A DNA stretch of 64,000 nt from Clostridiales bacterium (GCA_016278505.1 JADQBQ010000017.1:37357-101356), one strand, 5' to 3'; shown: positions 1-64,000, counted from the first letter of the stretch. Numbers and translations are program-made. The notes: generated by a model not told the origin, from the letters alone.

Positions 1-856
1 TGTCCATCATTTTCTCTTCCGCCAAAGTAATGGTATTGGTTACCAGAACTTCCTTAACAGGTGCTTGTGCCAGCCTCTGGATGGCCGGCCCGCTTAGTAC
101 CGGATGTGTGCAGCAAACATATATTTCTTCCGCGCCCCATTCTTTCATGGCCCGCGACCCCTGGTTAATTGTTCCCGCGGTATCAATTATATCATCAATC
201 ATGATAACTTTCTTGCCTCTTACGTTTCCTATTATATTCATTACTTCTGCCACATTAGGTTCAGGTCGCCTTTTATCGATAATAGCTATGGGAGCACCAA
301 TTCGCTCTGCCAGATCCCGGGCCCTGGTCACCCCACCCAGGTCAGGACTTACAACAACAACGTTATCCAATTTCTGCTGCAGGAAATATTCCGCCAGGAT
401 AGGGACACCCGGCAGGTGATCCACCGGTATATCAAAAAAACCTTGAATCTGGCCCGCATGCAAATCCATGGTAACCACGCGCCGGGCACCACTTGCATAT
501 AACAAATTGGCCACTAATTTGGCGGTTATAGGATCCCTGGCCCGGGTTTTTCTGTCCTGCCGGGCATAACCATAATACGGAAGAACAGCGGTAATGCGAC
601 GTGCGGAAGCTCTTCTCACAGCATCCACCATGATCAAAAGTTCCATCAAATTTTCGTTCACAGATTGGGATGTGGACTGAATAATAAATACATCTGCTCC
701 GCGGACACTTTCATTGATTTTAACTTGTATTTCACCGTCGGAAAACCTTTTTACTTTTGATGAACCCAGGGAAACCCCCAGGTATTGTGCTATTTCTTCT
801 GCCAGCGCAACATTGGAATTGCCCGAAAATAATTTTAATCTCTTACGGGAAGACAT
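1..856 (-). CDS. prs: ribose-phosphate pyrophosphokinase (C-terminal end runs off the window)
   Basis: Absent from the ORF track because it is truncated at the window edge. Reverse-strand translation from the ATG at 856 reads [25 protein letters not shown], a typical Prs N-terminus. It lies directly downstream of glmU, as in Bacillus. Confidence 0.9.
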
Positions 857-891
857 CCTGCGTACCTCCAGTTGTAAGTTCAATGGCCAAG

Positions 892-2262
892 CTAGTCCTT
901 GTTACCATTCCCCGACTTCCACTTATCGTACACTTTCTGCTTGCTTCTGGCCACCCCCAATGCTGCCGGGGGGACATCCTTTGTAATAGTAGACCCTGCA
1001 CCTATAACGGCTTTTTCACCAACACGCACCGGCGCCACCAAATTAGCATTACTACCGATAAACGCACCGTCACCTATGTGAGTAGGATGTTTATTTTTTC
1101 CGTCATAATTACAGGTAATAGTACCTGCTCCCACATTAACATCTTTTCCAACTTCTGAATCTCCTAAATAGGTCAAATGAGGAATTTTACTACCGTCACC
1201 GACAGAAACTTTTTTCATCTCCACAAAATCCCCAACTTTAACACCCTTACCGAGAACACAATCCGGCCGTATGTATGCAAAGGGGCCGACGCTGCTATTA
1301 TCACCCACAATACTGCTATAAACAGTTGACTGTTCCACCTTAACGCAATGGCCTAATTCAACATCAACCAGCCTGGTGGAAGGCCCAATGCTGCAATTCT
1401 CACCGATGACCGTTTTACCTTCTATAATAGTAAAAGGATAAATAATTGTATCCTTCCCTATCTCAACTTTGCTTTCGATATAAGTGTTTTCCGGATCTAC
1501 CACGGTAACGCCGGATAACATAATATCGTTCAAAACTTCTTGGCGCATAATTTTTTCCACGGCCGCTAACTGCTTGCGGTCATTAACACCTAAAATTTCC
1601 CACGGCCTGGCGTCACTTACTGCGGTAACCTTCAAACCCTTTTTCCTATAAAAGTCAATTATATCGGTTAGATAGTATTCTCCCTGTGCGTTATCAGCTT
1701 TGAGACCGGCTAAAGTATCAAAAAGACCGTCTATGGCAAAACAATATATGCCGGTATTCACTTCTTTTACCTCGAGTTCTTCCGGTGTGGCATCCTTTTG
1801 CTCTACAATTTTAGACACATTACCTGAAAAATCTCTTATCACCCTGCCGTACCCGGCTGGTTCTTCCATCATGGATGTAAGCACCGCAGCAGCGGAACCG
1901 GTGCGTACAGATTCATTGACCAGAGTTTGAAGGGTGGAGCATTTAATCAATGGGGTATCACCGCATACCACCAATATTCGTCCTTTAAACCCTTCAAATG
2001 CAGGGCGTGCCTGCATCAGTGCATGAGCTGTACCTAATTGTTCTTTTTGCATAACAGTGACAACCCGGTTTCCCAGTTCCTTTTTTACCTCTTCACCCTT
2101 GTACCCCACCACTACCACCATAATTTGGGCTCCCGCCTCTTCTACGGCATCAATAACGTGGGCAGCCATAGGTTTGCCGCAAACTTTATGTAAAACTTTG
2201 GGCCTTTCCGATTTCATTCTGGTACCTTTTCCCGCAGCCAGCACTACCGCTGCCAGATCCAT
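892..2262 (-). CDS. glmU: bifunctional UDP-N-acetylglucosamine pyrophosphorylase / glucosamine-1-phosphate N-acetyltransferase
   Basis: 456 aa. N-terminal LAAGKGTRM nucleotidyltransferase motif and C-terminal hexapeptide-repeat (left-handed beta-helix) region. spoVG-glmU-prs synteny. Confidence 0.95.
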
Positions 2263-2450
2263 TTAGGCCCCTCCCTGTTAAAATCTATTATTTAGCACCA
2301 ACCCAAAACCGGCACCTTATTCACTTCCGACCGGGAATTCTCGTTATATAGTGCGCAATTATATCATTTCTCATAAATGCACCAATGAAAATTGTAATTC
2401 TACAAAAAAGACCGTTTCCCTCCAGGCCAAATATATTCTGAATATTAAAT

Positions 2451-2483
2451 AAAAAAGAGAGCTAAAAACGCTCCCTTTTTTTT
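2451..2483 (-). terminator. putative intrinsic terminator downstream of spoVG
   Basis: aaaaaagagagc-taaaaa-cgctccctttttttt: a short imperfect hairpin flanked by A- and T-runs, just after the spoVG stop. Confidence 0.4.
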
Positions 2484-2489
2484 ACCTAA

Positions 2490-2759
2490 TTAAACAGCTG
2501 TTACGGTAGCTGCTTTTTCATAGGCGTCCAGTACTGCCGACTGGATAATCTCCCTGGCGGAGGTATTGATAGGATGGGCAATGTCTCTAAATTCACCGTC
2601 AGGTGTTTTACGGCTGGGCATCGCTACAAATAAACCCTTTTGTCCCTCTACGACTTTTACATCGTGAATAACAAACATATCATTCAGGGTCACTGAAACA
2701 ATAGCCTTCATTTTGCCGTCGGTGAGAATCTTTCGCACTCTAACATCTGTAACGTTCAC
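2490..2759 (-). CDS. spoVG: septation protein SpoVG
   Basis: 89 aa, [11 protein letters not shown]...[22 protein letters not shown] is the conserved SpoVG sequence. Position upstream of glmU. Confidence 0.95.
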
Positions 2760-2869
2760 CGTCTCACCACCTTTCTAGCCATAAGTTGCCATTTCATCGA
2801 GTAATCCTTCGTCATTAGGATAGAAATTCCTGCAAAAAAACACATCAAAATTAGAAAATTATTCCTTAG

Positions 2870-4084
2870 TTAAAACTCTTTTGTAATGTATCCCCTTTCT
2901 TCCAATGCTTTTTTTATTTGTAGTATATGTTCCTGGTTCCTGGTTTCCAGTATCAAGTCAACCCTGGCTTTTTTTAAAGGTATGCCGAGATTTGTACGAT
3001 CATGAGTAATGCTAATTACATTGCAATTGTGATATGACACCTCTGTCAGCAGCTTTTCCAAACTCCCTGGGGAATCGGGCAGCAGACAGCTGATCCGCAA
3101 ACGCCGGCCATCTTTTATCAGGCCTCTTTCAAGGATCACCGACATCATGTTACTGTCAATATTACCGCCGGAAAGTATTACCGCCACCCTTTGGCCCCGG
3201 CAGACTATTTTATCCTGTAAAACTGCGGCCAGACCGGCCGCTCCCGCACCTTCCACCACCAGTTTGGATCTTTCTAACAGGAGCAGAAGGGCACGAGAGA
3301 TTTCTTCATCATCCACCGTTACCATATCGTCCACATACCGGCAAATTATCTTAAAAGTGTTCCTACCCGGTTCACCTACAGCTATTCCATCGGCTATTGT
3401 ACAGGCTGAAGATACAGTTTTTAATACACCGGCTTTTTTGCTCTCCAGTACGGCAGGTGCTCCCTTTGCCTGGACCCCGATAACCTTTATACCGGTATTT
3501 AATTCCTTGAGAGCATATCCCATACCCGCAATCAGTCCCCCTCCGCCAACAGGTACTACCACCGCATCCAATCCGGGCAATTGTTCCAAAAGCTCAATAG
3601 AAACCGTGCCCTGCCCGGCCATAATCCTATAGTCGTCAAAACCATGGACATACGTGGCACCGGTTTCTTTTTGTAAGCTAACTGCGTGGCGGTAAGCTTC
3701 GTCATAATTATTTCCGGCCAATATCACTTCAGATCCGTAATTAGAGGTGGCCATTATCTTAGCGATGGGAGCTCCCTTGGGCATCACTATAGTTGATTTG
3801 ATCCCCAATCGTGCTGCTGCAAATGCCACTCCCTGAGCATGGTTTCCCGCGGAAGCAGCGATCACTCCCTTTTCTTTTTCTTTTTCCGCCAGGCCGGCAA
3901 TGACATTAAAGGCACCTCTTATCTTAAATGAACCGGTTTTCTGCATATTTTCCAGTTTCAAATAAATGCTGCTGCCCGTCATGCCACTAAAGGTTTCGGA
4001 ATAATCCAGGGGAGTATAATGTGCTATTCCCTTTAGACGTTCCGCGGCCTGCCATATATCATTCAAATTAATAGCTTCATTCAT
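2870..4084 (-). CDS. ilvA: threonine ammonia-lyase (threonine dehydratase), PLP-dependent, with C-terminal ACT-like domain
   Basis: 404 aa. PLP-lysine motif GSFKIRGA, glycine loop VGGGGLIAG, and a C-terminal regulatory domain of about 80 aa. Confidence 0.85.
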   Translation of the reverse strand: MNEAINLNDIWQAAERLKGIAHYTPLDYSETFSGMTGSSIYLKLENMQKTGSFKIRGAFNVIAGLAEKEKEKGVIAASAGNHAQGVAFAAARLGIKSTIVMPKGAPIAKIMATSNYGSEVILAGNNYDEAYRHAVSLQKETGATYVHGFDDYRIMAGQGTVSIELLEQLPGLDAVVVPVGGGGLIAGMGYALKELNTGIKVIGVQAKGAPAVLESKKAGVLKTVSSACTIADGIAVGEPGRNTFKIICRYVDDMVTVDDEEISRALLLLLERSKLVVEGAGAAGLAAVLQDKIVCRGQRVAVILSGGNIDSNMMSVILERGLIKDGRRLRISCLLPDSPGSLEKLLTEVSYHNCNVISITHDRTNLGIPLKKARVDLILETRNQEHILQIKKALEERGYITKEF

Positions 4085-4194
4085 ATTGTTTACCTACTCC
4101 TGACCAGTTAGAAATGGAGTTGGCAATATTTTTTATCAAAAATATACCTTATGGTATTTTTGCCATAATTTAGTTTTTTTATTATGATAAAAAT

Positions 4195-4218
4195 AAAAAC
4201 CCTTAAAAAAGGGTTTTT
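4195..4218 (-). terminator. intrinsic terminator after the nucleotidyltransferase gene
   Basis: aaaaaccctt-aaaa-aagggttttt perfect hairpin with flanking A/T runs at the stop codon (4217). Confidence 0.6.
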
Positions 4219-4975
4219 ATTTTGCTATATTAAGTTTTTTACTTACCAAATCCAAATCACTGGGCTTATCCACATCAATACCCAGCTCGGGATCCATACT
4301 TATCACTACCTGACCCCTTATTCCCAGTAACCGGGAAACCTTTTTTTGCGCTTTTTCCAAAGTAACCGAGCGCATTAAGTAACGTATTAAAAACATGAAT
4401 CCAACCAGCCGGCACAACTTTAAAGGGCTTTTTCTGGCATTAACAATTTCCTGCCCCTTGGGTAAACAACGCCAAACTACAGCGGGGTTGAGCAAAAAAA
4501 CATTACCCCCTGTAAAAAAACCTTCTTTTAGGCTAACATAAGTCCGTTTACTACTGGAAAACCGTCTTTCTACCACTTCCCGTGGCACTATGGGATAATA
4601 AAGATCTGCATCACATCCGGTACACTGGTCCAGGAAATTATCAATGGCTGTTGAGTTTAGCAAGGGGATATCCGAAGTTACCACCAATACCTGCCGGGAT
4701 CCCGGCAACAATTTAAGTCCACATACTACGTTGTCTACTAAATCCTCTTTAGGCTTAATAATGTGCACCTTTTGGCCGGGAAACTTCCCGGCCAGTTCAT
4801 GCTCAGGCCCTACTACCACTATCCTGTTGATGCGTTTTGAAATAAGGAGCGCATCAACAACATGCTCCACCATAGACTTTTTTCCAATGGGGATAAGGGC
4901 CTCATAACGAACGGCACTGCATCTGCTAAGCGCCCCTTCGTTAAGGCTGCCTGCCAGCACCAAGGCGTCAATCAT
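4217..4975 (-). CDS. nucleotidyltransferase-family protein (MobA-like NTP transferase fold)
   Basis: 252 aa. N-terminal ALVLAGS...G...K signature of the GT-A-like NTP-transferase fold. Overlaps the GntR gene by 8 nt, suggesting an operon. Confidence 0.7.
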   Translation of the reverse strand: MIDALVLAGSLNEGALSRCSAVRYEALIPIGKKSMVEHVVDALLISKRINRIVVVGPEHELAGKFPGQKVHIIKPKEDLVDNVVCGLKLLPGSRQVLVVTSDIPLLNSTAIDNFLDQCTGCDADLYYPIVPREVVERRFSSSKRTYVSLKEGFFTGGNVFLLNPAVVWRCLPKGQEIVNARKSPLKLCRLVGFMFLIRYLMRSVTLEKAQKKVSRLLGIRGQVVISMDPELGIDVDKPSDLDLVSKKLNIAK

Positions 4976-5660
4976 TTTGTTCTTCGGCCTCCTGTAATAC
5001 TTTTAAAAAACTTTGTTCAGCGTTTTCAACATGTTCCCGGGCCAGCGCCTGGGCCAATTCCGCATTTCGTTCACCAATGGCATCTACAATATTCTTATGC
5101 TCTGCCACGGCATGTTTAGTACGCCCGGGTACAGCTAAGGAGGTAGTTCTAAAACGCTGTATCTGCTCCTGCAAATGAGTTATCATGGCCACCAAGCGTT
5201 GGTTCCTGCTACTTCGGAAAAGAAGTGCGTGAAAGCTAGCATCTTTTTCTGCTACTACACCTATATTATCTCCCGTACTCACTTCCTGTATTTGAAACAG
5301 GGCTCTTTCCAGTTGATCCAACTCTTCTTCGGTTATTCTCTCAGCGGCCAGCCCGGCGGCTAAAGATTCCAAGGATGCTCTAACTTCAAAAATGTCAATG
5401 ATATCCTTTACGGAGATACCTGAGACATAGGCACCTTTTCGAGGTACCATGACCACAAATCCTTCCAACTCCAGCTTGCGGATAGCTTCCCTTACCGGAG
5501 TTCTGCTTACCCCCATCTGCTCTGCCAATTGGAGTTCCATCAAACGTTCTCCCGGCCTAAGAGTCCCATGTATAATAGCTTCTCTTAAAGACTCAAAAAC
5601 GATTTCCCGCAGGGGTTTATAATTATTAAGTTTAATCGGCACAAGTTTGGGTTTATCCAT
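4968..5660 (-). CDS. GntR-family transcriptional regulator (FadR/FCD subfamily)
   Basis: 230 aa. N-terminal winged HTH (LRPGERLMELQLAEQMGVSRTPVREAIRKLELEGFV) followed by an all-helical FCD-type C-terminal domain. Confidence 0.9.
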   Translation of the reverse strand: MDKPKLVPIKLNNYKPLREIVFESLREAIIHGTLRPGERLMELQLAEQMGVSRTPVREAIRKLELEGFVVMVPRKGAYVSGISVKDIIDIFEVRASLESLAAGLAAERITEEELDQLERALFQIQEVSTGDNIGVVAEKDASFHALLFRSSRNQRLVAMITHLQEQIQRFRTTSLAVPGRTKHAVAEHKNIVDAIGERNAELAQALAREHVENAEQSFLKVLQEAEEQND

Positions 5661-5766
5661 AACCCCCGCCCCCTTCTCCTAATTATTTTAACCTTTATTA
5701 GGTAATTATTGCAAGTATAGAAAATAAGCTCAAAACAACAATGTTTTTTTCTTTAGGTGATCAAGT

Positions 5767-6639
5767 TCACTCTAGTACGGTTTTCGTAACTAAAACAGTC
5801 ATATTATCTTTATTTAAATGCCGTGCCAATTCTTCGGCTTTGTTCTTACTTTCCGTCAAGGCAAAAACAGTTGGCCCGCTACCGCTCATCTGTACCCCTA
5901 ATGCTCCGGCTTGTGTTAACACGCGTTTTATTTGGTGTATTTGGGGATGAAGACTTGCTGTAACCGGCTCAAGAGCATTACCTAAATTGGCGGCAATATT
6001 TTTTATGCTTTTATTATTAATAGCCTCAATCATTAAACCTGTACGGGGCTCCGGCACATAAGAAAGACTGTCAAACATTTTATAAACTTGTGCCGTACTA
6101 ACCCCAAAATGCGGCTTTACCAATACCACTCCCATTGTCGGAGGAGAAGAAAGAGGAATCAACTTATCCCCTTTTCCGGTACCGAGGGCGGTTTTCCCCA
6201 TAATAAAAAATGGGACATCGGCACCGATGTGAGAACCTATCTCCATCAATACATCCGTAGTAAGTCCCAATTCCAAAAAGCGATTCAACCCAACAAGGGC
6301 TGCCGCGGCATTGGAAGACCCACCTCCTAAACCGGCTGCCATGGGAATATTTTTATGTATATGAATATGAACCCCTCTTCCCGGACCGGCATATTTAATC
6401 AAATGTTCGAAAGCCTTGAAGACCAAATTATCATCGCCCAGGGGTATTGCCTTGCTGTTACTGGAAAGAGTTAAACCATAAGTTCCGCCGCGGATTTCCA
6501 ATGTATCGTGAAAATCCAGAGCTTGCATCACCGTTGCAACTTCATGATAGCCATCAGGTAAAGTTCCCAAAACATCCAGTGTAAGATTAATTTTCGCACG
6601 GGCTGTTATCCTAATCAATTTCCCACTCCTAAAAGCCAA
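5767..6639 (-). CDS. ispE: 4-diphosphocytidyl-2-C-methyl-D-erythritol kinase
   Basis: 290 aa. AKINLTLDV start motif and GHMP-kinase loop PMAAGLGGGSSNAAA. Conserved neighbourhood with spoVG/glmU/prs. Confidence 0.95.
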   Translation of the reverse strand: MAFRSGKLIRITARAKINLTLDVLGTLPDGYHEVATVMQALDFHDTLEIRGGTYGLTLSSNSKAIPLGDDNLVFKAFEHLIKYAGPGRGVHIHIHKNIPMAAGLGGGSSNAAAALVGLNRFLELGLTTDVLMEIGSHIGADVPFFIMGKTALGTGKGDKLIPLSSPPTMGVVLVKPHFGVSTAQVYKMFDSLSYVPEPRTGLMIEAINNKSIKNIAANLGNALEPVTASLHPQIHQIKRVLTQAGALGVQMSGSGPTVFALTESKNKAEELARHLNKDNMTVLVTKTVLE

Positions 6640-6789
6640 ATGCCAATTCTATTATCCATTTCCTAAGCAAAACCCTGCAAACGCAAAGCATAGATTCAAT
6701 AATTTTTATGTTTGCCATCTTACGGTTATAGATATTTCTCTCCTTTTAATCTCATAAAAATAAAGAAGTACAACGAAAGGAGTGATTAA

Positions 6790-7350
6790 ATGAAAAGAGA
6801 AGCCGGCACCCGGTTAACAATTAATACCACCCTGCGCCGGTTATACCATTACAGGGGAGGACAACTGGTCAAAGTATACCCCGTAGCGGTGGGAAAAGCA
6901 GCAACGCCCACTCCTACAGGCAATTATAAAATTATTACCAAAATACTTAACCCGGGAGGGGTACTGGGAACAAGGTGGATGGGTATCAGCATACCCGATG
7001 GTAATTATGGCTTACACGGTACGAATAACCCTGCATCTATTGGGACGGCAGCATCCCTGGGCTGTATTAGGATGTATAACCATGACGTGGAAGGGCTGTT
7101 TCCCCAAGTTAATATAGGAACACCTGTACACATAACCAGGGTAACACATGATAGCCAGGAGGAACCGGGTCCTAATGCAACCCAGCCGGCCCCTAAAAAA
7201 AGTAACGTATATATAGTGCAGCCCGGAGACTCCCTGTGGGCAATTGCCAATAAATACAGCATTACCGCAGGAGAGCTGGCAGCTTATAACGATATCAAAA
7301 ACCCGGATTTAATTTATCCGGGCCAAAAAATTATTATCCCGGGATTATGA
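6790..7350 (+). CDS. L,D-transpeptidase (YkuD domain) with C-terminal LysM domain
   Basis: 186 aa. YkuD catalytic motif HGT...SLGCIRM, and C-terminal LysM YIVQPGDSLWAIANKYSITAGELAAYN...IYPGQKIIIP. Confidence 0.9.
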   Translation: MKREAGTRLTINTTLRRLYHYRGGQLVKVYPVAVGKAATPTPTGNYKIITKILNPGGVLGTRWMGISIPDGNYGLHGTNNPASIGTAASLGCIRMYNHDVEGLFPQVNIGTPVHITRVTHDSQEEPGPNATQPAPKKSNVYIVQPGDSLWAIANKYSITAGELAAYNDIKNPDLIYPGQKIIIPGL

Positions 7351-7356
7351 CCCTTT

Positions 7357-8082
7357 ATGACGGAGATATTATTACAAGCACTTATTGCGGGCTTCGGGAC
7401 ATGTCTGGGAGCGGCTGCAGTTCTATGTTTAGGCCACTTGCGGGCTCGTTCGTTAAGTTTCCTTTTAGCCCTAGCCTCCGGCATAATGGGTTCCGTAATA
7501 CTTTTAGATCTATTACCTTCTTCCCTGCGGCTGGGCGGAGCGGTTAGCTGTCTGTTTGGTTTTTTAGCCGGCTTACTTATTATTACCTTTGCCGATTTAT
7601 TAATCAGTAAAATGGAGTTTGCCAATTATTCCAGGCATCCTTCTCTTTTAAGCATGGGTTACCTGATTGCCATAGGTATCGCACTGCATGACCTGCCTGA
7701 AGGACTGGCCATTGCCGCAGGTTTTTCCACACCCGGCTCGGTAGGGCCCATGATTGCCCTTGCCATTGGCCTGCACAACATTCCGGAGGGGATGGCTACC
7801 GCCGCACCCCTGAAAGCTGGAGGCGCCTCGACCCCAAGAATATTAACCCTTAACGCAGCTGTGAGCGTTGTAACGCCCGTAGGGACACTGCTGGGGTTGC
7901 TGGTACTCCAGACCACAGACGCTCTCATATCCATTCTTTTGGCCTTTGCCGCCGGAGCTATGACTTATATTGTTCGGGATAAGTTAATTCCGGTATCCAG
8001 AGGTTACGGGAAAGGTTTTTTTATCCTGGGCCTAACTTTGGGTTTTATTCTTATGTCTTGTGTTAAGCTATTTTTTGAGTAA
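7357..8082 (+). CDS. ZIP-family divalent metal transporter (ZupT-like)
   Basis: 241 aa polytopic membrane protein with HDLPEG and HNIPEG motifs typical of ZIP transporters. Confidence 0.85.
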   Translation: MTEILLQALIAGFGTCLGAAAVLCLGHLRARSLSFLLALASGIMGSVILLDLLPSSLRLGGAVSCLFGFLAGLLIITFADLLISKMEFANYSRHPSLLSMGYLIAIGIALHDLPEGLAIAAGFSTPGSVGPMIALAIGLHNIPEGMATAAPLKAGGASTPRILTLNAAVSVVTPVGTLLGLLVLQTTDALISILLAFAAGAMTYIVRDKLIPVSRGYGKGFFILGLTLGFILMSCVKLFFE

Positions 8083-8520
8083 TAGCCATGCTCCTCCAGC
8101 CATAAGTACTGTTCCCGCCACCCGGTACCAGGTGAAGGGAATCTTATTTAAACCGAAAAGTCCCAGGTGATCCACCAAAGCTGCCGTGAATACTTGTCCC
8201 AGAATAATAGCTGTTGTGGCCACGGCCACGCCTAACGGAGGGATGGCTCGTACCACAGAATAGACTATAATCACTCCCAATACCCCTCCCAAATAATAAT
8301 ACCAAGGGGATTTGAAAATAAAGGTCAGGTTACCATCGCCAAGTCCAAGCACGAATAGAAGGGCACTGACCAGTAAAAGACCAACCACGTGTACAATAAA
8401 AGTGGCTTCCAAAACACCTATTACTTTACCCAGGGCAGAATTGATGCTACCCTGTAAGGCCATAGTTATTCCTGAGCCGGTGGCTATCAAGAGGGCAAAT
8501 AATCGTCCTGTTACGTGCAT
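8068..8520 (-). CDS. DMT-superfamily small membrane transporter (DUF606/YdcZ-like)
   Basis: 150 aa with about 5 predicted TM helices and a glycine-rich hydrophobic profile like YdcZ-family half-transporters. Confidence 0.6.
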   Translation of the reverse strand: MHVTGRLFALLIATGSGITMALQGSINSALGKVIGVLEATFIVHVVGLLLVSALLFVLGLGDGNLTFIFKSPWYYYLGGVLGVIIVYSVVRAIPPLGVAVATTAIILGQVFTAALVDHLGLFGLNKIPFTWYRVAGTVLMAGGAWLLLKK

Positions 8521-8588
8521 GCAGATCCCCCTAAAGTAAACTTGAAGATGGCCGGTTGAATAGCCGGCGGCTTAAGCCCGCCCTTAGG

Positions 8589-8618
8589 AAAAGCAGGCTT
8601 TAGATAAAGCCTGCTTTT
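8589..8618 (-). terminator. intrinsic terminator after the HMA-like gene
   Basis: aaaagcaggcttta-ga-taaagcctgctttt: perfect hairpin followed by a T-run on the minus strand, 2 nt after the stop at 8620. Confidence 0.7.
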
Positions 8619-8619
8619 C

Positions 8620-8844
8620 CTATCTTACCCGGGGAGAATAGCCCAGTGAGTCAAGCGTTCTGGCCAAGAATTCATCTCTTATCACACCCGGGTCATAGCG
8701 TACATTTACGGCACTATCACTTAAGGATACATTCACCTGCTGCACCCCGTCGATTTGGATAAGATTATGTTCGACCTCTTTTTTGCCTTCTTCACTGAAC
8801 AACCCGCCCACCAGGAAAGTTTTTTCGGTGCCAGGGCCTGTCAT
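8620..8844 (-). CDS. HMA-fold (heavy-metal-associated-like) small protein lacking the CxxC metal site
   Basis: 74 aa. ...IDGVQQVNVSLSDSAVNVRYDP...LARTLDSLGY matches the HMA ferredoxin-like pattern, but the position of the MxCxxC loop reads GGLFSEEG. Confidence 0.5.
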   Translation of the reverse strand: MTGPGTEKTFLVGGLFSEEGKKEVEHNLIQIDGVQQVNVSLSDSAVNVRYDPGVIRDEFLARTLDSLGYSPRVR

Positions 8845-8912
8845 TTATTCACCCCTTCCCGAGTCTGTTGATCTTTAATTAAGTTTCCCTTTAAGCATCA
8901 AAATATACTGTA

Positions 8913-9443
8913 TTATCCCTGTTCTTTATCGCCGAAATCCCACTTAATAACCTCCGACTTTTTAGGCTTATCATCCTTACCCCCGGTCTGTTTGCTTTTG
9001 GCCGGTTTTGGGGTTTGAGGTTGGGACACATTCTTCTCCACTTTCATTTTACCGGCTTTTTTTCCCACCGGGGTTTCAACAGCGGGTCTATCTTGTTTGG
9101 CATCTTGAGGATGTGGTTGTTGCGGCATCATACCTCCCCCGGGCATCCCTCCTAAAAAGTTACCCAGCAGTCCCATCAGTGAAGAAAGGTCAAAGCCCTG
9201 TCCCTTTCCCTGATCACTACCTTGGCCCCCACCCAGTAAACTCAACAGCATTGCCGGGTTAAAAGGCAGTTGCCCCAAGGGAGAATTGCTCTGATTAGCC
9301 TTGCCTTCCATCCTGTCTAAGTTACTTACAATACCTAAGAGATTTAATAAAGCCAACATGATTAATGTATTTTTTTCTCCGGTCTCCTTTTGGTATTCTA
9401 CGAGCTTACCCAGTACAGCACCAAGTTCATTCTCATCCAACAT
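8913..9443 (-). CDS. hypothetical protein: N-terminal helical 'LIMLALLNLLG' domain plus G/M/P/Q/K-rich disordered tail
   Basis: The ORF track gives 8913..9488. The ATG at 9443 is preferred because it has the RBS aaagggggg 5 nt upstream. The N-terminus is paralogous to the 10024..10251 and 9569..9958 products. Confidence 0.55.
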   Translation of the reverse strand: MLDENELGAVLGKLVEYQKETGEKNTLIMLALLNLLGIVSNLDRMEGKANQSNSPLGQLPFNPAMLLSLLGGGQGSDQGKGQGFDLSSLMGLLGNFLGGMPGGGMMPQQPHPQDAKQDRPAVETPVGKKAGKMKVEKNVSQPQTPKPAKSKQTGGKDDKPKKSEVIKWDFGDKEQG

Positions 9444-9568
9444 AGTACCCCCCTTTGGAAAAGTCATCATTACCATATACATATTCAAGGTTCGCCAAGA
9501 TTAACCGACATTTGAGACCGCCGCAAGTAACACATTATTTCCCATTGGCATAAAATATCAAAGGAGAA

Positions 9569-9958
9569 TTGAAGGGAGGTTATGATTTGGCTGGTCAACA
9601 ATACAATCCTTTATCTTTCTTAATAATGTTAGGGCTGCTCAGCTTTTCGCCCGTGGAAAATGTTAACAAAGGACTGGAATCTTTGGGTTTTACGCTGGAT
9701 GCTACCGCTAGATCTCTGGAAAACGTTAAAACGGGCATAGATACCCTGGACAGTGGCTTACGACAATTTGCCCAATATAATACAGGCTACGCAAATTTGG
9801 AGTCCACTGATACCCACGGAACTAACTTCAATGATACCGACTTCGCTGGATCTGAATTCAATGCAACAGTAGATCAGAACCATGGCAATTCAGTTTCCTC
9901 AATGCCTGCAGACGCACCGGGACATAAGGGTGAAACTACCAACAGAGAAACGGAATGA
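9569..9958 (+). CDS. hypothetical protein with an 'SFLIMLGLLSF' motif
   Basis: 129-aa ORF. RBS gaagggagg, with a possible TTG start at 9587. Shares the hydrophobic LIML-LL motif with two neighbouring genes. Confidence 0.45.
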   Translation: MKGGYDLAGQQYNPLSFLIMLGLLSFSPVENVNKGLESLGFTLDATARSLENVKTGIDTLDSGLRQFAQYNTGYANLESTDTHGTNFNDTDFAGSEFNATVDQNHGNSVSSMPADAPGHKGETTNRETE

Positions 9959-10023
9959 TAAGCTACGGGAAGTAAAAAGAGGGCTGCCCATAATTAGCGC
10001 AGCCCTCTTTTACCTGTCTTAGG

Positions 10024-10251
10024 TCATCCTTTATTTACGGGCACACGGCCAAAAGGAAGAAGTAAGTCCCCCTGCTTTCTTGCCTGGGGCTTTCCGGACT
10101 CTTCATTGATAAGCTCTATCAGGCCCATCAGGTTAACCATGCTTAAAAGAGCCAGAAAACTTGATGACTCCATGTTCTCCTTATTTTTCAATTCCAACAC
10201 ATTTGATAACAGCGCCTCCATGGCCGGCCGATCAGCTGCCAAAAGGTTCAC
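10024..10251 (-). CDS. small hypothetical protein, paralogous to the N-terminus of the 8913..9443 product
   Basis: 75 aa. AMEALLSNVLELKNKENMESSSFLALLSMVNLMGL aligns with ELGAVLGKLVEYQKETGEKNTLIMLALLNLLGI. Starts 5 nt after the stop of the YbaB paralog. Confidence 0.5.
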   Translation of the reverse strand: MNLLAADRPAMEALLSNVLELKNKENMESSSFLALLSMVNLMGLIELINEESGKPQARKQGDLLLPFGRVPVNKG

Positions 10252-10256
10252 CTCCC

Positions 10257-10586
10257 TTAAAACAGTCCGGGAATCGGCGGCAATCCCATCCCCCCGGTAA
10301 CCTTTTTAATCTCCTCCTGCAGCATCTTCTTAGATTCAGTGAGAGCCTGGCTGAATGTTTCAGCAATAACCGCAGAAAGTTCGGCAGCATCTTTTTTATC
10401 AAAAACCTCCGGACCTATAATCACTTGTGTCAATTCCTGGTGCCCGTTCATGATCACACTTACTGTCCCGTCCTCCGAGGTTACTTTTACAGTCATATCA
10501 CGAACTTTTTTTTGCATTTCCTGAATATATTGCATCATGCCGCCCATATCCATACCCATGTGAGGTCCCTCCTTCAGTGCAAACAT
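10257..10586 (-). CDS. YbaB/EbfC-family nucleoid-associated protein, second copy
   Basis: 109 aa. The pattern MQ..QEMQKK...V..SEDG.V.V...G......I.PEV..D...L...I..........K......K..TGGMGLPPIPGLF parallels the canonical ybaB at 54292..54606, which ends [10 protein letters not shown]. Confidence 0.8.
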   Translation of the reverse strand: MFALKEGPHMGMDMGGMMQYIQEMQKKVRDMTVKVTSEDGTVSVIMNGHQELTQVIIGPEVFDKKDAAELSAVIAETFSQALTESKKMLQEEIKKVTGGMGLPPIPGLF

Positions 10587-10630
10587 AGATTTCTAAATTA
10601 TATGTTAAGGTGACTATAAATCAGAACAAG

Positions 10631-10668
10631 AAAAGCGTGCTAAATCAGTTCCCTTAACGCGCGCTTTT
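10631..10668. repeat. repeat module C (hairpin gcgcg-taagggaactgatt-agcgc with A/T runs), copy 1
   Basis: Reverse complement matches 16780..16822 (gtgcgcgctaagggaactgattgagcgcac). Confidence 0.8.
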
Positions 10669-10687
10669 CAGTACTTTTTTCCTTTGT

Positions 10688-10727
10688 CCTTGCCATTTAT
10701 AAATGGCAAGGTATACTTTCCTAAAGT
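10688..10727. repeat. repeat module B (palindrome ccttgccat-N-atggcaagg plus tatactttcctaaagt), copy 1
   Basis: The same module occurs at 57525..57560 and, inverted, at 16726..16762. Confidence 0.85.
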
Positions 10728-10740
10728 GTAAAAAAATAAA

Positions 10741-10770
10741 AAAAGCTGTTTTTACCAAACAGCTTTTTTT
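10741..10770 (-). terminator. intrinsic terminator after the SPOCS/CBM-like gene
   Basis: aaaagctgttt-ttacc-aaacagcttttttt hairpin with a T-run, downstream of the stop at 10812. Confidence 0.65.
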
Positions 10771-10811
10771 ACTTAATAGTGACAGCAATTCAGTCTGGCA
10801 TACAACCTTTA

Positions 10812-11924
10812 TTAACGCCTTTCTTCATAGTAGGTGCCGTATAAACCAACCCTCATACACTCAAGGGTAACATTATCGATCTTAACACTACTGGTGTTGT
10901 CACCTATGGGCGCAAAGGTAAACCGGGCCACAGCGCTCGTTGCATCTTCCGGGGCTACAGCATCCAAGCAGAAACGCCGGAAACTGTCATCGGGAATTTG
11001 CGTGGGCAGCAAATCTTCCCGCCGGGCTGTTATTTCATTCCCGTCGTCATCGAAAAATGCCAATTCTACAAGCAGGTTGAAGGATGCTCCTTCCGCGCCT
11101 GCATTTTCCCTTACATACCAACATAACCTGTATTCATATCCACCGTTTATATCCACCGTTTGGAAAAGAGCAGAGTTTAGAAGGCCTTGGTTATCACCGG
11201 TTCCACCAAGTTCAGCGGAATAACTGCCCTCATAAACAATATCACCATTTCGGTTGAGGTTGGATCCTCCCCAGAACAACGGATCGGTGTCGGACCCCCA
11301 GTTCTCCAGGCCGCCGTCTTTAAGGATATTCTTACCTTTCACGCAAACCTCACCCAGCCTCGGGCAGGCCTGCACCCAAATTTGACGCTCTTCTACAACT
11401 TTAACCCTAAAAGTCATTTCCCCGGTTTGGCTGAGACGACTGCCCCCGCGCAGGCTCCAGCGCATATCAATTTTCTTTTCCCAAATTTCGCCGTAAACAT
11501 CATCTTCGTCAACAACAGGAGCGGGTTCAGCTAATGTAATATCGTCAGAAAAAGGAATATCTTCGGCATAATGCCTTACGTCATTATCCCTGTTAACGTA
11601 GTAAATTTGCTTGTGCAGGGTTCCCTCGATCATAATCTTTTTAACAACAGGCAGTCTGCCTTCCGGGTGTCCCCAACCGAATCTTTCCCATCCTTCTTCT
11701 TCGATAATACTAACCCAATCATTACCGTCTTCATGCACGAAAAGGGGCCTTACTCTAAAATCCAGCAGGCGGGCATCGATATGGTCCACTTTCTGAGCCA
11801 ACTCCGGCAAATGAGCGATATTATCTACCATCACGCTAATATCTTCATCGGCCAGGACAACGGGAACTTTCACCTTTACGCAAAGTACATTTTCGGGTTC
11901 CCTGTAAAAGTACTCTAATGCCAT
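10812..11924 (-). CDS. SPOCS (DUF3794)-like N-terminal domain protein with C-terminal carbohydrate-binding-module-like beta-sandwich
   Basis: 370 aa. The N-terminus (VKVKVPVVLADEDISV...) resembles the repeats of the upstream gene. The C-terminal ~150 aa (YEYRLCWYVRE...ARFTFAP...VKIDNVTLE) has the CBM4/9-type jelly-roll pattern. The domain names are inferred by eye and no search was run. Confidence 0.55.
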   Translation of the reverse strand: MALEYFYREPENVLCVKVKVPVVLADEDISVMVDNIAHLPELAQKVDHIDARLLDFRVRPLFVHEDGNDWVSIIEEEGWERFGWGHPEGRLPVVKKIMIEGTLHKQIYYVNRDNDVRHYAEDIPFSDDITLAEPAPVVDEDDVYGEIWEKKIDMRWSLRGGSRLSQTGEMTFRVKVVEERQIWVQACPRLGEVCVKGKNILKDGGLENWGSDTDPLFWGGSNLNRNGDIVYEGSYSAELGGTGDNQGLLNSALFQTVDINGGYEYRLCWYVRENAGAEGASFNLLVELAFFDDDGNEITARREDLLPTQIPDDSFRRFCLDAVAPEDATSAVARFTFAPIGDNTSSVKIDNVTLECMRVGLYGTYYEERR

Positions 11925-11950
11925 TTACATAAACCTCCTTTGTTATTAAT

Positions 11951-13495
11951 CTAACCTTTAGCTCCGCAGGGAATGGTAATCGTATCACCAACCTTAAGGT
12001 TCTGAGGATTTACCCCCGGGTTGGCGGCAATAATGGCGTTAACAGTAGTACTATACCTTTGGGCCAGCTCGAAAAGAGTATCTCCCTGTTTAATGGTGTA
12101 ATCAATTGTTTCACCGGGTAGACACACATCAGGTTCTTCTATCATTTCGGCAGTAACAACTTCCCGCTGCATAGATTCGGTAACTCTTACCCTTACCTTC
12201 ATTACCAATTCCACATGTACATTACAACTTTCATAATCAGACTTGATGTACTCCACTATGGGTGTAACCATTACATTCATACCGTTCTCCGCACCCGGGA
12301 TTTCCACAAATGTACGGAAATTAATACGCTGGTGCATGGAATGAACCGGCTGGTCATCCAGTGCAGCCACGTAGATAATATTCACATCAACATAGCCGCG
12401 TAGGATTACTTTGTTATTAATAACTTTGCTCTCTGTAATCTTTACTTCCTTGGCAGTGGTATCCAAAACCTTTTCCACATCAGGTTTGGGGTCCGGTGTC
12501 TCAAAGGACTCCCTTAAGACCACCTGGGCAGAATCTTCACCCACAACACTTTCAATATTGAGCAGTGTTTTCTCAAAAGATACCCCTGCAACCTCGGTTA
12601 CCACGTTAATCTGCTTGGGCTCCATTACCCTGGCATTAAGTTCCAGCACAATGTAAGCAGTCAAGCTGTCGGCGTACGCGCCCTTGGTTTCCACATCTAC
12701 ATCTTCTACATAGGCATCCACTTCCACGTTCATGCCCGGAGCTGCCCCGGGGACTTCGATAAAGTGGCTAAAACTAAAGCTTTGATGCATGTTGTGCACC
12801 GGCTGGCTTGGTTCAAAGGCCACGTATGTTACTTGTATGGTCACTTCACCGTCAATGATAACCTTATCCTTGACAATGCGCGTATCCGTAATAGTAGTCT
12901 GAGTATCCACATCCAGAATCTTTTCCACGGGCGGTTTTTCCGCAGGCACCTCAAATTCATCACTAACAATTACCTGTGAACTTTCTTGGTTAACTAGATC
13001 ATCAACATTAATCATTTCGGACTCTACATCATACCCGGGGACATCTACCACTACTTCAATCTGGCGGTTCTCGGTTACCTTGGCAGACACCTCTAAAACA
13101 GCCGCCACATCGAAATCCCGTGGTTTTTTATTACTGCGGTTCACGCTCACGTCCTCAATATCAATATCAACTTTTACATTCATATCAGGGGTAGCGCCGG
13201 GGACGTCAACATAACCGGTAAAATTAATCTGTTCGTGCATATGATGTACGGCCTGGTCTGGTTTAAAAGCCACATAGACAACTTGCAGCGTAAGCGTTCC
13301 CTCAATAATGACCTTGTCAGGGACGATGCTGATATCTTTTACCGTGGCCGTTCTATCCACGGACAAAATCTCATCCACATCCGGTTTTGGGTCGGGTACG
13401 GTAATTGTACCTCGCACAACAGTTTGAGCGGTTTGCTCATTAACCACTTGGTTTATTGTTAGTTGTTCTGTAACCGGTGCCACTTGTGCAGCCAT
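11951..13495 (-). CDS. spore-coat-assembly-type protein: 3x SPOCS/DUF3794 repeats plus C-terminal LysM
   Basis: Three ~130-aa internal repeats (VPDPKPDV(D/E)(E/K)IL..D....), each ending ...PG..P.MNV.V. C-terminal LysM YTIKQGDTLFELAQRYSTTVNAIIAANP...LKVGDTITIP. The ATG at 13495 (RBS aaaggaggag) is preferred over the ORF-track start at 13558. Confidence 0.75.
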   Translation of the reverse strand: MAAQVAPVTEQLTINQVVNEQTAQTVVRGTITVPDPKPDVDEILSVDRTATVKDISIVPDKVIIEGTLTLQVVYVAFKPDQAVHHMHEQINFTGYVDVPGATPDMNVKVDIDIEDVSVNRSNKKPRDFDVAAVLEVSAKVTENRQIEVVVDVPGYDVESEMINVDDLVNQESSQVIVSDEFEVPAEKPPVEKILDVDTQTTITDTRIVKDKVIIDGEVTIQVTYVAFEPSQPVHNMHQSFSFSHFIEVPGAAPGMNVEVDAYVEDVDVETKGAYADSLTAYIVLELNARVMEPKQINVVTEVAGVSFEKTLLNIESVVGEDSAQVVLRESFETPDPKPDVEKVLDTTAKEVKITESKVINNKVILRGYVDVNIIYVAALDDQPVHSMHQRINFRTFVEIPGAENGMNVMVTPIVEYIKSDYESCNVHVELVMKVRVRVTESMQREVVTAEMIEEPDVCLPGETIDYTIKQGDTLFELAQRYSTTVNAIIAANPGVNPQNLKVGDTITIPCGAKG

Positions 13496-13583
13496 GCATA
13501 CTCCTCCTTTCATGGATGTTCTGTAATATAATATGGAGTCCCCTATAGAAGTGTGCAAAGATCAGAGCAATAGGGGCCATAAG

Positions 13584-13619
13584 AAAAAAAAGGAAGGACG
13601 ATTTTAAATCGCCCTTCCT
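13584..13619 (-). terminator. intrinsic terminator after the triple-CAP gene
   Basis: aggaagg(a)cgatttt-aaatcg(c)ccttcct hairpin followed by T8 on the minus strand. Confidence 0.7.
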
Positions 13620-13624
13620 GAAAA

Positions 13625-15304
13625 CTACCCAATAAACATCTGCACAAACATCTTTCCGTAAGGACCGCCGTCAACTACTCCAATGCCCACTTGATCAAAA
13701 TTGTCATTTAATATGTTCCTCCGGTGGCCGGAAGAATTCATGAGATTGGTGTGGGCGGAAGAAACTGTTGGTGCCCCGGCCAGGTTTTCCCCGGCATAGC
13801 CGAACCTGATGCCAAACTGCCGCATCATATCAAAGGGTGAACCGTAAGTAGGTGAAGTATGCCCGAAATAACCCTTATCAATCATATCCCTGGCTTTTAC
13901 CCGCGCCACTTTGGCTACCTCCAGATTGGACTGCAGGGCCCCTACCCCCCGGCTTATACGTTCTTTATTGACCAGGCTAAGCATCTGCTTCTCGTCCGGA
14001 GTCAAGCCCTGGGTATCACCGGGGTTAGGCCGGGGATCGGGTTCAGGTTCTGGCTGCGGTTGCGGTGTAGGTTGAGGACTGGGTTCGGGCTGGGAATCAG
14101 GCTGGGGCACACTCCCACCGCCTTGACCGCGGATAAACATTTGGACAAAGTATTTGTAATAACCGTCATTAACAACTGCAATACCAACACGGTTAAAGTT
14201 TTCATTTAATATATTTGCCCTGTGCCCGGACGAATTCATCAACCCGTTATGGGCGGAATTAACGGAACCGGCTTTGGCCAGGTTTTCACCGGCATAGAAA
14301 TACTGCACCCCGGCACTGCGCATCATTGCAAAGGGTGAGCCATAAGTGGGAGATGTGTGGCTGAAATACCCCTTTTCTATCATATCCTGCGCCTTGAGCC
14401 GGCCCAGTCCAACCAGTGTAGCATCGGCCTTTAAAGGCTGTAGTCCCCTCTGCACACGTTCACGATTAACCAATTCCAACATTTGCCTCTCGCTGGCATT
14501 CATTATTGCCGTATCCCCGTTGTCAGCAGGGGGTGAGGGCTGCGGTTCAGGATCCGGCTTTGGTTGTGGATCTGGTGTTGGCTGGGGTTCCGGCTGTGGG
14601 TCAGGACGGTCCTCTTGAGGTCCATCTCCCACCAGAATTTGGACTATGTATTTTCGCTGCCCGTCATCCTGTACCGCTATACCAATAGCATCGTAGCGGG
14701 AGTCCAGCAGATCTTCACTGTGCGACTGATACCGCATTAACGCACGGTGAACAAGATTTACCGAAACAGATACCGAGGTGCGCGCAATTTTAGGCTTTAC
14801 ATAGCTGTACTCAAGACCTGCGTCATCCAGCATATCCCGGACATTTCCATAAGTGCGTGAATTGTAACTTAAGTAACCGTTTTCCACCATATCCTTAGCT
14901 TTTAGCTTTGCAATTTCGGTAATTTTCTCATCAAGGGCTAGACGGGATACCCCCGCTTCGACACGTGACTCGTTGATCAAGTCTGCCAGCTTACGTTCAT
15001 CCTGGTTTAGGGAAATTGAGCCTACCGCCACGGAAGGATCAGGCCCCAGCATTACATCTCCCGTTTCCAACTTGTCAAATTGTTTTTTTACGCTTGCTTC
15101 TTCCATCAACTGGTCGAGCTTCTGGTAAATTGGGAAATTATCAGATGCATCACCAGCTGCTTCATCTACCGGCAAAATCTCTACTTCCGGAGTTAATACT
15201 TTTTCCCCCGCTAGTACCGGTGAGGGCACAAAAACAAGGGTCACCATAAAAATTGCCGTCAACATTACCAACAAGCTAAATTGTTTTTTGTCAGTCTGCA
15301 CCAT
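13625..15304 (-). CDS. secreted protein with three CAP/SCP (YkwD-like) domains joined by Pro-rich linkers
   Basis: 559 aa with an N-terminal signal/TM segment. Three repeats contain the motif Y.(G/S)HTSPTYGSPF.MM....G......AGENLA......SAH..LMNSSGHR.NIL. The linkers read PDPQPEPQPTPDPQPKPDPEPQP and PQPDSQPEPSPQPTPQPQPEPEPDP. Confidence 0.8.
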   Translation of the reverse strand: MVQTDKKQFSLLVMLTAIFMVTLVFVPSPVLAGEKVLTPEVEILPVDEAAGDASDNFPIYQKLDQLMEEASVKKQFDKLETGDVMLGPDPSVAVGSISLNQDERKLADLINESRVEAGVSRLALDEKITEIAKLKAKDMVENGYLSYNSRTYGNVRDMLDDAGLEYSYVKPKIARTSVSVSVNLVHRALMRYQSHSEDLLDSRYDAIGIAVQDDGQRKYIVQILVGDGPQEDRPDPQPEPQPTPDPQPKPDPEPQPSPPADNGDTAIMNASERQMLELVNRERVQRGLQPLKADATLVGLGRLKAQDMIEKGYFSHTSPTYGSPFAMMRSAGVQYFYAGENLAKAGSVNSAHNGLMNSSGHRANILNENFNRVGIAVVNDGYYKYFVQMFIRGQGGGSVPQPDSQPEPSPQPTPQPQPEPEPDPRPNPGDTQGLTPDEKQMLSLVNKERISRGVGALQSNLEVAKVARVKARDMIDKGYFGHTSPTYGSPFDMMRQFGIRFGYAGENLAGAPTVSSAHTNLMNSSGHRRNILNDNFDQVGIGVVDGGPYGKMFVQMFIG

Positions 15305-15516
15305 GATGCTCCTTTCTGGCTAACTTAATCCTAACTTGGCGTTATGAGGCTGGATTAAGTAAACATGGAAGTTGTACATGCCTAATGCTACCAAATGGGT
15401 CTATACTTAGCAATTTGTGTAATTTTACTTAAGCAGGTAAATCATTAACACACGACAGGTGTTTCCCCATAGGATTTTAATTTACATAAAATAGGTGCCA
15501 CATGGCATAAGTAACC

Positions 15517-15545
15517 AAAAAAACCAGCAAAAAAATGCTGGTTTT
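15517..15545 (-). terminator. intrinsic terminator after the 15571..15972 ORF
   Basis: aaccagca-aaaaaaa-tgctggtt hairpin with a T-run on the minus strand. Confidence 0.65.
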
Positions 15546-15570
15546 AAAAAAATGAATTTTCGGTAGTTAC

Positions 15571-15972
15571 TTAATTCAAAGCCAGCAATACAGCCCCCAA
15601 ACCCTGCGTAAGAGCAAGGCACTCAATATCGCCGCTGTTATCTAAGCAAAAAGAGGTGACCACAAAAAGCCTTTTTCTCAGCCCTTTACGAAACCTCATT
15701 AACATTAACTCATCCAGATTTTTTAAGGCTTCCAACCGAACCTCATTTCGCTTGAGCACAAGAGAGTACGTTCCCTCCGGCTGCTTGACAAATATTACAC
15801 TGCACCTGCTTTGACCGGATGTCAGGCCAAGGCGGTCAAAATCTACCAGATAATCATTGATCGCGCGCACAGCATCATCCCTGTTATTATAAAAGGGACC
15901 GATGGCCGGAATGTTGTCTCCTCCCAAAAAAACTAAAGCCACATCTTTTACCCGGTACACCCTTATACCCAT
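15571..15972 (-). CDS. hypothetical protein, last gene of the yabG / split-protease string
   Basis: 133-aa ORF with no motif I recognise. Same strand as, and 57 nt downstream of, the protease C-terminal segment, with its own terminator. Confidence 0.45.
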   Translation of the reverse strand: MGIRVYRVKDVALVFLGGDNIPAIGPFYNNRDDAVRAINDYLVDFDRLGLTSGQSRCSVIFVKQPEGTYSLVLKRNEVRLEALKNLDELMLMRFRKGLRKRLFVVTSFCLDNSGDIECLALTQGLGAVLLALN

Positions 15973-16028
15973 GAGTCTTCCCCCGCATCAGATTCTTACC
16001 GCCCTGTATCCAGGTAAAAAATTGCATA

Positions 16029-16595
16029 TTAAAAAGTCACTTTTAACCGTTTTAAAACATTGTCTATCCTGTTAAAAACGGAAAACTGGTCGGAACCGGC
16101 AAACACCAGGCCAACTGCCTCATTTTCGCGGTTTAGCATGAGTGACCCGCTATCACCGGGGTTGACTACACAATCTGAAACCACTTGATCGGAAAACCAA
16201 CCATACTCTTCCTTATCTAATTCCACTTTTAAGCTTACTCCCATGGCTGTTACTTCTCCTTCGGTGAGGCCGCTGGAGCGCCCGCTTTTTTGCACTATCA
16301 TTCCTACCTCCGGCTCGCCGGTACCAGCCACAGCCCCTAATTCCATAACTTCTCCGGCGATCAAATTAGGACTGTCAGGCTTTGCCACTGCAGCGTCAAT
16401 AATATTGCTTGACCGGGTATGTTTAACCAATCTCATTTCATAATTGCTGCGAATCAACTTGATTATCTTATTGCCCAGTTTTTGCGACCCCGCCGCTACC
16501 GGACAACTAGGCTCCTGCACGGAACGCTCCAAGGGAATAAATCTTTCCAACCTGGCGATGCGGTCTTTATTAGTACCGCCGTCGTAAGGGCCGGG
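16029..16595 (-). pseudogene. C-terminal segment of an interrupted trypsin-fold (S1-like) serine protease gene
   Basis: The frame is open from the TAA at 16596-16598 and reads PGPYDGGTNKDRIARLERF... It contains the catalytic Asp context NIIDAAVAK and the Ser motif NPGDSGSLM. There is no credible own start or RBS, since the ORF-track 'M' is an internal TTG. It continues the frame of 26555..26094 across a shared 15-bp core. Confidence 0.85.
16581..16595. repeat. 15-bp direct repeat / putative attachment-site core (left junction)
   Basis: GTCGTAAGGGCCGGG is identical to 26094..26108. It encodes PGPYD in the protease frame at both sites. Confidence 0.85.
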
Positions 16596-16686
16596 TTAGC
16601 ACACTATATTGGAAAGGGAATTTAAAACAAAGAAAAAATCCGGAGAAACAATCACCGGACCAGATGGTTAACAAAGCTGTGTAGTT

Positions 16687-16995
16687 AACCTGTCTTTTAC
16701 GCCCGCTCATTCATTTCATCTCGCACTTTAGTAAAGCATACCTTGCCATATATATGGCAAGGGCTACGGTGTAACGTATAAAAAAGTGCGCGCTAAGGGA
16801 ACTGATTGAGCGCACTTTTTTTACAGGCCAGGCTAGAGCTCAGTCTCACGCTCCAGCGGGGTTCCCGCCCCATCCGCCGTCCTGGCTCAGGGGGCGACCT
16901 CGCACGTCCTGTGCTCGGCCCCGCTTACACTTATCGACTTCGCTAAGCCTGGCAGCTGCTCGATTCAATTCATTTGCTCTGCGCAAAAGACAGGT
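16687..16995 (-). repeat. repeat family A copy 3 (inverted orientation) with a nested 100-bp insertion of modules B and C
   Basis: 16687-16725 and 16826-16995 are collinear with the reverse complement of 49199..49408. 16726-16825 is extra sequence made of module B (16726-16762) and module C (16780-16822). Confidence 0.85.
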
Positions 16996-17038
16996 TGGTC
17001 ATTAGTCTCGTCGGAGTAACAATCTCCGGATCTTCCTT

Positions 17039-18223
17039 CTAATTTTTCTCGCAGATTATTTTAGCAAGTTTCCTGCCGGTCTCTTTAACACTTTGCAGCT
17101 CATCGTCATCCGGGACATACTGAATATTGAGTAATTCGTGCGGAATTTCCCAATTCATATCCTTAAGAACCTCTTCTACATGTCGTGCTCCCTGGCCACC
17201 CCAACCGTAAGAGCCAAAAGCAAGTCCAATGCGGTTTTTGGGACGTAATCCCTTTACATAGGTTAGAAAACCGGCAACTGTGGGAAGCATACCGTTATTC
17301 AAAGTCGAGGACCCCACTAGAACAGCTTTGGATAGTAATACATCGGTCATTATCTCCGACATGTGGCTTGTTTGTAGAAAGCGGGTCGTAACCGGGATAC
17401 CGGCATCCTCCAGCCCGTTGGCCAGCGCGTTAGCGATTTCCTTGGTGGAACCCCACATGGTATCGTAAACAATAAGCGCCTTTTGGTCAGTTTCATGGTT
17501 TGCCCACTTAGGGTAAACTTCCAGAAGTTGTGGTATAAAAGACCGCCATATCACCCCGTGACTAGGGGCAATCATATCAATAGGTAATTGTCCCAGCACA
17601 TCCAAAGCTTTTTTTACCTGGTCCCCGTAAGGCAGGACAATATTAGCATAGTACGTGGCCGCCTCTTCATGGACTATGTCCCAACCCAGCTGATCATCGA
17701 AACGTTCCGTGCTGCCAATATGTTGCCCAAAGGCATCGTTGGGCAACAGCAGCTTGTCTTCAGGAATATAAGTAACCATGGAATCAGGCCAGTGAACCAT
17801 AGGGGTCTGCACAAACTTTAAAGTATGGGAACCCAGATTCATTTCATCACCGGACTTTATAATCTGATATTCCCACTCCTTTTTGTAGTGCCTTTCCAGC
17901 CCTTTTTTGCCCTTATCGGAGGTAATAATTTTAGCCTCCGGGGCAACTTCCATAATTTTGGGGACACTGCCGGAATGGTCCATCTCCACATGGTTTACTA
18001 CCAGATAATCAATTTTTGCCGGATCAATTATATCCTTTATACGCTCCAGCATTTCCTCAAAAAGATAGTGTTTTACGGTATCCACCAGGGTTATTTTATC
18101 ATCCACAATTAAGTACGCGTTATAAGTAGTACCCCGGGGAGTCAGATAACCATGAAAATAGCGAAGGTTCCAATCAATACCGCCCACCCAGTATATTTTT
18201 GGCTTAATTTCCACAGCCTTCAT
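17039..18223 (-). CDS. fprA: flavodiiron protein (FprA-type A flavoprotein; metallo-beta-lactamase-like plus flavodoxin domains)
   Basis: 394 aa. The di-iron motif HVEMDHSG sits in the N-terminal beta-lactamase-like domain and the C-terminal domain is flavodoxin-like (VYDTMWGSTKEIA). Confidence 0.9.
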   Translation of the reverse strand: MKAVEIKPKIYWVGGIDWNLRYFHGYLTPRGTTYNAYLIVDDKITLVDTVKHYLFEEMLERIKDIIDPAKIDYLVVNHVEMDHSGSVPKIMEVAPEAKIITSDKGKKGLERHYKKEWEYQIIKSGDEMNLGSHTLKFVQTPMVHWPDSMVTYIPEDKLLLPNDAFGQHIGSTERFDDQLGWDIVHEEAATYYANIVLPYGDQVKKALDVLGQLPIDMIAPSHGVIWRSFIPQLLEVYPKWANHETDQKALIVYDTMWGSTKEIANALANGLEDAGIPVTTRFLQTSHMSEIMTDVLLSKAVLVGSSTLNNGMLPTVAGFLTYVKGLRPKNRIGLAFGSYGWGGQGARHVEEVLKDMNWEIPHELLNIQYVPDDDELQSVKETGRKLAKIICEKN

Positions 18224-18267
18224 ATCCTTTTATCCTCCTTTCGCATTTTCTTTTTTACTTCTTAGCT

Positions 18268-18840
18268 TCAATAATTCTCGGCCATAATCTCATAAAAGCT
18301 CTGCGGGTGATCGCATGCGGGACATCTATCGGGCGCCCCGGTGCTCTCGTGTAAATACCCACAATTGCGGCATCTCCAGGTAACCTTTTGGTCACGCTTA
18401 AAAACTTTTCCCTGCTCAATATTTTCGATAAACTTTTTATACCGCTCTTCATGACCCACCTCTGCATTGGCGATGGCCCTAAAAACACCCGCAATTTTGG
18501 CAAAGCCCTCTTCCTCTGCTGTATTAGCAAATTCCGGATACATTATTTGGTGCTCGTGATTTTCCCCACCCACAGCAGCTTTTAAATTCTCCACCGTAGT
18601 ACCGATAAGTCCGGCCGGAAAAGATGTGGAAACCTCTACTTCTCCGCCTTCCAGAAATTTAAATAAGCGCTTAGCATGTTCTTTTTCATGATCCGCGGTT
18701 TCCAGGAATGCGGCTGATATTTGCTCATAACCTTCCTTTTTGGCAATACTGGCAAAATAAGTGTAACGGTTCCTGGCCTGTGACTCACCCGCAAAAGCAG
18801 TAAGTAAATTACGCTCTGTTTTAGTTCCCTTTAAAGTCAT
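18268..18840 (-). CDS. rbr: rubrerythrin
   Basis: 190 aa. Ferritin-like di-iron four-helix region with EGE.QA...Y and E..H motifs, plus a C-terminal rubredoxin-like WRCRNCG...CPAC. Confidence 0.95.
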   Translation of the reverse strand: MTLKGTKTERNLLTAFAGESQARNRYTYFASIAKKEGYEQISAAFLETADHEKEHAKRLFKFLEGGEVEVSTSFPAGLIGTTVENLKAAVGGENHEHQIMYPEFANTAEEEGFAKIAGVFRAIANAEVGHEERYKKFIENIEQGKVFKRDQKVTWRCRNCGYLHESTGAPDRCPACDHPQSFYEIMAENY

Positions 18841-18880
18841 TTTAATTTTCCCCCTTTAGAAACAGGCTCAAATATGAACC

Positions 18881-18895
18881 TTGTAATAATTATAA
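18881..18895. promoter_or_regulatory. PerR/Fur-family operator (PerR-box-like 7-1-7 palindrome)
   Basis: TTGTAATAATTATAA differs at one position from the B. subtilis PerR box TTATAATNATTATAA. It lies between the putative -10 and the rbr start codon. Confidence 0.55.
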
Positions 18896-18905
18896 GTTAG
18901 TAACT

Positions 18906-18933
18906 ATTATAATATAAATTCATAGCAAGTCAA
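18906..18933 (-). promoter_or_regulatory. sigma-A-type promoter for rbr-fprA
   Basis: On the minus strand: TTGACT, 16 nt, TATAAT. The PerR-like box follows 10 nt downstream. Confidence 0.5.
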
Positions 18934-19021
18934 TAGCATTACCAGTTTTTTTTATTACAATTTTACCTTCATACTATATGTAATTTGATTAAAGAATATA
19001 ATTTAACACCAGGATGACAAT

Positions 19022-19057
19022 AACTCAACAAAAGTGCCTGGCACCGTATGTTGAGTT
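19022..19057. repeat. small palindromic repeat (family F), copy 1
   Basis: aactcaacaaaagtgcctggcaccgtatgttgagtt matches the reverse complement of 49132..49172 (aataagtcaacaatcgtgcctggcacttttgttgacttatt). Confidence 0.7.
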
Positions 19058-19087
19058 AAAAAACCGAGCCGGTGTTAGCGGCTCGGT
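19058..19087 (-). terminator. intrinsic terminator of the ABC/aminotransferase/dehydrogenase operon
   Basis: accgagccg-ctaacac-cggctcggt hairpin followed by T6 on the minus strand, immediately after the TAA at 19088. Confidence 0.75.
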
Positions 19088-19879
19088 TTAGACTATATTA
19101 GCGGCTTTTATGCTTTCCTGTCTTATTAATTCCAACGCATGTCTTTTATAGGCCAGGAATTCCGGTTTATCCTTTATTTCATAATTCCGCGAGCGAGGTA
19201 AGTCAACCTTAATCTTTTCCTTGATACGGCCAGGTCTAGCTGTCATCACGTAAATAGTATCCCCAAGGAAAATGGCCTCTTCTACATCGTGGGTGACGAA
19301 CATTATCGTTTTCCGGGTTTCTTCCCATACATTGAGCAACAATTCCTGCATCAGGGTCCTTGTTTGGGCATCCAAAGCCCCAAAGGGCTCATCCATTAAC
19401 AATACTTCGGGTTCGTTGGCGAGGGCCCTAGCAATGGCTACCCGCTGCTTCATGCCACCACTCAGGTTCACCGGATAAACATTTTCGAACCCTGATAAAC
19501 CAATAAGTTCAAGGTAACGCCTGGCTTCCTTTTCCCTGGCATCCTTACCATTTTTTTTCAATTCCAGTCCAAATTCTATGTTTTTTTGCACGGTCAACCA
19601 CGGGAACAAAGTATAAGATTGAAAGACCATACCCCTTTCTGGCCCCGGTGATGTTATCATTTTCCCGTCCAGCAGAACTTTCCCGGAAGAAGGTGCAACC
19701 AGCCCGGCAACTACCCTCAATATTGTGGATTTACCACAGCCGGAAGGGCCTAATATAGTCACAAACTCCCCTTCCCGCACATCAAAAGTAGTCTCCTGCA
19801 GCGCGGTTACGTCCGTTTTCTTGGTCTTAAAGGTTTTAGAAACTGACTTTATTACTAATTTATTATCAGTACCGCTCAT
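19088..19879 (-). CDS. ABC transporter ATP-binding protein (nitrate/sulfonate/taurine NitT/TauT family)
   Basis: Walker A GPSGCGKST, signature LSGGMKQR, Walker B LLMDEPF. The ATG at 19879 (RBS ggaggg) overlaps the permease stop as TAATG. The ORF track extends to 19903. Confidence 0.9.
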   Translation of the reverse strand: MSGTDNKLVIKSVSKTFKTKKTDVTALQETTFDVREGEFVTILGPSGCGKSTILRVVAGLVAPSSGKVLLDGKMITSPGPERGMVFQSYTLFPWLTVQKNIEFGLELKKNGKDAREKEARRYLELIGLSGFENVYPVNLSGGMKQRVAIARALANEPEVLLMDEPFGALDAQTRTLMQELLLNVWEETRKTIMFVTHDVEEAIFLGDTIYVMTARPGRIKEKIKVDLPRSRNYEIKDKPEFLAYKRHALELIRQESIKAANIV

Positions 19880-20685
19880 TAAGTTCCCTCCTTGGTTAAC
19901 CACGGGAACATAACCCTATAAAGTATTTTAAAAAACAGGTCTGTAAACATGCCCAGGAGACCTATTACCAGGATGCCCACAAATATAACATCGGTATGTA
20001 AAAAGCGGCCGGCCTGAATAATCACATAACCCAAACCTGAATTAGCTCCCACCAGTTCAGCAACTATAAGATATGTCCACGCCCAGCCAAAACTGATGCG
20101 CAGTGTATCTATTATGCCGGGGAGTGAAGCAGGTAAGATAACCTTTTTAAAAGTATTGAGTTGTTTAGCCCCCAAAGTATAAGAGACCTCTACAAGTTCT
20201 CCCGATACATTTTTGGCCACATCCATAACCATCAAAGTTTGTTGAAAGAAAGTTCCCCAAAAAATAACCGTAATTTTTTCTGCTTCCCCGAGACCAATCC
20301 ATAAAATGAACAGGGGAATGAAAGCCGATGCCGGCATATAACGCACCGCCCCCATCAAGGGCTCAAAAAAGGCCCGCACTGAAGATAGCCTACCCATAAA
20401 CATACCCAGTGGCACCGCAATAATCGCAGAAAGACAGAAACCGACCGCTACCCTGGCGGTACTGATAAAAGCATGATGTAAAAGGTTGTCTCCTGCCGGG
20501 TCAGAAATCATTTGATAGGCTGTTTCAATAACTTGTACAGGGGTGGGTAAAAAAATATTTGATACCAGGCCTGAATATGCCAGTGCAGACCACGCCATCA
20601 ATATCAATGCAAAATTGATTATACCCAGGTAGCCATATTTTTCAGTTGTACCTTTTTTTAATGTATTCCTGATCGGTCCTTTCAT
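19879..20685 (-). CDS. ABC transporter permease (SsuC/TauC-like)
   Basis: 268 aa with about 6 TM helices and a BPD-type EAA-like loop. Translationally coupled to the ATPase gene. Confidence 0.85.
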   Translation of the reverse strand: MKGPIRNTLKKGTTEKYGYLGIINFALILMAWSALAYSGLVSNIFLPTPVQVIETAYQMISDPAGDNLLHHAFISTARVAVGFCLSAIIAVPLGMFMGRLSSVRAFFEPLMGAVRYMPASAFIPLFILWIGLGEAEKITVIFWGTFFQQTLMVMDVAKNVSGELVEVSYTLGAKQLNTFKKVILPASLPGIIDTLRISFGWAWTYLIVAELVGANSGLGYVIIQAGRFLHTDVIFVGILVIGLLGMFTDLFFKILYRVMFPWLTKEGT

Positions 20686-20765
20686 ACTTTCCCCCTCAAA
20701 AAAAAGGAAGTCGGTCCTTCATCCCGTCTCCAAAGGGGGGACATGCCCCCCTTGACAACCCACAA

Positions 20766-21782
20766 CTATTTGGAAACACTCTCCAGGTAGCTGCTGTCAA
20801 TCATTTTTGCCGTGTCCGGTCTTGCACTGATAATACCTTTTTCCACGTAAAAATCAGCAGCCCTGTTTAATGTTTCCTTAATGTCACCTTTAAAAAGTTG
20901 AATATTTTCCTGGTAATTGTACAGCTTTATCCCGTTAAGAAAATTTTCTGTTTCCATGCTTAAGCCCTCAGCCATAATTTTGACTGCTTCCTCCTGGTTC
21001 TCCTCATAATAGTCCATGGCCTTAACCAGGCCATTCACCATAGCCTGCATTTCTTCCGGATGAGTGTCGGCAAAATCCTTGCGGAATGCCAGTGCATCCA
21101 AAATCAGACCCGGTGTTTCCTTGGACGTAATTAATAAATGGCCGTTCCCTTCCTCTACTCCCTTGGTCAGCCAGGGTTCCCAGGTTACTGCTGCATCTAC
21201 ATTTCCTGCCACAAAAGCAGCACCGGCATCCCCGGAGGAACTAACCGGGACTATGTTTATATCGTCTTCTCCAAGGCCCGCCTTTTCCAGGGCCGTGAGC
21301 AGGAAAATGTGGCTGGTGGTACCCACATCAAGGGCCACACTCTTTCCTTTCATATCGGCCAATTCTTTTATATCATTGGAAGCTAAGATACCGTCCCCAC
21401 CGTAAGAGGTGTCCAGGGCCCAAATAATGGATACCGGGACTCCTGCATCTTCTAATGTGGCTTCAATGTCCAGCGTAGTAGCCATGCCGTCCACCTTGTT
21501 ACCCGCGAGTGCCTGCTTGCGCTCCGCAAGGCCCTGGATAATTGTAATTTCCACATCCTCCAGACCTTCTTCTGCAAAAAACCCTTTATCCCGGGCCAGG
21601 AAAAGCGGGCCGTATCCGGGCCACGTAGTCAAAGTAATGCTAACCTTGTCCAACTTTTGTCCATCTTCACCGCTTTGATTGTTTTCCGCATCAGGTTCTT
21701 CTCCGCCTCCACAGCCGGTAAGGGAAATTATTAACCCTAAAACCAGCATGAGAACAAGAACTTTAAGAGCACGCCCCCTCAA
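20766..21782 (-). CDS. ABC transporter substrate-binding lipoprotein (NMT1/THI5-SsuA/TauA-like)
   Basis: 338 aa with a signal peptide and lipobox LTGC. Periplasmic-binding fold of the NitT/TauT family. Substrate unknown. Confidence 0.8.
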   Translation of the reverse strand: MRGRALKVLVLMLVLGLIISLTGCGGGEEPDAENNQSGEDGQKLDKVSITLTTWPGYGPLFLARDKGFFAEEGLEDVEITIIQGLAERKQALAGNKVDGMATTLDIEATLEDAGVPVSIIWALDTSYGGDGILASNDIKELADMKGKSVALDVGTTSHIFLLTALEKAGLGEDDINIVPVSSSGDAGAAFVAGNVDAAVTWEPWLTKGVEEGNGHLLITSKETPGLILDALAFRKDFADTHPEEMQAMVNGLVKAMDYYEENQEEAVKIMAEGLSMETENFLNGIKLYNYQENIQLFKGDIKETLNRAADFYVEKGIISARPDTAKMIDSSYLESVSK

Positions 21783-21877
21783 AAAAACATACCTCCCAAT
21801 CAGTTAATAATTTATCTTGTTAAAGTGTTCGACGCAAAACGACATTCCCCTGCCAGCTGAAGGGAAATTGTAAATTT

Positions 21878-22993
21878 TTATACAACTACTCCCATTATTT
21901 CCCGCAGAGCACTGATAAACTCCCGGTTGGCTTCCTGGCTCCCAACACTTACACGCATAAAACCAGGCGCCCCGAATTGAGCACCAGGTCTGACTACAAT
22001 ACCCCGCTGAACTAATTTTTCATAGATTATACCGGCTTCACAACCGGTATTTATAAAGAGAAAATTGGCACAAGACGGCACGAAGTTCATACCCATACGA
22101 TTAATTTCTTCCTCCAAATATTGCCGCTGGGCATCGTTTATACTGCGCATATCTTCCACATATTTCCTATCCCTTAATGCCGCCAGCGCACCTGCCTGGG
22201 CTAATCCGTTTACATTAAAAGGTGGCCTTACCTTGTGCACGACACAGACTGTTTCTTTGCCGGCAATTAAGTAACCTACTCTGGCCCCGGCCAGGCCATA
22301 TATCTTGGAAAAAGTGCGAATAACCCCTATGTTCGGAAATTCATTGATAAGATTGATTGCCGTTAATCTCTTCGGGTTCGGTGTAAATTCCATATAGGCT
22401 TCATCAAACATTACTATCACATGCGAAGGGATTTTACTTAAAAACCTTTGTACTTTTGCGGGTTCAAGCATTGTACCGGTGGGATTATTGGGATTGCAAA
22501 TATATATCAACTTAACTTTATCGTCAACTTCGGACAGCATAGCGTCCAAATCCACCGTATAATCAAGCAGCGGCACGGGCATCGGCTCTGCACCCACCAT
22601 ACGGGCTGCCACGGCGTAAGCACCGAAAGAAGGGGACGGAAAAATGACCCTGTCCCCAGGGCCGGCAAAAGTCTGCGCCACTAAGTTTATCATTTCATCG
22701 GCCCCATTACTTAAAAGTAAATTCGTATTTTCAACACCGAATTCCCCGGCCAGTGCTCCTGAAAGTTCTACACTGTAAGAAGAAGGATAGAAATTCACTT
22801 TGTCAGCGGCCTCTCGCATAGCTTTTACCGCAGCCGACGAAGGGCCGTTAAAATTCTCATTAAATGACAATTTATATACATTATCCAGTCCTAGTCTCTC
22901 TTTTATTTCCCCCACCGATAAATCCGGTAATTCCTGTGGAAAAGGCTTTATTTGCTTTATGTTGGGCCTAACCGATTCTTGTATAGATTTCAT
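21878..22993 (-). CDS. histidinol-phosphate-aminotransferase-family (class II) PLP aminotransferase
   Basis: 371 aa. Motifs LSFNEN..GPS, NPNNPTG and RTFSKIYGLAGARVGY (PLP lysine). It is not in a his operon, so the physiological substrate is uncertain. Confidence 0.8.
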   Translation of the reverse strand: MKSIQESVRPNIKQIKPFPQELPDLSVGEIKERLGLDNVYKLSFNENFNGPSSAAVKAMREAADKVNFYPSSYSVELSGALAGEFGVENTNLLLSNGADEMINLVAQTFAGPGDRVIFPSPSFGAYAVAARMVGAEPMPVPLLDYTVDLDAMLSEVDDKVKLIYICNPNNPTGTMLEPAKVQRFLSKIPSHVIVMFDEAYMEFTPNPKRLTAINLINEFPNIGVIRTFSKIYGLAGARVGYLIAGKETVCVVHKVRPPFNVNGLAQAGALAALRDRKYVEDMRSINDAQRQYLEEEINRMGMNFVPSCANFLFINTGCEAGIIYEKLVQRGIVVRPGAQFGAPGFMRVSVGSQEANREFISALREIMGVVV

Positions 22994-23036
22994 TTGTAAT
23001 ATCCTTTCAACCGGTAATGATTATGCAACGAAAAAC

Positions 23037-24119
23037 TTATCCTAAACATGTACGGCCTACTTTGTCAGCGGCAAGAATAGCTTTCTCCACCATGCCCGGA
23101 GTCACTTTAAAGGGCATGTTGTTCATGTCTTCCGCGTCTACTGCTCCTTTTCCCACCAGGGCTAACTCTTTTTCCGACGGATCAATTACCCCCAGTTGCT
23201 TTAAAGTAACCGGAAGCCCCATGGGAACGAGCCTTGCAGCCAAATCTTGAGCATCGTGTAAACGCTCTTCCAACATCAGTTGGCCGAGAATGCCAAAAGC
23301 GACCGTTTCACCATGATACATTTGGTGCACATGGGGAAGATAGGTTAGCCCCGAATATATGGCATGGGCACCGGCAGTTCGGCATTGATCCCCGCCCAAA
23401 CCACTGACCATGCCGCTTAACATGATGATTGCGTCAATTACCTGATCCAGCGCAAAAGAAACCGTTTTATTTTGAACACTGTGCACCGCATCTTCTCCAT
23501 GCTCCAACAAAACCTGCCGACACAGCAGAGCTGTTTCCCTGGCGGCAAAAATTACAGCACTTTTTAAATTGCGTGAGGTGGTATCCACTTCATACCATTT
23601 GGCCAGGGTGTCTCCCACTCCGGCTGCCAACAGCCGCACCGGGGCTGCCGCAATAGTGGATGAATCCACCAGTACAGCCGCAGGAGTTTGGGCCTGGGGG
23701 GATAACTCCATAAATACACCTTCATCCGTATATGTAACCGAGAGAGGAGTCCAGGGTGCACATGTAGCAGCAATGGTGGGTACGGTAATCACAGGCTTGT
23801 CCAGTTGAAAGGCAACAGCCTTGGCTGTGTCCAGCGCCTTACCGCCTCCAACACCTATTATTATGTTTGTGCTGCTATCAATTTCCCGCACCAGGCTTTG
23901 AACATTGGACGGAGAGCATTCCCCCCCGTACCAGTGCACACCGCTCACGTTAATCCCTTTTGTCCTGCACCCACTTAAGATCCGGTCCTTGGCTACGGCC
24001 AGAGCAGTGTTGCCACCTACCAGTGCCACTACATTACCTTCTCCGCCGCAGTAATCGCCCACCCGGCCTAAAATCCCCGGCTCTCTCACATAGATACCAG
24101 GGGAAATTTTTCTATGCAT
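23037..24119 (-). CDS. iron-containing alcohol dehydrogenase family, glycerol-dehydrogenase-like
   Basis: 360 aa. GGGKALDTAKAVA nucleotide-binding motif, PTIAATCAPWTP, and His-rich metal site (H..Y.....HG). Confidence 0.8.
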   Translation of the reverse strand: MHRKISPGIYVREPGILGRVGDYCGGEGNVVALVGGNTALAVAKDRILSGCRTKGINVSGVHWYGGECSPSNVQSLVREIDSSTNIIIGVGGGKALDTAKAVAFQLDKPVITVPTIAATCAPWTPLSVTYTDEGVFMELSPQAQTPAAVLVDSSTIAAAPVRLLAAGVGDTLAKWYEVDTTSRNLKSAVIFAARETALLCRQVLLEHGEDAVHSVQNKTVSFALDQVIDAIIMLSGMVSGLGGDQCRTAGAHAIYSGLTYLPHVHQMYHGETVAFGILGQLMLEERLHDAQDLAARLVPMGLPVTLKQLGVIDPSEKELALVGKGAVDAEDMNNMPFKVTPGMVEKAILAADKVGRTCLG

Positions 24120-24209
24120 AAATTTGACCTCCCAAGTTGATCTTTATCTATGGTCTATCTCACCATAATTCGACACCGCATAAACCATTCCTTCCATCTA
24201 CCAATCCAT

Positions 24210-25841
24210 CTACCAATCAAGGTTATAAATTAGTATGAGTCTACTTTCATCCTGCTCCATGGCATGCAGATGCTTACCGGATAACATTTGCAAACTATGC
24301 TTGCCCCATATATTTTGGTGTATTGTATCACCCTTTTCCAGGACAATAATCTTTTTCATATAGTTCTCCAGCAATACTCGATCGACATCTTCCGTATTTA
24401 ACAATTCCGCGCTCAAAGTATTCAATAACTCGTTAACATCTGTATCTTTGGACACAGTGGTTGCTTGGTCGTATTGCTTTTGTATACGGTGTTTTAACAG
24501 CCCTATTTCGCCTTTTATAGCATCAACTGCCGCCAAATAAATCTGCTCTGAAATTATTCCCCGCACCCTATCCATGTAGGCAATCTGCAGTTGCCGGTTT
24601 CGCCGGGCAACCTCATTTTCTATTCGTTCAATGTTTGTATCTGAATTCTTTAGCCCACTGCTTTCTTGCCGGTATTTTTCGATTAACTGTTGCTGAAAGG
24701 AAATACCTTTTGCCATGTACTTAATGTCTCTAATTATATAGTCAGCCAGTGTTTTTTCATTAATATAATGGCTGGAGCAACCTTTCCGGCCAAACCTGTT
24801 GTACTGCCCACAAATATAACCCGCCGCCCCGCTTCTTTTCTTGCGGTATGTATGATTGCTTCCACAGGCTGCGCAAACTAAAAAACCGGTAAAAAGGTGA
24901 GGCTCGGCCTGGCCCTTCCTTTTCCTTCCCTGACCTTCCCGGCATCTTTTTTCCCGTATCTGCTGGGCAAGGGCAAAAGTTTCCCGGCTAATCACAGGTT
25001 GGTGAGTATCTGCAACCACAATCCACCTTTCACTGTCAAGTCGCCTGGTTTTCTTGGATTTAAAAGAAACCTTTTCACTCACCCCCTGCACAGTATCTCC
25101 GCAGTATACCCTATTCTTAATGATGCGGCGGATGTGCTGTTCGTTCCACCTCCTGGCCTGAGCAGCACCGGCATAACCTTTGTCCTGACTTGGCGTGGGG
25201 ATACCCATACTCTGAACATATTCAGCTAGGGCCCTATAACCCCACCCGCTTATATATAAGTCAAATATTTCACCAATAATATCTTTATAACGCTCATCCA
25301 CTACAAGTTTATTTTTCTGCTGCCCCGATTTTAAATAACCAAAAGGGGGTCGCCCTAAAAATTGCCCGTTTTGCATCTTCTTTCTTAAATTATAACGCAC
25401 CTTTTTTGATATATCCCGTGCATAATGCTCATTGACCCAGGTTCTAATGCCAATAGTGTCATCATCATCTCTAAAACTGTCATAATTATCTCCCAGTGCA
25501 ATTAATCGAATATCCTTTTCTCTTAAAAAATCTAAGAATGTTAGCGTTTCCCCGTTATTTCTCCCCAACCGGGATAAATCCTTCACGAGAACAGTATTAA
25601 CGCTGCCTTCATTGATGTCTTTTACCAACTGTATCAATCCCGGCCGGTCAAAACAGGTACCCGATATATCACTGTCCACGTAAAAGCCAAAAGCCCCCAG
25701 TTCATATTGCTCTACGAAACTTTGAAGCAATTGGCATTGTGTTTCCAAACTTTCATCTCTCTCACCATTTTCGTTCACGCTCAGCCGGGCATATATAGCC
25801 ACCCTGCCGCTGTTATCCACGGAACTCTCGTTGAAGGTCAT
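24210..25841 (-). CDS. large serine recombinase (SpoIVCA/CisA/SprA-like)
   Basis: 543 aa. N-terminal resolvase catalytic domain (VAIYARLSV with the nucleophile Ser, plus VLVKDLSRLGRN), a recombinase domain, a Cys-rich zinc ribbon (CAACGS...YICGQYNRFGRKGCSSH) and a C-terminal coiled coil. Confidence 0.95.
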   Translation of the reverse strand: MTFNESSVDNSGRVAIYARLSVNENGERDESLETQCQLLQSFVEQYELGAFGFYVDSDISGTCFDRPGLIQLVKDINEGSVNTVLVKDLSRLGRNNGETLTFLDFLREKDIRLIALGDNYDSFRDDDDTIGIRTWVNEHYARDISKKVRYNLRKKMQNGQFLGRPPFGYLKSGQQKNKLVVDERYKDIIGEIFDLYISGWGYRALAEYVQSMGIPTPSQDKGYAGAAQARRWNEQHIRRIIKNRVYCGDTVQGVSEKVSFKSKKTRRLDSERWIVVADTHQPVISRETFALAQQIREKRCREGQGRKRKGQAEPHLFTGFLVCAACGSNHTYRKKRSGAAGYICGQYNRFGRKGCSSHYINEKTLADYIIRDIKYMAKGISFQQQLIEKYRQESSGLKNSDTNIERIENEVARRNRQLQIAYMDRVRGIISEQIYLAAVDAIKGEIGLLKHRIQKQYDQATTVSKDTDVNELLNTLSAELLNTEDVDRVLLENYMKKIIVLEKGDTIHQNIWGKHSLQMLSGKHLHAMEQDESRLILIYNLDW

Positions 25842-25870
25842 GTTAAAACCTCCCTGGCCAGCTAACTGTT

Positions 25871-25990
25871 TTAATCTTCCCTACCAATTTTCTCTATTAG
25901 CTTTTTATACATTAAGAATACAATCATATCTTGGACTTTGTTATCTCCGGCTAAAATTATTACATGCCCACCCTTTTGAATAACTTGCAC
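25871..25990 (-). CDS. 39-aa ORF immediately upstream of the recombinase gene, below the ORF-track cutoff
   Basis: GTG start preceded by GGAGGTG at 6-nt spacing. Sequence VQVIQKGGHVIILAGDNKVQDMIVFLMYKKLIEKIGRED. The stop lies 29 nt before the recombinase ATG. No recognisable homology by eye. Confidence 0.3.
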   Translation of the reverse strand: MQVIQKGGHVIILAGDNKVQDMIVFLMYKKLIEKIGRED

Positions 25991-26075
25991 CTAAAACACC
26001 TCCATCATAATATATGCCTGCCGGAACAGAGTCATATATTGTCCACTGTACTTTTGTGAAGGTAAATAGTGACGT

Positions 26076-26555
26076 TTATAAGTTCAGTATAGAGTCGTAA
26101 GGGCCGGGCTGTAATATGGGATCGCCTATTTTAGCACGACCATCCTGCCCGTTGGAGCCGTTTGCTAAAATATGATTATTGGAAAGAATTAATGAATTGC
26201 CGGTTTCAATATCCTTTACCACTGCACCAAAAGTTCCGGCGGAAATTTTATAATGTCCGATACTTACCCCGGGATGGGCAGGGCGGTGACGTTCCTGCCT
26301 TGTGCCCAAGAGCCTGACCTTCCCTATTTCAATAACATCGGTTTCAAAACCGCTTACCTTTTTAGGTACTATTTCAGTTCTGGAGAGATTCTCCTTCTTT
26401 TCCTTTTTTTCCACAAACACTATCAAAGCAGGACTGTCGGTACGCTGCATATTCCGGTGTTTTAAACCTATACCTAAACCGCAAACATTAGGGAATGTTA
26501 TTAGCCTGGATCTGTGTTTTTGCAATGCTTTATAGAATTTATCGAAATTATCCAT
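26076..26555 (-). pseudogene. N-terminal segment of the interrupted trypsin-fold serine protease gene
   Basis: 159-aa ORF with RBS aaggaggggg. It contains the catalytic His context LILSNNHILANG. After ...ILQPGPYD (the core) it runs only 5 codons (SILNL*) into the element. Confidence 0.85.
26094..26108. repeat. 15-bp direct repeat / putative attachment-site core (right junction)
   Basis: GTCGTAAGGGCCGGG is identical to 16581..16595. Confidence 0.85.
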
Positions 26556-26618
26556 AAAACCCCCTCCTTATTATCTTCAAGCCATCATATGCATCCGGGG
26601 AAGAAACGGTTACCTGTC

Positions 26619-27539
26619 TTAATAGGGTGACCGGGGAACCCCTAATCTATATTTGCCACGGGTTTCTAACCCTCCGATACCATCAAAACCGGTTATCGTT
26701 GACGCAATTATATCTCGCAAAGATATGGGGTCATAAATGGAAGTAAAAGCGACCCTTTCCACCACAAAAACCGGATCGTACGCATGTATTAGTACCCTTT
26801 GCGGTGAACTGGCAAAATTGGCACCGGCCTCTAAAATAGCTTCATAATGAGATTGACAGGCACCGGCAAATATCACCAAATCATCCCTGCTCTTTTCATA
26901 TTTTCGGGCCTCTTTCACCGCCTTAACAAAATAACCTGAACTATGGTAATTAGTAATATCAGTAAAATCCTTTAAATCCTTTATAAAACCGTCGTGACCG
27001 GTTAAGACCAAAAAATCAGGACTGTGCAGCCGGAGCAACTCACGTACCTTTTGGGGTTGTTCCCTTTCGGGAATAAAATAGCCATGAACAGGAACATTCA
27101 GCTGTCTATAGGTAGCCAAACACAAATCTAGGTATTCCCCGTCACCATCTATATGAAGTACGGAACCGGGCACATCAAAGCTGTCCAGGTCACTAACTTG
27201 AGAGGGGTCTTCCTGGGATGCCCTTAAAAGAAATTTTTTGCGCTCATGCGTTCGCCGAATAAGAAGTCTCTGCAGTGTCTGGCTGTTTTCGGCAATACGT
27301 TGCCGCCAGTATTCGTTAACTTTTGATCCGTCAATTTTTTCCAGGTCCTCAATAGGTGCAGTTGCACACAGCCTGATATCAACACCCTTCAATCTGGCAT
27401 ACCGGTTTGCCTCATTATCTTCTATCAATTCAACAACTTTAAAATAGACATCAAAGTTGTACGACCTACGCCCTACCACATCACCCGGCTTAATTGTGCT
27501 CATTTCCTTCAACCTCTCTCCGTCACTCAGTTCATTCAT
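26619..27539 (-). CDS. yabG: sporulation-specific protease YabG
   Basis: 306 aa. The N-terminal segment (IKPGDVVGRRSYNFDVYFKV) and the conserved C-terminal region (LVLTGHDG......NYHSS.YFV.AV..AR........LVIFAGACQSHYE.I..AGANFASSP) resemble YabG as recalled. Located near ksgA as in Bacillus. Confidence 0.9.
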   Translation of the reverse strand: MNELSDGERLKEMSTIKPGDVVGRRSYNFDVYFKVVELIEDNEANRYARLKGVDIRLCATAPIEDLEKIDGSKVNEYWRQRIAENSQTLQRLLIRRTHERKKFLLRASQEDPSQVSDLDSFDVPGSVLHIDGDGEYLDLCLATYRQLNVPVHGYFIPEREQPQKVRELLRLHSPDFLVLTGHDGFIKDLKDFTDITNYHSSGYFVKAVKEARKYEKSRDDLVIFAGACQSHYEAILEAGANFASSPQRVLIHAYDPVFVVERVAFTSIYDPISLRDIIASTITGFDGIGGLETRGKYRLGVPRSPY

Positions 27540-27672
27540 ACTATGATCATAAAGCTATTTAGGTGTTACTTTAATAATTGTTTGACTCCATAAATAGCAC
27601 TTTTTTCCTCAGCCTCATATGTATGGTATTGGAGATTCTACTTAAATCATATTTGCACTTGCAGGGAAAGGA

Positions 27673-28491
27673 ATGAGTACCGTGATAGCAGCCGTTATCC
27701 CCTCCCAAAATGAAATACTCACCATTCCCAAGGTTTTAAATTCTTTAAAACAAGTTCCGGTAGATATCATTATTCCGGTAATCAACGGTACTACCGATGG
27801 AAGTTTAGAATTTATTAGGAAACTAAAAGGTGAGCAACTGTACCCCGTTTGTTTTCCGGAACCCCTGGGTATCGACGTTCCCCGGGCAGTCGGGGCTAAG
27901 ATCGCCCGAGACCTTAAAGCTTTCATGGTTATTTTTATCGACGGAGACATGTCCGGAGACATCGGCCAGAACATTAAGCAACTGGTTGAGAGTGTACTAG
28001 AGGATAGGCTGGACTTGGCTCTTACCGACTGCTACCCCCATTCCCATCCAAGGTATATTTCCCCCTTGGCAGCAAAGGTTCTGGAATTTAGGAAAAACCT
28101 CAATATTGAACTATCTCAAGATCACCTTGGTACAGCATCGCCATCCCACGGACCGCACGCCATTTCACGCCGGCTTTTAGAAATCACTCCTGTAGAATAC
28201 TTTGCCCTCCCCCCCACATTGCTGGTTATTGCTGTACAAAAAGACTTTAAAATAGGTATAGGCACATCAGTTGATCACTCTGCTTTGGGCTCTCAATTGA
28301 AAACCGCCCTCCATTCCAGCCTTATAGCGGATACAATCGTGGGGGATTGCATAGAAGCTTCACAACTGTTTAAGGGACTTCCCCGCCACCGCTGCTTAGA
28401 ATACAATAAATATATTGGTTACCATAACACCAGGCGGTGGGACCTACTTGCAAAGTTTTTAGAGCATAGGATAAAAACTGACTGTACTTAG
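27673..28491 (+). CDS. GT-A-fold glycosyltransferase-like protein
   Basis: 272 aa. N-terminal AAVIPSQNE (like the GT2 IP.YNE motif) and a DxD-like FIDGDMSGD. Specific function unknown. Confidence 0.55.
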   Translation: MSTVIAAVIPSQNEILTIPKVLNSLKQVPVDIIIPVINGTTDGSLEFIRKLKGEQLYPVCFPEPLGIDVPRAVGAKIARDLKAFMVIFIDGDMSGDIGQNIKQLVESVLEDRLDLALTDCYPHSHPRYISPLAAKVLEFRKNLNIELSQDHLGTASPSHGPHAISRRLLEITPVEYFALPPTLLVIAVQKDFKIGIGTSVDHSALGSQLKTALHSSLIADTIVGDCIEASQLFKGLPRHRCLEYNKYIGYHNTRRWDLLAKFLEHRIKTDCT

Positions 28492-28495
28492 AGAA

Positions 28496-28608
28496 CGAGT
28501 TGAGAGTGAACTCGTTCAGCTTAAACTGAACACCGGAGCGAAAGAGAAATTCCCACTTCTAGAAGTGGGAATCTTAAGGGCTCCGTTATGGTTCATGTGA
28601 GTTTAGAC
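28496..28608. repeat. repeat module D, copy 1
   Basis: gtgaactcgttcagcttaaactgaacaccggagcgaaagagaaattcccacttctagaagtgggaatcttaag is about 85% identical to 57561..57643. The end motif ggttcatgtgagtttagac recurs at 39423..39441. Confidence 0.85.
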
Positions 28609-28635
28609 AAAAAAGTCCGGTGCACTCGCCACCGG
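28609..28635 (-). terminator. intrinsic terminator after the ykuK-like gene
   Basis: ccggtg-gcgagtg-caccgg hairpin followed by T6 on the minus strand. Confidence 0.55.
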
Positions 28636-28657
28636 CCCCTCTGATCATAATATAGTT

Positions 28658-29128
28658 TTACTTGGTATGTTTATCGGCAACACTGGATGCACCATAGGCG
28701 TCAGGCTTTACCTTGGCATCAAACCCGCTACCGGTAACCATTCCCACCACTTCCTTAATCAAATCCCTGGTCTTACCGTTTTCACCGGCATCAATATGAA
28801 TTTCCACAGGAAGATCAGCCAGCCCGTTGTTCGCAAAATATTTGGTAATCCTGCCACCTAATTCCAGGCTCAGTGCAGTTTCATAAAAAAGCTTTTGCCT
28901 CAGGCTGTTTATTTTTCGCTGCACCCTTTTTTGATAAAAGTACCGTGCGCCTTTTCCCAGGCGATGCACCACCACCGCAGTAATAAAACAGGTATCATTT
29001 TGCACCTGAGAATCAGATCCGATAATAATTTTGTAAGATGAGCTGGGCAAACCGGTAATGTAATGCAAAATTTCCTTCATCATGGCCTCAAAATACATTT
29101 TGCCTTTTGTAGGACTTATGAAATGCAA
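28658..29128 (-). CDS. YkuK-family (DUF458) RNase H-like protein
   Basis: 156 aa. The pattern IIIGSDSQ......F.TAVVVHR.GKGARYFY matches the YkuK family as recalled. Confidence 0.75.
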   Translation of the reverse strand: MHFISPTKGKMYFEAMMKEILHYITGLPSSSYKIIIGSDSQVQNDTCFITAVVVHRLGKGARYFYQKRVQRKINSLRQKLFYETALSLELGGRITKYFANNGLADLPVEIHIDAGENGKTRDLIKEVVGMVTGSGFDAKVKPDAYGASSVADKHTK

Positions 29129-30015
29129 CTACTCCCGCTCCTTTTCTCACAGCACCTGGCCAAAGCAGCAAATTCCTCTATACCAAACGTTTCCCCACGG
29201 GCAGAGGGGTCAAGTCCTGCTTCATTGATAATAGATTTCCACTGCTCCTTAGAAAGCTCAAAGGAAGAACCTGAAAGGGCATTAAGTAATGTTTTGCGGC
29301 GCTGTCCAAATGCAGCCCGGACAAGAGCAAAAAAAATTTTTTGATCTCCTATATTAACCGGCGGCTTATCCCTGCGTACCATCTTTACCACAGCCGATCC
29401 AACTTCGGGCCGGGGCACGAAAACATTTTTTGATACTTTACATACCACCTCCGGTCGTGAGTAGAAGTTTATGGCTATGCTCAAAGCACCACAATCCTTG
29501 GAACCAGGACGAGCTACCATGCGCCTAGCCACTTCCTCCTGCACCATTACAATGATTACAGAAAACTTAGAATGTCTCTCCAGTACATGCATGATCAGAG
29601 GAGTAGTAATGTAATAAGGTAAATTGGCCACTATTTTATAACCTGAAGGATATTCGTATCCTTTTTGGTACCCAGCATTTTGATTAACCAAATCGTCAAA
29701 ATCAACTTTTAGGGCATCTTCATGAATCACTTCCACATTATCGTGGTCCTGTAATGTTTCCTTCAGGATTGGCAACAAATTTTTATCTACTTCAATGGCC
29801 AGTACTTTGCCGGCCTTTTTAGCCATTGCTTTGGTCATTGCTCCCAGACCGGGTCCAATCTCAACTATGGTATCACGGCTACCTATTTGGGCCGCGGCAA
29901 TTATTTTAGATATTATATTAGCATCCACCAGAAAATTCTGTCCTAAACTTTTTCTAAACTTAAATTGATATTGTTCCGTCAAACGCCTTACGGCAGCAGG
30001 CGAGGCAAGGTCCAT
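29116..30015 (-). CDS. rsmA: 16S rRNA (adenine1518/1519-N6)-dimethyltransferase
   Basis: 299 aa. KSLGQNFLVD motif and SAM-binding VEIGPGLGAMT. yabG/yabE synteny. Confidence 0.95.
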   Translation of the reverse strand: MDLASPAAVRRLTEQYQFKFRKSLGQNFLVDANIISKIIAAAQIGSRDTIVEIGPGLGAMTKAMAKKAGKVLAIEVDKNLLPILKETLQDHDNVEVIHEDALKVDFDDLVNQNAGYQKGYEYPSGYKIVANLPYYITTPLIMHVLERHSKFSVIIVMVQEEVARRMVARPGSKDCGALSIAINFYSRPEVVCKVSKNVFVPRPEVGSAVVKMVRRDKPPVNIGDQKIFFALVRAAFGQRRKTLLNALSGSSFELSKEQWKSIINEAGLDPSARGETFGIEEFAALARCCEKRSGSSCIS

Positions 30016-30117
30016 AAATAATTACACTCCTAGAAAATTTCTCTGTATAACAATAATTATATTCTTTCCAGTTCAAACCAAAATTTGCATTTAATTTAAA
30101 TAGGAGGGTTACCCCTC

Positions 30118-31104
30118 CTATTCCAATACGTAAACCTTTACCTGGCGTACCCCCCACCTGTAAGCTTGTTGGCGGCTTTCTAAAAAGACATCTATCTTAT
30201 TCCCTTTAATGGCACTGCCCCGGTCCAATGCCGTACAGTAACCATATCCGTCTACATATAGTCTAGTACCTAAAGGTATCACGCTGGGGTCTACGGCAAC
30301 AACTCCGCGCCTGGGAGGAACACCTGAGGCGGTATTATTACCGGTATAAGTGTATGCGGTAGAAACCATATCAATTGCTTTTGCATATCGGACCGTTTTA
30401 CCTCCCCTGGAAATAATCTTGGCTGAACCCACTTCAACGATTCTGTCTACAGGCTGGCGAATAATTTCTTTGGATTTAAGTTCGCGACTGTGTTCCTTCC
30501 CATTGCGGTAGGTAATTTGCCAGACCTTTTTTACCAAACCAGGATGCCCCTGCTGCACTACTTTAGTATTTCCCCGGGGAAGCTTAGCACTATTCTGCTT
30601 CACAGTTTTATTGGGAATGGAAACTTCTTCTTCTACAATCTGGGTCTTTTGCCTGACTACTTCTACTACCATTCCTCTTTCTATAGGCTTTTCCATAGCC
30701 GGACTAACACTGTCTTCCGCCTGTAAAGTTATGCCGAACTCCTCCAGAAGTGCTTGTACTGTTGAGCTGTGTGTATATACCTTTTTTATTGAACCGTCAG
30801 CCTTCAACGTTAACGGAACTGCCCTTTTTACAGTAACAGTCATCCCATCATGCAAAAATTCACTCCGTCCGGGCTTAACCCGGTCATTTTCCTGCAACTG
30901 TATATTCTCTGCTTTTAAAAGCTGTTCCACGGTTAGAGCGAAGGCCTGTATATTTTGTTTTTTATCGTCCATATTCAGTGTTACTGTTTTATTGGCCCAA
31001 GAAAACCCGGCAAAAATAAGACAACCCGCTAAAGTGATGATCAATAAAATCTTGTTTGCGGGTATTTTGCACTTTTTCTCCCCCTGGCTGCCTGATTGCA
31101 CCAA
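30118..31104 (-). CDS. yabE: YabE-like cell-wall protein (DUF348 repeats, G5 domain, C-terminal 3D domain)
   Basis: 328 aa with an N-terminal TM segment. The C-terminal 3D-domain motif is GVVAVDPSVIPLGTRLYVDGYG...ALDRGSAIKGNKIDVF. The start could be the GTG at 31101. Confidence 0.85.
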   Translation of the reverse strand: MVQSGSQGEKKCKIPANKILLIITLAGCLIFAGFSWANKTVTLNMDDKKQNIQAFALTVEQLLKAENIQLQENDRVKPGRSEFLHDGMTVTVKRAVPLTLKADGSIKKVYTHSSTVQALLEEFGITLQAEDSVSPAMEKPIERGMVVEVVRQKTQIVEEEVSIPNKTVKQNSAKLPRGNTKVVQQGHPGLVKKVWQITYRNGKEHSRELKSKEIIRQPVDRIVEVGSAKIISRGGKTVRYAKAIDMVSTAYTYTGNNTASGVPPRRGVVAVDPSVIPLGTRLYVDGYGYCTALDRGSAIKGNKIDVFLESRQQAYRWGVRQVKVYVLE

Positions 31105-31259
31105 ACCACCTCTTCCATTTTTTAGACCATTATCACCTAATTGGTTTAATAGTTATTCTACTAGAAACTTTCTATTCCTGCTATCCTATTTTTGTTTTCC
31201 ATTTTTTGTTACTAAGGTAAGCATTCGGATTTGCCTGGAACAGGTGGTTTGCATATAAT

Positions 31260-31793
31260 TTAAAACTCTACTCCCCTTTGTGCTTTGATACCTTTCTCAA
31301 AAGGATGTTTTACCTCCTTCATTTCCGTCACCAGGTCGGCCAGGTCGGCTATCTCCGGCAGCACATCTCGTCCGGTAAGCACCAGGTGCAATTGAGGCGG
31401 CTTGTTCTGTACCATACTCAAAACTTGTTCCTTCTCAACCAGCCCGTAGGAAAGTGCATAGTTAATCTCGTCCAGGATAATCATATCGTATTTTCCGGAC
31501 GCCATTTCCTCTTTAGCACTTTCTAGAGCTTGCGCTGCAGCCTTCCGGTGTTCGACCATCTTCTCCTCGTCATTATCCATGATAAAACCTTTTCCTGCCT
31601 GTCGCATTTCAAACCGTTCACCAAGTGCTTGAGCAGCCTTAAGCTCGCCGTATTTCCAATTACCTTTGATAAACTGCAGCACTAATATCCGCATTCCTTG
31701 TCCCCAAGCACGAAAGGCCATACCCAAAGATGAGGTAGTTTTACCCTTTCCGTTACCTGTAAAAACAAGTATTAAGCCGGTTGTCTCTGCCAT
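31260..31793 (-). CDS. cobO: cob(I)yrinic acid a,c-diamide adenosyltransferase (CobO/BtuR type)
   Basis: 177 aa. P-loop TGNGKGKTT followed by LQFIKG....GE, typical of CobA/CobO. Confidence 0.9.
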   Translation of the reverse strand: MAETTGLILVFTGNGKGKTTSSLGMAFRAWGQGMRILVLQFIKGNWKYGELKAAQALGERFEMRQAGKGFIMDNDEEKMVEHRKAAAQALESAKEEMASGKYDMIILDEINYALSYGLVEKEQVLSMVQNKPPQLHLVLTGRDVLPEIADLADLVTEMKEVKHPFEKGIKAQRGVEF

Positions 31794-31813
31794 ATGAAAG
31801 CCCCCTTGATCTG

Positions 31814-32584
31814 TTATTTTAAGTTAAACAATTTCTTGGCGTTAACGCTGGTTGCTGCTGTTAAGTCTTCTGGAGCCATTCCCTTTAATTCAGCCACACA
31901 TTGAGCCACATATTTAACATAACCGGGCTCATTCCGCTTGCCCCTTTTAGGCTCCGGGGCCAGGTACGGACAATCGGTTTCCAAGAGTAGGCTGTCCAGA
32001 GCAATCTTGACAGCTACTTCCTTCGCCTGGCGGGCATTTTTAAATGTAACCGGCCCGGCCAGGGATATGTAAAGTCCCATATTCATACACTCCCGGGCCA
32101 TTTCCCAGCTGCCGCTGAAACAGTGCATTACTCCCCCTGCTTCTCCAATACCTTCTCGTCTTAGAATTCCCAGCAAGTCTCCGTGAGCATCACGGTCATG
32201 AATAATAAAAGGTTTTTTAATATCCTTGGCCAGATTCAGTTGTTCCACAAATACTTTTTGCTGTACGGCCCGGGGGGAAAGATCACGATAGTAATCCAAC
32301 CCCATTTCCCCCATGGCTACCACTTTAGGGTGTTGTGCGTAGTCGGCTAATACCTGCAAGTAGTTTTCAGGCACATCTGCTGCATCATGCGGATGTACCC
32401 CCACGGAAGCATATATAAAATCATATTTTTCCGCCAAATCAATGGCCTTGGGAATAGAGTCCATATCGAAGGAAACACAGATGAGCTCTGCCCCTCCCTC
32501 TTCCCTGTATCTTTTTATTACTTCTTCCCTATCTTCATCAAAGGCTTTGTCGTAAAGATGGGCGTGGGTGTCAATAAATTGCAT
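31814..32584 (-). CDS. tatD: TatD-family metal-dependent hydrolase/DNase
   Basis: 256 aa. Starts with IDTHAHL, then G.HPH and ETD.PYL motifs. Adjacent to metG as B. subtilis yabD is. Confidence 0.9.
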   Translation of the reverse strand: MQFIDTHAHLYDKAFDEDREEVIKRYREEGGAELICVSFDMDSIPKAIDLAEKYDFIYASVGVHPHDAADVPENYLQVLADYAQHPKVVAMGEMGLDYYRDLSPRAVQQKVFVEQLNLAKDIKKPFIIHDRDAHGDLLGILRREGIGEAGGVMHCFSGSWEMARECMNMGLYISLAGPVTFKNARQAKEVAVKIALDSLLLETDCPYLAPEPKRGKRNEPGYVKYVAQCVAELKGMAPEDLTAATSVNAKKLFNLK

Positions 32585-32639
32585 ATATTGCCCTCCTTCT
32601 CAAAATGCGGATGTTGGATACTGGAAGTTGGAAATTAGA

Positions 32640-33010
32640 ATATAAGGATTTGCATGTTTGGCTTTGGGGTAAACAATTTTTTGACGGGATTTGCGGGATG
32701 GGTGGGATTTTAAAAGATGTGCATGTCTGGCTTTGGGGTAAACAGTTTTTTTTGACAGGATTAACAGGATTTATAGGATTTTTAAAAAATAATATAATCA
32801 TAAAATCAAATCTTCTCGATTTAAACAGAAACTTGCAACCATTCCCCAATAAAAACCAAAATGTTTTAAAAGACCCAAAAGCCCTGACCCTAAAGCATCC
32901 ATGTAATCCTGTAATCCTGTCTAAAAAACGACCCCAAAGTTTCGACCCAAACAATCTTTTAATTGTTGTCCCCAAAGTTGGGCATGCAAATTTCCTAATC
33001 CCGTCAAAAC
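32640..33010. repeat. repeat family E cluster (two direct and two inverted copies) filling the tatD-metG spacer
   Basis: tgcatgt(t/c)tggctttggggtaaaca(a/g)tttttt..gac(g/a)ggatt occurs at 32651-32692 and 32719-32765. Inverted, partly permuted copies lie at 32905-32950 and 32967-33010. A related copy is at 39300-39385. Confidence 0.8.
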
Positions 33011-33027
33011 CTCATCCCCAGCAACAA

Positions 33028-34578
33028 CTACTCCTCCAGAGTCTCCAAGTCAATACGCGGGAACAGTGGCTTGCCCTTTTGCATCGTGGTCTTAGCCATA
33101 TTGCCCCAGGTCAAAGAATCCCAGGTATGCAACTCAGTTTGCCCCTCCAGCCCCAAAAGAGGCCAGGCACGCGGCGGGAAATCAGGCATAATAGGAGTCA
33201 CCATCACAGTAACCATACGCATACACTCCGCCACATTATACAGCACATCATTACACCGCTGCTTCCTTTCCGGGTCCCTTGCCAGGGCCCACGGGGAGGT
33301 TTCCTCCAGGTACTTATTCGCTCTACCCACCAACTGCCAGACAGCAGCCAAAGCATTGGAAATATCCATGCGCTCCATCAAATTTTCCACTGTTTGCGGC
33401 GTCTTTTGTGCTAATTCAATAAACTCTTGATCCGGTCCTTCAAGCGCTGTGGGCTTTTCCAAATGGCCGTCAAAATATTTTTTCACCATGGCCGCCGTAC
33501 GGTTAAATAAATTGCCCAGGTCATTGGCTAAATCCTGATTTATCCGTTGTACCAAGGCTGACTCGGAATAATAACCGTCGGAACCGAAAGGCAGTTCTCG
33601 CAATAAGTAATAGCGTATGGCGTCTAACCCGTACTTATCTATCAATACCAGGGGATCAACCACGTTTCCCTTGGACTTACTCATCTTTCCGCCCTCTAAT
33701 AGCAGCCAGCCGTGTGCAATAACCTGTTTGGGCAAAGGCAGTTCTGCCGCCATAAGAATAATGGGCCATATAATAGCGTGAAAACGAACTATATCTTTAG
33801 CCATCAGGTGAACATCAGCAGGCCAAAATTTATTATATTTGCTCTCATCTTCACTGCCGTAGTCCAGAGCTGAAATGTAATTGGTCAGGGCATCTATCCA
33901 CACGTAAATCACATGCTTGTGGTCAAATGGCACCTGAATTCCCCAATCAAAAGTGGTTCTGGAAACGCACAAGTCCTCCAGGCCGCTGTTAATAAAACTA
34001 ACCATTTCATTGCGCCTGGATACCGGCTGTATAAACTCAGGATTATCATCTATGTGTTGGAGCAACCGACTCGCATATTTAGACATCCGGAAAAAGTAAC
34101 TCTCTTCCTCCATGAATTCCACCGGCCTGCCACAGTCCGGACAATTCCCTTCTTCCAGCCGGGCATCAGTCCAAAATGTTTCACAAGGCGTACAGTACCA
34201 ACCTTTATAGCCCGCTTTATAGATATCGCCCTGGTCGTACAACTGTTGGAAAATTTTTTGTACCGTCCGCTGGTGCCGCTCTTCTGTAGTCCGAATAAAA
34301 TCGTCGTTGGTTATTTTTAATTTGTCCCAGAGGTTTTCAAATCCCGCAACTATTTTATCTACATACTCTATCGGTGACTGTCCCTTGGCCTTGGCTGTGC
34401 GCTCAATTTTCTGGCCGTGCTCATCTGAGCCGGTAAGGAACCATACTTCATGGCCGGTTAGCCGCTTAAACCTGGCCATTGCATCTGCAGCCACCGTTGT
34501 ATAGGCATGGCCTATATGCAAGTTATCGCTGGGATAATAAATGGGCGTCGTAATGTAGAATGTGTTATTTTGCGACAT
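33028..34578 (-). CDS. metG: methionine--tRNA ligase (short form without the C-terminal tRNA-binding domain)
   Basis: 516 aa. HIGH-type motif NLHIGHAY, KMSKS motif, and zinc knuckle CPDCG. Confidence 0.95.
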   Translation of the reverse strand: MSQNNTFYITTPIYYPSDNLHIGHAYTTVAADAMARFKRLTGHEVWFLTGSDEHGQKIERTAKAKGQSPIEYVDKIVAGFENLWDKLKITNDDFIRTTEERHQRTVQKIFQQLYDQGDIYKAGYKGWYCTPCETFWTDARLEEGNCPDCGRPVEFMEEESYFFRMSKYASRLLQHIDDNPEFIQPVSRRNEMVSFINSGLEDLCVSRTTFDWGIQVPFDHKHVIYVWIDALTNYISALDYGSEDESKYNKFWPADVHLMAKDIVRFHAIIWPIILMAAELPLPKQVIAHGWLLLEGGKMSKSKGNVVDPLVLIDKYGLDAIRYYLLRELPFGSDGYYSESALVQRINQDLANDLGNLFNRTAAMVKKYFDGHLEKPTALEGPDQEFIELAQKTPQTVENLMERMDISNALAAVWQLVGRANKYLEETSPWALARDPERKQRCNDVLYNVAECMRMVTVMVTPIMPDFPPRAWPLLGLEGQTELHTWDSLTWGNMAKTTMQKGKPLFPRIDLETLEE

Positions 34579-34589
34579 GGTTATTCCCT

Positions 34590-34905
34590 TCCTTTATTGT
34601 TTTTAATTCACTAAGTGCCTTCACTAAAAAAACCCTCACCCCTGGCCAGGGGCGAAGGTTTGCCTCCGCGGTACCACCCTATTTGGTATTTCCTGATGGA
34701 AATACCCTCAGTGAGAACAAGGAACTTTCCCCGGTTCTCCGAACATGATAACGGTGTTCACCCGTCCTGACCTACTAGCCCTGACAGGGCTTTCAGCCGG
34801 CAGCTCCGGAGCCATGTTCAGTCCTTTCCCCGGCGGGCTTACACCATCCCCGCTCGCTTTAACAGGTACATGAACCTACTCTTCTCCTTCTACGCCTAAT
34901 AATGC
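34590..34905 (-). promoter_or_regulatory. T-box leader (tRNA-sensing riboswitch) controlling metG
   Basis: The minus strand carries the T-box sequence AAUAGGGUGGUACCGCG (complement of 34667-34683). A terminator hairpin ccttcgcccctgg/ccaggggtgaggg plus T7 follows (34626-34659). An upstream AGAGA/GUA-like stem I region is present, and an AUG triplet (complement of 34813-34815, context GAACAUGGC) is a candidate Met specifier. Confidence 0.85.
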
Positions 34906-34919
34906 AATCAGTTTGTGAG

Positions 34920-34949
34920 ATTGTACATTAGAAATGTCCATCTTGTCAA
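34920..34949 (-). promoter_or_regulatory. sigma-A-type promoter of the metG T-box leader
   Basis: On the minus strand: TTGACA, 18 nt, TACAAT. Confidence 0.5.
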
Positions 34950-35007
34950 GTTTTCCCTAAATAGGAGAATGATATACAAAAATAACCAAAGATTTTCAAA
35001 AAACGTA

Positions 35008-35036
35008 TTGACTTTTAATGGCATCGTTGGTACCAT
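35008..35036 (+). promoter_or_regulatory. candidate sigma-A promoter of abrB
   Basis: TTGACT, 17 nt, TACCAT, about 55 nt upstream of the abrB start. Confidence 0.3.
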
Positions 35037-35090
35037 TTAGATGTGATATCTCGTCGAAATTTGCGATAATTTTTTGGGGAGGGAAAGTCT

Positions 35091-35360
35091 TTGAAATCAA
35101 CGGGTATTGTTCGTAAGGTGGACGAGCTTGGTCGAGTTGTAATTCCCATTGAGTTGCGTCGTACGCTGGGAATTGATGAAAAAGACGCGCTGGAAATTTA
35201 CGTTGATGCAGAAAAAATTGTATTGAAAAAATACGAGCCGGCCTGTGTTTTTTGTGGTAATGCCGTGGATATTCAACACTATCGCGGTAAATTAGTTTGT
35301 CGTGAATGCGCCACAGCTATGTTTGAAAACGCCAAGGTAAATTCTAAAGAAGCTATCTAG
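35091..35360 (+). CDS. abrB: transition-state regulator AbrB (SpoVT/AbrB swapped-hairpin domain) with C-terminal CxxC...CxxC
   Basis: 89 aa with a TTG start after RBS ggggaggg. MKSTGIVRKVDELGRVVIPIELRRTLGI.EKDALEIYVD matches the N-terminus of B. subtilis AbrB as recalled. The C-terminus carries CVFCGN...CRECA. Divergent from metG as in Bacillus. Confidence 0.95.
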   Translation: MKSTGIVRKVDELGRVVIPIELRRTLGIDEKDALEIYVDAEKIVLKKYEPACVFCGNAVDIQHYRGKLVCRECATAMFENAKVNSKEAI

Positions 35361-35423
35361 CCCTTTAGTCAGCTAGCTTTGTAGTAAGCTTATTTTTGAT
35401 GTTAAGAAAGAGAGGGAAAGAAA

Positions 35424-36254
35424 TTAATTTTCTTTCCCTCTTATGACTTCATCATAAACTTCCCGCTTTGGGACACCCCTGAGGCGGGATACTTTTTTTA
35501 TTGCTTCTTTGCGGTGAATTCCCTGGGATACAAGTTGAGATACATGTTCTGCTAGAGAAACATCCCAAATATCCTTCTGCCCTTCCTGTTCTTTCCCGGC
35601 CCCTTCAACAATTATGGTAAATTCACCCTTGGGTTCACTCTGGGCAAAAAACTTCACTATTTCCCCGGTACTGCCCCGTAGTACCTCTTCAAACTTCTTT
35701 GTCAACTCCCTTGCCACTGCTATCCTGCGGTCACCCAGCTGCCGGTACATTTCCCCCAAAGTCTCCCTTAACCGGTGCGGTGATTCGTAAAAAATCAGTG
35801 TTCGCCTATCCCCGGCCAAACTTTCCAATTTCTGTTGTTTTGCCTTTCTGGTTGCAGGCAGGAAGCCTTCAAATACAAAAGTACCGGTGGGCAGACCCGA
35901 GACCACCAGAGCCGATAAAGCAGCACTGGGACCCGGGACAGGAATAACTGTAAATCCTTCGGCCGCAACTTCCTGCACCAGTGCCTCACCAGGATCGGAA
36001 ATCCCGGGCAGACCTGCATCACTGACCAATGCTATGTCTTTTCCCTTCTGCAGCATACCTAATAAATAGGACCATTTCTGTTTATGATTGTGCTCGTTAT
36101 AACTGGTTAAGGAAGTGTGAATATCATAATAGGAAAGAAGTTTCCTGGTTCTCCTGGTATCTTCCGCCGCAATCAAGTCTACCTCCTGCAAAATTCTAAG
36201 AGCGCGTAATGTAATATCTTCCAGGTTGCCTATCGGTGTAGCACATAGAAACAA
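35424..36254 (-). CDS. rsmI: 16S rRNA (cytidine1402-2'-O)-methyltransferase
   Basis: 276 aa. Tetrapyrrole-methylase-fold motifs (ATPIGNLEDITLRAL, AAEDTR, SDAG.PGISDPG). yabC position next to abrB. Confidence 0.9.
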   Translation of the reverse strand: MFLCATPIGNLEDITLRALRILQEVDLIAAEDTRRTRKLLSYYDIHTSLTSYNEHNHKQKWSYLLGMLQKGKDIALVSDAGLPGISDPGEALVQEVAAEGFTVIPVPGPSAALSALVVSGLPTGTFVFEGFLPATRKAKQQKLESLAGDRRTLIFYESPHRLRETLGEMYRQLGDRRIAVARELTKKFEEVLRGSTGEIVKFFAQSEPKGEFTIIVEGAGKEQEGQKDIWDVSLAEHVSQLVSQGIHRKEAIKKVSRLRGVPKREVYDEVIRGKEN

Positions 36255-36289
36255 TGTACCTTCAGCAGCGGTCAGATATACACACCTCC

Positions 36290-36595
36290 CTACTCCTGTT
36301 TTTTATACAAGAAGGCCGAGCAGAATAAACAGTCACCCGAGCGCAGGCGACCAAAATGCAAATTGCATACATGGAACCCTTCTTGATACAACCGTACTAA
36401 ATTCTGCAGCGCTGCAGGGGGACTGTTCGTGTTACTTTGCACCCCGGCTCCGGACATGATAGACAACTGACGGCGAAGCTGGGAATTTTCTTCTTCTAAA
36501 TCTTCAATGTGATTTTTCATTCTCTTTAGATCCGTCATCATATCGCTGATTCTGGTTTCCATTCCAATTATTGTTCTCATCAGAGGCTGCATCAT
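36290..36595 (-). CDS. yabA: DNA replication initiation control protein YabA
   Basis: N-terminal coiled coil ([22 protein letters not shown]) and C-terminal Zn-binding H.C......C..C ([18 protein letters not shown]). The true start is probably an internal Met (METRISD...), because the ORF overlaps yaaT by 92 nt. Confidence 0.8.
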
Positions 36596-37406
36596 TTTTT
36601 TTCACCGCCTTAGGGACAAGTGAATCAAACTGGTATTCTTGGATAATTTTGCTTTCTTTCAGTTCAACACTAACCATCTGTTTAAAAATATTCACACCTG
36701 TTACCCTGCCTTCGCCGTCCGGCGTGATTACCTTACTCCCGGCGGCAGGAAAAAGCTCCTTGGCATGTTCATAGGCCTCGCTCTCAAACTTAAGACAGCA
36801 CATTAAACGGCCACAGATCCCCGAAATTTTAGCTGGGTTCAAAGAGAGATTTTGGTCCTTAGCCATCCTGATGGAGACTGAAGCAAAATCGGACAACCAT
36901 GAACAGCAGCACAGTTCCCGGCCGCAGCAGCCCAGCCCGCCCATCATTTTTGCTTCATCGCGAACACCTATCTGCCTTAATTCTATCCGTGTACGAAAGA
37001 CAGCTGCCAAATCCTTTACCAGTTCTCGAAAATCAACTCTACCGTCGGCAGTGAAGTAGAATATTATTTTATTGCCATCAAAGGTTTTCTCCACATCCAC
37101 TAATTTCATGGGTAGGTCGTGATTATAAATTTTTTCTAAACAAACCTGAAAAGCTTCTTCTTCCTGTTCCCTATTTTCAATGACCTTTTGTTCATCTTCG
37201 GGCGTAGCTTCCCGCAAAACCTGTTTCAAAGGGAATACCACTTCTTCTTCTTCAACTTCCTTAGGCCCTGAAACCAACCAGCCAAACTCGATGCCCCTTG
37301 CCGTTTCCACAATAACACCATCATCCGAGGATAAGTTAAAACTACCCGGGTCAAAATAATAAACTTTACCTGCCGGCTTAAACCTTATACCTACTACTTT
37401 GGGCAA
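36504..37406 (-). CDS. ricT: PSP1-domain stage 0 sporulation protein YaaT/RicT
   Basis: 300 aa with a TTG start after gaggtgg. PSP1 C-terminal domain with the Cys cluster [16 protein letters not shown]...[11 protein letters not shown]. Confidence 0.9.
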
Positions 37407-37451
37407 ACAACCACCTCATTTATCTTCGCTCGAAATAAGTGCGACTAAGGT

Positions 37452-38468
37452 TCAGTTGGGGTTAAAACCCAACTGAACCAAGTCTTCTTTATCGTTAATC
37501 CCTGCCAATGAAAAGAACAGTCCTTCCAAGGCTAAGCGCGTATTGGTACGGAAAGCTAATTTTGTTTTCGTTTGTTCTACGACTTTCATATTCTTAATGA
37601 TTCTATGCACTGATAACTGATGTGCCTTGGCGTTAATAATATGGGCATGATCCCTGTTTACTATTAAATTTTTGCTGCCTTTTTTACACATCAACATATC
37701 CCTATACCATAACATGAGCATATCCATAAAGCGCTGAAAATTAACTTCCTGCCCGGCCAGTTCGCCGGCTAAAAAAGTGACTTCAGTCGCCGCGGCACTA
37801 TCAAGTTTATCCAGCAGAGAAGTTACTTGATTACGTTCCGTATCATTTTCCAACAATTCCAAGGCCTGTCCCAGGCTTCCACCGGCCAGTGCCGACGAAA
37901 GGCCACTTTCCTCTTCACTTATACCCTTTAACCTCTGTAAACCCGTACGGATTTCTTGATCGGAAAGGGGTCTGAAATTTACCTGCTGGCAGCGGGATGA
38001 AATAGTGGACAGAAGTGATTGGGGGTTATCAGATATAAGTATAAACACCACTCCCGCCGGAGGTTCTTCCAGAACCTTAAGAAAACTATTGGCTGCTTCC
38101 CTGGTCATACTGTGGGCCTCGGAAATAATAAATATTTGACGGGTACTTTGGAAAGGACGTAAAGATACGCCCTCGTGCAGCTGTCTCACTTGAGAGATTT
38201 TTATAGTTGCTCCTTCCGGCATTATATAGTGCAGATCGGGATGATTGCCGGACTCAAACTGCCTACAGCTCCGGCACAAGCCACAAGCACCTCCCCCTTG
38301 AGGCTCGCTACAAAGTAAGGATTTCACAAAAGCCATTGCCGTTGTGGTCTTACCGACTCCCCCCGGACCACTAAACAAATAAGCGTGAGAAATACGCCCA
38401 CCTTTAAGGGCTCCGGCAAGGAGGCTTATAATTTCCACGTGACCGATAATGTCCTTAAAGCTGTTCAA
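37452..38468 (-). CDS. holB: DNA polymerase III subunit delta'
   Basis: 338 aa. AAA+ clamp-loader fold (HAYLFSGPGGVGKTT) with zinc module C.....C..C..C. tmk-holB synteny. Confidence 0.9.
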   Translation of the reverse strand: MNSFKDIIGHVEIISLLAGALKGGRISHAYLFSGPGGVGKTTTAMAFVKSLLCSEPQGGGACGLCRSCRQFESGNHPDLHYIMPEGATIKISQVRQLHEGVSLRPFQSTRQIFIISEAHSMTREAANSFLKVLEEPPAGVVFILISDNPQSLLSTISSRCQQVNFRPLSDQEIRTGLQRLKGISEEESGLSSALAGGSLGQALELLENDTERNQVTSLLDKLDSAAATEVTFLAGELAGQEVNFQRFMDMLMLWYRDMLMCKKGSKNLIVNRDHAHIINAKAHQLSVHRIIKNMKVVEQTKTKLAFRTNTRLALEGLFFSLAGINDKEDLVQLGFNPN

Positions 38469-39090
38469 CGGACAGCCCTCCCAAGTAATTACATACCTGC
38501 CGGTGCACTTCTTCCACTGTCATCTGAGCATTTAAAACCTTGCAGCGAGCGGGAGATTTCCTGGCCAATACCAGGTAGGTCTCCCTAACCCGTTTATAGA
38601 ATTGCAGGTCCTCTGCCTCCAACCGGTCAACAGCAGATTTCTTGCCCACAAGTCTTTTCATTGCCACTTCCGGCGGCATATCAAGTACAAAAACCAAGTC
38701 CGGGGACACATTCGGTGCAGCCAATTCATTCAGGCAACCCAGAAATTCGCTGTCCACACCTCTTCCACCACCCTGATACGCCAGGGTGGAATCAGTGAAA
38801 CGATCACATATCACTGTTTCACCTGCGCGCAATGCGGGTAGTATTTTTTCTCCCACGTGCTGGGCCCGGTCCGCTGCGTATAACAAAGCTTCGGCCCGGT
38901 GTGTGATTTCCCCGTTGGCGGGGTGCAAAAGCAATTCTCTGATTTGACCGCCAATACGGGTACCCCCGGGCTCACGGGTAACCACCACATCTTGCCCCAG
39001 TTTATTAAATCTTTCTGCCAGCAATTTTACCTGGGTGGTTTTTCCACACCCGTCTATGCCTTCAAATACGATGAACAGTCCCCGCTGCAC
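38455..39090 (-). CDS. tmk: thymidylate kinase
   Basis: 211 aa. P-loop FEGIDGCGKTTQ, a DRF motif, and a lid region. Confidence 0.95.
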   Translation of the reverse strand: MQRGLFIVFEGIDGCGKTTQVKLLAERFNKLGQDVVVTREPGGTRIGGQIRELLLHPANGEITHRAEALLYAADRAQHVGEKILPALRAGETVICDRFTDSTLAYQGGGRGVDSEFLGCLNELAAPNVSPDLVFVLDMPPEVAMKRLVGKKSAVDRLEAEDLQFYKRVRETYLVLARKSPARCKVLNAQMTVEEVHRQVCNYLGGLSVEQL

Positions 39091-39230
39091 TTTAAAAACA
39101 CTCCGCTTCCGTACAATTTATGGACCACCAATAAAACATTTTCCGATGTAAGAAAATTTTACGATTACAGCATACTATATATCATCTTTATCTTAAAAAG
39201 TACAAATTAAATAAAAAGGTATCCCTTTAG

Positions 39231-39443
39231 GGTCGTTTATTTATGAGATTGAATCGAAATGAAAGTATTTATCAATAATTCCATTGCCAGATAAACTTCA
39301 TTGCTTATCCTGTTAATCCTATTAATCAGTCCTGTATATCCTGTCAAAAATTAGTTGCCCCAAAGTACGACCCAAGATGTTTTATTTACGGAAATAAATT
39401 TTCATTCTAGTTTGTGTATATGGTTCATGGGAGTTTAGACGGT
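39231..39443. repeat. mosaic repeat block (family E copy plus A-like and D-like end motifs)
   Basis: atcctgtcaaaaattagttgccccaaagtacgaccca matches the inverted E units at 32905-32950. gattgaatcgaaatgaaag resembles the family A end. ggttcatgggagtttagac matches the end of module D1. Confidence 0.7.
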
Positions 39444-39444
39444 A

Positions 39445-40887
39445 TCAATAATCCAGAACCCTTATATAGTTTAGTTCAGGATCCTGCGGACCCTGGCAGT
39501 GTAGTTTCATTTTACGTACCGCCTGTAAATAATCCATTATTTCTGCGGTGATTTCCTCACCGGGATAAAGAACCGGAATTCCCGGCGGGTATACACAAAC
39601 CATTTCCCCGCTTATTTGCCCGGATACCTCATTAATTTTCACGGAGCGGGTTCCGGTCATCCAGGCCTGCCGCGGCGACAGTTTAAGGGGCGGAACAGGC
39701 GGCAGTACCATGCTCACTTGTCCCTTTCCGGCATTATGCCTCTCACGATCATATAAATCATGCAATGCCTTTACAAGCAGATGGACATCATTGGGAGTTG
39801 TACCTAAACTGATTATTGCTACGACATTATTAATATCGGCCATCTCCACTTCCACGCCATAACGAGAACTTAAAATCTGCTTTACTTTGTAACCCGTTAA
39901 ACCCAGTCCCTTAACCGAAATTACCAGCCGCGTGGGGTCGATACCGACAAATCCGGTCCCGGTATGTTCTTCCCCGAGAAGAACCGTCCCTTTAATTTGG
40001 GAAATAGATTTACGCGCCTCCACTGCCAGTTCCAGGGTGCGTTGCATAATTTGTTTGCCGTGTACCATCAACTGCAAGCGGGCCGCATCCAGAGAAGCCA
40101 TCAAAAGGTATGAAGGACTGGTAGTTTGAACCAACCGTAAAGAATCCTTAAGCCTCTTTTTATTTATACGATCTCCCTTAAGGTGGAGCCAAGAAGATTG
40201 GGTAAAAGAGCCCCCTGTTTTATGCACGCTTTGTACTACACAGTCGGCCCCGCATTTAAGGGCGCCACAGGGTGTTTGGGCTTGAAAATATAGGTGTGTT
40301 CCGTGTGCCTCGTCCACAATAACCGGCATGTCCACCTGGTGGGAAGCCTGCACTAAACCGGTCAGATCACCAACCGTCCCATAATAAGTGGGGTGAATGG
40401 CTAAAACAGCCTTGTATTTGTTTTTGGTAGATATTCTATGCGCTACATCACCTGCCGGGATGCCGGACGCAATTTCAAAGTAAGGAATAATTTTCGGCTG
40501 TAGATATTCAGGGACTGCACCGCTAAAAATAAGTCCTCCCAATACTGAACTATGAGCATTCCTGGGTACAAGTATACGGTCACCTTCACCTGCGGCGGAT
40601 AAAACCAAAGCCTGCAGACCGCATGAAGTACCATTTACCAGAAAATAAGTATTATCTGCACCGTACAGGCAGGCCGCCAAACTTTGAGCCTCGGCAATTA
40701 CACCCTCGGGGCTATGCAAATCATCCAGCCCGGACACTTCAGTTAAATCCATTTTGGCTAGTTCCGGTGCCATATTTTGCAGTTGGGGCGGCAAACCCGC
40801 TCCCTGCCGGTGCCCGGGAATGTGAAAACGGGCCATGTATTTTTGACTGTAATTTAATATTTTTTCAAATAACGGTGCTCTTTCCAT
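39445..40887 (-). CDS. Orn/Lys/Arg decarboxylase-family PLP enzyme (YaaO-like)
   Basis: 480 aa. Fold-type I decarboxylase major domain with the PLP-lysine context SVHKTGG. Occupies the yaaO position upstream of tmk. Confidence 0.8.
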   Translation of the reverse strand: MERAPLFEKILNYSQKYMARFHIPGHRQGAGLPPQLQNMAPELAKMDLTEVSGLDDLHSPEGVIAEAQSLAACLYGADNTYFLVNGTSCGLQALVLSAAGEGDRILVPRNAHSSVLGGLIFSGAVPEYLQPKIIPYFEIASGIPAGDVAHRISTKNKYKAVLAIHPTYYGTVGDLTGLVQASHQVDMPVIVDEAHGTHLYFQAQTPCGALKCGADCVVQSVHKTGGSFTQSSWLHLKGDRINKKRLKDSLRLVQTTSPSYLLMASLDAARLQLMVHGKQIMQRTLELAVEARKSISQIKGTVLLGEEHTGTGFVGIDPTRLVISVKGLGLTGYKVKQILSSRYGVEVEMADINNVVAIISLGTTPNDVHLLVKALHDLYDRERHNAGKGQVSMVLPPVPPLKLSPRQAWMTGTRSVKINEVSGQISGEMVCVYPPGIPVLYPGEEITAEIMDYLQAVRKMKLHCQGPQDPELNYIRVLDY

Positions 40888-41087
40888 TAACTTATAATGC
40901 TCCCTATTTTACTCCTTATTCGACGTGGCTCTTGAGCTGGCTTTAGAACAACCTCTTAATTAAGTATTTTATCATACGTTGGAAGGCCTTCCAATAAACA
41001 AAGCTTTATTGCCAGTGTTTATCGTAATAAGTAATCGGTAGTGCGGTAAAGATAAAAAAAATCCTTCGGAAAGGATGTGACCAATAA

Positions 41088-41354
41088 ATGGTTCGCAGAT
41101 ATGATAAAATTGACGATAAAGCTCTGTCTAAAAAGTACAGAACTAACGTCAAAAGAATTATTGCAGCCTGGAAAAAAGGATATAGTGATATGGAGATATC
41201 ACAAGCTTTAGGTGTTGACCTATTTACAGTGCAACAAATCAAAACTGACATAGAACTAACCCACAGGCGCATGCGGATAGACAGAAAGCGAAAGTCACTG
41301 TCAGAAGATCATGCTCCCCGGGAACACCATATTTTCTTAAGCCCGTTCATATAA
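41088..41354 (+). CDS. small helix-turn-helix protein (hypothetical)
   Basis: 88 aa. HTH-like segment GYSDMEISQALGVDLFTVQQI. The 3' end overlaps the convergent gin gene by 46 nt, so the true extent is uncertain. Confidence 0.45.
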   Translation: MVRRYDKIDDKALSKKYRTNVKRIIAAWKKGYSDMEISQALGVDLFTVQQIKTDIELTHRRMRIDRKRKSLSEDHAPREHHIFLSPFI

Positions 41355-41494
41355 AAACCGTAATCCGGGTCGCCCGGGGATATATTCTTAATCCTGTCCT
41401 CACAGGCACGGCAAAGCAAAAACCCATGAATTAAAAGCCCCCGGGGTACCGGAACACTATTTCCACAAACCATGCAAGAAATTGCTTTTGCCAT
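41309..41494 (-). CDS. gin: sigma-G inhibitor Gin (CsfB)
   Basis: 61 aa. Two CxxC pairs (CMVCGN...CRAC) and a DPDYGFY...LKKI motif, as in B. subtilis CsfB. Confidence 0.85.
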   Translation of the reverse strand: MAKAISCMVCGNSVPVPRGLLIHGFLLCRACEDRIKNISPGDPDYGFYMNGLKKIWCSRGA

Positions 41495-41601
41495 GCCTAG
41501 CCCCTCCTATTTGTGACTATATTATAAGATATGCAATTGCAAAAGCAAATGTCAGAGAGCACATACTAACGATAACTACCGTGCCCGGGGTGACTGTCTG
41601 T

Positions 41602-44600
41602 TCAGACTACAACCGCTCTGTTCAAAGTAAAGAAATATAAATACTTTTCCTTTACCGGTTGCTGCAGTATGGCACTTGCGGCCCTGCTATACAATTCCAA
41701 CTGCACCCGGTAACGCTTGACAACTTCTATTAAGTGATTTTCCGTTAACCGGTCGGTTTTATAATCAATAACCACCAGTCCATCGTCTTCCACTAAAAGG
41801 CAGTCAATAACACCCTGCAACAAAATAGATTCTCCTGCCGCGACTTTCCCCGTAAGGTTCGGATAAAGCTCGGTCACATCAACATCCCGAGTAAAGGGCA
41901 CTTCCCGGCGCAGGCGTCCCAGCCGGAAAGCGTCCAGCAGACGTTGTCCAAGGCTGCCGGCAAAGAACCGTACAATAGCTTCTTCCTGCACTAGTTCCCT
42001 CTGTTCCGGCCGTAGTATCTTTTGCTTTACCATCATATCTAACTGGAACTGCACTCCGGAGCTATCCAGCGGGGCGTCTAAACTCAGCCGTTCCATCACC
42101 AGGTGCACCACTTGCCCCCGCTCAGTCCCGCCCTGCCGGGCACCCGTGTAAAACGCCGGTAAATCGAGTCCGGCCAGCGAATCCTGCCCTTCACTGATGG
42201 ATTCCTCTATAACGCTAATTTCAGCCGGAGAGCCCATGTTTCTTTCTTCCGTCTCCTCCTGCTTGTGCTTCCATTCAGTGACCGTTATCTTGGAGGGTAG
42301 CCCAGCCAGTTCTGCGTAAGGGTACCCCCAGAAAAGACGCCGGCGAAGTTCTTCATCATCCAAAACTTGATAGCCCTTTTCCCGGTGCCGCATCCAATCT
42401 TCCGGGAAGGGCTTTAATTGACTGATATAATCTACCCACGTTAGGTCCACAGTATCATTTTCTTGCTCTGACACTTCTCTTAAGTGAGCTAGACTGGATG
42501 ATGGCCAGAGAATTAACCGCCAGTTATCACCATGAAATTCCTTGGACTCTACGCCGCTATGGCTACCGGTAAGTGCCGGGTGTGCCCACAGGGTAGGTCC
42601 CAGCCAATCCAAAGGCCCCTTTGCCCCGGCAATTAACGATGCACTTAATTTCCCTTCGGCCGGCATGGCAGTAACCTGGCTTCGCCACTTCTCCACCGCC
42701 CGGTCTAATTTTTTTAGGGCACCGGTGATAATTAATTTTTCTTCCGCCCTGGTAAAAGCCACGTATAAAAGTCGTATCTCTTCCGCTAGGGATTCTAGAC
42801 GAAGACGATGCCGGATAACCTTGTGTAAGACTGTAGGATAACGAACCCCCCTGGACAGATCAGTAACAATAGGGCCACATCCCAGCCGGCGGTGCCATAG
42901 AAAACTACCGGATAAGTCCCTAAGGTTAAAGTTACGGCCCAGGCCGGCTACTATCACCACTGGAAACTCCAGCCCCTTGGATCTATGTATGCTCATCAGA
43001 CGCACAACATCCTCATTCTCTCCCAAAGAGCGCGCTGCATCCAGATCCCCACCTTTTTCCTGCACCTGTTCAATAAAGCGGAGAAAACGAAACAACCCCC
43101 TGTAGACAGTGCCGTCAAAATGACGTGCCCTGTCCACAAGAGCACGTAAGTTAGCCTGCCTAACCGCTCCTCCGGGCAAAGCCCCTACTAGATCAATGTA
43201 ACCGGTCTGGCGGTAAAGTTCTTCCAATAAATCCGCCGGGGACAGCCGGCGGGCCAAGTCACGCCATTCTTTCAGGTGAGTCAAAAAGTTGATTAGTTTT
43301 TGTTTTGCTCCGTTTTCAGCCGTTAAACCTGTTGCGGCAAAATTAAAAACAGCCGTATAAAAATTACTTTCCGGGCTCTCCAGCCGAATTGTTGCTAAGT
43401 CTGCAGCCTTCAGCCCTACCACAGCAGACCGCAAAACTGCAGCTAAAGGGATATCACGGCGGGGATTATCAATTACCTGCAGCAGTGCCAGGACAGTTTG
43501 CACCTCCGGGGCGGCAAAATACCCCCCAGCCCCGTCTGCATACGCCGGTATCCCCAGACGGCGAAATTCTTCCAGGAAAACTCCCACCCGCCCTTTGGGA
43601 GATCGCATCAGTACTACAATGTCCCGCCAGTTGCACCGACGGTATGAATCACTGTCCCGGTCGTAGACCATATACTCATCCGTTATAATCATACTGTAAA
43701 TACGCTGTGCCACCCACCGCGCTTCCAGTTGGAGAAGGTCCAAATCCTCTTTTTCAGGCTCTCTCTCTGTGCCTTTGGATTGCGGATTGCTATAGTCCAG
43801 CAGGTGAAATTCAACCGGTTCTTCTTTTTCTGTTAACGCAGCACAAGGATGCTCAAGACCGGGATTAAGCCGGGCCCGTTCATCATAATCCACTTCGGCT
43901 ACCCGCCTGCTCATCAGGCGCTGAAAAAAGTAATTAACTGCATCCAGCAAGTCGGGGCGGCTGCGAAAGTTACTGCTCAAATCCAGACGCCGGCCAGGCT
44001 TAGTTCCTTCCCGGTCATCAAAGTCCTTGAACTGCCTGTAACACTGTAAGAAAACCATGGGGTCTGCCAGCCGGAAACGGTATATGCTTTGCTTTACATC
44101 TCCCACTAAAAACCGGTTATCATCCCGGGACACTAATCCCAGTATTGCTTCCTGAATTCCGTTAATATCCTGGTATTCGTCTACCAGTACCTCTGTAAAA
44201 TGTTCTTGATATTGCAGGGCCGCCGGCGACGGGAGCAGCTCTTGGTCCGGGTCTTCAGGCGATACATCTCCCCAGGGGGACCCCTCACCGTTGCTGGCCA
44301 ATACTGCAAGCGCAAAATGTTCTAAATCGGAAAAATCCACCACGGCGCGCTCTCCCTTGGCATCCTGGTAAGCTTTTTTGAAGGCCAATACCACTTCCAC
44401 CAGAGCCTGAACCAACGGCGCAACCTTGCCAAAGTCCTCTAAAATCTCTCCGGCAGGGCGAGATAAGAAATCCTTATATAATACACCTATTTGCTTTTTA
44501 ACCTTATTCCTTAAATCCTGGATTCTTTTCTTAATCTCTTCTTCCGCTTCACCCTTTGTCACCCGAGGTAACTGCGGCCATTTTAATCCTTCTTTTACAA

Positions 44601-45435
44601 CGGCCCGGAGTTCATCAAAGGAACCATTGATGAAGCCCTGCCAGCGTTTTATTTTTTCACGCTCACCGGTTAAAACCTCAATATATTGGGGGGGGCCGCC
44701 CGGAGACATAGCCAGCAGCTGTGCCTCTTCCAGGCTTGCCACCCAATTATCCATTTCCAGGCGCAGCATCTCGCGCCACTCTTCTACCCAATACTGATCT
44801 TCCCAGGGGAACCCTGCCGCATTTTGTAAGGATTTAGCCAACCTGTTTAACCAGGCTTCGGGCCGAGGCAGGCTGTGCGCGAATTCATATAGACTGAGCA
44901 CTATTTGCTCCAATTGCCGGTCATCACCGTGCCGCCCGGCCAATGTGCGAGCTAGGTAGATGAAAGGGTCGTCTGCAGCCGCATCCTTATTCACCTCATA
45001 TAATTCTTCCAACACATTGTCCAGCACTTCCGAACGCAGCATAGACATCTCATTTGCGTCCATGACCCGGAAACCGGGGTCCAATTTTAACATGTAAAAA
45101 TAATTACGAATAACCTCACCGCAAAAAGAGTGTATAGTACCGATATGAGTCCTGGGTAACAGGAGTAGTTGATGCTGTAAATGTTCATTATCCGGCATGG
45201 CCTTAATTTTTTCGGCCAGTACCTTTCCTACCCTTTGCCGCATTTCTCCGGCTGCAGCCTCGGTAAAAGTAACCACCAGCAGCCGGTCTATATCCACCGG
45301 AGGCCTGCTGTCTAAAAGCGTATTGTTGATCCTTTCTACTAAAACTGCCGTTTTACCGGAGCCGGCAGCAGCGGAAACCAAAAGATTTCCCCCGCGGGTT
45401 TCAATGGCATCTTTCTGTTCTTTAGTCCAAGTCAT
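41602..45435 (-). CDS. addA: ATP-dependent helicase/nuclease subunit A (AddA)
   Basis: UvrD-like helicase motifs (AAAGSGKT, VDEYQD) and a C-terminal PD-(D/E)xK nuclease (GVIDCL...DYKTD). The start at MTWTKEQ (45435) is preferred over the ORF-track start at 45474. Confidence 0.95.
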   Translation of the reverse strand: MTWTKEQKDAIETRGGNLLVSAAAGSGKTAVLVERINNTLLDSRPPVDIDRLLVVTFTEAAAGEMRQRVGKVLAEKIKAMPDNEHLQHQLLLLPRTHIGTIHSFCGEVIRNYFYMLKLDPGFRVMDANEMSMLRSEVLDNVLEELYEVNKDAAADDPFIYLARTLAGRHGDDRQLEQIVLSLYEFAHSLPRPEAWLNRLAKSLQNAAGFPWEDQYWVEEWREMLRLEMDNWVASLEEAQLLAMSPGGPPQYIEVLTGEREKIKRWQGFINGSFDELRAVVKEGLKWPQLPRVTKGEAEEEIKKRIQDLRNKVKKQIGVLYKDFLSRPAGEILEDFGKVAPLVQALVEVVLAFKKAYQDAKGERAVVDFSDLEHFALAVLASNGEGSPWGDVSPEDPDQELLPSPAALQYQEHFTEVLVDEYQDINGIQEAILGLVSRDDNRFLVGDVKQSIYRFRLADPMVFLQCYRQFKDFDDREGTKPGRRLDLSSNFRSRPDLLDAVNYFFQRLMSRRVAEVDYDERARLNPGLEHPCAALTEKEEPVEFHLLDYSNPQSKGTEREPEKEDLDLLQLEARWVAQRIYSMIITDEYMVYDRDSDSYRRCNWRDIVVLMRSPKGRVGVFLEEFRRLGIPAYADGAGGYFAAPEVQTVLALLQVIDNPRRDIPLAAVLRSAVVGLKAADLATIRLESPESNFYTAVFNFAATGLTAENGAKQKLINFLTHLKEWRDLARRLSPADLLEELYRQTGYIDLVGALPGGAVRQANLRALVDRARHFDGTVYRGLFRFLRFIEQVQEKGGDLDAARSLGENEDVVRLMSIHRSKGLEFPVVIVAGLGRNFNLRDLSGSFLWHRRLGCGPIVTDLSRGVRYPTVLHKVIRHRLRLESLAEEIRLLYVAFTRAEEKLIITGALKKLDRAVEKWRSQVTAMPAEGKLSASLIAGAKGPLDWLGPTLWAHPALTGSHSGVESKEFHGDNWRLILWPSSSLAHLREVSEQENDTVDLTWVDYISQLKPFPEDWMRHREKGYQVLDDEELRRRLFWGYPYAELAGLPSKITVTEWKHKQEETEERNMGSPAEISVIEESISEGQDSLAGLDLPAFYTGARQGGTERGQVVHLVMERLSLDAPLDSSGVQFQLDMMVKQKILRPEQRELVQEEAIVRFFAGSLGQRLLDAFRLGRLRREVPFTRDVDVTELYPNLTGKVAAGESILLQGVIDCLLVEDDGLVVIDYKTDRLTENHLIEVVKRYRVQLELYSRAASAILQQPVKEKYLYFFTLNRAVVV

Positions 45436-48400
45436 AGAGGACAAGAGGATTTCCCTCCTTCCTTCGGGCCTCATGCTCTAGCCGTTGGCGTAATTCCTTA
45501 GCATCGTGGTTTGAAGTACGGTGACAGTTTTCCGGCAGCCAGGGGTCAAAACGGCAAACCGGGCCGTAAGGGCAGAACCGGCAGGCAGTATTCTGTCCGC
45601 TCTTTAAGGGCGCGATATCCACCCTTCCCTGGACAATATGCTTTCCAACCCTGGCCAACAAGTCGTTCAAGCCACTTAACAACCACTTAAACTCACCCGG
45701 TGTATACACCGAAGCTTTCTGGCGGCCGGAGATACTGCCATCTTTTTTCAAGGCAGCGGGAACAACCTCGGAAGCAAGACCCGGCCCTAAATTTTTATCC
45801 ATAAAACGAAAGAAATCCGTTCCGTTATCCACCAACCAACCTGAAAGTTTAAACTGCTTCAGCAACTCTTTAGCTAAATCTTCCGGGTGCAGATTGGGAT
45901 TATCTACGTCCAAAACCGGCCTTTGTACACTAAAGTAAAACGCCCCTGCCGGCTGTATTTTTTGTTCACCGCGGCAGCACAATGCTTCGAAATACTGCAT
46001 CGCAACCCACAAATAAACCAGCAGTTGCATCTGTTCCCCGCCCAGTACCCGGCCCAGGTCCAGCTTTTCCCGCCCCGACTTGTAGTCAACGACACTTAAA
46101 TAAAGTCCTTCTTGATTGGCACCCAGGTCTACGCGGTCAATTCTACCGCCAAGAGTCAACGAAACCCCTTCCCCCAGTTCTACTTCCAGGGGAGGTAAAA
46201 ATAGTTCCGGCCAAAAGTATTGATTCTGTTTACTTTGCAGTTGGTCCGGCCTTCCCTTCGGACCAAAATAGACCTCCAGCGCAGCAGGGCGCAGACCGCT
46301 GCTTTTCAACTGCTCCACCAGCGCATAAGCGGAAGCGGAAACACGTTCCGCCAGGCGTTCTTTTTGTCGCCGCAAGCGGGCACTACTAAGCAAAATATTC
46401 CCCTGCAGGCTGGGTGCCAGCTCATCCACCAGGCCGGAACAAATTCCCGGCACCTCTTGTATTTGTAGATCATCCCATCCCGGTCCACTGGTGGATACAT
46501 ACTCCACAAACCGGCGCATAGCTTCGTGATAAAGCTGTCCGGTATCAGGGGGGTCTAATCTGTAAATTGCTCTTTCCTTAAGGCCTAATCCATGAGCCAA
46601 GAAATGAGAAAAGGGACATTTTACAAAGCTTTCCAGGCTGGAAACACTTCCCGGAATAGTTTTTCCCTGCTTCCTTTGTCTTCCCCAAATTCTGAAGGCA
46701 AGGTTGTCGCCCAAAGGCAGTTCCACATTACGGTTGGTGAAGCCCTCAACCAGCCAACCCAGCTTCTCAGCCCACCTCTCTTTCTCCAGCAGAATATTAT
46801 AAATACGCCACCATACAGGGTGTACTGCACGCCCCCAGGACGATTCCTGCCAGCGTAATGGAAGGCGGGGAACCAATGCAGCGGGATGCTCAGCAAAAAA
46901 AATGTCATCATCACCACCGGGAGGCTCGGCAGGCAAAAGTCCCGCTTTCAACACCGGAAAAAGTTCTTGTACCCGGCGAAATACCGGAGAAGGGGTGACT
47001 GCCCGGCCCTCACTGTCTCCCAAAGGATAGCTAAGCCATAAATGCCCCCCGGTGCGGGTAAGCACCCTGTAGATTAAATACTGTTCCTGGCGCAGCCGGT
47101 CACCCGGGCCGGGTAACATGTCATAGTCATGGGCAGCCAAGCGATGGGATAATTCCTCCCGCTCTTTTTCCGTTAACACGCCGTAACGGCGGCTATTAGC
47201 CGGTAAAGATGCTTCTGTCAAACCCAGTATAAATTGAGCTTTTATGTCTCCAGGCGGCCGTGATCGTTCCACGCTCCCCACGGTAACGGCATCGGGCCCC
47301 GGCGGAATTTGGCTAAAGTGCACAGCCTCCAGACCGGAATCAAGCACCGCCATGACCTCCGGGGAGGTAAGTTCGGCATCACCCAGCAACTCTACAAATT
47401 CATCCAATAGTCCCCCCACCAGTTTCCAAATCTGCCGGTGTTCCCGGGACAGGTCAGGTTGACCACTATTCAGAGCAGCCACACCCCATTCATTCAGCCG
47501 GCGTGGAACCTCCAAATCCATACACAACTCTAAAAGGATACTTGCCCACTCACGGCCTGACATGCGCCGGGGCCTCCCTGCGGCAGCTTCATGCATTTTA
47601 AGCTGTGCAGCCCTCAATTCTTTAACTGTCTTGCTGCGAATTTGGTTGATGCTATCCAACATGCCGGCTGCTTTTTCATCCCCCCGCTTTTCCCCTACCC
47701 ACAGCCTTTCCGGCACATAATGCCAGGGCCGTTCATTATACCAGGAACTTCCTCGGATGCCCGCGGCTAAAACATAGTTCTCCAATATATCCACTTCCTC
47801 CCGGCTCACCCGGGTCAGGCCACTTTTCAAATAGCGGAAAATAGGCTCATAGGACCATTGTGACTGCCATACTTCCAGTGTAGAACGGAGCAATTCCACC
47901 AGCGGGTGATGCATAACCGGTCTTCGGTGGTCAATGAAAAATGGGATTTCATAATCTGCCAGTATCTTGCGCAGCAGTGGAAAATAAATATCCACGTCCC
48001 GCACCGCTATCATTATCTCACGCAGCCGCATACCCTGATCCCTTAGCAGACGACGTATGGCACGTGCCGCACCCTCCACTTCAGCCCTTAGATTTACCCC
48101 TGACATTAGTGTTATCTTCCGTACATTTTCTCTGCAAGGGCGGGCCTGATAATTAAAAAAATTACTCTCCAGATATGACAGCTCCGGAGCTGCGGCAAAC
48201 CGTGATGAAGGGCCGGGATTTAAAAAGATGGCTTTAATCTCTGTCCCCTCTTTGCCCGCCAGGCGCTGTATACGGTCAAATGTTTCTCTTGATTTAGTAA
48301 ACGGGTGGTGTGCTGGCAAGTCACCCCGGATCGAATTTTTGTCAGCGCACAGCGTGAGAGTTACATTCCTTGCCTTACCCAACAGCCTTTGTATCACCGC

Positions 48401-49027
48401 CCACTCCTGCGGGTTAAAAGAGACAAAACCGTCTATCCATACCCTACAGCCGTCCAGCAATGAAGCGGCAGGAATTTGTTCAGCTAATAAGTCCAAATAG
48501 TCATCAGGGTCTGTTAGCTTATCCGCCAGTCTTGCACCCAAACTGGAATAAACAAGGCTTAAATCCTGTAGTTTCATTTCCATTCTGCCCTGGTCCTTCT
48601 TCTCCAACAAATCGCTTAAATGTTCCGGCAACACCTTACATGTTTTAAAGTCACTAATAATTTCTGATAAAGATGCTAAAAAGCCCGTACGGTTATGTAA
48701 GGCACCTAAAAGGTGTAAATTTTGTTTATGGTCTAAAAGTATATTTTTTAGGATCATGCGACGGCCCAATTCCGTAACCGGGTAGTTGGCAGCTCCCCCG
48801 GTTTCCCTTAGCACCCGATAAGCCAGGCGTTTAAAACTATAAACTTGTGCACGTATGCTGCCTCCCCGTGCCGCTAGTTCGCGCTCCATATTAAAGGTGG
48901 CCTGTGCAGGCACAATAAATATTAAAGGCGATCCCAAAGGGTCTGCCTTCATTTGTTTAGTTATCTCATCCAAGCAAGTGTGGGTTTTTCCTGTACCTGC
49001 CCGTCCCATAACAAGGCGCAAAGGCAT
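45422..49027 (-). CDS. addB: ATP-dependent helicase/deoxyribonuclease subunit B (AddB)
   Basis: 1201 aa. Walker A GRAGTGKT. C-terminal nuclease (VVDYKSG) with Fe-S cysteines (C...CRFCPYGPVC). Confidence 0.95.
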   Translation of the reverse strand: MPLRLVMGRAGTGKTHTCLDEITKQMKADPLGSPLIFIVPAQATFNMERELAARGGSIRAQVYSFKRLAYRVLRETGGAANYPVTELGRRMILKNILLDHKQNLHLLGALHNRTGFLASLSEIISDFKTCKVLPEHLSDLLEKKDQGRMEMKLQDLSLVYSSLGARLADKLTDPDDYLDLLAEQIPAASLLDGCRVWIDGFVSFNPQEWAVIQRLLGKARNVTLTLCADKNSIRGDLPAHHPFTKSRETFDRIQRLAGKEGTEIKAIFLNPGPSSRFAAAPELSYLESNFFNYQARPCRENVRKITLMSGVNLRAEVEGAARAIRRLLRDQGMRLREIMIAVRDVDIYFPLLRKILADYEIPFFIDHRRPVMHHPLVELLRSTLEVWQSQWSYEPIFRYLKSGLTRVSREEVDILENYVLAAGIRGSSWYNERPWHYVPERLWVGEKRGDEKAAGMLDSINQIRSKTVKELRAAQLKMHEAAAGRPRRMSGREWASILLELCMDLEVPRRLNEWGVAALNSGQPDLSREHRQIWKLVGGLLDEFVELLGDAELTSPEVMAVLDSGLEAVHFSQIPPGPDAVTVGSVERSRPPGDIKAQFILGLTEASLPANSRRYGVLTEKEREELSHRLAAHDYDMLPGPGDRLRQEQYLIYRVLTRTGGHLWLSYPLGDSEGRAVTPSPVFRRVQELFPVLKAGLLPAEPPGGDDDIFFAEHPAALVPRLPLRWQESSWGRAVHPVWWRIYNILLEKERWAEKLGWLVEGFTNRNVELPLGDNLAFRIWGRQRKQGKTIPGSVSSLESFVKCPFSHFLAHGLGLKERAIYRLDPPDTGQLYHEAMRRFVEYVSTSGPGWDDLQIQEVPGICSGLVDELAPSLQGNILLSSARLRRQKERLAERVSASAYALVEQLKSSGLRPAALEVYFGPKGRPDQLQSKQNQYFWPELFLPPLEVELGEGVSLTLGGRIDRVDLGANQEGLYLSVVDYKSGREKLDLGRVLGGEQMQLLVYLWVAMQYFEALCCRGEQKIQPAGAFYFSVQRPVLDVDNPNLHPEDLAKELLKQFKLSGWLVDNGTDFFRFMDKNLGPGLASEVVPAALKKDGSISGRQKASVYTPGEFKWLLSGLNDLLARVGKHIVQGRVDIAPLKSGQNTACRFCPYGPVCRFDPWLPENCHRTSNHDAKELRQRLEHEARRKEGNPLVLYDLD

Positions 49028-49088
49028 TTAAAATCCTCCTGTGGTTTTGTTTTTATTTTACCAAATACCGACAGAGAGGAACAGTGTT

Positions 49089-49122
49089 AAAAGAGCAGCG
49101 GTTTAATTAAGCCGCTGCTCTT
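49089..49122 (-). terminator. intrinsic terminator upstream of addB
   Basis: agagcagcgg-(c)ttaattaa(a)-ccgctgctct hairpin followed by TTTT on the minus strand. Confidence 0.6.
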
Positions 49123-49131
49123 GACTGCTTC

Positions 49132-49172
49132 AATAAGTCAACAATCGTGCCTGGCACTTTTGTTGACTTATT
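49132..49172. repeat. small palindromic repeat (family F), copy 2
   Basis: aataagtcaacaa-tcgtgcctggcac-ttttgttgacttatt. Inverted relative to copy 1 at 19022..19057. Confidence 0.7.
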
Positions 49173-49198
49173 GCGGGTTACGATCTAGGCTAATGATA

Positions 49199-49408
49199 AA
49201 CCTGGCTTTTGCGCAGAGCGAATGAATTGAATCGAGCCGTGGCCAGGCTTAGCGAAGTCGATAAGCGAAAGCGGGGCCGAGCACAGGACGTGCGAGGCCG
49301 CCCCTTGAGCCAGGACGGCGAATGGGGCGGGTACCCCGCTGGAGCGTGAGACTGAGCCTTAGCCTGGCCCGGCGAGATGAATGAATGAGCGGGCGCATAA
49401 GACAGGTT
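49199..49408 (+). repeat. repeat family A, copy 1 (uninterrupted ~210-bp GC-rich multi-hairpin element)
   Basis: Termini aacctggcttttgcgcagagcgaatgaattgaatcgag ... gcgagatgaatgaatgagcgggcgcataagacaggtt form an imperfect terminal inverted repeat. Internal pairings include ccaggcttagc/gccttagcctgg, agcgggg/ccccgct and ccgcccc/ggggcgg. Copies lie at 57679..57972 and, inverted, at 16687..16995. Confidence 0.9.
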
Positions 49409-49500
49409 GACCCACCAAGCCTTCGGTCACCCCCTTGATCTAAGAATGGCTTATGAGCAGGCGGAAAAAAGATGCTAGCTATACAACTTTGGCAACAACG

Positions 49501-49538
49501 AAAAAGAGAGCTGCGGCAGAATGCCGCAGCTCTCTTTT
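49501..49538 (-). terminator. intrinsic terminator of the oxidoreductase operon
   Basis: agagagctgcggca-ttc-tgccgcagctctct perfect 14-bp stem followed by T5 on the minus strand, 12 nt after the stop at 49550. Confidence 0.85.
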
Positions 49539-49549
49539 ATTCTTAACTC

Positions 49550-49801
49550 TTAGTTTTCTTTTTTCTTCTTTTCCACCGCAATAGCGGTATCCGGACAAAC
49601 GGTCTGGCAAATGCCGCAGGCGATACATTCATCGTTTATCTCCACTGCAGGAGTACCGTAAACGCCTAAAACATCGGACCAGCTCATGCATTTTTTGGGG
49701 CACTTTTCAATACAAAGCCCACAACCTTTGCATAGTCCAGGGAAAATACTCCACATTCCTTTTTCAACTTCCAGTGTCCGTCCCTTGAAATCAATGGACA
49801 T
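49550..49801 (-). CDS. 2-oxoacid:ferredoxin oxidoreductase, delta subunit (2x[4Fe-4S] ferredoxin)
   Basis: 83 aa with two CxxCxxCxxxCP motifs (CKGCGLCIEKCP, CIACGICQTVCP). Confidence 0.9.
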   Translation of the reverse strand: MSIDFKGRTLEVEKGMWSIFPGLCKGCGLCIEKCPKKCMSWSDVLGVYGTPAVEINDECIACGICQTVCPDTAIAVEKKKKEN

Positions 49802-49813
49802 AAGCCACCCCCC

Positions 49814-50383
49814 TTATAATGCCTCGGCCACTAACTGAGCACCACGTTCAATGGCCTTGAAATTCATTTCTCTTAATTTGGGATTCTGTTCAAATTTATA
49901 GCCTAATTTCTTCTCAATGGCTTCTTTAACCTTCTCTTCCGGTACAACGTCCGTAGCCTTAACAACCGCACCCATAATAATCACGTTAAAGACCCTGGGA
50001 TGCAGTTCATTCTTGGCAACTTCCAAAGCCGGAATACCAAAAACCTTCTTGGCATTATCAGGCAGGTCGTCATCAGTAATTCCCTCAATACCGGAATCGT
50101 AAACGAAAACGGTTTCCGGACCTACATATTTGCGAGTACGATGAATAGCTCTATCACTTAGAGCAACTACAATGTCTGCAGTTTGGAACTTAGGAGCACC
50201 GATAGCTACGTCACCGATCTGAAGATACGCCACCGAAACTCCACCGCGCTGCTCAACACCAAAGTTAGGGATATAAAGAGCTTCCCTACCCTGCTCATTG
50301 GCAGCTTCGGCCAAAATTTGGGCTACTGATTGTACCCCTTGACCGCCTTCACCTGCTAAAGCTATTTTCCAAGCTCTACCCAT
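49814..50383 (-). CDS. 2-oxoacid:ferredoxin oxidoreductase, gamma subunit
   Basis: Motif GEGGQG......LA.A. The start at MGRAWK (50383, RBS gaggaggg) is preferred over 50401. Confidence 0.9.
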   Translation of the reverse strand: MGRAWKIALAGEGGQGVQSVAQILAEAANEQGREALYIPNFGVEQRGGVSVAYLQIGDVAIGAPKFQTADIVVALSDRAIHRTRKYVGPETVFVYDSGIEGITDDDLPDNAKKVFGIPALEVAKNELHPRVFNVIIMGAVVKATDVVPEEKVKEAIEKKLGYKFEQNPKLREMNFKAIERGAQLVAEAL

Positions 50384-51143
50384 TAGCCTGTCCCTCCTCA
50401 TTCTGGGAACCGGGGGCTTTTAATTCACCCACTGTAAAGTACTGGGACATTTCCTTCTCCAGGAATTTCCAGGTATCTGTGGCATTGGTTCTCCAGTTAG
50501 TGGGGCACGTCGATAATGCTTCAACAAAGCTAAAGCCGTTACCGTTCATTTGATTTTCCAGTGCATTTTTAATGAATTTAGTAAGCTGCTTAACATTGGA
50601 AACCGTACCCCGGGCCACATAAGCACCGTCCGGAGTAATGGCGGAAACCATTTCCGGTCCCAGAGTAGGATTACCGGTCTTTGCTACATCACGACCGTAA
50701 GGTGAAGTCTCCGTTTTCTGTCCTGGTAATGTAGTGGGTGCCATTTGGCCACCGGTCATACCGTACTGGGTATTATTTACCACTATTGCCGTTATGTTTT
50801 CATTCCGTGCGGCTGCATTAACAAGATGCTGAGATCCTATAGCATAGCCACCGCCGTCACCCATGTACGCAACACCAATCACGTTGGGGTTGGCACGCTT
50901 AATTCCAGTAATAACGGGGTTAGTCCGCCCGTGGTGAGTCTGAATGGTATCAATGTTGAAAAAATCCCATGCAAGCAGTGAACAACCGATATCACAACCA
51001 AATACAGCCCTATCCTGAATACCTAATTCATCGATGGCCTGTCCCAAGGCTTTTAAAACAATACCGTGCCCACAGCCGGGACAAAACTTATGCGGCTTGC
51101 TTTCCATACGCCAGCAATTAGGCATGGCAAGCTGAACTGACAT
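50376..51143 (-). CDS. 2-oxoacid:ferredoxin oxidoreductase, beta subunit (TPP-binding)
   Basis: 255 aa. CPGCGHG motif and TPP-binding GDGG..AIG.......N motif. Confidence 0.9.
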   Translation of the reverse strand: MSVQLAMPNCWRMESKPHKFCPGCGHGIVLKALGQAIDELGIQDRAVFGCDIGCSLLAWDFFNIDTIQTHHGRTNPVITGIKRANPNVIGVAYMGDGGGYAIGSQHLVNAAARNENITAIVVNNTQYGMTGGQMAPTTLPGQKTETSPYGRDVAKTGNPTLGPEMVSAITPDGAYVARGTVSNVKQLTKFIKNALENQMNGNGFSFVEALSTCPTNWRTNATDTWKFLEKEMSQYFTVGELKAPGSQNEEGQANG

Positions 51144-51233
51144 AAAAGGGGCCTCCTTTCTATCTCTCCCGTAACATTAATCTAGCCCGGAATAACAAAT
51201 TTATTGCAGTCTAATTAACATATATCTGCGTCT

Positions 51234-52319
51234 CTAAACTATTTCTCTAACCCTGGCTTCAATTTCCTCCGCGGTGATACCAACGCCAGGCTTAAACAAG
51301 GACAACATCTCAGCTGAGCAACCATAGATGGCTTCTTTGAGCAAGCGATCCATTTGACCGTTGGCTGACTCAACAACCAAAATTTTATCGGCATTATTAG
51401 CTACTTCCCTGAGTTCAGGAACAGCTAAAGGACGCAGAGTTACGGGACGGAAGAAACCTACATTAAATCCCTCTGCTCTAAGGTCTTCCACAGCCGCCTT
51501 CGCTCCCCGGGCAACAACACCGTGAGCAATTACAACTACCTTTGATTCCTTGCTGCCTATTTCTTTGTATTCTGCGACTTCCGGTGTCATTTTATTGTAG
51601 TCTGCAAAATGTTCCTGCAAAACGTCGTATAATTCTTCTTCGACGTTATAAGTGTTGCGGAAATGTCCCGGCTCTCTGTCAACACCCGGTGTGCCTTCTT
51701 TACCTACAAAAGGCTCGGTGGGAAACATTTCGATTCCCTTTGATGCCGGATCATACATGACCAGAGACTCCCTCATCTTGGCCTGGTAACCGTCGGCCAG
51801 TACGAAAGTGGGGAAGCGGTATTTCCATGCAGTGTTAAAAGCCTTGATGGTGTAATCAAACAATTCCTGGTGGGTAGCGGTAGAATAAACAACGCGAAGT
51901 CCTTCTCCGTTACCACCCAGAGTAGTCAATGTTACTTCCTGCTGCGAGTAAATAACTGTAGCAGTAGACGGACCACCCCGCTGCTGAACAATAGTTACAG
52001 TCGGCAGGCGCATTGCTTCTGCCATGCTGATAGGCTCCTGCATTAAGGTGTTCCCGGGACCAGCAGTAGCGGTGAAAGCACGCCTACCGGCCATTACGCC
52101 CCCATTGGTTGTGAATCCTGCCGACAATTCATCTTCTGTCTGCAGAAACTCCCGCTCATTCTTGGGAGCCAACCTTGTCCAGTAATGCATAATCTCGTTT
52201 TGGGGTGTAATAGGATACCCATACATAATTTCAGCATTAGCTGCTAATGCACCCCAGGCAACCACTTCGTTACCGGTCATAAAGACCCGCTTTTCTTCTT
52301 GGATGACTTTTTCAGCCAT
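51234..52319 (-). CDS. 2-oxoacid:ferredoxin oxidoreductase, alpha subunit
   Basis: 361 aa. N-terminal GNEVVAWGAL.A......GYPITPQNEI, typical of KorA/VorA/PorA. Substrate specificity cannot be read from the sequence. Confidence 0.9.
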   Translation of the reverse strand: MAEKVIQEEKRVFMTGNEVVAWGALAANAEIMYGYPITPQNEIMHYWTRLAPKNEREFLQTEDELSAGFTTNGGVMAGRRAFTATAGPGNTLMQEPISMAEAMRLPTVTIVQQRGGPSTATVIYSQQEVTLTTLGGNGEGLRVVYSTATHQELFDYTIKAFNTAWKYRFPTFVLADGYQAKMRESLVMYDPASKGIEMFPTEPFVGKEGTPGVDREPGHFRNTYNVEEELYDVLQEHFADYNKMTPEVAEYKEIGSKESKVVVIAHGVVARGAKAAVEDLRAEGFNVGFFRPVTLRPLAVPELREVANNADKILVVESANGQMDRLLKEAIYGCSAEMLSLFKPGVGITAEEIEARVREIV

Positions 52320-52502
52320 TTAAACTGGATGCACCTCCTTAGATATACCTAAAAACTGCAGCGATAAAGTTAAAATTATATTGCTGCAAGCTTTAACCAA
52401 TAATTAAAATTAAATCGATTGTTTTGACAACTCAAACAAGTCCTAACTATAAGTTAGGAAGATTATTTTAATTTTCAGCCCTTGTCACGCAAGTAACAGT
52501 TG

Positions 52503-53156
52503 CTACCACAATGTACAGGGCATATACCTTTTCAAGCCGCGCACAGGATTCCCCATACAATCACGCCAATTCATTTGCTCGGCAAGTTCCTGTACAGCAG
52601 CTGTAGCTACCAGGGGCAAACCCAGTCGTTTTGCGGCCTGGGATACCATCTGTGCTCCTTCCTGGATGATGTCAATATCAGTATCGTCACCCAGGTGGCT
52701 GTTATTTATCAGCCCGTGGACAGTGCCCATTCCGTTTACATATTCTACGATGTCATTTACTGTAGCTGTCATAGGTCGTGCTATATTAACCACAACCAGT
52801 AGATGTAAATTTTCTTCCTCTTTGGCACCTTCCAGGAGATTTAATGTTTTAGCACCCTCTGCACCGTAGCCAATATCCAGTATTACATCACCATCACGGC
52901 GTAAGGCCCATTTATTTTCTGCACGTAAAACATTACCGGCTTCACCCAGACCTATGGTTTCACGGGTTTCCCACGCTAACACATGTAAGCCCAGAGATTG
53001 CAATTCGTTTTTAATGGGGCGCAGTGTATAACAAGGTTCTACTATATCCAAGTCTACCAAAGTAACATCCTGGTGACCCTGGTTAAAAAGGTCAATTGCC
53101 CTATTTACTGCCACTTCACTCTTGCCACTGGCATACTCGCCAATGTAACCCTCCAC
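52503..53156 (-). CDS. P-loop NTPase of unknown function
   Basis: 217 aa with a GTG start. Walker A GEYASGKS and a Walker B-like hydrophobic strand plus D (DVILDIG). Confidence 0.55.
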   Translation of the reverse strand: MEGYIGEYASGKSEVAVNRAIDLFNQGHQDVTLVDLDIVEPCYTLRPIKNELQSLGLHVLAWETRETIGLGEAGNVLRAENKWALRRDGDVILDIGYGAEGAKTLNLLEGAKEEENLHLLVVVNIARPMTATVNDIVEYVNGMGTVHGLINNSHLGDDTDIDIIQEGAQMVSQAAKRLGLPLVATAAVQELAEQMNWRDCMGNPVRGLKRYMPCTLW

Positions 53157-53353
53157 TATACGATTAGTAATATCATATGCACCCCCAAGGGTTTTAAAAT
53201 CTTTAAAAATTTTATTTCTAATTTCAAGAATTTAAAAATCATTATCCTTCTTAAATCGGGATAATGTAAATCAATGTGACATTTTATTAAAATATATTGC
53301 AAATACTGTACCACGTCAAGCAAGTGTTTACAATTATTCTGCCTGCACTCTAA

Positions 53354-53626
53354 TTAATTTAGAAATAAATAATTAAGAATCAATAGCAGCACAATACCGG
53401 GGAGATGCAGTGCCCCGGCTAACAAGGCGGTAAAAGGGTTTACTCCAATGTGCATGCCCAGCATCTCCAAAAACAAATTAAAGGCCACAAGAAACACAGC
53501 ACCTAAGGTAAGACATACGGTAACCTTCAGCAACAGCCTTAAGGGACGCAGCACTGACGATCCCATCAACAAAATACCTAAAGACCCCAAAAGCGCCATA
53601 ATAATATATTTCCATTCCATATCCAT
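53354..53626 (-). CDS. bofA: pro-sigma-K processing inhibitor BofA
   Basis: 90-aa two-TM protein. C-terminal motif G..IGVN..TA...G.LG.PG...L matches BofA. Follows recR as in Bacillus. Confidence 0.85.
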   Translation of the reverse strand: MDMEWKYIIMALLGSLGILLMGSSVLRPLRLLLKVTVCLTLGAVFLVAFNLFLEMLGMHIGVNPFTALLAGALHLPGIVLLLILNYLFLN

Positions 53627-53680
53627 ACACCTCCATGGGAACCCCTTGTCCTCATTATATGGATAAGAATGGCAAATATG

Positions 53681-54280
53681 TCACTGCATTTCACGCCTTC
53701 CTTCCATTGCTTTGGCCAGGGTAATTTGATCCGCATACTCCAAATACGAACCTACCGGCAAACCATGGGCAATCCTGGTCACCTTTATCCCCAGCGGCTT
53801 TATTATCCTTGCCAGGTACATGGCAGTAGCATCACCCTCCACATTGGAATTGGTAGCTAAAATGACTTCTTTAACCTTGTCACCCTCCAACCGCTTTAAA
53901 AGCTGCCTTATGGAAAGCTGGTCAGGACCGATTCCCTCCGATGGCTGTAAGGCACCATGAAGCACATGATACAATCCCCTGAAACCATGACTTTTTTCCA
54001 TTGCCATAACATCTTTAGAATCCTGCACCACACAGATCACATCCGGAGTTCTGTTTACATCATCGCATAGCCTGCACGGGTCCTTATCTGTTAAGTTGGC
54101 ACACACAGAGCAATATTTTATGGAATTACGTGCCTCCAGTATAGCTTGGGCCAAATTATGACCGATCTCCGGTGAAGCACTTAAAAGGTAAAAAGCCAGG
54201 CGTTGAGCCGTTTTCGGTCCAATACCCGGCAATCCGGATAGTTCACGCACCAGGCGCTCTATAGCCCCACCACTTTTCAT
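53681..54280 (-). CDS. recR: recombination protein RecR
   Basis: 199 aa. LPGIGPKTAQRLAF helix-hairpin-helix, C4 zinc finger (CSVC...CRLC) and a Toprim domain. Confidence 0.95.
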   Translation of the reverse strand: MKSGGAIERLVRELSGLPGIGPKTAQRLAFYLLSASPEIGHNLAQAILEARNSIKYCSVCANLTDKDPCRLCDDVNRTPDVICVVQDSKDVMAMEKSHGFRGLYHVLHGALQPSEGIGPDQLSIRQLLKRLEGDKVKEVILATNSNVEGDATAMYLARIIKPLGIKVTRIAHGLPVGSYLEYADQITLAKAMEGRREMQ

Positions 54281-54291
54281 ATACTCACCCT

Positions 54292-54606
54292 TTAAGTGAG
54301 TCCGGGAATATTCATACCGCCGGTGAGTTTACCCATTTCTGTATTCATCATGTCTCTAACTTGCTTTAAAGCGTCATTTGTTGCCGTCAAAATAAGATCC
54401 TGCAGCATTTCCACATCTTCCGGATCCACTGCTTCCGGTTGAATTTCTATTGATACTATTTCCTGCTTTCCGTTTGCAACTACTTTGACGGCACCACCAC
54501 CGGCGGTACTTTCCAAAGTACGTTCATTTAACTCTTCCTGCATCTTAGCCATTTGTGTCTGCATTTTCTGAACCTGCTTCATCATTTTATTCATATTGCC
54601 ACCCAT
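54292..54606 (-). CDS. ybaB: YbaB/EbfC nucleoid-associated protein (canonical copy)
   Basis: 104 aa. dnaX-ybaB-recR synteny and an [15 protein letters not shown] motif. Confidence 0.95.
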
Positions 54607-54645
54607 TAAATATCCTCCCTTTTATTCACATTCATAAGTAATATA

Positions 54646-56397
54646 TTACTCAGGAGGTGCCTTATCCACCTCTTCAGCCTCAAAAATCTGTGCAATACCT
54701 TCAAAATCCAAGCCCTGTTCCTCTTCCCGCCACTTTTTGGGTCTGTTTAGCCCGCTGCTACAGCGAACAGTCCAATTGCCTTTAAAAAAAGATCTCAAAA
54801 CACGAATAAGTATTTTTTGATTACTTTCCTTTTCCATCATATCTTTAGCAATATCTTCGTCTTCAAAACCCACTGTTAACATATCTCCAACAACACTCGC
54901 GGGCCAAGATAATTCCAAATAGGCACGAGTAGCCTTACTTTCCTTGTTCACCGCCTCCAAAATTTGAGGCCACATTCTACTGATTCTTTCTACTGGTATA
55001 CTGTCTTTGGGTACATTACCCTTTGGTGCCTCACCAACTGAATTGCTGTTTATGGTCTTTGCAACGACTTCTTCCTTTACATCAACTTCTTTCGTTACTA
55101 CACTTTCCTTCTTTGCCTTAACTTCTTCCTTTACTTCAACTTTTTCCTCTGTTGTAGTATCATTCCCTGAACTACCATTTTTGTTTCCTGGCTCAATATG
55201 GTTTTCCCCTGACTCAGATTCATATTGCATTTTAGGTCCATCATAATTTATTTCTTTTGCTGTATATGTAGCATTTATTTCGTTAAAAGAACCCTTTGCA
55301 TTAATGAATTCCTCTACCTTGGCCTCCAGACGCGCCAGGCGTAAAGCCAAATCATGGCCGGAATTGTGTCCTCCTCCGTCTACAGATTCAAACACAAACA
55401 ATTCAAATAACAAGCGGGGCTGTGAACTCCATTTCATTTCTTGCTCATACTGTACAAGAAGTTTAGTAATCTGTAAAAGTAAGCGCCTGTCTTTTTCATC
55501 CCCGGCCATACTCTTAACTAAAAGTTCTCTTAAATAAGAACCCATTTGGCGGGCAAAAATACGTAAATCTTTTCCCTCGGCAATAAGTGTATCGATCATT
55601 CTTACCGCATCGGAAGTATTACCTTTGACCAGGTTTTCTGTCATACTTATAATTACATCTTCATTCACAGTTCCTAAAATGCGGTGTATCTCTTCCGGGG
55701 TAATTTTTCCTTCTCCCAGGGATGATGCCTGGTCCATAATGCTCAAAGCATCCCTCAAACTACCGTCTGCAACCCTAGATATAACATATAATGCCTCTTC
55801 GCTTATCTCCAGGTTTGTTTTCCCGGCCACTTCCTGCATGCGACCAACCATTTCGGGAGCGGAAATAGGTCTAAAATCAAAACGTTGACATCTGGATAGA
55901 ATGGTTACCGGCACTTTATGCGGTTCGGTGGTAGCCAGTACGAAAATAACATGGGCCGGAGGCTCCTCAAGGGTTTTTAAAAGGGCATTAAAGGCCTCAT
56001 TGGTTAACATATGTACTTCATCAATAATATAAACTCTGTACCTGCAGCTGGAGGGAGAAAAATTGATCTTCTCTCTTAAGTCCCTAATTTCATCAATACC
56101 CCTGTTGGAGGCGGCATCTATTTCTATTACGTCCATGGAGTGCCCTTCATTGACGGCCCGACAATTGTCACAGCTGTTACACAGCTGCCCCCCGGGGCCT
56201 TCCACACAATTAAGGGCCTTAGCCAATACCTTGGCTGTGGTGGTTTTGCCGGTTCCCCGAGTACCGCAAAAAAGATAGGCATGGGAAACACGTCCGGCAG
56301 CAAATGCATTTTGCAGCGTCCTCGTTACATGCTGCTGACCCACTATTTCGGAGAAATTCTGGGGACGCCACTTTCTATATAAAGCCTGGTAGGTCAA
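54646..56397 (-). CDS. dnaX: DNA polymerase III subunits gamma/tau
   Basis: 583 aa. YRKWRPQ.F.E..GQ start, Walker A GTRGTGKTT, a zinc module and SRC motif (LSRCQRF), and an acidic/Lys-rich linker. Confidence 0.95.
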   Translation of the reverse strand: MTYQALYRKWRPQNFSEIVGQQHVTRTLQNAFAAGRVSHAYLFCGTRGTGKTTTAKVLAKALNCVEGPGGQLCNSCDNCRAVNEGHSMDVIEIDAASNRGIDEIRDLREKINFSPSSCRYRVYIIDEVHMLTNEAFNALLKTLEEPPAHVIFVLATTEPHKVPVTILSRCQRFDFRPISAPEMVGRMQEVAGKTNLEISEEALYVISRVADGSLRDALSIMDQASSLGEGKITPEEIHRILGTVNEDVIISMTENLVKGNTSDAVRMIDTLIAEGKDLRIFARQMGSYLRELLVKSMAGDEKDRRLLLQITKLLVQYEQEMKWSSQPRLLFELFVFESVDGGGHNSGHDLALRLARLEAKVEEFINAKGSFNEINATYTAKEINYDGPKMQYESESGENHIEPGNKNGSSGNDTTTEEKVEVKEEVKAKKESVVTKEVDVKEEVVAKTINSNSVGEAPKGNVPKDSIPVERISRMWPQILEAVNKESKATRAYLELSWPASVVGDMLTVGFEDEDIAKDMMEKESNQKILIRVLRSFFKGNWTVRCSSGLNRPKKWREEEQGLDFEGIAQIFEAEEVDKAPPE

Positions 56398-56535
56398 ATA
56401 TAAACCCTCCCTTAAAGAGGTTGTTGGAGGTTAGAATTTGATTAATCTCAAAGAACCTATTTCGCCATGATAAAATTTATTCCTTTTTTAAAAAATTGAA
56501 AAGACCATACCGCTTTTACGATATGGCCAAAATTA

Positions 56536-56806
56536 AAGCCGTGCACCCACCTTCGAATGATGGCTTCCGGGCGTTACTCCAGCAGGTAGCTCGAGTCAGG
56601 CACCCTCGCGGCACCCGGAGGGACTTCCTTAGTGCTGCTTCCGTCAGGATCTGACACAGTTCAGAAGACTCCGTCGCGCAAGACCCGGCCGTCAACACCC
56701 CTTACAGGAGCCGGACCCCACAAGCCAAACCCTCCGGCAGGAATTCGGCCCTGCTATAGCGGATTGCAGGTTCAGGGCACCGCTACCTCCCCACCTAGCA
56801 CGGCAA
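56536..56806 (-). ncRNA. ffs: signal recognition particle RNA, large Bacillus type with Alu domain (scRNA)
   Basis: The minus strand reads GCCGUGCUAGGUGGGGAGGUAGCGGUGCCCUGAACCUGCAAUCCGCUAUAGCAGGGCCGAAU...GUCAGAUCCUGACGGAAGCAGCACUAAGG...GGUGGGUGCACGGC. This resembles B. subtilis scRNA as recalled, including the domain IV GGAAGCAGC motif. It sits just upstream of dnaX, and a hairpin plus T-run follows at about 56493-56530. The ends are good to about 5 nt. Confidence 0.9.
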
Positions 56807-56821
56807 ATATAAAAATAAAAA

Positions 56822-56916
56822 TGGCGGAGAGAGAGGGATTCGAACCCTCGAGACGATTTCAGTACCGCCTACTCGCTTTCCAGGCGAGCGCCTTCAGCCA
56901 ACTCGGCCATCTCTCC
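56822..56916 (-). tRNA. tRNA-Ser (anticodon GGA)
   Basis: GGAGAGAUGGCCGAGUUGGCUGAAGGCGCUCGCCUGGAAAGCGAGUAGGCGGUACUGAAAUCGUCUCGAGGGUUCGAAUCCCUCUCUCUCCGCCA. It has a 7-bp acceptor stem, anticodon loop CU-GGA-AA, a long class II variable arm, a GGTTCGAAT T-loop and an encoded CCA. Confidence 0.95.
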
Positions 56917-56962
56917 GCAGTGCATTTATTTATAAGCTGTCTCCAACAATTGCGCACAGATT

Positions 56963-56991
56963 ATTATACATATATTTTGAGCCGGATGCAA
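56963..56991 (-). promoter_or_regulatory. sigma-A promoter for tRNA-Ser / SRP RNA (/dnaX)
   Basis: On the minus strand: TTGCAT, 17 nt, TATAAT, about 45 nt upstream of the tRNA 5' end. Confidence 0.6.
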
Positions 56992-57091
56992 GGGTTTTTA
57001 GCTATTATTCCAGACCCTAAACAATAAAATTAATGGTATTACTTCCACTATGATCAAGGAAAGCTTATTTATCCCTCACACCGGCTTGGGT

Positions 57092-57376
57092 TTAAACCGC
57101 CTCCGTTTTTCTGACTACATCATGATATTCTTCGCCCAGCGTGGTAAGGCTGCAAATCTTACTCTTGCCTTCGGAATAAACATCCACCAGGCCCAATGCA
57201 TAAAGCTGCATAATAACATGGTCCAGAACCGCTCTTTTCACCCGGGAAACCAGGGAAAGTTCCTCTTTGTTCATGTGTCCTTCCGTTACCAGCACATTGA
57301 GTACTTTATCCGCCTCTTCGGGTAACCGTTTGGAAACACTGGTTAAGTATTCCACAAGGGTCATATTTTTTATCAT
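57092..57376 (-). CDS. small winged-helix-like DNA-binding protein (hypothetical)
   Basis: 94 aa. The helical pattern and the ...ELSLVSRVKRAVLDHVIMQLYALGLVDV...ICSLTTLG segment resemble a MarR/ArsR-like wHTH. The assignment is by eye only. Confidence 0.45.
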   Translation of the reverse strand: MIKNMTLVEYLTSVSKRLPEEADKVLNVLVTEGHMNKEELSLVSRVKRAVLDHVIMQLYALGLVDVYSEGKSKICSLTTLGEEYHDVVRKTEAV

Positions 57377-57477
57377 TTAATTAATACCTCCTTATTTCTA
57401 GTGTTAACCTTTTGTCCTTAATTAATAAGCCAATATTGAAAAATCGCCACAAAAAAATGAATTAATAAAATAACTAA

Positions 57478-57972
57478 GACCAATGACGACCTTACTTTTG
57501 CGCACAGCGAATAAATTGAATCGATTGCCATATATATGGCAAGGTATACTTTCCTAAAGTACGAGATGAAGTGAACTCGCTCAGTTAAAGCTGAACATCG
57601 GAGCTAAAGAGAGACTCCCACTTCTAGAAGTGGGAGTCTTAAGAATCAGATTAAGATGTAATTTTAGACCAATGACGACCCTGTCTTTTGCGCAGAGCGA
57701 ATGAATTGAATCGAGCAACTGCCAGGCTTAGCGAAGTCGATAAGCGGAAGCGGGACCGAGCACAGGACGTGCGAGGCCGCCCCCTGAGCCAGGACGGCGG
57801 ACGGCAATGGCATTAAGACTGTTTTCTGAATAGTAACTTTTATCTATGCCATTGCGGAAACAGCTGGTCTTAATTAGGAAGCTTAGTAATTTGGGAATCC
57901 CGCTGGAGCGTGAGACTGAGCTTTAGCCTGGCCTGCGAGATGAAATGAATGAGCGGGCGCAAAAGACAGGTT
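57478..57972 (+). repeat. ~500-bp composite repeat array: partial A (57478-57524), module B (57525-57560), module D (57561-57643), and full A copy 2 (57679-57972) carrying a ~99-bp apical insertion
   Basis: Each block matches other loci: A = 49199..49408, B = 10688..10727, D = 28496..28577. In A copy 2, 57800-57898 replaces the 13-nt apical sequence aatggggcgggta of copy 1 and contains its own inverted repeat ggcaatggcat/atgccattgc. Confidence 0.85.
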
Positions 57973-58035
57973 AGAAAAACTAAATTTTCAAGCCCGCAGG
58001 TTCATCAGTATGAGTTAGTTTATACCTTTAGCATT

Positions 58036-59289
58036 TTACAGATCTGAAAAATCAAGGGTGGAAAAATAATCATCGATGGTTTCGGCCCGCCTGATCAATT
58101 TTACAGTTCCGTCCGGCCTCAATAATAGCTCTGCCGAACGCAGCTTGCCATTATAATTAAAACCCATAGCATGACCGTGCGCCCCTGTATCATGAATGAC
58201 AACTATGTCCCCGATATCAATCTTAGGAAGTTTGCGGTCAACAGCAAACTTATCTATATTCTCACATAATGAGCCGGTTACATCATAAGTATGATCATGA
58301 GACATGTCTTCTTTACCGGGCACAGTAATATGGTGATAGGCACCGTACATGCCCGGGCGCATTAAATCAACCATACATGCGTCGAGTCCCACATAATTTT
58401 TATAAGTCTCCTTCTTATGCAGCACTTTGGATACTAAATAACCATATGGCCCGGTAATCATACGCCCGCTTTCCAAAGCCAGCTTTAAAGGATGTAGGCC
58501 ACCGGCCGTAATTTTTCTTTCGTAAGCATCCTTAACACCTTGACCTACATAATTTAAATCAACCGCTTCCTCCCCAGGATTATACGGTATCCCTATGCCC
58601 CCGCCAAAATTAACAAATTCAATGCGTATACCAAGATCACGGTATATTTCAACCACCAAGTCAAACATCATATTTGCCGTCTCTATAAAGTAATTAGGGT
58701 CAAGCTCATTGGAAATAACCATGGTATGCAGGCCGAAGCGTTTTACCCCCTTATCACGCATCAGTCTGAAGGCATCAATAATCTGCTCATGGGTAAGCCC
58801 GTATTTGGCCTCCTCAGGTTTTCCAATAATAGTATTACCGCCCTCACGCAGCGGCCCCGGGTTATACCGGAAGGAAATAATATCCGGTATTCCGGCATGC
58901 TTAGCTAAATATTCTATATGGCTTATATCATCGAGGTTTATGATGGCGCCTAATTCCCTGGCCACCTTATACTCACTGGCAGGGGTATTATTTGATGAAA
59001 ACATTATATTTTCACCGTATATACCTGCCTTGTCAGCCATTATCAATTCCGCCAAGGAACTGCAGTCGGCACCGAAACCTTCTTCTTTCAATATTTTTAT
59101 TATGTGTGGATTCGGAGTGGCCTTGACCGCAAAATACTCCTTAAATTCAGGTGCCCATGCAAAAGCCTGCAGCAATTTCCTGGCATTTTCACGGATAGAT
59201 TTTTCATCATAAATATGAAAAGGTGTAGGAAATTTGCTTATGATTTCAATTAAAAAATCTTTAGAAAATGGTAACTTTTTTTTTGACAT
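58036..59289 (-). CDS. lysA: fold-type III PLP decarboxylase, diaminopimelate-decarboxylase-like
   Basis: 417 aa. N-terminal TPFHIYDE.....N and the PLP-lysine context FAVKA. C-terminal beta-barrel with a CE..D motif (SLCENIDKF). Assignment to LysA versus a related decarboxylase has not been verified. Confidence 0.7.
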   Translation of the reverse strand: MSKKKLPFSKDFLIEIISKFPTPFHIYDEKSIRENARKLLQAFAWAPEFKEYFAVKATPNPHIIKILKEEGFGADCSSLAELIMADKAGIYGENIMFSSNNTPASEYKVARELGAIINLDDISHIEYLAKHAGIPDIISFRYNPGPLREGGNTIIGKPEEAKYGLTHEQIIDAFRLMRDKGVKRFGLHTMVISNELDPNYFIETANMMFDLVVEIYRDLGIRIEFVNFGGGIGIPYNPGEEAVDLNYVGQGVKDAYERKITAGGLHPLKLALESGRMITGPYGYLVSKVLHKKETYKNYVGLDACMVDLMRPGMYGAYHHITVPGKEDMSHDHTYDVTGSLCENIDKFAVDRKLPKIDIGDIVVIHDTGAHGHAMGFNYNGKLRSAELLLRPDGTVKLIRRAETIDDYFSTLDFSDL

Positions 59290-59489
59290 AAGATTAATGC
59301 TCCTCCCCTAACTGCACTGAGTCCTTTTTAAATTAATTCCCATTCGACATAAATTTACTATTTTCCTCCACAGTAAAACAAACACACCATATTTATTACC
59401 AACTACCTCTAATATTCTCATTAGAATTATTTTTACTTATAGATTACAATATAAATATACTATGTAAACAACTGATTTGAGGGGATTAA

Positions 59490-62018
59490 ATGAACATTGC
59501 CAAAACAATTTTTCAGAGAATAAACCAAGGCTGGTCGCACACCAAAACTGATTTTATCATAAAAGCAGGCTCATTTATACAGAATCGGTTAAACACCCAA
59601 AGCCCACCGGGTAAAAACCGTAAAATATTAGAAAATAATACTATGGATTATACTACAACTAATTCCGTCACTCTCAATAATAAAAACGGAAAGATCAATT
59701 GCGGTCCTTTTAACCAGGGAATTTTTCGCGTATACCTAAGAGACAACAGCGCAAAAACCTCCTGGCACGAACACAACTCCTGGGCAGTAGATCTTACCAA
59801 TACCGAGAAGTCTGGCTGGGAAATAAGTAAGAAAAGCGACACTACTGTTTTTACTTATTCGTTAGCCAACCAATCAAAAGCAAAACTAAAGATTGACGCG
59901 CTAAAAGGAAGCATCTCTGTGCAGATTGGCCAAGATTCAGTTATGGCTGATTTACTTCCGCCGCAGGCCGGTCAAGAATGGATTTGTGTGCAAAAACATT
60001 TATTGCACCCGGGTGATGTCCATATTTTTGGCCTTGGTGAAAACACACACCCTATGAATAAAGCCGGTCAAAAGATTACCATGTGGAACAGTGACAGGTC
60101 AAATTATAAAAAAGGAACCAACCCTCTTTACCAATCATGGCCCGTTGTGGTATTTCAATACAGCGAGGGGCCGGCTTTCGGCCTGGTCTTCGATAACCCA
60201 AGCTACTCTGTATTTGATTGTTCGCTTGACGGTAAAAAGATTGATTACGCGGTACAGGACAATGAATTAAACTATTATATTCTTTTGGGCCCCACCCTGC
60301 CGGAAGTAATGAAACAATTATCTATACTAACCGGTAAATTGACCCCATTACCAAAGTGGAGCCTGGGCTACCAGCAAAGTCGTTGGAGTTATATGCCATC
60401 AGCGCGTGTCCGCGAAGTAGCAGCTGAATTCCGTAAGAGGGACATTCCATGTGACACTATTTATCTTGATATTGATTACATGGAAAAATTTAAATGTTTC
60501 ACGTGGGGAAAAGATTTTGAGGATTATAAAAAATTAGTTAAGGAATTACACGCCCAGGGATTTAAAATTGTTCCCATAATTGACCCGGGCTTAAAAATAG
60601 AAAAGGGCTATCCTCCATACGATGCTGGCATTAAACAGGGAATGTTTATTACCGATGGCAAAGGTAAACCGGTAACCAGAAAGGTTTGGGCAGGCTCCAG
60701 CCATTTCCCGGATTTTATAAATTCCCGTACTCGCGCATGGTGGGGAGAACTTATGCAAGAATTTATCAAATCCGGAGTGGATGGAATATGGTGCGATATG
60801 AATGAACCCTCCACTTTTGACTGCCGGCGCACGCTTCCCGGTAACGTTATGCACAAAATATCGGAAAAAGTTAGCATGCCGCATAAAAAAGTGCACAATA
60901 TTTACGGTCTTATGATGTCCAAGGCTACGCACCAAGGGCTACGCAAAACAACCCAGCTGCCTTATGTAATCACGCGGTCATCTTATTTAGGTGGACAGAA
61001 ATATGCCGTTACCTGGACAGGAGACAATGGAAGTGATTGGGAGCACTTCAGGGCCAGTATTCCTATGATACTAAACCTGGGACTTTCCGGCCAACCTATT
61101 TCCGGACCGGATATAGGTGGTTTTAAAGGTACACCGCCTGCAGAATTATATGAACGCTGGATCCTTCAAGGTGCTTTATATCCGTTCAGCAGATCACACA
61201 CTGGACAAGGAACTAAAGATCAAGAACCGTGGTCTTTTGGGGAAGAAGTGGAAAAGAGTGCGCGCATGGCCATTAAGCTTCGTTACCGCCTCATTCCTTA
61301 TATGTACTCACTGCTTTATGAAGCATCTCAAAATGGGCAACCCGTAATGCGTCCTATTTTTTATCACACCCCCACCGGTGAAGCATTAAAACCGGAACAT
61401 TATGAAACGGAATTCATGCTGGGACCCCACCTTCTGGTGGCACCGTTAATGGATAGGGCATCAACCAGAAGTTGTTATATTCCTCCGGGCAAATGGTACT
61501 CCTGGTGGTGTCGTGAAGAACGTATTGGTGGACAGAACTATAAAACAACAAACAGCGACACTACGCTGCCGCTGTTTGTAAAAGAAAATGCCATTATACC
61601 CTTGTACCCAAAAGCTCCTTCATTTGTACCGAACAAGTCCTTGGAAAGCCTGGAAATTTTAATAACCGTAAATGACAGAGCTGAAGGAACTATTGTTGAT
61701 TATTTTGATCAGGAATCTATATTTGCCTATCAAGTTCAAGCCACAGCCAAACAAGACCGGTTAGCTATAAAGATTGACTTACAGCAAGAGGGTAGTATTC
61801 CCAAGGACTATCACCCTCCTCAAACGCTGCATATGCTGCTTAATCGTCAAATTAGTGATCTGCAATTACATTCCATTCACCAGGGTTATTCTTTACTGCC
61901 CGACTCGATTAATAAAACTTGGACACGGATAACAATACACGCTCCGGTGTTCCCCTTTAGAGGGGAGGCAATATCTGACCTGGTAGAGCAAGCGGGGACG
62001 GTTCTCACTTGCTCCTAA
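59490..62018 (+). CDS. glycoside hydrolase family 31 alpha-glucosidase
   Basis: GH31 nucleophile motif DGIWCDMNEPS and acid/base region WTGDN.S.W. The start may be the internal Met at 59643 (MDYTTTN...). Confidence 0.9.
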   Translation: MNIAKTIFQRINQGWSHTKTDFIIKAGSFIQNRLNTQSPPGKNRKILENNTMDYTTTNSVTLNNKNGKINCGPFNQGIFRVYLRDNSAKTSWHEHNSWAVDLTNTEKSGWEISKKSDTTVFTYSLANQSKAKLKIDALKGSISVQIGQDSVMADLLPPQAGQEWICVQKHLLHPGDVHIFGLGENTHPMNKAGQKITMWNSDRSNYKKGTNPLYQSWPVVVFQYSEGPAFGLVFDNPSYSVFDCSLDGKKIDYAVQDNELNYYILLGPTLPEVMKQLSILTGKLTPLPKWSLGYQQSRWSYMPSARVREVAAEFRKRDIPCDTIYLDIDYMEKFKCFTWGKDFEDYKKLVKELHAQGFKIVPIIDPGLKIEKGYPPYDAGIKQGMFITDGKGKPVTRKVWAGSSHFPDFINSRTRAWWGELMQEFIKSGVDGIWCDMNEPSTFDCRRTLPGNVMHKISEKVSMPHKKVHNIYGLMMSKATHQGLRKTTQLPYVITRSSYLGGQKYAVTWTGDNGSDWEHFRASIPMILNLGLSGQPISGPDIGGFKGTPPAELYERWILQGALYPFSRSHTGQGTKDQEPWSFGEEVEKSARMAIKLRYRLIPYMYSLLYEASQNGQPVMRPIFYHTPTGEALKPEHYETEFMLGPHLLVAPLMDRASTRSCYIPPGKWYSWWCREERIGGQNYKTTNSDTTLPLFVKENAIIPLYPKAPSFVPNKSLESLEILITVNDRAEGTIVDYFDQESIFAYQVQATAKQDRLAIKIDLQQEGSIPKDYHPPQTLHMLLNRQISDLQLHSIHQGYSLLPDSINKTWTRITIHAPVFPFRGEAISDLVEQAGTVLTCS

Positions 62019-62031
62019 CTTTTCCTATTTT

Positions 62032-63905
62032 TTAGTTTTTATAGCCTTCTATATTGTACTCATCTTTAGCCTGACCTAAGTTACCAGCTTCAATTTCATA
62101 ATTATCAACTTTAAATTTATCTATAGTGTTTTGCAACTCACCGGCTATATTGGCCAGTTCTTGCGCTGCACCGGATACCTGCTGCACTGTTGACGTAATT
62201 TGTTCGTTAGAGGCGGACAGCTGCTGCATACCTTCATTGCTCTGCTCTATTCCGGCAGCCAAGTCTTTCACAACTGTGGTATTCTTTTGTATAGCCTTGC
62301 TGATTTGTTCCAGGGCAACTCCGGCATTGTTAGCCACCTGAACCCCTTCACTTACTTCTGAGGCCCCATGTTCCATGGCGTTTATTGCTTCCCCCACACC
62401 CACTTGTATTTCCTTAATCAAACCGGTAATTTGATTTGCTGCTTCTGCTGATTGTTCAGCCAGTTTGCGGACTTCTTCAGCTACCACGGCAAATCCCTTG
62501 CCGTGTTCACCGGCTCTAGCCGCTTCTATAGCAGCATTTAAAGCTAAAAGGTTAGTCTGATCCGCTATGTTGGTTATAGTGTCAATAATGTTACCTATTT
62601 GTTCAGATTGGGTGCCAAGTTTATTTACGGCCGTGGAAACGCTTTCCGAACTATTGGCTATGGACTTTATTTTTTCCACGGTCTCTTGTACGGCTTTATT
62701 GCCTTCTTCGGCAACCTGCTGCACCTGTTCAGATTCTTGGGCTGCACTGCCGGCATTTTCAGCTCCCTGGCTGGAGGTGGCCGCCACTTCATTGGTAGTA
62801 CTGGCCACCTCTTCCACTGTGGCGCTTACCTCTTCACTGGAAGAAGCTAATTCCTGGCTGTGGGAAGCCACTTGGGCGGAACTGTCCTGTACACTGGTAA
62901 TCATAGTTTTTAAACTGTCCACCATCTCCGAAAATGCACCGGCCAAAACACCTATCTCATCTTTTCTGTTGCCCACTTCTACCTTACGGGTTAAATCACC
63001 GTGAGCAACAGCTTCGGCGGCCCGGCTTAATTTTACCATGGGCTTGGATACGGTATTGGCAATAAGTATGGCAATAACCAGCATAATCACCATGGCAATT
63101 ATGGTCACCATTACACTGGTATTTCGAATAATACCCAGTGGCTCCATAATATCCGCCATGTTTGCTGATTGAGCGATAGCCCAGCCCGTTACTTCAATGG
63201 GAGCATAAGCCATCAACTTTTCCGTTCCCTGATAAGTGTAGGATCCATATCCTTTTTCACCCTGGCTCATCCGTTCAAATAAATCGGTTAACCGCTGGTC
63301 ACCTGCATTTACAATTTTCTTATTTCCGACCCATTCATCAGTGGGATGAGCAATGGTGGACATGTCTGTATTTTGAATTAGCAATGCAATGTAACGCATA
63401 CCCCCACCAGGCCGCTGGGTTCTGTTTGACCTGCTTGGAAGGTTGGTGCCACCACAACGATAATATCGTTACCGGTAGCCTTACTTACAATAGGATCTGA
63501 AATAACGGCCTCACCGGTCTGCATGGCTTGCTGGAAGTAATCTCTGTCCGTGATATTGAAAACGGTATCATTGGTACCGGCACTTTCACCATTTTGGTCA
63601 GAAGCATAAAGCAATTCAAATTCTTCATGTTTACTTAATACCTGTTTTAAAAAAGGGAGATATTTTTCCGGATCCCCGCTTTTTACAACTTCACTTTCTG
63701 CTATGTCTGCCATTTCACTTATCAGGCCTTTTAGCCACTGATCCACTATCCTGGCATTATATTCCGCACTGTGGGCCGCCGCCTTGGATAACTCCTCTTC
63801 CAAAATGTTAGAGGAATTGCTATAATTTAGATAAGAAACGGCCCCTAATGCTACCGCTGCAGCCACCGTTATGATCAGCATTAATTTTAATTTTAAACTA
63901 TGCAC
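62032..63905 (-). pseudogene. methyl-accepting chemotaxis protein (dCache sensor, HAMP, MA domain) split by a -1 frameshift in a C5/G5 run
   Basis: ORFs 63378..63905 (TM plus first Cache half) and 62032..63399 (second Cache half, TM, HAMP, signalling domain [35 protein letters not shown]) overlap in different frames at 63401-63405. Adding one G restores ...[16 protein letters not shown]... Confidence 0.8.
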
Positions 63906-64000
63906 ATAATTACCCCCTCAGCTTGTTGAACTTTTCCAAAGTTACTAATTAATTATCTTCTCCATATCTAAAAAAAGAATTATATTGTTTTCTTGATGTA

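Follow-up and report, generated by a model that had tools for sequence, protein, structure and literature searches.

A recombinase-bearing element that splits a Nal1-type protease gene next to yabG and probably belongs to the sporulation-gene intervening kind

Introduction

Why should a serine protease gene that directly follows yabG be cut in two by a 9.5-kb element carrying its own recombinase, while both halves of the gene stay intact? The question arises from a contig of a Clostridiales bacterium (GCA_016278505.1, JADQBQ010000017.1:37357-101356), in which the whole stretch of 64,000 nucleotides analyzed here is referred to as the window. The initial annotation of the window had likened the arrangement to the skin and SPbeta elements of spore formers and knew of no described intervening element in this gene. 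The latter statement agrees with the literature searched, which names six other interrupted sporulation genes, sigK, spsM, spoVFB, spoVR, gerE and yabG (PMC4191935, PMC5595907, PMC10747680).

Results

The upstream neighbor of the split gene is a true yabG, as indicated by its match to TIGR02855 (343.8 bits, cutoff 270.4). In the 5' fragment (Table 1), residues 1 to 154 are protease, and the C-terminal end of the ORF, ...ILQPGPYDSILNL, closes with a tail (SILNL and a stop) encoded by the element. The reading frame of the 3' fragment starts with the repeat (PGPYDGG...) and extends as far as the stop codon at 16029-16031, and on the element side a TAA abuts the left repeat and shuts this frame just upstream. 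The catalytic His is thus separated from the Asp and Ser by the 9.5-kb insertion. In silico removal of one repeat and the 9,498 unique bases (9,513 bp in total) gives a single 337-aa ORF (...ILQPGPYDGGTNKDRIARLERF...), which is collinear with uninterrupted orthologues of 333 to 335 aa across the PGPYD junction, with 99% coverage and a best identity of 81%. The relative at 81% identity has an empty site within an identical gene neighborhood, and in the alignment with the uninterrupted orthologues the His (SNNH), Asp (NIIDAAV) and Ser (GDSGS) occupy invariant columns. The layout proposed in the initial annotation was therefore recovered, namely, two ORFs on the same strand, the element-encoded tail and the closing TAA, a rejoined ORF with a complete triad and yabG as the neighbor, and its expectation that uninterrupted homologues would align over the junction was borne out. 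The same split arrangement is present in assemblies from JGI, NCBI and Logan, which are independent of one another, and is thus not an assembly artifact.

The product of the split gene is a Nal1-type protease of the chymotrypsin fold (S1), with a NAL1_N domain (31.4 bits, cutoff 27), a two-barrel fold and the His/Asp/Ser triad. The predicted structure of one orthologue (P0001, pLDDT of 83) matched rice NAL1 first (E value of 2e-14, TM score of 0.63), followed by Streptomyces and alpha-lytic proteases.

Table 1. Features of the split protease locus and its element (window coordinates)
Feature	Position	Strand	Remarks
yabG (sporulation peptidase U57)	26619-27539	-	directly upstream of the split gene, same strand
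Sigma-K-like promoter	26584-26610	-	AC-N17-CATATGAT, in the 66-nt spacer between yabG and the protease gene
5' fragment of split Nal1-like serine protease gene	26076-26555	-	159-aa ORF; NAL1_N and catalytic His in SNNH
Direct repeat copy, junction with 5' gene fragment (attL, gene orientation)	26094-26108		core CCCGG (gene strand) at 26104-26108
Promoter-like module upstream of small ORF	26008-26044	-	GGACAA (26044-26039), 22 nt, CATATATTA (26016-26008)
Conserved small ORF, 39 aa	25871-25990	-	GTG start, GGAGGTG ribosome-binding site, 29 nt upstream of the recombinase
Large serine recombinase, 543 aa	24210-25841	-	Resolvase, Recombinase and Zn_ribbon_recom domains
Cargo: iron-containing alcohol dehydrogenase family protein	23037-24119	-	
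Cargo: class I/II aminotransferase	21878-22993	-	
Cargo: ABC transporter	19088-21782	-	NMT1/THI5-like binding protein 20766-21782, permease 19879-20685, ATPase 19088-19903
Cargo: rubrerythrin	18268-18840	-	strong sigma-70-type promoter match at 18933-18906
Cargo: flavodiiron protein	17039-18223	-	metallo-beta-lactamase-like ODP domain and flavodoxin
Direct repeat copy, junction with 3' gene fragment (attR, gene orientation)	16581-16595		core at 16591-16595
3' fragment of split protease gene	16029-16595	-	Asp (NIIDAAV) and Ser (GDSGS)
Unique element body	16596-26093		with one 15-bp repeat, the 9,513-bp excisable unit

The perfect direct repeat of 15 bp already noted at the two junctions, GTCGTAAGGGCCGGG, occurs exactly twice in the window, where none is expected (100 shuffles), and identity stops at 15 bp on either side. 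This length is particular to the lineage of the window, as other elements of the family (see below) share only 5 to 9 bp, and the core common to all junctions is CCCGG. The attB and attP sites reconstructed for the window are ATCCCATATTACAGCCCGGCCCTTACGACGGCGGTACTAATAAAG and CCAATATAGTGTGCTAACCCGGCCCTTACGACTCTATACTGAAC, respectively. In seven elements, the reconstructed attP is dyad symmetric about G|G at 12 to 17 of 20 positions, so that the junctions show the short identical core and the inverted-repeat attP about a central dinucleotide that are found in intervening elements. The ends therefore resemble the sites of serine integrases, and the GG within CCCGG (gene strand) is the probable functional core and crossover dinucleotide. 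The recombinase joined the dyad-symmetric attP to an attB located in the Q-P-G codons of the motif GDPILQPGPYDGG, and the precise reaction between attL and attR restores the 337-aa ORF.

The recombinase has the three domains of large serine recombinases (E values of 9e-24 for the catalytic Resolvase domain, 7.5e-25 for Recombinase and 2.3e-12 for the zinc ribbon), with Y17, R19 and S21 invariant in the alignment of its clade. The distance from the right repeat to its ATG is 252 bp, in line with the value of about 250 bp given initially, and in the relatives the gene is likewise located at one or the other edge of the element. The closest solved relative is SprA of SPbeta (E value of 8e-19, residues 32 to 473), while the best NCBIfam match is XisF with 132.6 bits, far under the family cutoff of 375. 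The clade comprises ca. 38 protein clusters with 50 to 68% identity, and every member with a readable neighborhood is placed in this same protease gene. Directly before the recombinase, every element of the family carries an orphan small ORF (39 to 65 aa; 50 to 65 aa outside the window) with the motif H[IV]xxLxGxxK[IV]xDM[IL]VFLxYRKL. Only 39 clusters of it are known, matching the size of the recombinase clade, and searches found no credible Pfam match and no occurrence of the motif in 2.9 million viral contigs. This ORF is a likely candidate for the recombination directionality factor; a precedent exists in the gin element, whose directionality factor, GirX, has 42 aa (PMC5595907).

The protease gene contains a recombinase of this clade in each of the 10 informative loci (the window, L087 to L094 and L097), which come from six or more genera of spore-forming Desulfotomaculales, and in all of them the gene is found after yabG and before the YkwD-family and sipL genes. 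Cultured carriers are Desulfofarcimen acetoxidans DSM 771, Desulfoscipio geothermicus, Desulfotruncus alcoholivorax and Pelotomaculum isophthalicicum JI. Wherever both junctions are visible, the insertion point is constant, the GG in the QPG codons of the invariant motif; the left junction was not located within the available flank in L087 (D. acetoxidans) or L088 (Desulfallas). The restoration of an ORF expected of intervening elements was obtained in 7/7 loci with both halves (the window and six others), which rejoin to 333 to 337 aa with an invariant triad. A search of genome contigs with the clade alignment, whose conserved peptides also match distant recombinases, gave among the matches listed only relatives at 28 to 39% identity (L007 to L086) and none of the clade. 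Metagenome contigs searched with the back-translated small-ORF motif yielded at least three loci, although this search is incomplete, since known motif-bearing contigs were missed; one match (L097) is a further complete example of the split gene.

Elements of the family range from 3.0 to 9.5 kb, and their cargo differs completely between members. The seven cargo genes of the window's element are all related to metabolism, transport or stress. Phage-type genes were absent from the cargo of both the window and eight relatives; the window's element has no structural, lysis or replication genes, and the small-ORF motif pointed to no relatives among viral contigs. The relaxase and coupling protein of mobilizable or conjugative elements are also absent from it, and Rfam gave no match over the element, nor for the GC-rich repeat. 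The element of L090 (Desulfotruncus alcoholivorax) carries TraG-like (TraG-D_C) and Replic_Relax genes, i.e., a coupling protein and a relaxase. The comparison of L088 and L089 gave a dS of 0.39 for the recombinase but of 1.2 to 1.7 for the flanking host genes; these elements being less diverged than their hosts, horizontal movement must also have occurred. Purely vertical inheritance was thus rejected, given this difference and a correlation between recombinase and YabG identity of only r = 0.66. The same recombinase thus serves horizontal spread as well.

The sigma-K-like promoter before the protease gene is also conserved in relatives, whether or not they carry the element, and the pattern AC-N17-CATAnnnT was found in five of eight spacers (shuffle p of 0.002 to 0.007 each). 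The small ORF and the recombinase form a putative operon preceded by a conserved module (GGACAA...CATAT). Of 11 sequences, 10 have GGACA[AG] ahead of the small ORF (L087 being without GGACAA), and at the motif level this equals the core of the SpoIIID site TAGGACAAGC (PMC11180830). In Bacillus subtilis, the skin recombinase gene spoIVCA is driven by SpoIIID and sigma-E (PMC517825). These genomes also have a conserved sipL promoter, whose -10 has exactly the same sequence as the -10 of the module. In the module, the -10 lies 22 nt (or 11 nt) downstream of GGACAA. Neither sigma-E (ATA-N16-CATA) nor sigma-K (AC-N16/17-CATA) fits the spacing: the ATA is found at 18 nt rather than the expected 16, and the canonical AC is absent at 16 to 17 nt. 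A weak sigma-70-type match (ATGACT-17-TATTAT) overlaps the module.

No stop codons or frameshifts were detected in eight N-halves and nine C-halves. Between two interrupted strains, the N-half had a dN/dS of 0.088 (0.082 for yabG), indicating that it evolves under purifying selection, and the C-half had 0.107 between L088 and L089. For the species of the window, no empty-site or full-length allele of >81% identity was found in 5.8 billion protein clusters. Similarly, no excised allele was present in public assemblies, and exact look-up in a collection of 15 billion proteins retrieved 0/5 reconstituted proteins.

Discussion

Taken together, the data make it probable that the element is integrative and site specific and of the kind that intervenes in sporulation genes, with the gene rebuilt by excision. 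The resemblance to skin and SPbeta claimed at the outset is supported by same-codon insertions in nine further loci, by ends similar to those of serine integrases and by SprA as the closest solved relative. Because related elements interrupt this one codon in six or more genera, the gene is probably rebuilt by DNA excision, and we infer that this happens most likely during sporulation. In growing cells and on the forespore chromosome, the element would remain integrated, and its cargo (the oxygen-detoxifying flavodiiron protein and rubrerythrin, the ABC transporter, the aminotransferase and the alcohol dehydrogenase) would be expressed. With the small protein as directionality factor, the recombinase would cut out the element at the central GG dinucleotide; transcription of the restored protease gene would come from the gene's own sigma-K-like promoter, and the spore would inherit the interrupted copy. 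Several points count against this proposal: no excised form was found in the collections searched, and the promoter evidence is at the level of motifs, with spacings that depart from the consensus, an overlapping weak sigma-70 match and no GGACAA in L087. In addition, a directionality factor always cotranscribed with the recombinase would make integration in a new host hard to explain.

An ordinary integrative (mobilizable) island is an unlikely alternative that has to be weighed against it; here the protease gene would be a landing site and inactivated, and any excision would serve transfer rather than development. The clear mobility of the elements between lineages agrees with this, as do the relaxase and coupling protein in one relative, a cargo of accessory metabolic and stress genes, the lack of an excised allele in assemblies and the weak sigma-70-type match upstream of the small ORF. 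It is difficult to reconcile with two halves that are intact across 10 loci with an invariant triad, an N-half dN/dS on a level with that of yabG, the lack of an empty-site allele of the window's species in databases and a recombinase module with a conserved set of motifs not of the sigma-70 type. Because of the horizontal transfer, some insertions may be recent, which makes the intact halves weaker evidence. A phage origin, with the element as what is left of a defective prophage (a proposal also made for skin), would be suggested by SprA being a phage integrase and by the view that skin-type elements are phage derived (PMC4191935). Yet neither the cargo nor the small-ORF motif led to phages, and minimal elements measure only ca. 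3 kb, so we regard this origin as very improbable.

Alternatively, the signal for excision might not be sporulation but, for instance, oxygen or nutrient stress; the protease would then be turned on and the cargo lost in part of the population, in the manner of "active lysogeny." The oxidative-stress genes in the window (rubrerythrin and flavodiiron protein) point in this direction, as does the yin element of Clostridium botulinum, where every time point showed the excised form alongside the integrated one (PMC10747680). However, cargo that is completely different among family members cannot define the trigger of excision, and the gene neighborhood and the CATA-type promoters point instead to the mother-cell program, making such a switch quite improbable. 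A bolder version of developmental excision, which we consider unlikely, takes the small ORF and recombinase as a self-contained gene-rebuilding cassette tamed by the host. The orphan protein of 39 to 65 aa would then represent a new family of directionality factors, sigma-K read-through from the split gene would trigger its own repair, and the cargo would be confined to the germ line and lost from the mother cell. In the window, the cassette follows the 5' gene fragment immediately, and no terminator separates the two.

Among known systems, gin (in gerE of Bacillus cereus ATCC 10987, with GirC and the 42-aa GirX; PMC5595907) shares several traits with the window's element: it is not a phage, interrupts a small conserved coding region, combines a large serine recombinase with a very small orphan protein, has a short common core centered in an imperfect inverted repeat and has relatives in several strains, probably through horizontal spread. 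The differences are the target gene, the host order (Desulfotomaculales instead of Bacillales), the recombinase clade and the organization, with a single recombinase and the small ORF immediately upstream in one apparent operon; moreover, for the window's element, excision and the role of the directionality factor are predicted ones. Skin (in sigK, with SpoIVCA, found in B. subtilis, C. difficile and others) is similar in its variable size (2.6 to 48 kb, versus 3.0 to 9.5 kb here) with only the recombinase in common, in the location of the latter at the element edge (Galperin et al., bioRxiv 10.1101/2022.02.25.481979), in its presence across several genera and in the control of spoIVCA by SpoIIID, which the upstream GGACAA recalls (PMC517825). 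Unlike skin, the family described here targets a protease rather than a sigma factor, carries no phage genes and is demonstrably younger than its hosts in at least one pair.

SPbeta (in spsM, with SprA and SprB; PMC4191935, PMC5499854), the source of the best solved relative, follows a logic that would also apply here, with an integrase and a small directionality factor that rebuild a late mother-cell gene while the element is still mobile. It is nonetheless a 134-kb active phage, whereas the window's element is nonviral, and sprA is constitutive with only sprB under sporulation control, while the two genes are adjacent in the window. The yin element (in yabG of C. botulinum V73; PMC10747680) occupies the same chromosomal locus, with a large serine recombinase and a 14-bp repeat at its ends. 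It is, however, a prophage of a single strain that splits yabG itself, while in the window yabG is intact, the next gene is split and many genera are involved. XisF, the best (if subthreshold) NCBIfam match, belongs to the fdxN element of Anabaena, where developmental excision repairs a gene in cells that have undergone terminal differentiation, in that case cyanobacterial heterocysts and not sporulating cells.

In practical terms, the "recombinase family protein" annotated in these genomes and the two fragments labeled "hypothetical" belong together, and the compact integrase with its putative directionality factor and attB/attP sites of ca. 45 to 50 bp could be a useful pair for genome engineering. 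The Nal1-type protease gene would be the seventh target among the sporulation-locus genes interrupted by excisable elements and the first such case in the strictly anaerobic Desulfotomaculales. Here it would be a family-wide phenomenon, with one recombinase clade, one codon, many genera and interchangeable cargo, and it suggests that the Nal1-type protease encoded beside yabG probably acts late in spore maturation.

The split protease gene and its repair in silico

The gene downstream of yabG in the window is divided into two fragments on the same strand, the C-fragment being closed by a TAA that abuts a 15-bp direct repeat. The 15-mer GTCGTAAGGGCCGGG occurs only twice in the 64 kb (never in 100 shuffles), and the identity ends with the 15-mer on both flanks. 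Removal of one copy together with the intervening sequence (9,513 bp) produced a single 337-aa ORF. The initial annotation had proposed this repair, along with the perfect repeat, the same-strand fragments, a large serine recombinase gene about 250 bp inside the right end and a neighboring yabG, and all of this was reproduced here. The recombinase carries Resolvase, Recombinase and Zn_ribbon_recom domains, and the 5' neighbor is a true yabG (TIGR02855, 343.8 bits versus a cutoff of 270.4). Identical copies of the recombinase, the N-fragment protein and the product of a small ORF just 5' of the recombinase gene recur in assemblies made independently by JGI, NCBI and Logan, so the split arrangement is not an assembly artifact.

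Features of the window and of related loci
Locus	Feature	Coordinates	Strand	Description
Window	Direct repeat	16581-16595, 26094-26108		GTCGTAAGGGCCGGG
Window	N-fragment ORF	26555->26076	minus	159 aa, ending ...GDPILQPGPYDSILNL and stop
Window	C-fragment frame	16595->stop at 16029	minus	TAA immediately before, then PGPYDGGTNKDRIARLERF...
Window	Recombinase gene	24210-25841	minus	Resolvase, Recombinase, Zn_ribbon_recom; start 252 bp from right repeat
Window	Small ORF	25990->25871	minus	39 aa, GTG start, GGAGGTG ribosome-binding site
Window	GGACA[AG], 22 nt, CATAT	26044-26008		5' of small ORF
Window	133-aa ORF	15571-15972	minus	3' of protease
Window	YkwD/CAP gene	13625-15304	minus	559 aa
Window	GC-rich repeat	16826-17008		about 180 nt, within element
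Window	GC-rich repeat, other full-length copies	49187-49369, 57666-57804	reverse orientation	intergenic, 91-93% identical
Window	GC-rich repeat, fragments	57477-57575, 57893-57973, 10628-10728
Window	Large SRP RNA, adjacent tRNA	56539-56803, 56825-56916	minus	housekeeping
Window	Stretch compared with L089 (cargo comparison)	24120-24209
L089	Stretches compared with window (cargo comparison)	2830-3094, 11641-11690
L094	N-fragment with element-encoded tail	2133-2726		no stop in tail
L087	10 kb 5' of small ORF and recombinase	1-9961		CP001720, 200849-210809
L098, L008, L010	Sister-clade loci	4474-8974, 9078-12759, 8390-12754

A recombinase clade with a single target

The tight relatives of the window recombinase (53 to 67% identity, about 38 clusters) all belong to Desulfotomaculales, the next best match falling to 43%. 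We read the neighborhoods of nine other clade members, from Desulfofarcimen acetoxidans DSM 771 (L087), Desulfallas sp. Bu1-1 (L088), Desulfoscipio geothermicus (L089), Desulfotruncus alcoholivorax (L090), Pelotomaculum isophthalicicum JI (L091), three metagenome contigs (L092, L093 and L097) and a strain whose recombinase is 92% identical to that of the window (L094). In all nine, the recombinase lies within the same protease gene beside yabG. Every visible junction is at one position, with N-fragments ending in GDPILQPG plus a few element-encoded codons and C-fragments starting from QPGPYDGG, and rejoining the halves in silico at the seven loci where both are visible gave ORFs of 333 to 337 aa. 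Core to core, the elements measure 3,027 to 9,513 bp. A 43%-identity member of the next clade occupies another conserved site, beside rpoN and apgM (as in L008 and L010), so specificity for the protease gene belongs to the window's clade.

In L094 the N-fragment's tail has lost its stop, so that the ORF extends to 197 to 198 aa and overlaps the small ORF; this 198-aa form stands in databases as a hypothetical protein (MTI83358.1). At L087, the 5' protease fragment was not found within 10 kb upstream, a stretch that holds a thymidylate synthase, an IS605 OrfB/Cas12f-like gene, aspartate ammonia-lyase and HydE/HydG/HydF-like hydrogenase maturation genes; either the element far exceeds 10 kb in size or the locus is rearranged. 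The sister-clade site (recombinases of 39 to 43% identity) lies between the sigma-54 (rpoN) and apgM-like phosphoglycerate mutase genes, near a 5-formyl-THF cyclo-ligase gene. There, L098 apparently has little or no cargo, and the rpoN-like ORF of L010, only 353 aa long, may have been truncated by the insertion.

The two junctions have 15 bp in common in the window but only 5 to 9 bp in the other elements; the window's repeat is longer because the inner part of its element arm (CCCTTACGAC) is by chance the same as the gene arm. The core common to the whole family is CCCGG (gene strand). Joining the element ends gave attP sequences with dyad symmetry at 12 to 17 of 20 positions (TTCAATATAGGGT...ACCCTATATTGAA in L090, for example), the axis always falling between the two G's of CCCGG. 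Since the symmetry axis of att sites usually places the crossover dinucleotide of serine integrases (PMC5595907), we infer that this dinucleotide is GG.

Shared module and variable cargo

Only the recombinase and the small ORF, 20 to 40 nt upstream of it, are common to all elements. Outside the window the small protein has 50 to 65 aa, with a core motif H[IV]xxLxGxxK[IV]xDM[IL]VFLxYRKL. A profile search of the whole database found only 39 clusters, about as many as in the recombinase clade, and none of them has a Pfam domain or a name; 2.9 million viral contigs contained no instance of the motif. No phage genes were found among the cargo read. The window and L089 elements both carry an Fe-ADH, an aminotransferase and an NMT1-type ABC transporter (62 to 83% mutual identity); rubrerythrin and a flavodiiron protein occur only in the window element and a HEPN/nucleotidyltransferase pair only in L089. 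L090 carries an HTH regulator, a TraG-like coupling protein and Replic_Relax, and the remaining elements a single dehydrogenase, a nitroreductase, or an acyltransferase with a prenyltransferase. The module is always oriented like the protease gene. In seven loci it occupies the end next to the C-fragment and in three (window, L094 and L092) the end next to the N-fragment, indicating that a minimal att-small ORF-recombinase-att unit gathers cargo on either flank.

The cargo block of the window and L089 is more similar at the protein level than their recombinases (58%) or YabG (65%), and the module lies on opposite sides of it relative to attP; either cargo blocks swap between elements or the module moved. 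The window element also contains a GC-rich repeat (66% versus 45% for the window), strongly structured (minimum free energy of -78.8 kcal/mol over 170 nt), with terminal inverted repeats CAGGCCAGGCT...AGCCTGGC and no match to an Rfam family. It looks like a MITE, a REP-type repeat or a small RNA family that also inserted into the element. The SRP RNA is of the bacterial large type (205 bits).

The interrupted protease

The rejoined protein matched Pfam NAL1_N above threshold, with Nal1_C and Trypsin_2 slightly under. Against 5.8 billion protein clusters it gave 5,470 matches; the best 120 of these, which we inspected, were nearly all uninterrupted, of 330 to 340 aa, and covered 93 to 99% of the query (mostly 99%), so that the fragments are collinear with intact orthologues across the junction. 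Named organisms among these 120 were mostly Desulfotomaculales (Desulfotomaculum, Desulfofundulus, Desulfoscipio, Sporotomaculum and others). The top match (81% identity) has an empty site beside yabG, in the neighborhood seen in the window: metS, tatD, cobO, yabE-like, ksgA, an RNaseH-like gene, a divergent glycosyltransferase, yabG, protease, a 133-aa ORF, a YkwD/CAP-domain gene and two sipL-like genes. Its AlphaFold model (mean pLDDT of 83) is nearest to rice NARROW LEAF 1 (E value of 2e-14, TM score of 0.63), followed by Streptomyces griseus and alpha-lytic proteases. The catalytic His (SNNH), Asp and Ser (GDSG) are all in invariant alignment columns, and the split falls between His and Asp, within the most conserved motif, GDPILQPGPYDGG; neither fragment alone can be catalytically active.

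The 133-aa ORF lies 3' of the protease in every locus (129 to 140 aa, 41 to 82% identity), without a Pfam or NCBIfam match; it is likely cotranscribed with the protease and may be its partner, inhibitor or substrate. The 559-aa protein has three YkwD/CAP domains (TIGR02909, three stretches), between which lie long Pro-rich PxPxP linkers; its gene is conserved 3' of the locus and adjoins the two sipL-like genes.

Timing, selection and the state of the gene

Sigma-K promoters are recognized by AC at -35 and CATA at -10. The short spacer between yabG and the protease gene contains AC-N17-CATAnnnT in five of eight loci, irrespective of whether the element is present (chance of 0.002 to 0.007 per spacer), and a GCATAnnATG box in all eight. 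A similar motif is found at yabG itself, and the sipL genes of these genomes have a near-perfect GCACA-N16-CATAtatTA. In C. difficile, yabG is sigma-K dependent (PMC3789822). GGACA[AG] is present ahead of the small ORF in 10 of 11 sequences, often directly after terminator-like hairpins. In seven of them, the window's among them, CATAT comes 22 nt later, and in three GAATAA comes about 11 nt later; both arrangements keep a constant distance to the ribosome-binding site. The recognition sequence of SpoIIID, TAGGACAAGC, has GGACAA as its core (PMC11180830), and in B. subtilis SpoIIID acts with sigma-E to activate spoIVCA, which encodes the skin recombinase (PMC517825). At the small ORF the spacing departs from both the canonical sigma-E and the canonical sigma-K consensus; a weak sigma-70 match (ATGACT-17-TATTAT), of a kind no commoner than by chance, overlaps the region. 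These motifs suggest that the small ORF/recombinase module is likely under mother-cell control. A search for direct evidence of excision was negative: a 15-billion-protein collection contains none of the five rejoined proteins looked up (those of the window, three isolates and one MAG), as expected if the joined form is confined to the mother cells, which are a minority.

No stop or frameshift was found in eight N-halves and nine C-halves, and the N-half dN/dS between the window and L094, interrupted alike, was 0.088 (15.5 nonsynonymous and 37.5 synonymous differences), close to yabG (0.082) and below the recombinase (0.17); the C-half value (L088 versus L089) was 0.107. No empty-site allele above 81% identity was found for the window's species in the protein database. 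These data fit a regularly rebuilt gene and not a dead one, with the caveat that the elements are of later date than their hosts, hence also move horizontally, and that some insertions may be recent: recombinase dS was 0.39 versus 1.2 to 1.7 for flanking genes (L088 versus L089) and 0.23 versus 0.32 to 0.52 (window versus L094). In our view this is very probably a serine-integrase element that is able to excise and that splits a functional gene.

Relation to known intervening elements

Elements interrupting sporulation genes include skin/sigK, SPbeta/spsM, vfbin/spoVFB, vrin/spoVR, gin/gerE and yin/yabG (PMC4191935, PMC5595907, PMC10747680), and the architecture and presumed mechanism of the window element appear to match theirs. 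The nearest analogue is gin, a nonviral element that pairs a serine recombinase with an orphan directionality factor of 42 aa (PMC5595907). The skin elements that Galperin and colleagues described in 15 genomes resemble this family in having many sizes, only the recombinase in common and the recombinase at an edge. SprA of SPbeta is the closest solved protein to the window's recombinase. The skin/SPbeta-type reading of the initial annotation is supported and broadened to a family of loci with a single target; its statement that no intervening element is described in this gene agrees with the searched literature, which mentions neither this protease gene nor Desulfotomaculales as host of such an element. 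The complete mechanism, in which an operon of the small ORF and recombinase would drive excision in the mother cell with the small protein as directionality factor, seems to us reasonably probable, and the family is filed here as an addition to the intervening elements of sporulation genes, the role of its target in sporulation being putative.

Follow-up and report, generated by a model that had tools for sequence, protein, structure and literature searches.

We identified a dispersed, non-coding and intergenic repeat with a unit of about 250 bp, referred to here as family A, in a 64-kb stretch of DNA from a Clostridiales bacterium (the whole stretch that was analysed is called the window). 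On balance, we read family A as a MITE/REPIN/ERIC-like dispersed repeat that carries a TwoAYGGAY-like RNA module and would be transcribed passively with neighbouring genes. The best-supported reading of its conserved content, as far as structure modelling goes, is a strand-specific single-stranded structure rather than a pair of transposase-binding ends.

Copies of family A in the window

Three copies, denoted c49, c57 and c16, and one 5′ fragment were located (Table 1). All four sites, including the inverted copy, had been proposed in a first-pass annotation and were confirmed, with a computed identity of 92–93% in place of the 85–90% estimated by eye. Other claims of that annotation held as well. 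The repeat is more GC-rich than its surroundings (0.62 vs 0.45 in the flanks and in the window), and it has no coding capacity, since its longest ORFs reach 46–49 aa and the copies differ from each other by 1–2-nt indels. All copies in the window lie between genes and adjoin terminator-like hairpins. The terminal inverted repeats were also borne out, as the 15-nt terminal repeat ACCTGTCTTTTGCGC occurred 7 times at up to 3 mismatches against 1.66 expected occurrences, and 0 of 100 shuffles reached 7.

The unit size of about 210 bp given at first needs correction: it describes the hairpin itself, which is 210 nt long, and not the extent of the unit, to which a left and a right linker also belong. 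The left-linker motif AGRCYAATGAY (12–15 nt) was found ahead of all four family A 5′ ends in the window (16994–17008 on the minus strand, 49187, 57477 and 57666), and elsewhere there was one unrelated site only, with 2 mismatches. The idea that the left linker is a separate target element was rejected, as the motif occurs only beside family A. It is not conserved in L007 and L008, two loci from related organisms. The right linker forms a small hairpin which incorporates the final bases of P1, the closing helix; its counterpart in c16 is GGTTAAC...GTTAACC, and this hairpin covaries, while the right linker as a whole differs between copies more than the core does.

Table 1. Positions of family A copies, their structural parts and the associated insertions and hairpins in the window
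Feature	Position	Strand	Remark
Copy c49, core	49199-49408	+	Compact 210-nt form, uninterrupted
Copy c49, complete unit	49187..49436	+	Left linker, 210-nt hairpin and right linker; 242 bits to covariance model R1
Copy c57, core	57679-57972	+	93% identical to c49 over both aligned blocks
Copy c57, full unit	57666..58000	+	202 bits to model R1
Copy c16, core	16687-16996	-	92% identical to c49
Copy c16, full unit	16660..17011	-	Sense orientation; interrupted near 3′ end by family B
5′ fragment of family A	57477-57524	+	Left linker and first 36 nt
Left linker of c49, AGGCTAATGATA	49187..49198	+	Precedes P1
P1, 5′ arm	49199..49214	+	16-bp closing helix; left terminal inverted repeat
GA rod, 5′ strand	49215..49270	+	2-9-bp Watson-Crick steps split by GA dinucleotides
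Apical three-way junction, P3 (GCGGGG/CCCCGC)	49271..49339	+	Around H1 and H2
Hairpin H1	49277..49297	+	CC-GA-GCAC-(AGGAC)-GUGC-GA-GG, loop in brackets
Hairpin H2	49298..49330	+	CCGCCCC-UUGA-GCC-(AGGAC)-GGC-GAAU-GGGGCGG, loop in brackets
GA rod, 3′ strand	49340..49392	+	GA-rich on the + strand too
P1, 3′ arm	49393..49408	+	16-bp closing helix; right terminal inverted repeat
Right linker of c49, GGTTGACC...GGTCACC	49409..49436	+	About 27 nt; small hairpin reusing last P1 bases
Family C insertion	57805..57892	+	88 nt, palindromic, foreign; within H2 of c57
Family B insertion	16725..16823	-	About 100 nt; bidirectional terminator hairpin and palindrome CCTTGCCATATATATGGCAAGG; within c16
Proximal terminator hairpin at c16, TCCGGAGATTGTTACTCCG	17012..17030	-	No T-run after it
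Distal copy of the same hairpin, TCCGGTGATTGTTTCTCCG	16641..16659	-	T-run after it

Foreign sequences nested in c57 and c16 account for the greater length of these two copies. In c57, the family C insertion replaced or disrupted the 3′ arm of H2, the second hairpin at the apex, and the same insertion structure was found in an independent JGI assembly (L017). The family B sequence that interrupts c16 represents a second repeat family, also present at 10628–10728. The 5′ fragment of family A is fused to a family B piece (57525–57560) and to a family D sequence (57565–57643). As 2 of the 3 copies in the window are interrupted by other repeats and an orthologous copy in L008 is 5′-truncated, individual copies are dispensable.

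Host, further copies and relatives

The genes beside c49 are addB and addA, and c49 itself sits between the terminator of the por operon and addB; rpoB and rpoC had been considered for these large neighbouring genes and were rejected. The closest named relatives are Desulfofundulus, Desulfotruncus and Desulfotomaculum (58–60% AddB identity), and an exact look-up with one neighbouring protein gave no record. The host is an uncultured Desulfotomaculia-like member of the Bacillota, and the window covers an origin-proximal housekeeping region.

Two JGI contigs, L001 and L002, carry an identical addB and switch to other loci inside the element, which gave two more distinct 3′ halves. Counted over some 90 kb of distinct sequence, the host organism has at least 5 distinct full copies (two of them known from their 3′ halves), to which a fragment is added. 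Other contigs from the JGI and Logan assemblies stop inside or beside c49, c57 and c16. These switches and breaks point to a genuine repeat, present in multiple copies, on which short-read assembly fails, and the chimeric contigs L001 and L002 are thus a consequence of the repeat and not its cause; family A breaks or mis-joins the short-read metagenome assemblies of this lineage. The opposite reading, that family A is an assembly artefact or a chance similarity, could draw on these two contigs, which are chimeric at the element, and can practically be dismissed, as the same copies, the c57 insertion included, recur in independent JGI and Logan assemblies and as copies are present in other organisms too. 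Beyond the window ends, and in a covariance-model search of the loci examined, no more copies were found.

Relatives were found by a scan with a conserved 21-mer of hairpin H1. Full copies, which are 91% identical, were detected in related organisms (L007 and L008, the latter found again as L027). One copy is orthologous between L007 and L008 and lies upstream of secA, and in L008 its 5′ 150 nt are lost. A diverged homologue with the same fold was present in a bioreactor (digester) contig of 67% GC (L006). The exact H1 sequence was also detected in twin-hairpin elements of the gammaproteobacterium Seongchinamella (L014), a Chromatiales MAG (L013), a digester Bacillota MAG (L010) and two soil contigs (L004 and L005); in L004, L005 and L014, one loop is AUGGAU or AUGGAG and the other one is AGGAC. 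Four further matches from scans with core 19–21-mers (L009, L012, L015 and L016) were discarded as chance matches in GC-rich coding sequence. A 30-mer from the 5′ end of the element had 0 matches in the genome collection; L007 and L008 differ from the host at this end, and the host is outside the collection. A protein search with a spurious 80-aa minus-strand ORF of the element returned only the L008 locus again (L027).

Predicted fold and its strand specificity

The first-pass annotation had predicted one long branched hairpin, and folding of the + strand of c49 agreed with it. The minimum free energy (MFE) was −112.3 kcal/mol, which corresponds to z = −8.95 when compared with dinucleotide shuffles, and MFE and alifold structures alike show two adjacent hairpins closed by the P1 stem. 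The terminal inverted repeats are 15–16 bp long with 0–2 mismatches per copy, and in the modelled structure these apparent repeats form the foot of a single long hairpin that is specific to one strand. Above P1 follows a rod of about 45 bp in which short Watson-Crick steps alternate with 5–6 tandem G·A/A·G mismatches, the pattern on the 5′ strand being GC-GA-AU-GA-AUU-GA-AUC-GA-GC ... GC-GA-AGUC .... In c49, 5 exact GA/GA 2×2 loops were counted, and GA is present on both sides in 8 loops. The loops of the two apical hairpins both read CAGGACG (a 5-nt loop with its closing pair; 49284–49290 and 49311–49317), each above a tandem GA. H1 is unchanged in all copies, and its sequence is identical in unrelated bacteria.

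The + strand was more stable than the − strand by 10–24 kcal/mol in every homologue, with MFE values of −112.3 vs −95.1 in c49, −114.6 vs −90.2 in L007 and −105.5 vs −84.5 in c16 after removal of its insertion. This difference results from the 5–6 exact GA/GA loops, which are kept in L006. Each of five homologues, L006 included, had 4–6 exact GA/GA loops and 7–9 loops with GA on both sides. Moreover, the arms of the GA region match at 19 of 25 positions when compared as direct repeats vs 14 of 25 as reverse complements, and therefore the region is not a DNA palindrome and pairs only when single-stranded, and on one strand. One-sided changes in the stems (7 to G·U vs 2 to A·C) lend weak support to the same strand, for which the G·A loops are the stronger signal.

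Conservation of the fold

A covariance model (R1) was used, and six sequences, with L006 among them, were aligned by fitting to it; 96.4% of the cells of this alignment were paired. The first-pass annotation had named the outcome expected of a dead repeat, that is, no covariation and random decay. Decay was seen in individual copies, whereas across the family both sides had changed in 28 of the 68 pairs, in an alignment that is model-fitted and with most of the double changes coming from the single divergent L006. The corresponding counts were 2–7 in slid controls and 6.3 ± 2.2 in shuffles, 0 of 500 of which reached the observed value. It should be mentioned that complementarity would be kept by any palindromic DNA element too.

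L006 matched model R1 end to end (115.8 bits). It covaries in H2 and keeps the G·A mismatches and the asymmetric two-hairpin apex despite its changed helix sequence. Independent compensatory changes were also found among the closer sequences: G-C to A-U at two different positions of P3 (one in c57, the other in L007), U-A to C-G in P1 of L007 and L008, and A-U to C-G in the GCAG/CUGC step of c49. In L007 and L008, a paired C...G insertion extends the apical stem of H2. The linkers diverge far more than the core, a sequence pattern that suggests either constraint on the core or its homogenisation.

Similarity to TwoAYGGAY and other known elements

No Rfam family matched family A at its gathering threshold. 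The best Rfam match of c49 (301-nt scan), and the only credible one, was the TwoAYGGAY motif (RF01731), over its full length (cmscan model positions 1–168) and on the GGA strand, with 25.1 bits and E = 0.077, which is below the 43-bit gathering score. TwoAYGGAY was the best Rfam match of L014 as well (29 bits, E = 0.0084); in the Rfam scan of L006 it was not matched, and the H1 sequence is absent from the TwoAYGGAY seed alignment. The earlier remark that the element was not recognised as a named RNA family is right as far as gathering thresholds are concerned, all of which were failed, and has to be qualified by this sub-threshold full-length match and by the shared architecture.

As described, TwoAYGGAY comprises a pair of hairpins whose loops contain GGA and are identical, together with a P1 which is “often very large”, and its alignment holds many copies from Psychromonas ingrahamii (Weinberg et al. 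2010, PMC2864571). It has tandem GAs in its stem and was proposed to sequester CsrA in Clostridia (PMC4333381). Family A shares with it the long P1 closing a three-way junction, the two adjacent hairpins with the same GGA loop and the tandem GA in the stem, a GA/GA loop being located below both apical stems. Both occur in Clostridia-type Firmicutes and in Gammaproteobacteria, and TwoAYGGAY is, like family A, multi-copy in at least one genome. On the other hand, the loops of family A are C-AGGAC-G, which preserves GGA together with the A and the Y flanking it and has no Y between A and GGA; P1 is extended into the rod of about 45 bp with 5–6 regularly spaced GA/GA loops; and family A has conserved linkers, behaves as a dispersed repeat with nested insertions and resides in a Desulfotomaculia-like host. 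Because of the sub-threshold score, the AGGAC loops, the GA rod and the repeat behaviour, we class family A as a novel relative of TwoAYGGAY and not as a member, and we regard it, on the strength of the modelled fold, as a probable divergent variant of this motif. As such it would be compact and very stable, with two identical CAGGACG loops on tandem-GA platforms, and would indicate that TwoAYGGAY-like motifs can spread as dispersed repeats.

The twin hairpins also resemble CsrB/RsmZ RNAs in having GGA motifs in hairpin loops, two per family A unit and both in 5-nt loops. The CsrB repeat is CAGGA(U/C/A)G, which the loop CAGGACG fits, and the 27 nt between the two GGAs fall within the range that a CsrA dimer can bridge. 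Known sponge RNAs carry 4–22 sites, in contrast to the two of a family A unit, and are encoded by one to few dedicated genes, in contrast to many dispersed promoterless copies. CsrA of Firmicutes is known to be antagonised by the protein FliW, not by RNA, and no RNA antagonist of CsrA is known in Firmicutes. Neither csrA nor fliW was seen in the approximately 300 kb of loci examined, which are a fraction of the genome. Chemotaxis genes on L017 only suggest motility.

Regarding genomic repeats, family A is similar to ERIC/IRU, RUP, Correia and REPIN/BIME elements, which are small, non-coding, multi-copy, intergenic and terminator-proximal, have terminal inverted repeats, occur in both orientations and with internal insertion variants (ERIC), and can be co-transcribed and fold into stem-loops. 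It differs from these elements in that neither a parent IS or RAYT, within the loci examined, nor a constant target site duplication (TSD) was found, in its pairing through strand-specific tandem G·A, in the arms of its GA region, which are not reverse complements as inverted REP doublets are, in its asymmetric apex of twin hairpins, which looks like a protein site, and in the fold being retained in a sequence-diverged homologue. Bacillaceae-1 RNA (RF01690) is another two-hairpin motif of Firmicutes, the reverse complement of which matches the CsrA-binding motif (PMC4333381); it was not matched by family A in Rfam, and it has no long P1 or GA rod. Retrons, group II introns, omega or bridge RNAs and IS200/IS605 ends were rejected, as Rfam gave no signal for them, RT, TnpB and IS110 genes are lacking next to the element, and its architecture does not fit.

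Transcription

At c49, c16, c57 and the L008 copy, promoter prediction gave no sigma-70-like site, and thus transcription of these copies is most likely passive. The copies of c16, L008, L007 and those in L001 and L002 are sense to the nearest co-directional gene, while c49 and c57 are antisense, c49 to both of its neighbours. It may be, therefore, that the GGA strand goes untranscribed at c49 and c57. The c16 copy is located in the 3′ region of a flavorubredoxin-like gene (17039–18223), and both c16 and the L008 copy sit between a gene and its T-run terminator.

These observations also bear on the proposal that the copies are independently transcribed sRNA genes, CsrB/RsmZ-like sponges with their own promoter and terminator that were multiplied by duplication. 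Such an origin would fit the GGA hairpins and the resemblance to TwoAYGGAY through Rfam clan CL00106, the Csr/Rsm clan, as well as the terminator-like hairpin after the right linker in c16, L008 and the L002 copy, the bidirectional terminator about 90 nt downstream of c49 and a TATAAT located 9 nt before P1 in L008. However, besides the missing sigma-70-type promoters, the left linker is too short for a −35 element and not conserved in L007 and L008, the downstream terminators are local and different at each locus, and the copies tolerate insertions of 88–100 nt. We hence consider independent sRNA genes very improbable.

Mobility and insertion sites

Several signs indicate mobility: family A is found at unrelated loci and in both orientations, copies contain nested insertions, the L008 orthologue is truncated, and no family A copy is present in the orthologous spacer of L022, in which the por-addB synteny is kept (67% AddB identity). 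A search for a transposase whose ends match the element had been recommended by the first-pass annotation; by Pfam content, no transposase, and hence no IS with matching ends, was present in the 64-kb window or the flanking loci examined. Plasmids and phages gave no homologue in distant-mode BLAST, and viral contigs only chance coding matches.

The direct repeats flanking the copies were 29 nt in L008, 19 nt in c16, at most about 5 nt in c49 and absent in c57 and L007, so there is no TSD of fixed length. At c16 and L008, a whole local terminator hairpin is duplicated, with a T-run only after the distal copy, and the element stands in sense orientation behind the upstream gene. The hairpins that bracket c16 are identical at 17 of 19 positions (score 28 vs a shuffle maximum of 25), and the repeats that bracket the L008 copy (11945–11973 and 12228–12256) at 28 of 29. 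If integration took place at the base of an extruded palindrome, both duplications could be accounted for, a tentative explanation of a pattern observed in two cases; at the other three copies (c49, c57 and L007) nothing comparable was seen. These duplications, like the regular (GAAU)n-type G·A rod, are unusual in themselves.

Possible origin and function

The first-pass annotation had left the choice between a MITE-like element and a dispersed structured RNA. Family A is dispersed and probably mobile, and that part of the proposal stands; it is probably not an ordinary MITE. As such, it would be a deletion derivative of an unseen IS whose DDE transposase binds the 16-bp terminal inverted repeats in trans, and the hairpin and GGA loops would be incidental. 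The near-perfect 16-bp repeats, which covary between lineages as co-evolving ends would, are in line with this origin, as are the occurrence of the copies in both orientations, their intergenic location and their likeness of 91–93%; the nested insertions and the truncated orthologue could be neutral decay, and the direct repeats flanking two copies could be target duplications. What makes it unlikely, in addition to the lack of a transposase in the window and flanking loci and of plasmid, phage and viral-contig matches, is that the flanking repeats vary as described and that the arms of the GA region are not reverse complements and pair only via strand-specific G·A mismatches, which together with the asymmetric apex are kept in L006 while the helix sequence changed. 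The linkers, moreover, diverge much more than the structured core. Strand specificity by itself would be compatible with a structure acting at the level of single-stranded DNA, as in REPINs, where family A would be the substrate of an HUH/Y1 enzyme (RAYT or an IS200/IS605-like TnpA) or of another structure-specific integrase. Tandem G·A pairs in Y-GA-R contexts, which are those of family A, are stable in DNA too, a dimeric enzyme could have its binding sites, on one DNA strand, in the two equal and like-oriented hairpins, and family A is GC-rich, extragenic and terminator-proximal like REP/BIME. Also, two insertions exactly at the foot of a terminator palindrome, which they duplicated, suggest structure-directed integration. 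Nevertheless, no Y1 or HUH gene was present in any locus examined (window and flanking loci, as a part of the genome), REP and IS200/IS605 elements have no long closing helix of terminal inverted repeats, use short, conserved tetranucleotides as targets and make no duplications, and the best database resemblance of family A is to an RNA motif. Such a role at the DNA level is thus improbable.

For the dispersed repeat with a TwoAYGGAY-like RNA module, which we favour, the following course can be proposed. Copies are located in terminator-proximal intergenic DNA, and, as they presumably have no promoter, their transcription would be passive, either within a 3′ or 5′ UTR of the adjoining genes or by read-through from them. 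The sense RNA would fold into a very stable rod, at the apex of which an RNA-binding protein that is a dimer may find a twin GGA site. Perhaps this protein is CsrA, and the copies would then jointly act as a distributed CsrA sink and/or as 3′-end stabilisers, a step on which we put less weight. CsrA is the leading candidate owing to the published TwoAYGGAY hypothesis and because CAGGACG conforms to the CsrB repeat; binding of CsrA by the family A apex is possible and still rather doubtful. To our knowledge, TwoAYGGAY has had no assigned function since 2010, and CsrA binding is the only hypothesis. Should the apex bind a regulator, a distributed sink would arise from dozens of copies that are transcribed passively.

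A more far-reaching and quite speculative version, to which we attach little likelihood, is a self-spreading RNA module whose cruciform-directed integration at the foot of a terminator hairpin duplicates the hairpin and keeps termination, thereby building a CsrA-type regulon or sponge. If so, the gene ahead of each insertion would gain a protein-binding rod with twin GGA in its 3′ UTR, and a mobile element would build a post-transcriptional regulon or sponge in a Firmicute via a previously undescribed integration mechanism. Among the copies in the window, c57, which lacks the 3′ arm of H2, represents a natural “mutant”.

Repeat families nested around family A

Four repeat families are nested at window positions 57477-57972, namely family A (the ~250-bp non-coding hairpin repeat) and the smaller families B, C and D. 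In family B a bidirectional terminator hairpin (AAAAAAGTGCGC...GCGCACTTTTTT) is combined with a palindrome, CCTTGCCATATATATGGCAAGG. One of its copies lies between convergent genes; another is inserted within c16, the reverse-strand copy of family A, and the third is partial and joined to the family-A 5′ fragment. Family C is a palindromic insertion with no second copy across the window and the collected loci. As the same insertion was also seen in L017, an independent JGI assembly, it is not an assembly artefact. Family D terminates in the hairpin CTCCCACTTCTAGAAGTGGGAG.

The entire local intrinsic-terminator hairpin was present on either flank of two family-A copies, c16 and the copy in the related organism (L008), with the T-run retained only at the distal hairpin copy in both cases. 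These duplications flanking family A are unusually long and are bounded by structure. The only recombinase-type gene of the window encodes a large serine recombinase, for which no link to family A was seen.

Features of the window and of the collected loci
Feature	Location	Strand	Remarks
Family B (second repeat family)	window 10628-10728; 16725-16823; 57525-57560		~100 nt
Family C	window 57805-57892		88 nt, within c57 (family-A copy)
Family D (third small repeat)	window 28490-28580; 57565-57643		copies 88% identical
Duplicated terminator hairpin, c16 flanks	window 17012-17030 / 16641-16659		19 nt
Duplicated terminator hairpin, L008 copy flanks	L008 11945-11973 / 12228-12256		29 nt
14-bp-stem hairpin CAATAAGTCAACAA...TTGTTGACTTATTG	window 49131-49173; 19018-19044; L008 5151-5177
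H1-bearing elements	L004 60-170; L005 1290-1400; L013 4040-4125; L014 5743-5872; L010 6240-6420
Large serine recombinase	window 24210-25841	-	543 aa; Resolvase/Recombinase/Zn_ribbon_recom
T-box leader	window 34645-34901	-	ordinary annotated RNA, upstream of metG (33028-34578)
Large SRP RNA	window 56539-56803	-	ordinary annotated RNA
tRNA	window 56825-56916	-	ordinary annotated RNA

The H1 hairpin in other bacteria

The exact 19-21-nt H1 (CCGAGCACAGGACGUGCGAGG), the first apical hairpin of family A, was found in twin- or single-hairpin intergenic elements otherwise unlike family A, the hosts being soil bacteria, Gammaproteobacteria and a digester Bacillota MAG. In L004 and L005, where nuoE and pyrG lie downstream of the elements, H1 is partnered with a GCC-AUGGA(U/G)-GGC hairpin.

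The addB upstream region and assembly breaks

Immediately upstream of addB stands the 14-bp-stem hairpin. Its recurrence elsewhere in the window and in the related organism makes it a candidate for a further small repeat or for a regulatory palindrome. In the relative with 67% AddB identity (L022, 9530-9830), the orthologous por-addB spacer contains a different repeat of ~65 nt, present twice, with GCGGCAUGGAUG / GGCGGCAUGGGGG. Contig breaks also lie ~130 nt upstream of addB, in L023 and L024 from this relative and in L025 from another.

Breaks were also identified at family A itself, at copies of which the public metagenome contigs L003, L017, L018, L020 and L021 end; two others (L001 and L002) are chimeric at family-A copies, around 9620-9830. 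Ga0326302_100014 and Ga0326300_100036 link addB to two different, non-adjacent loci.
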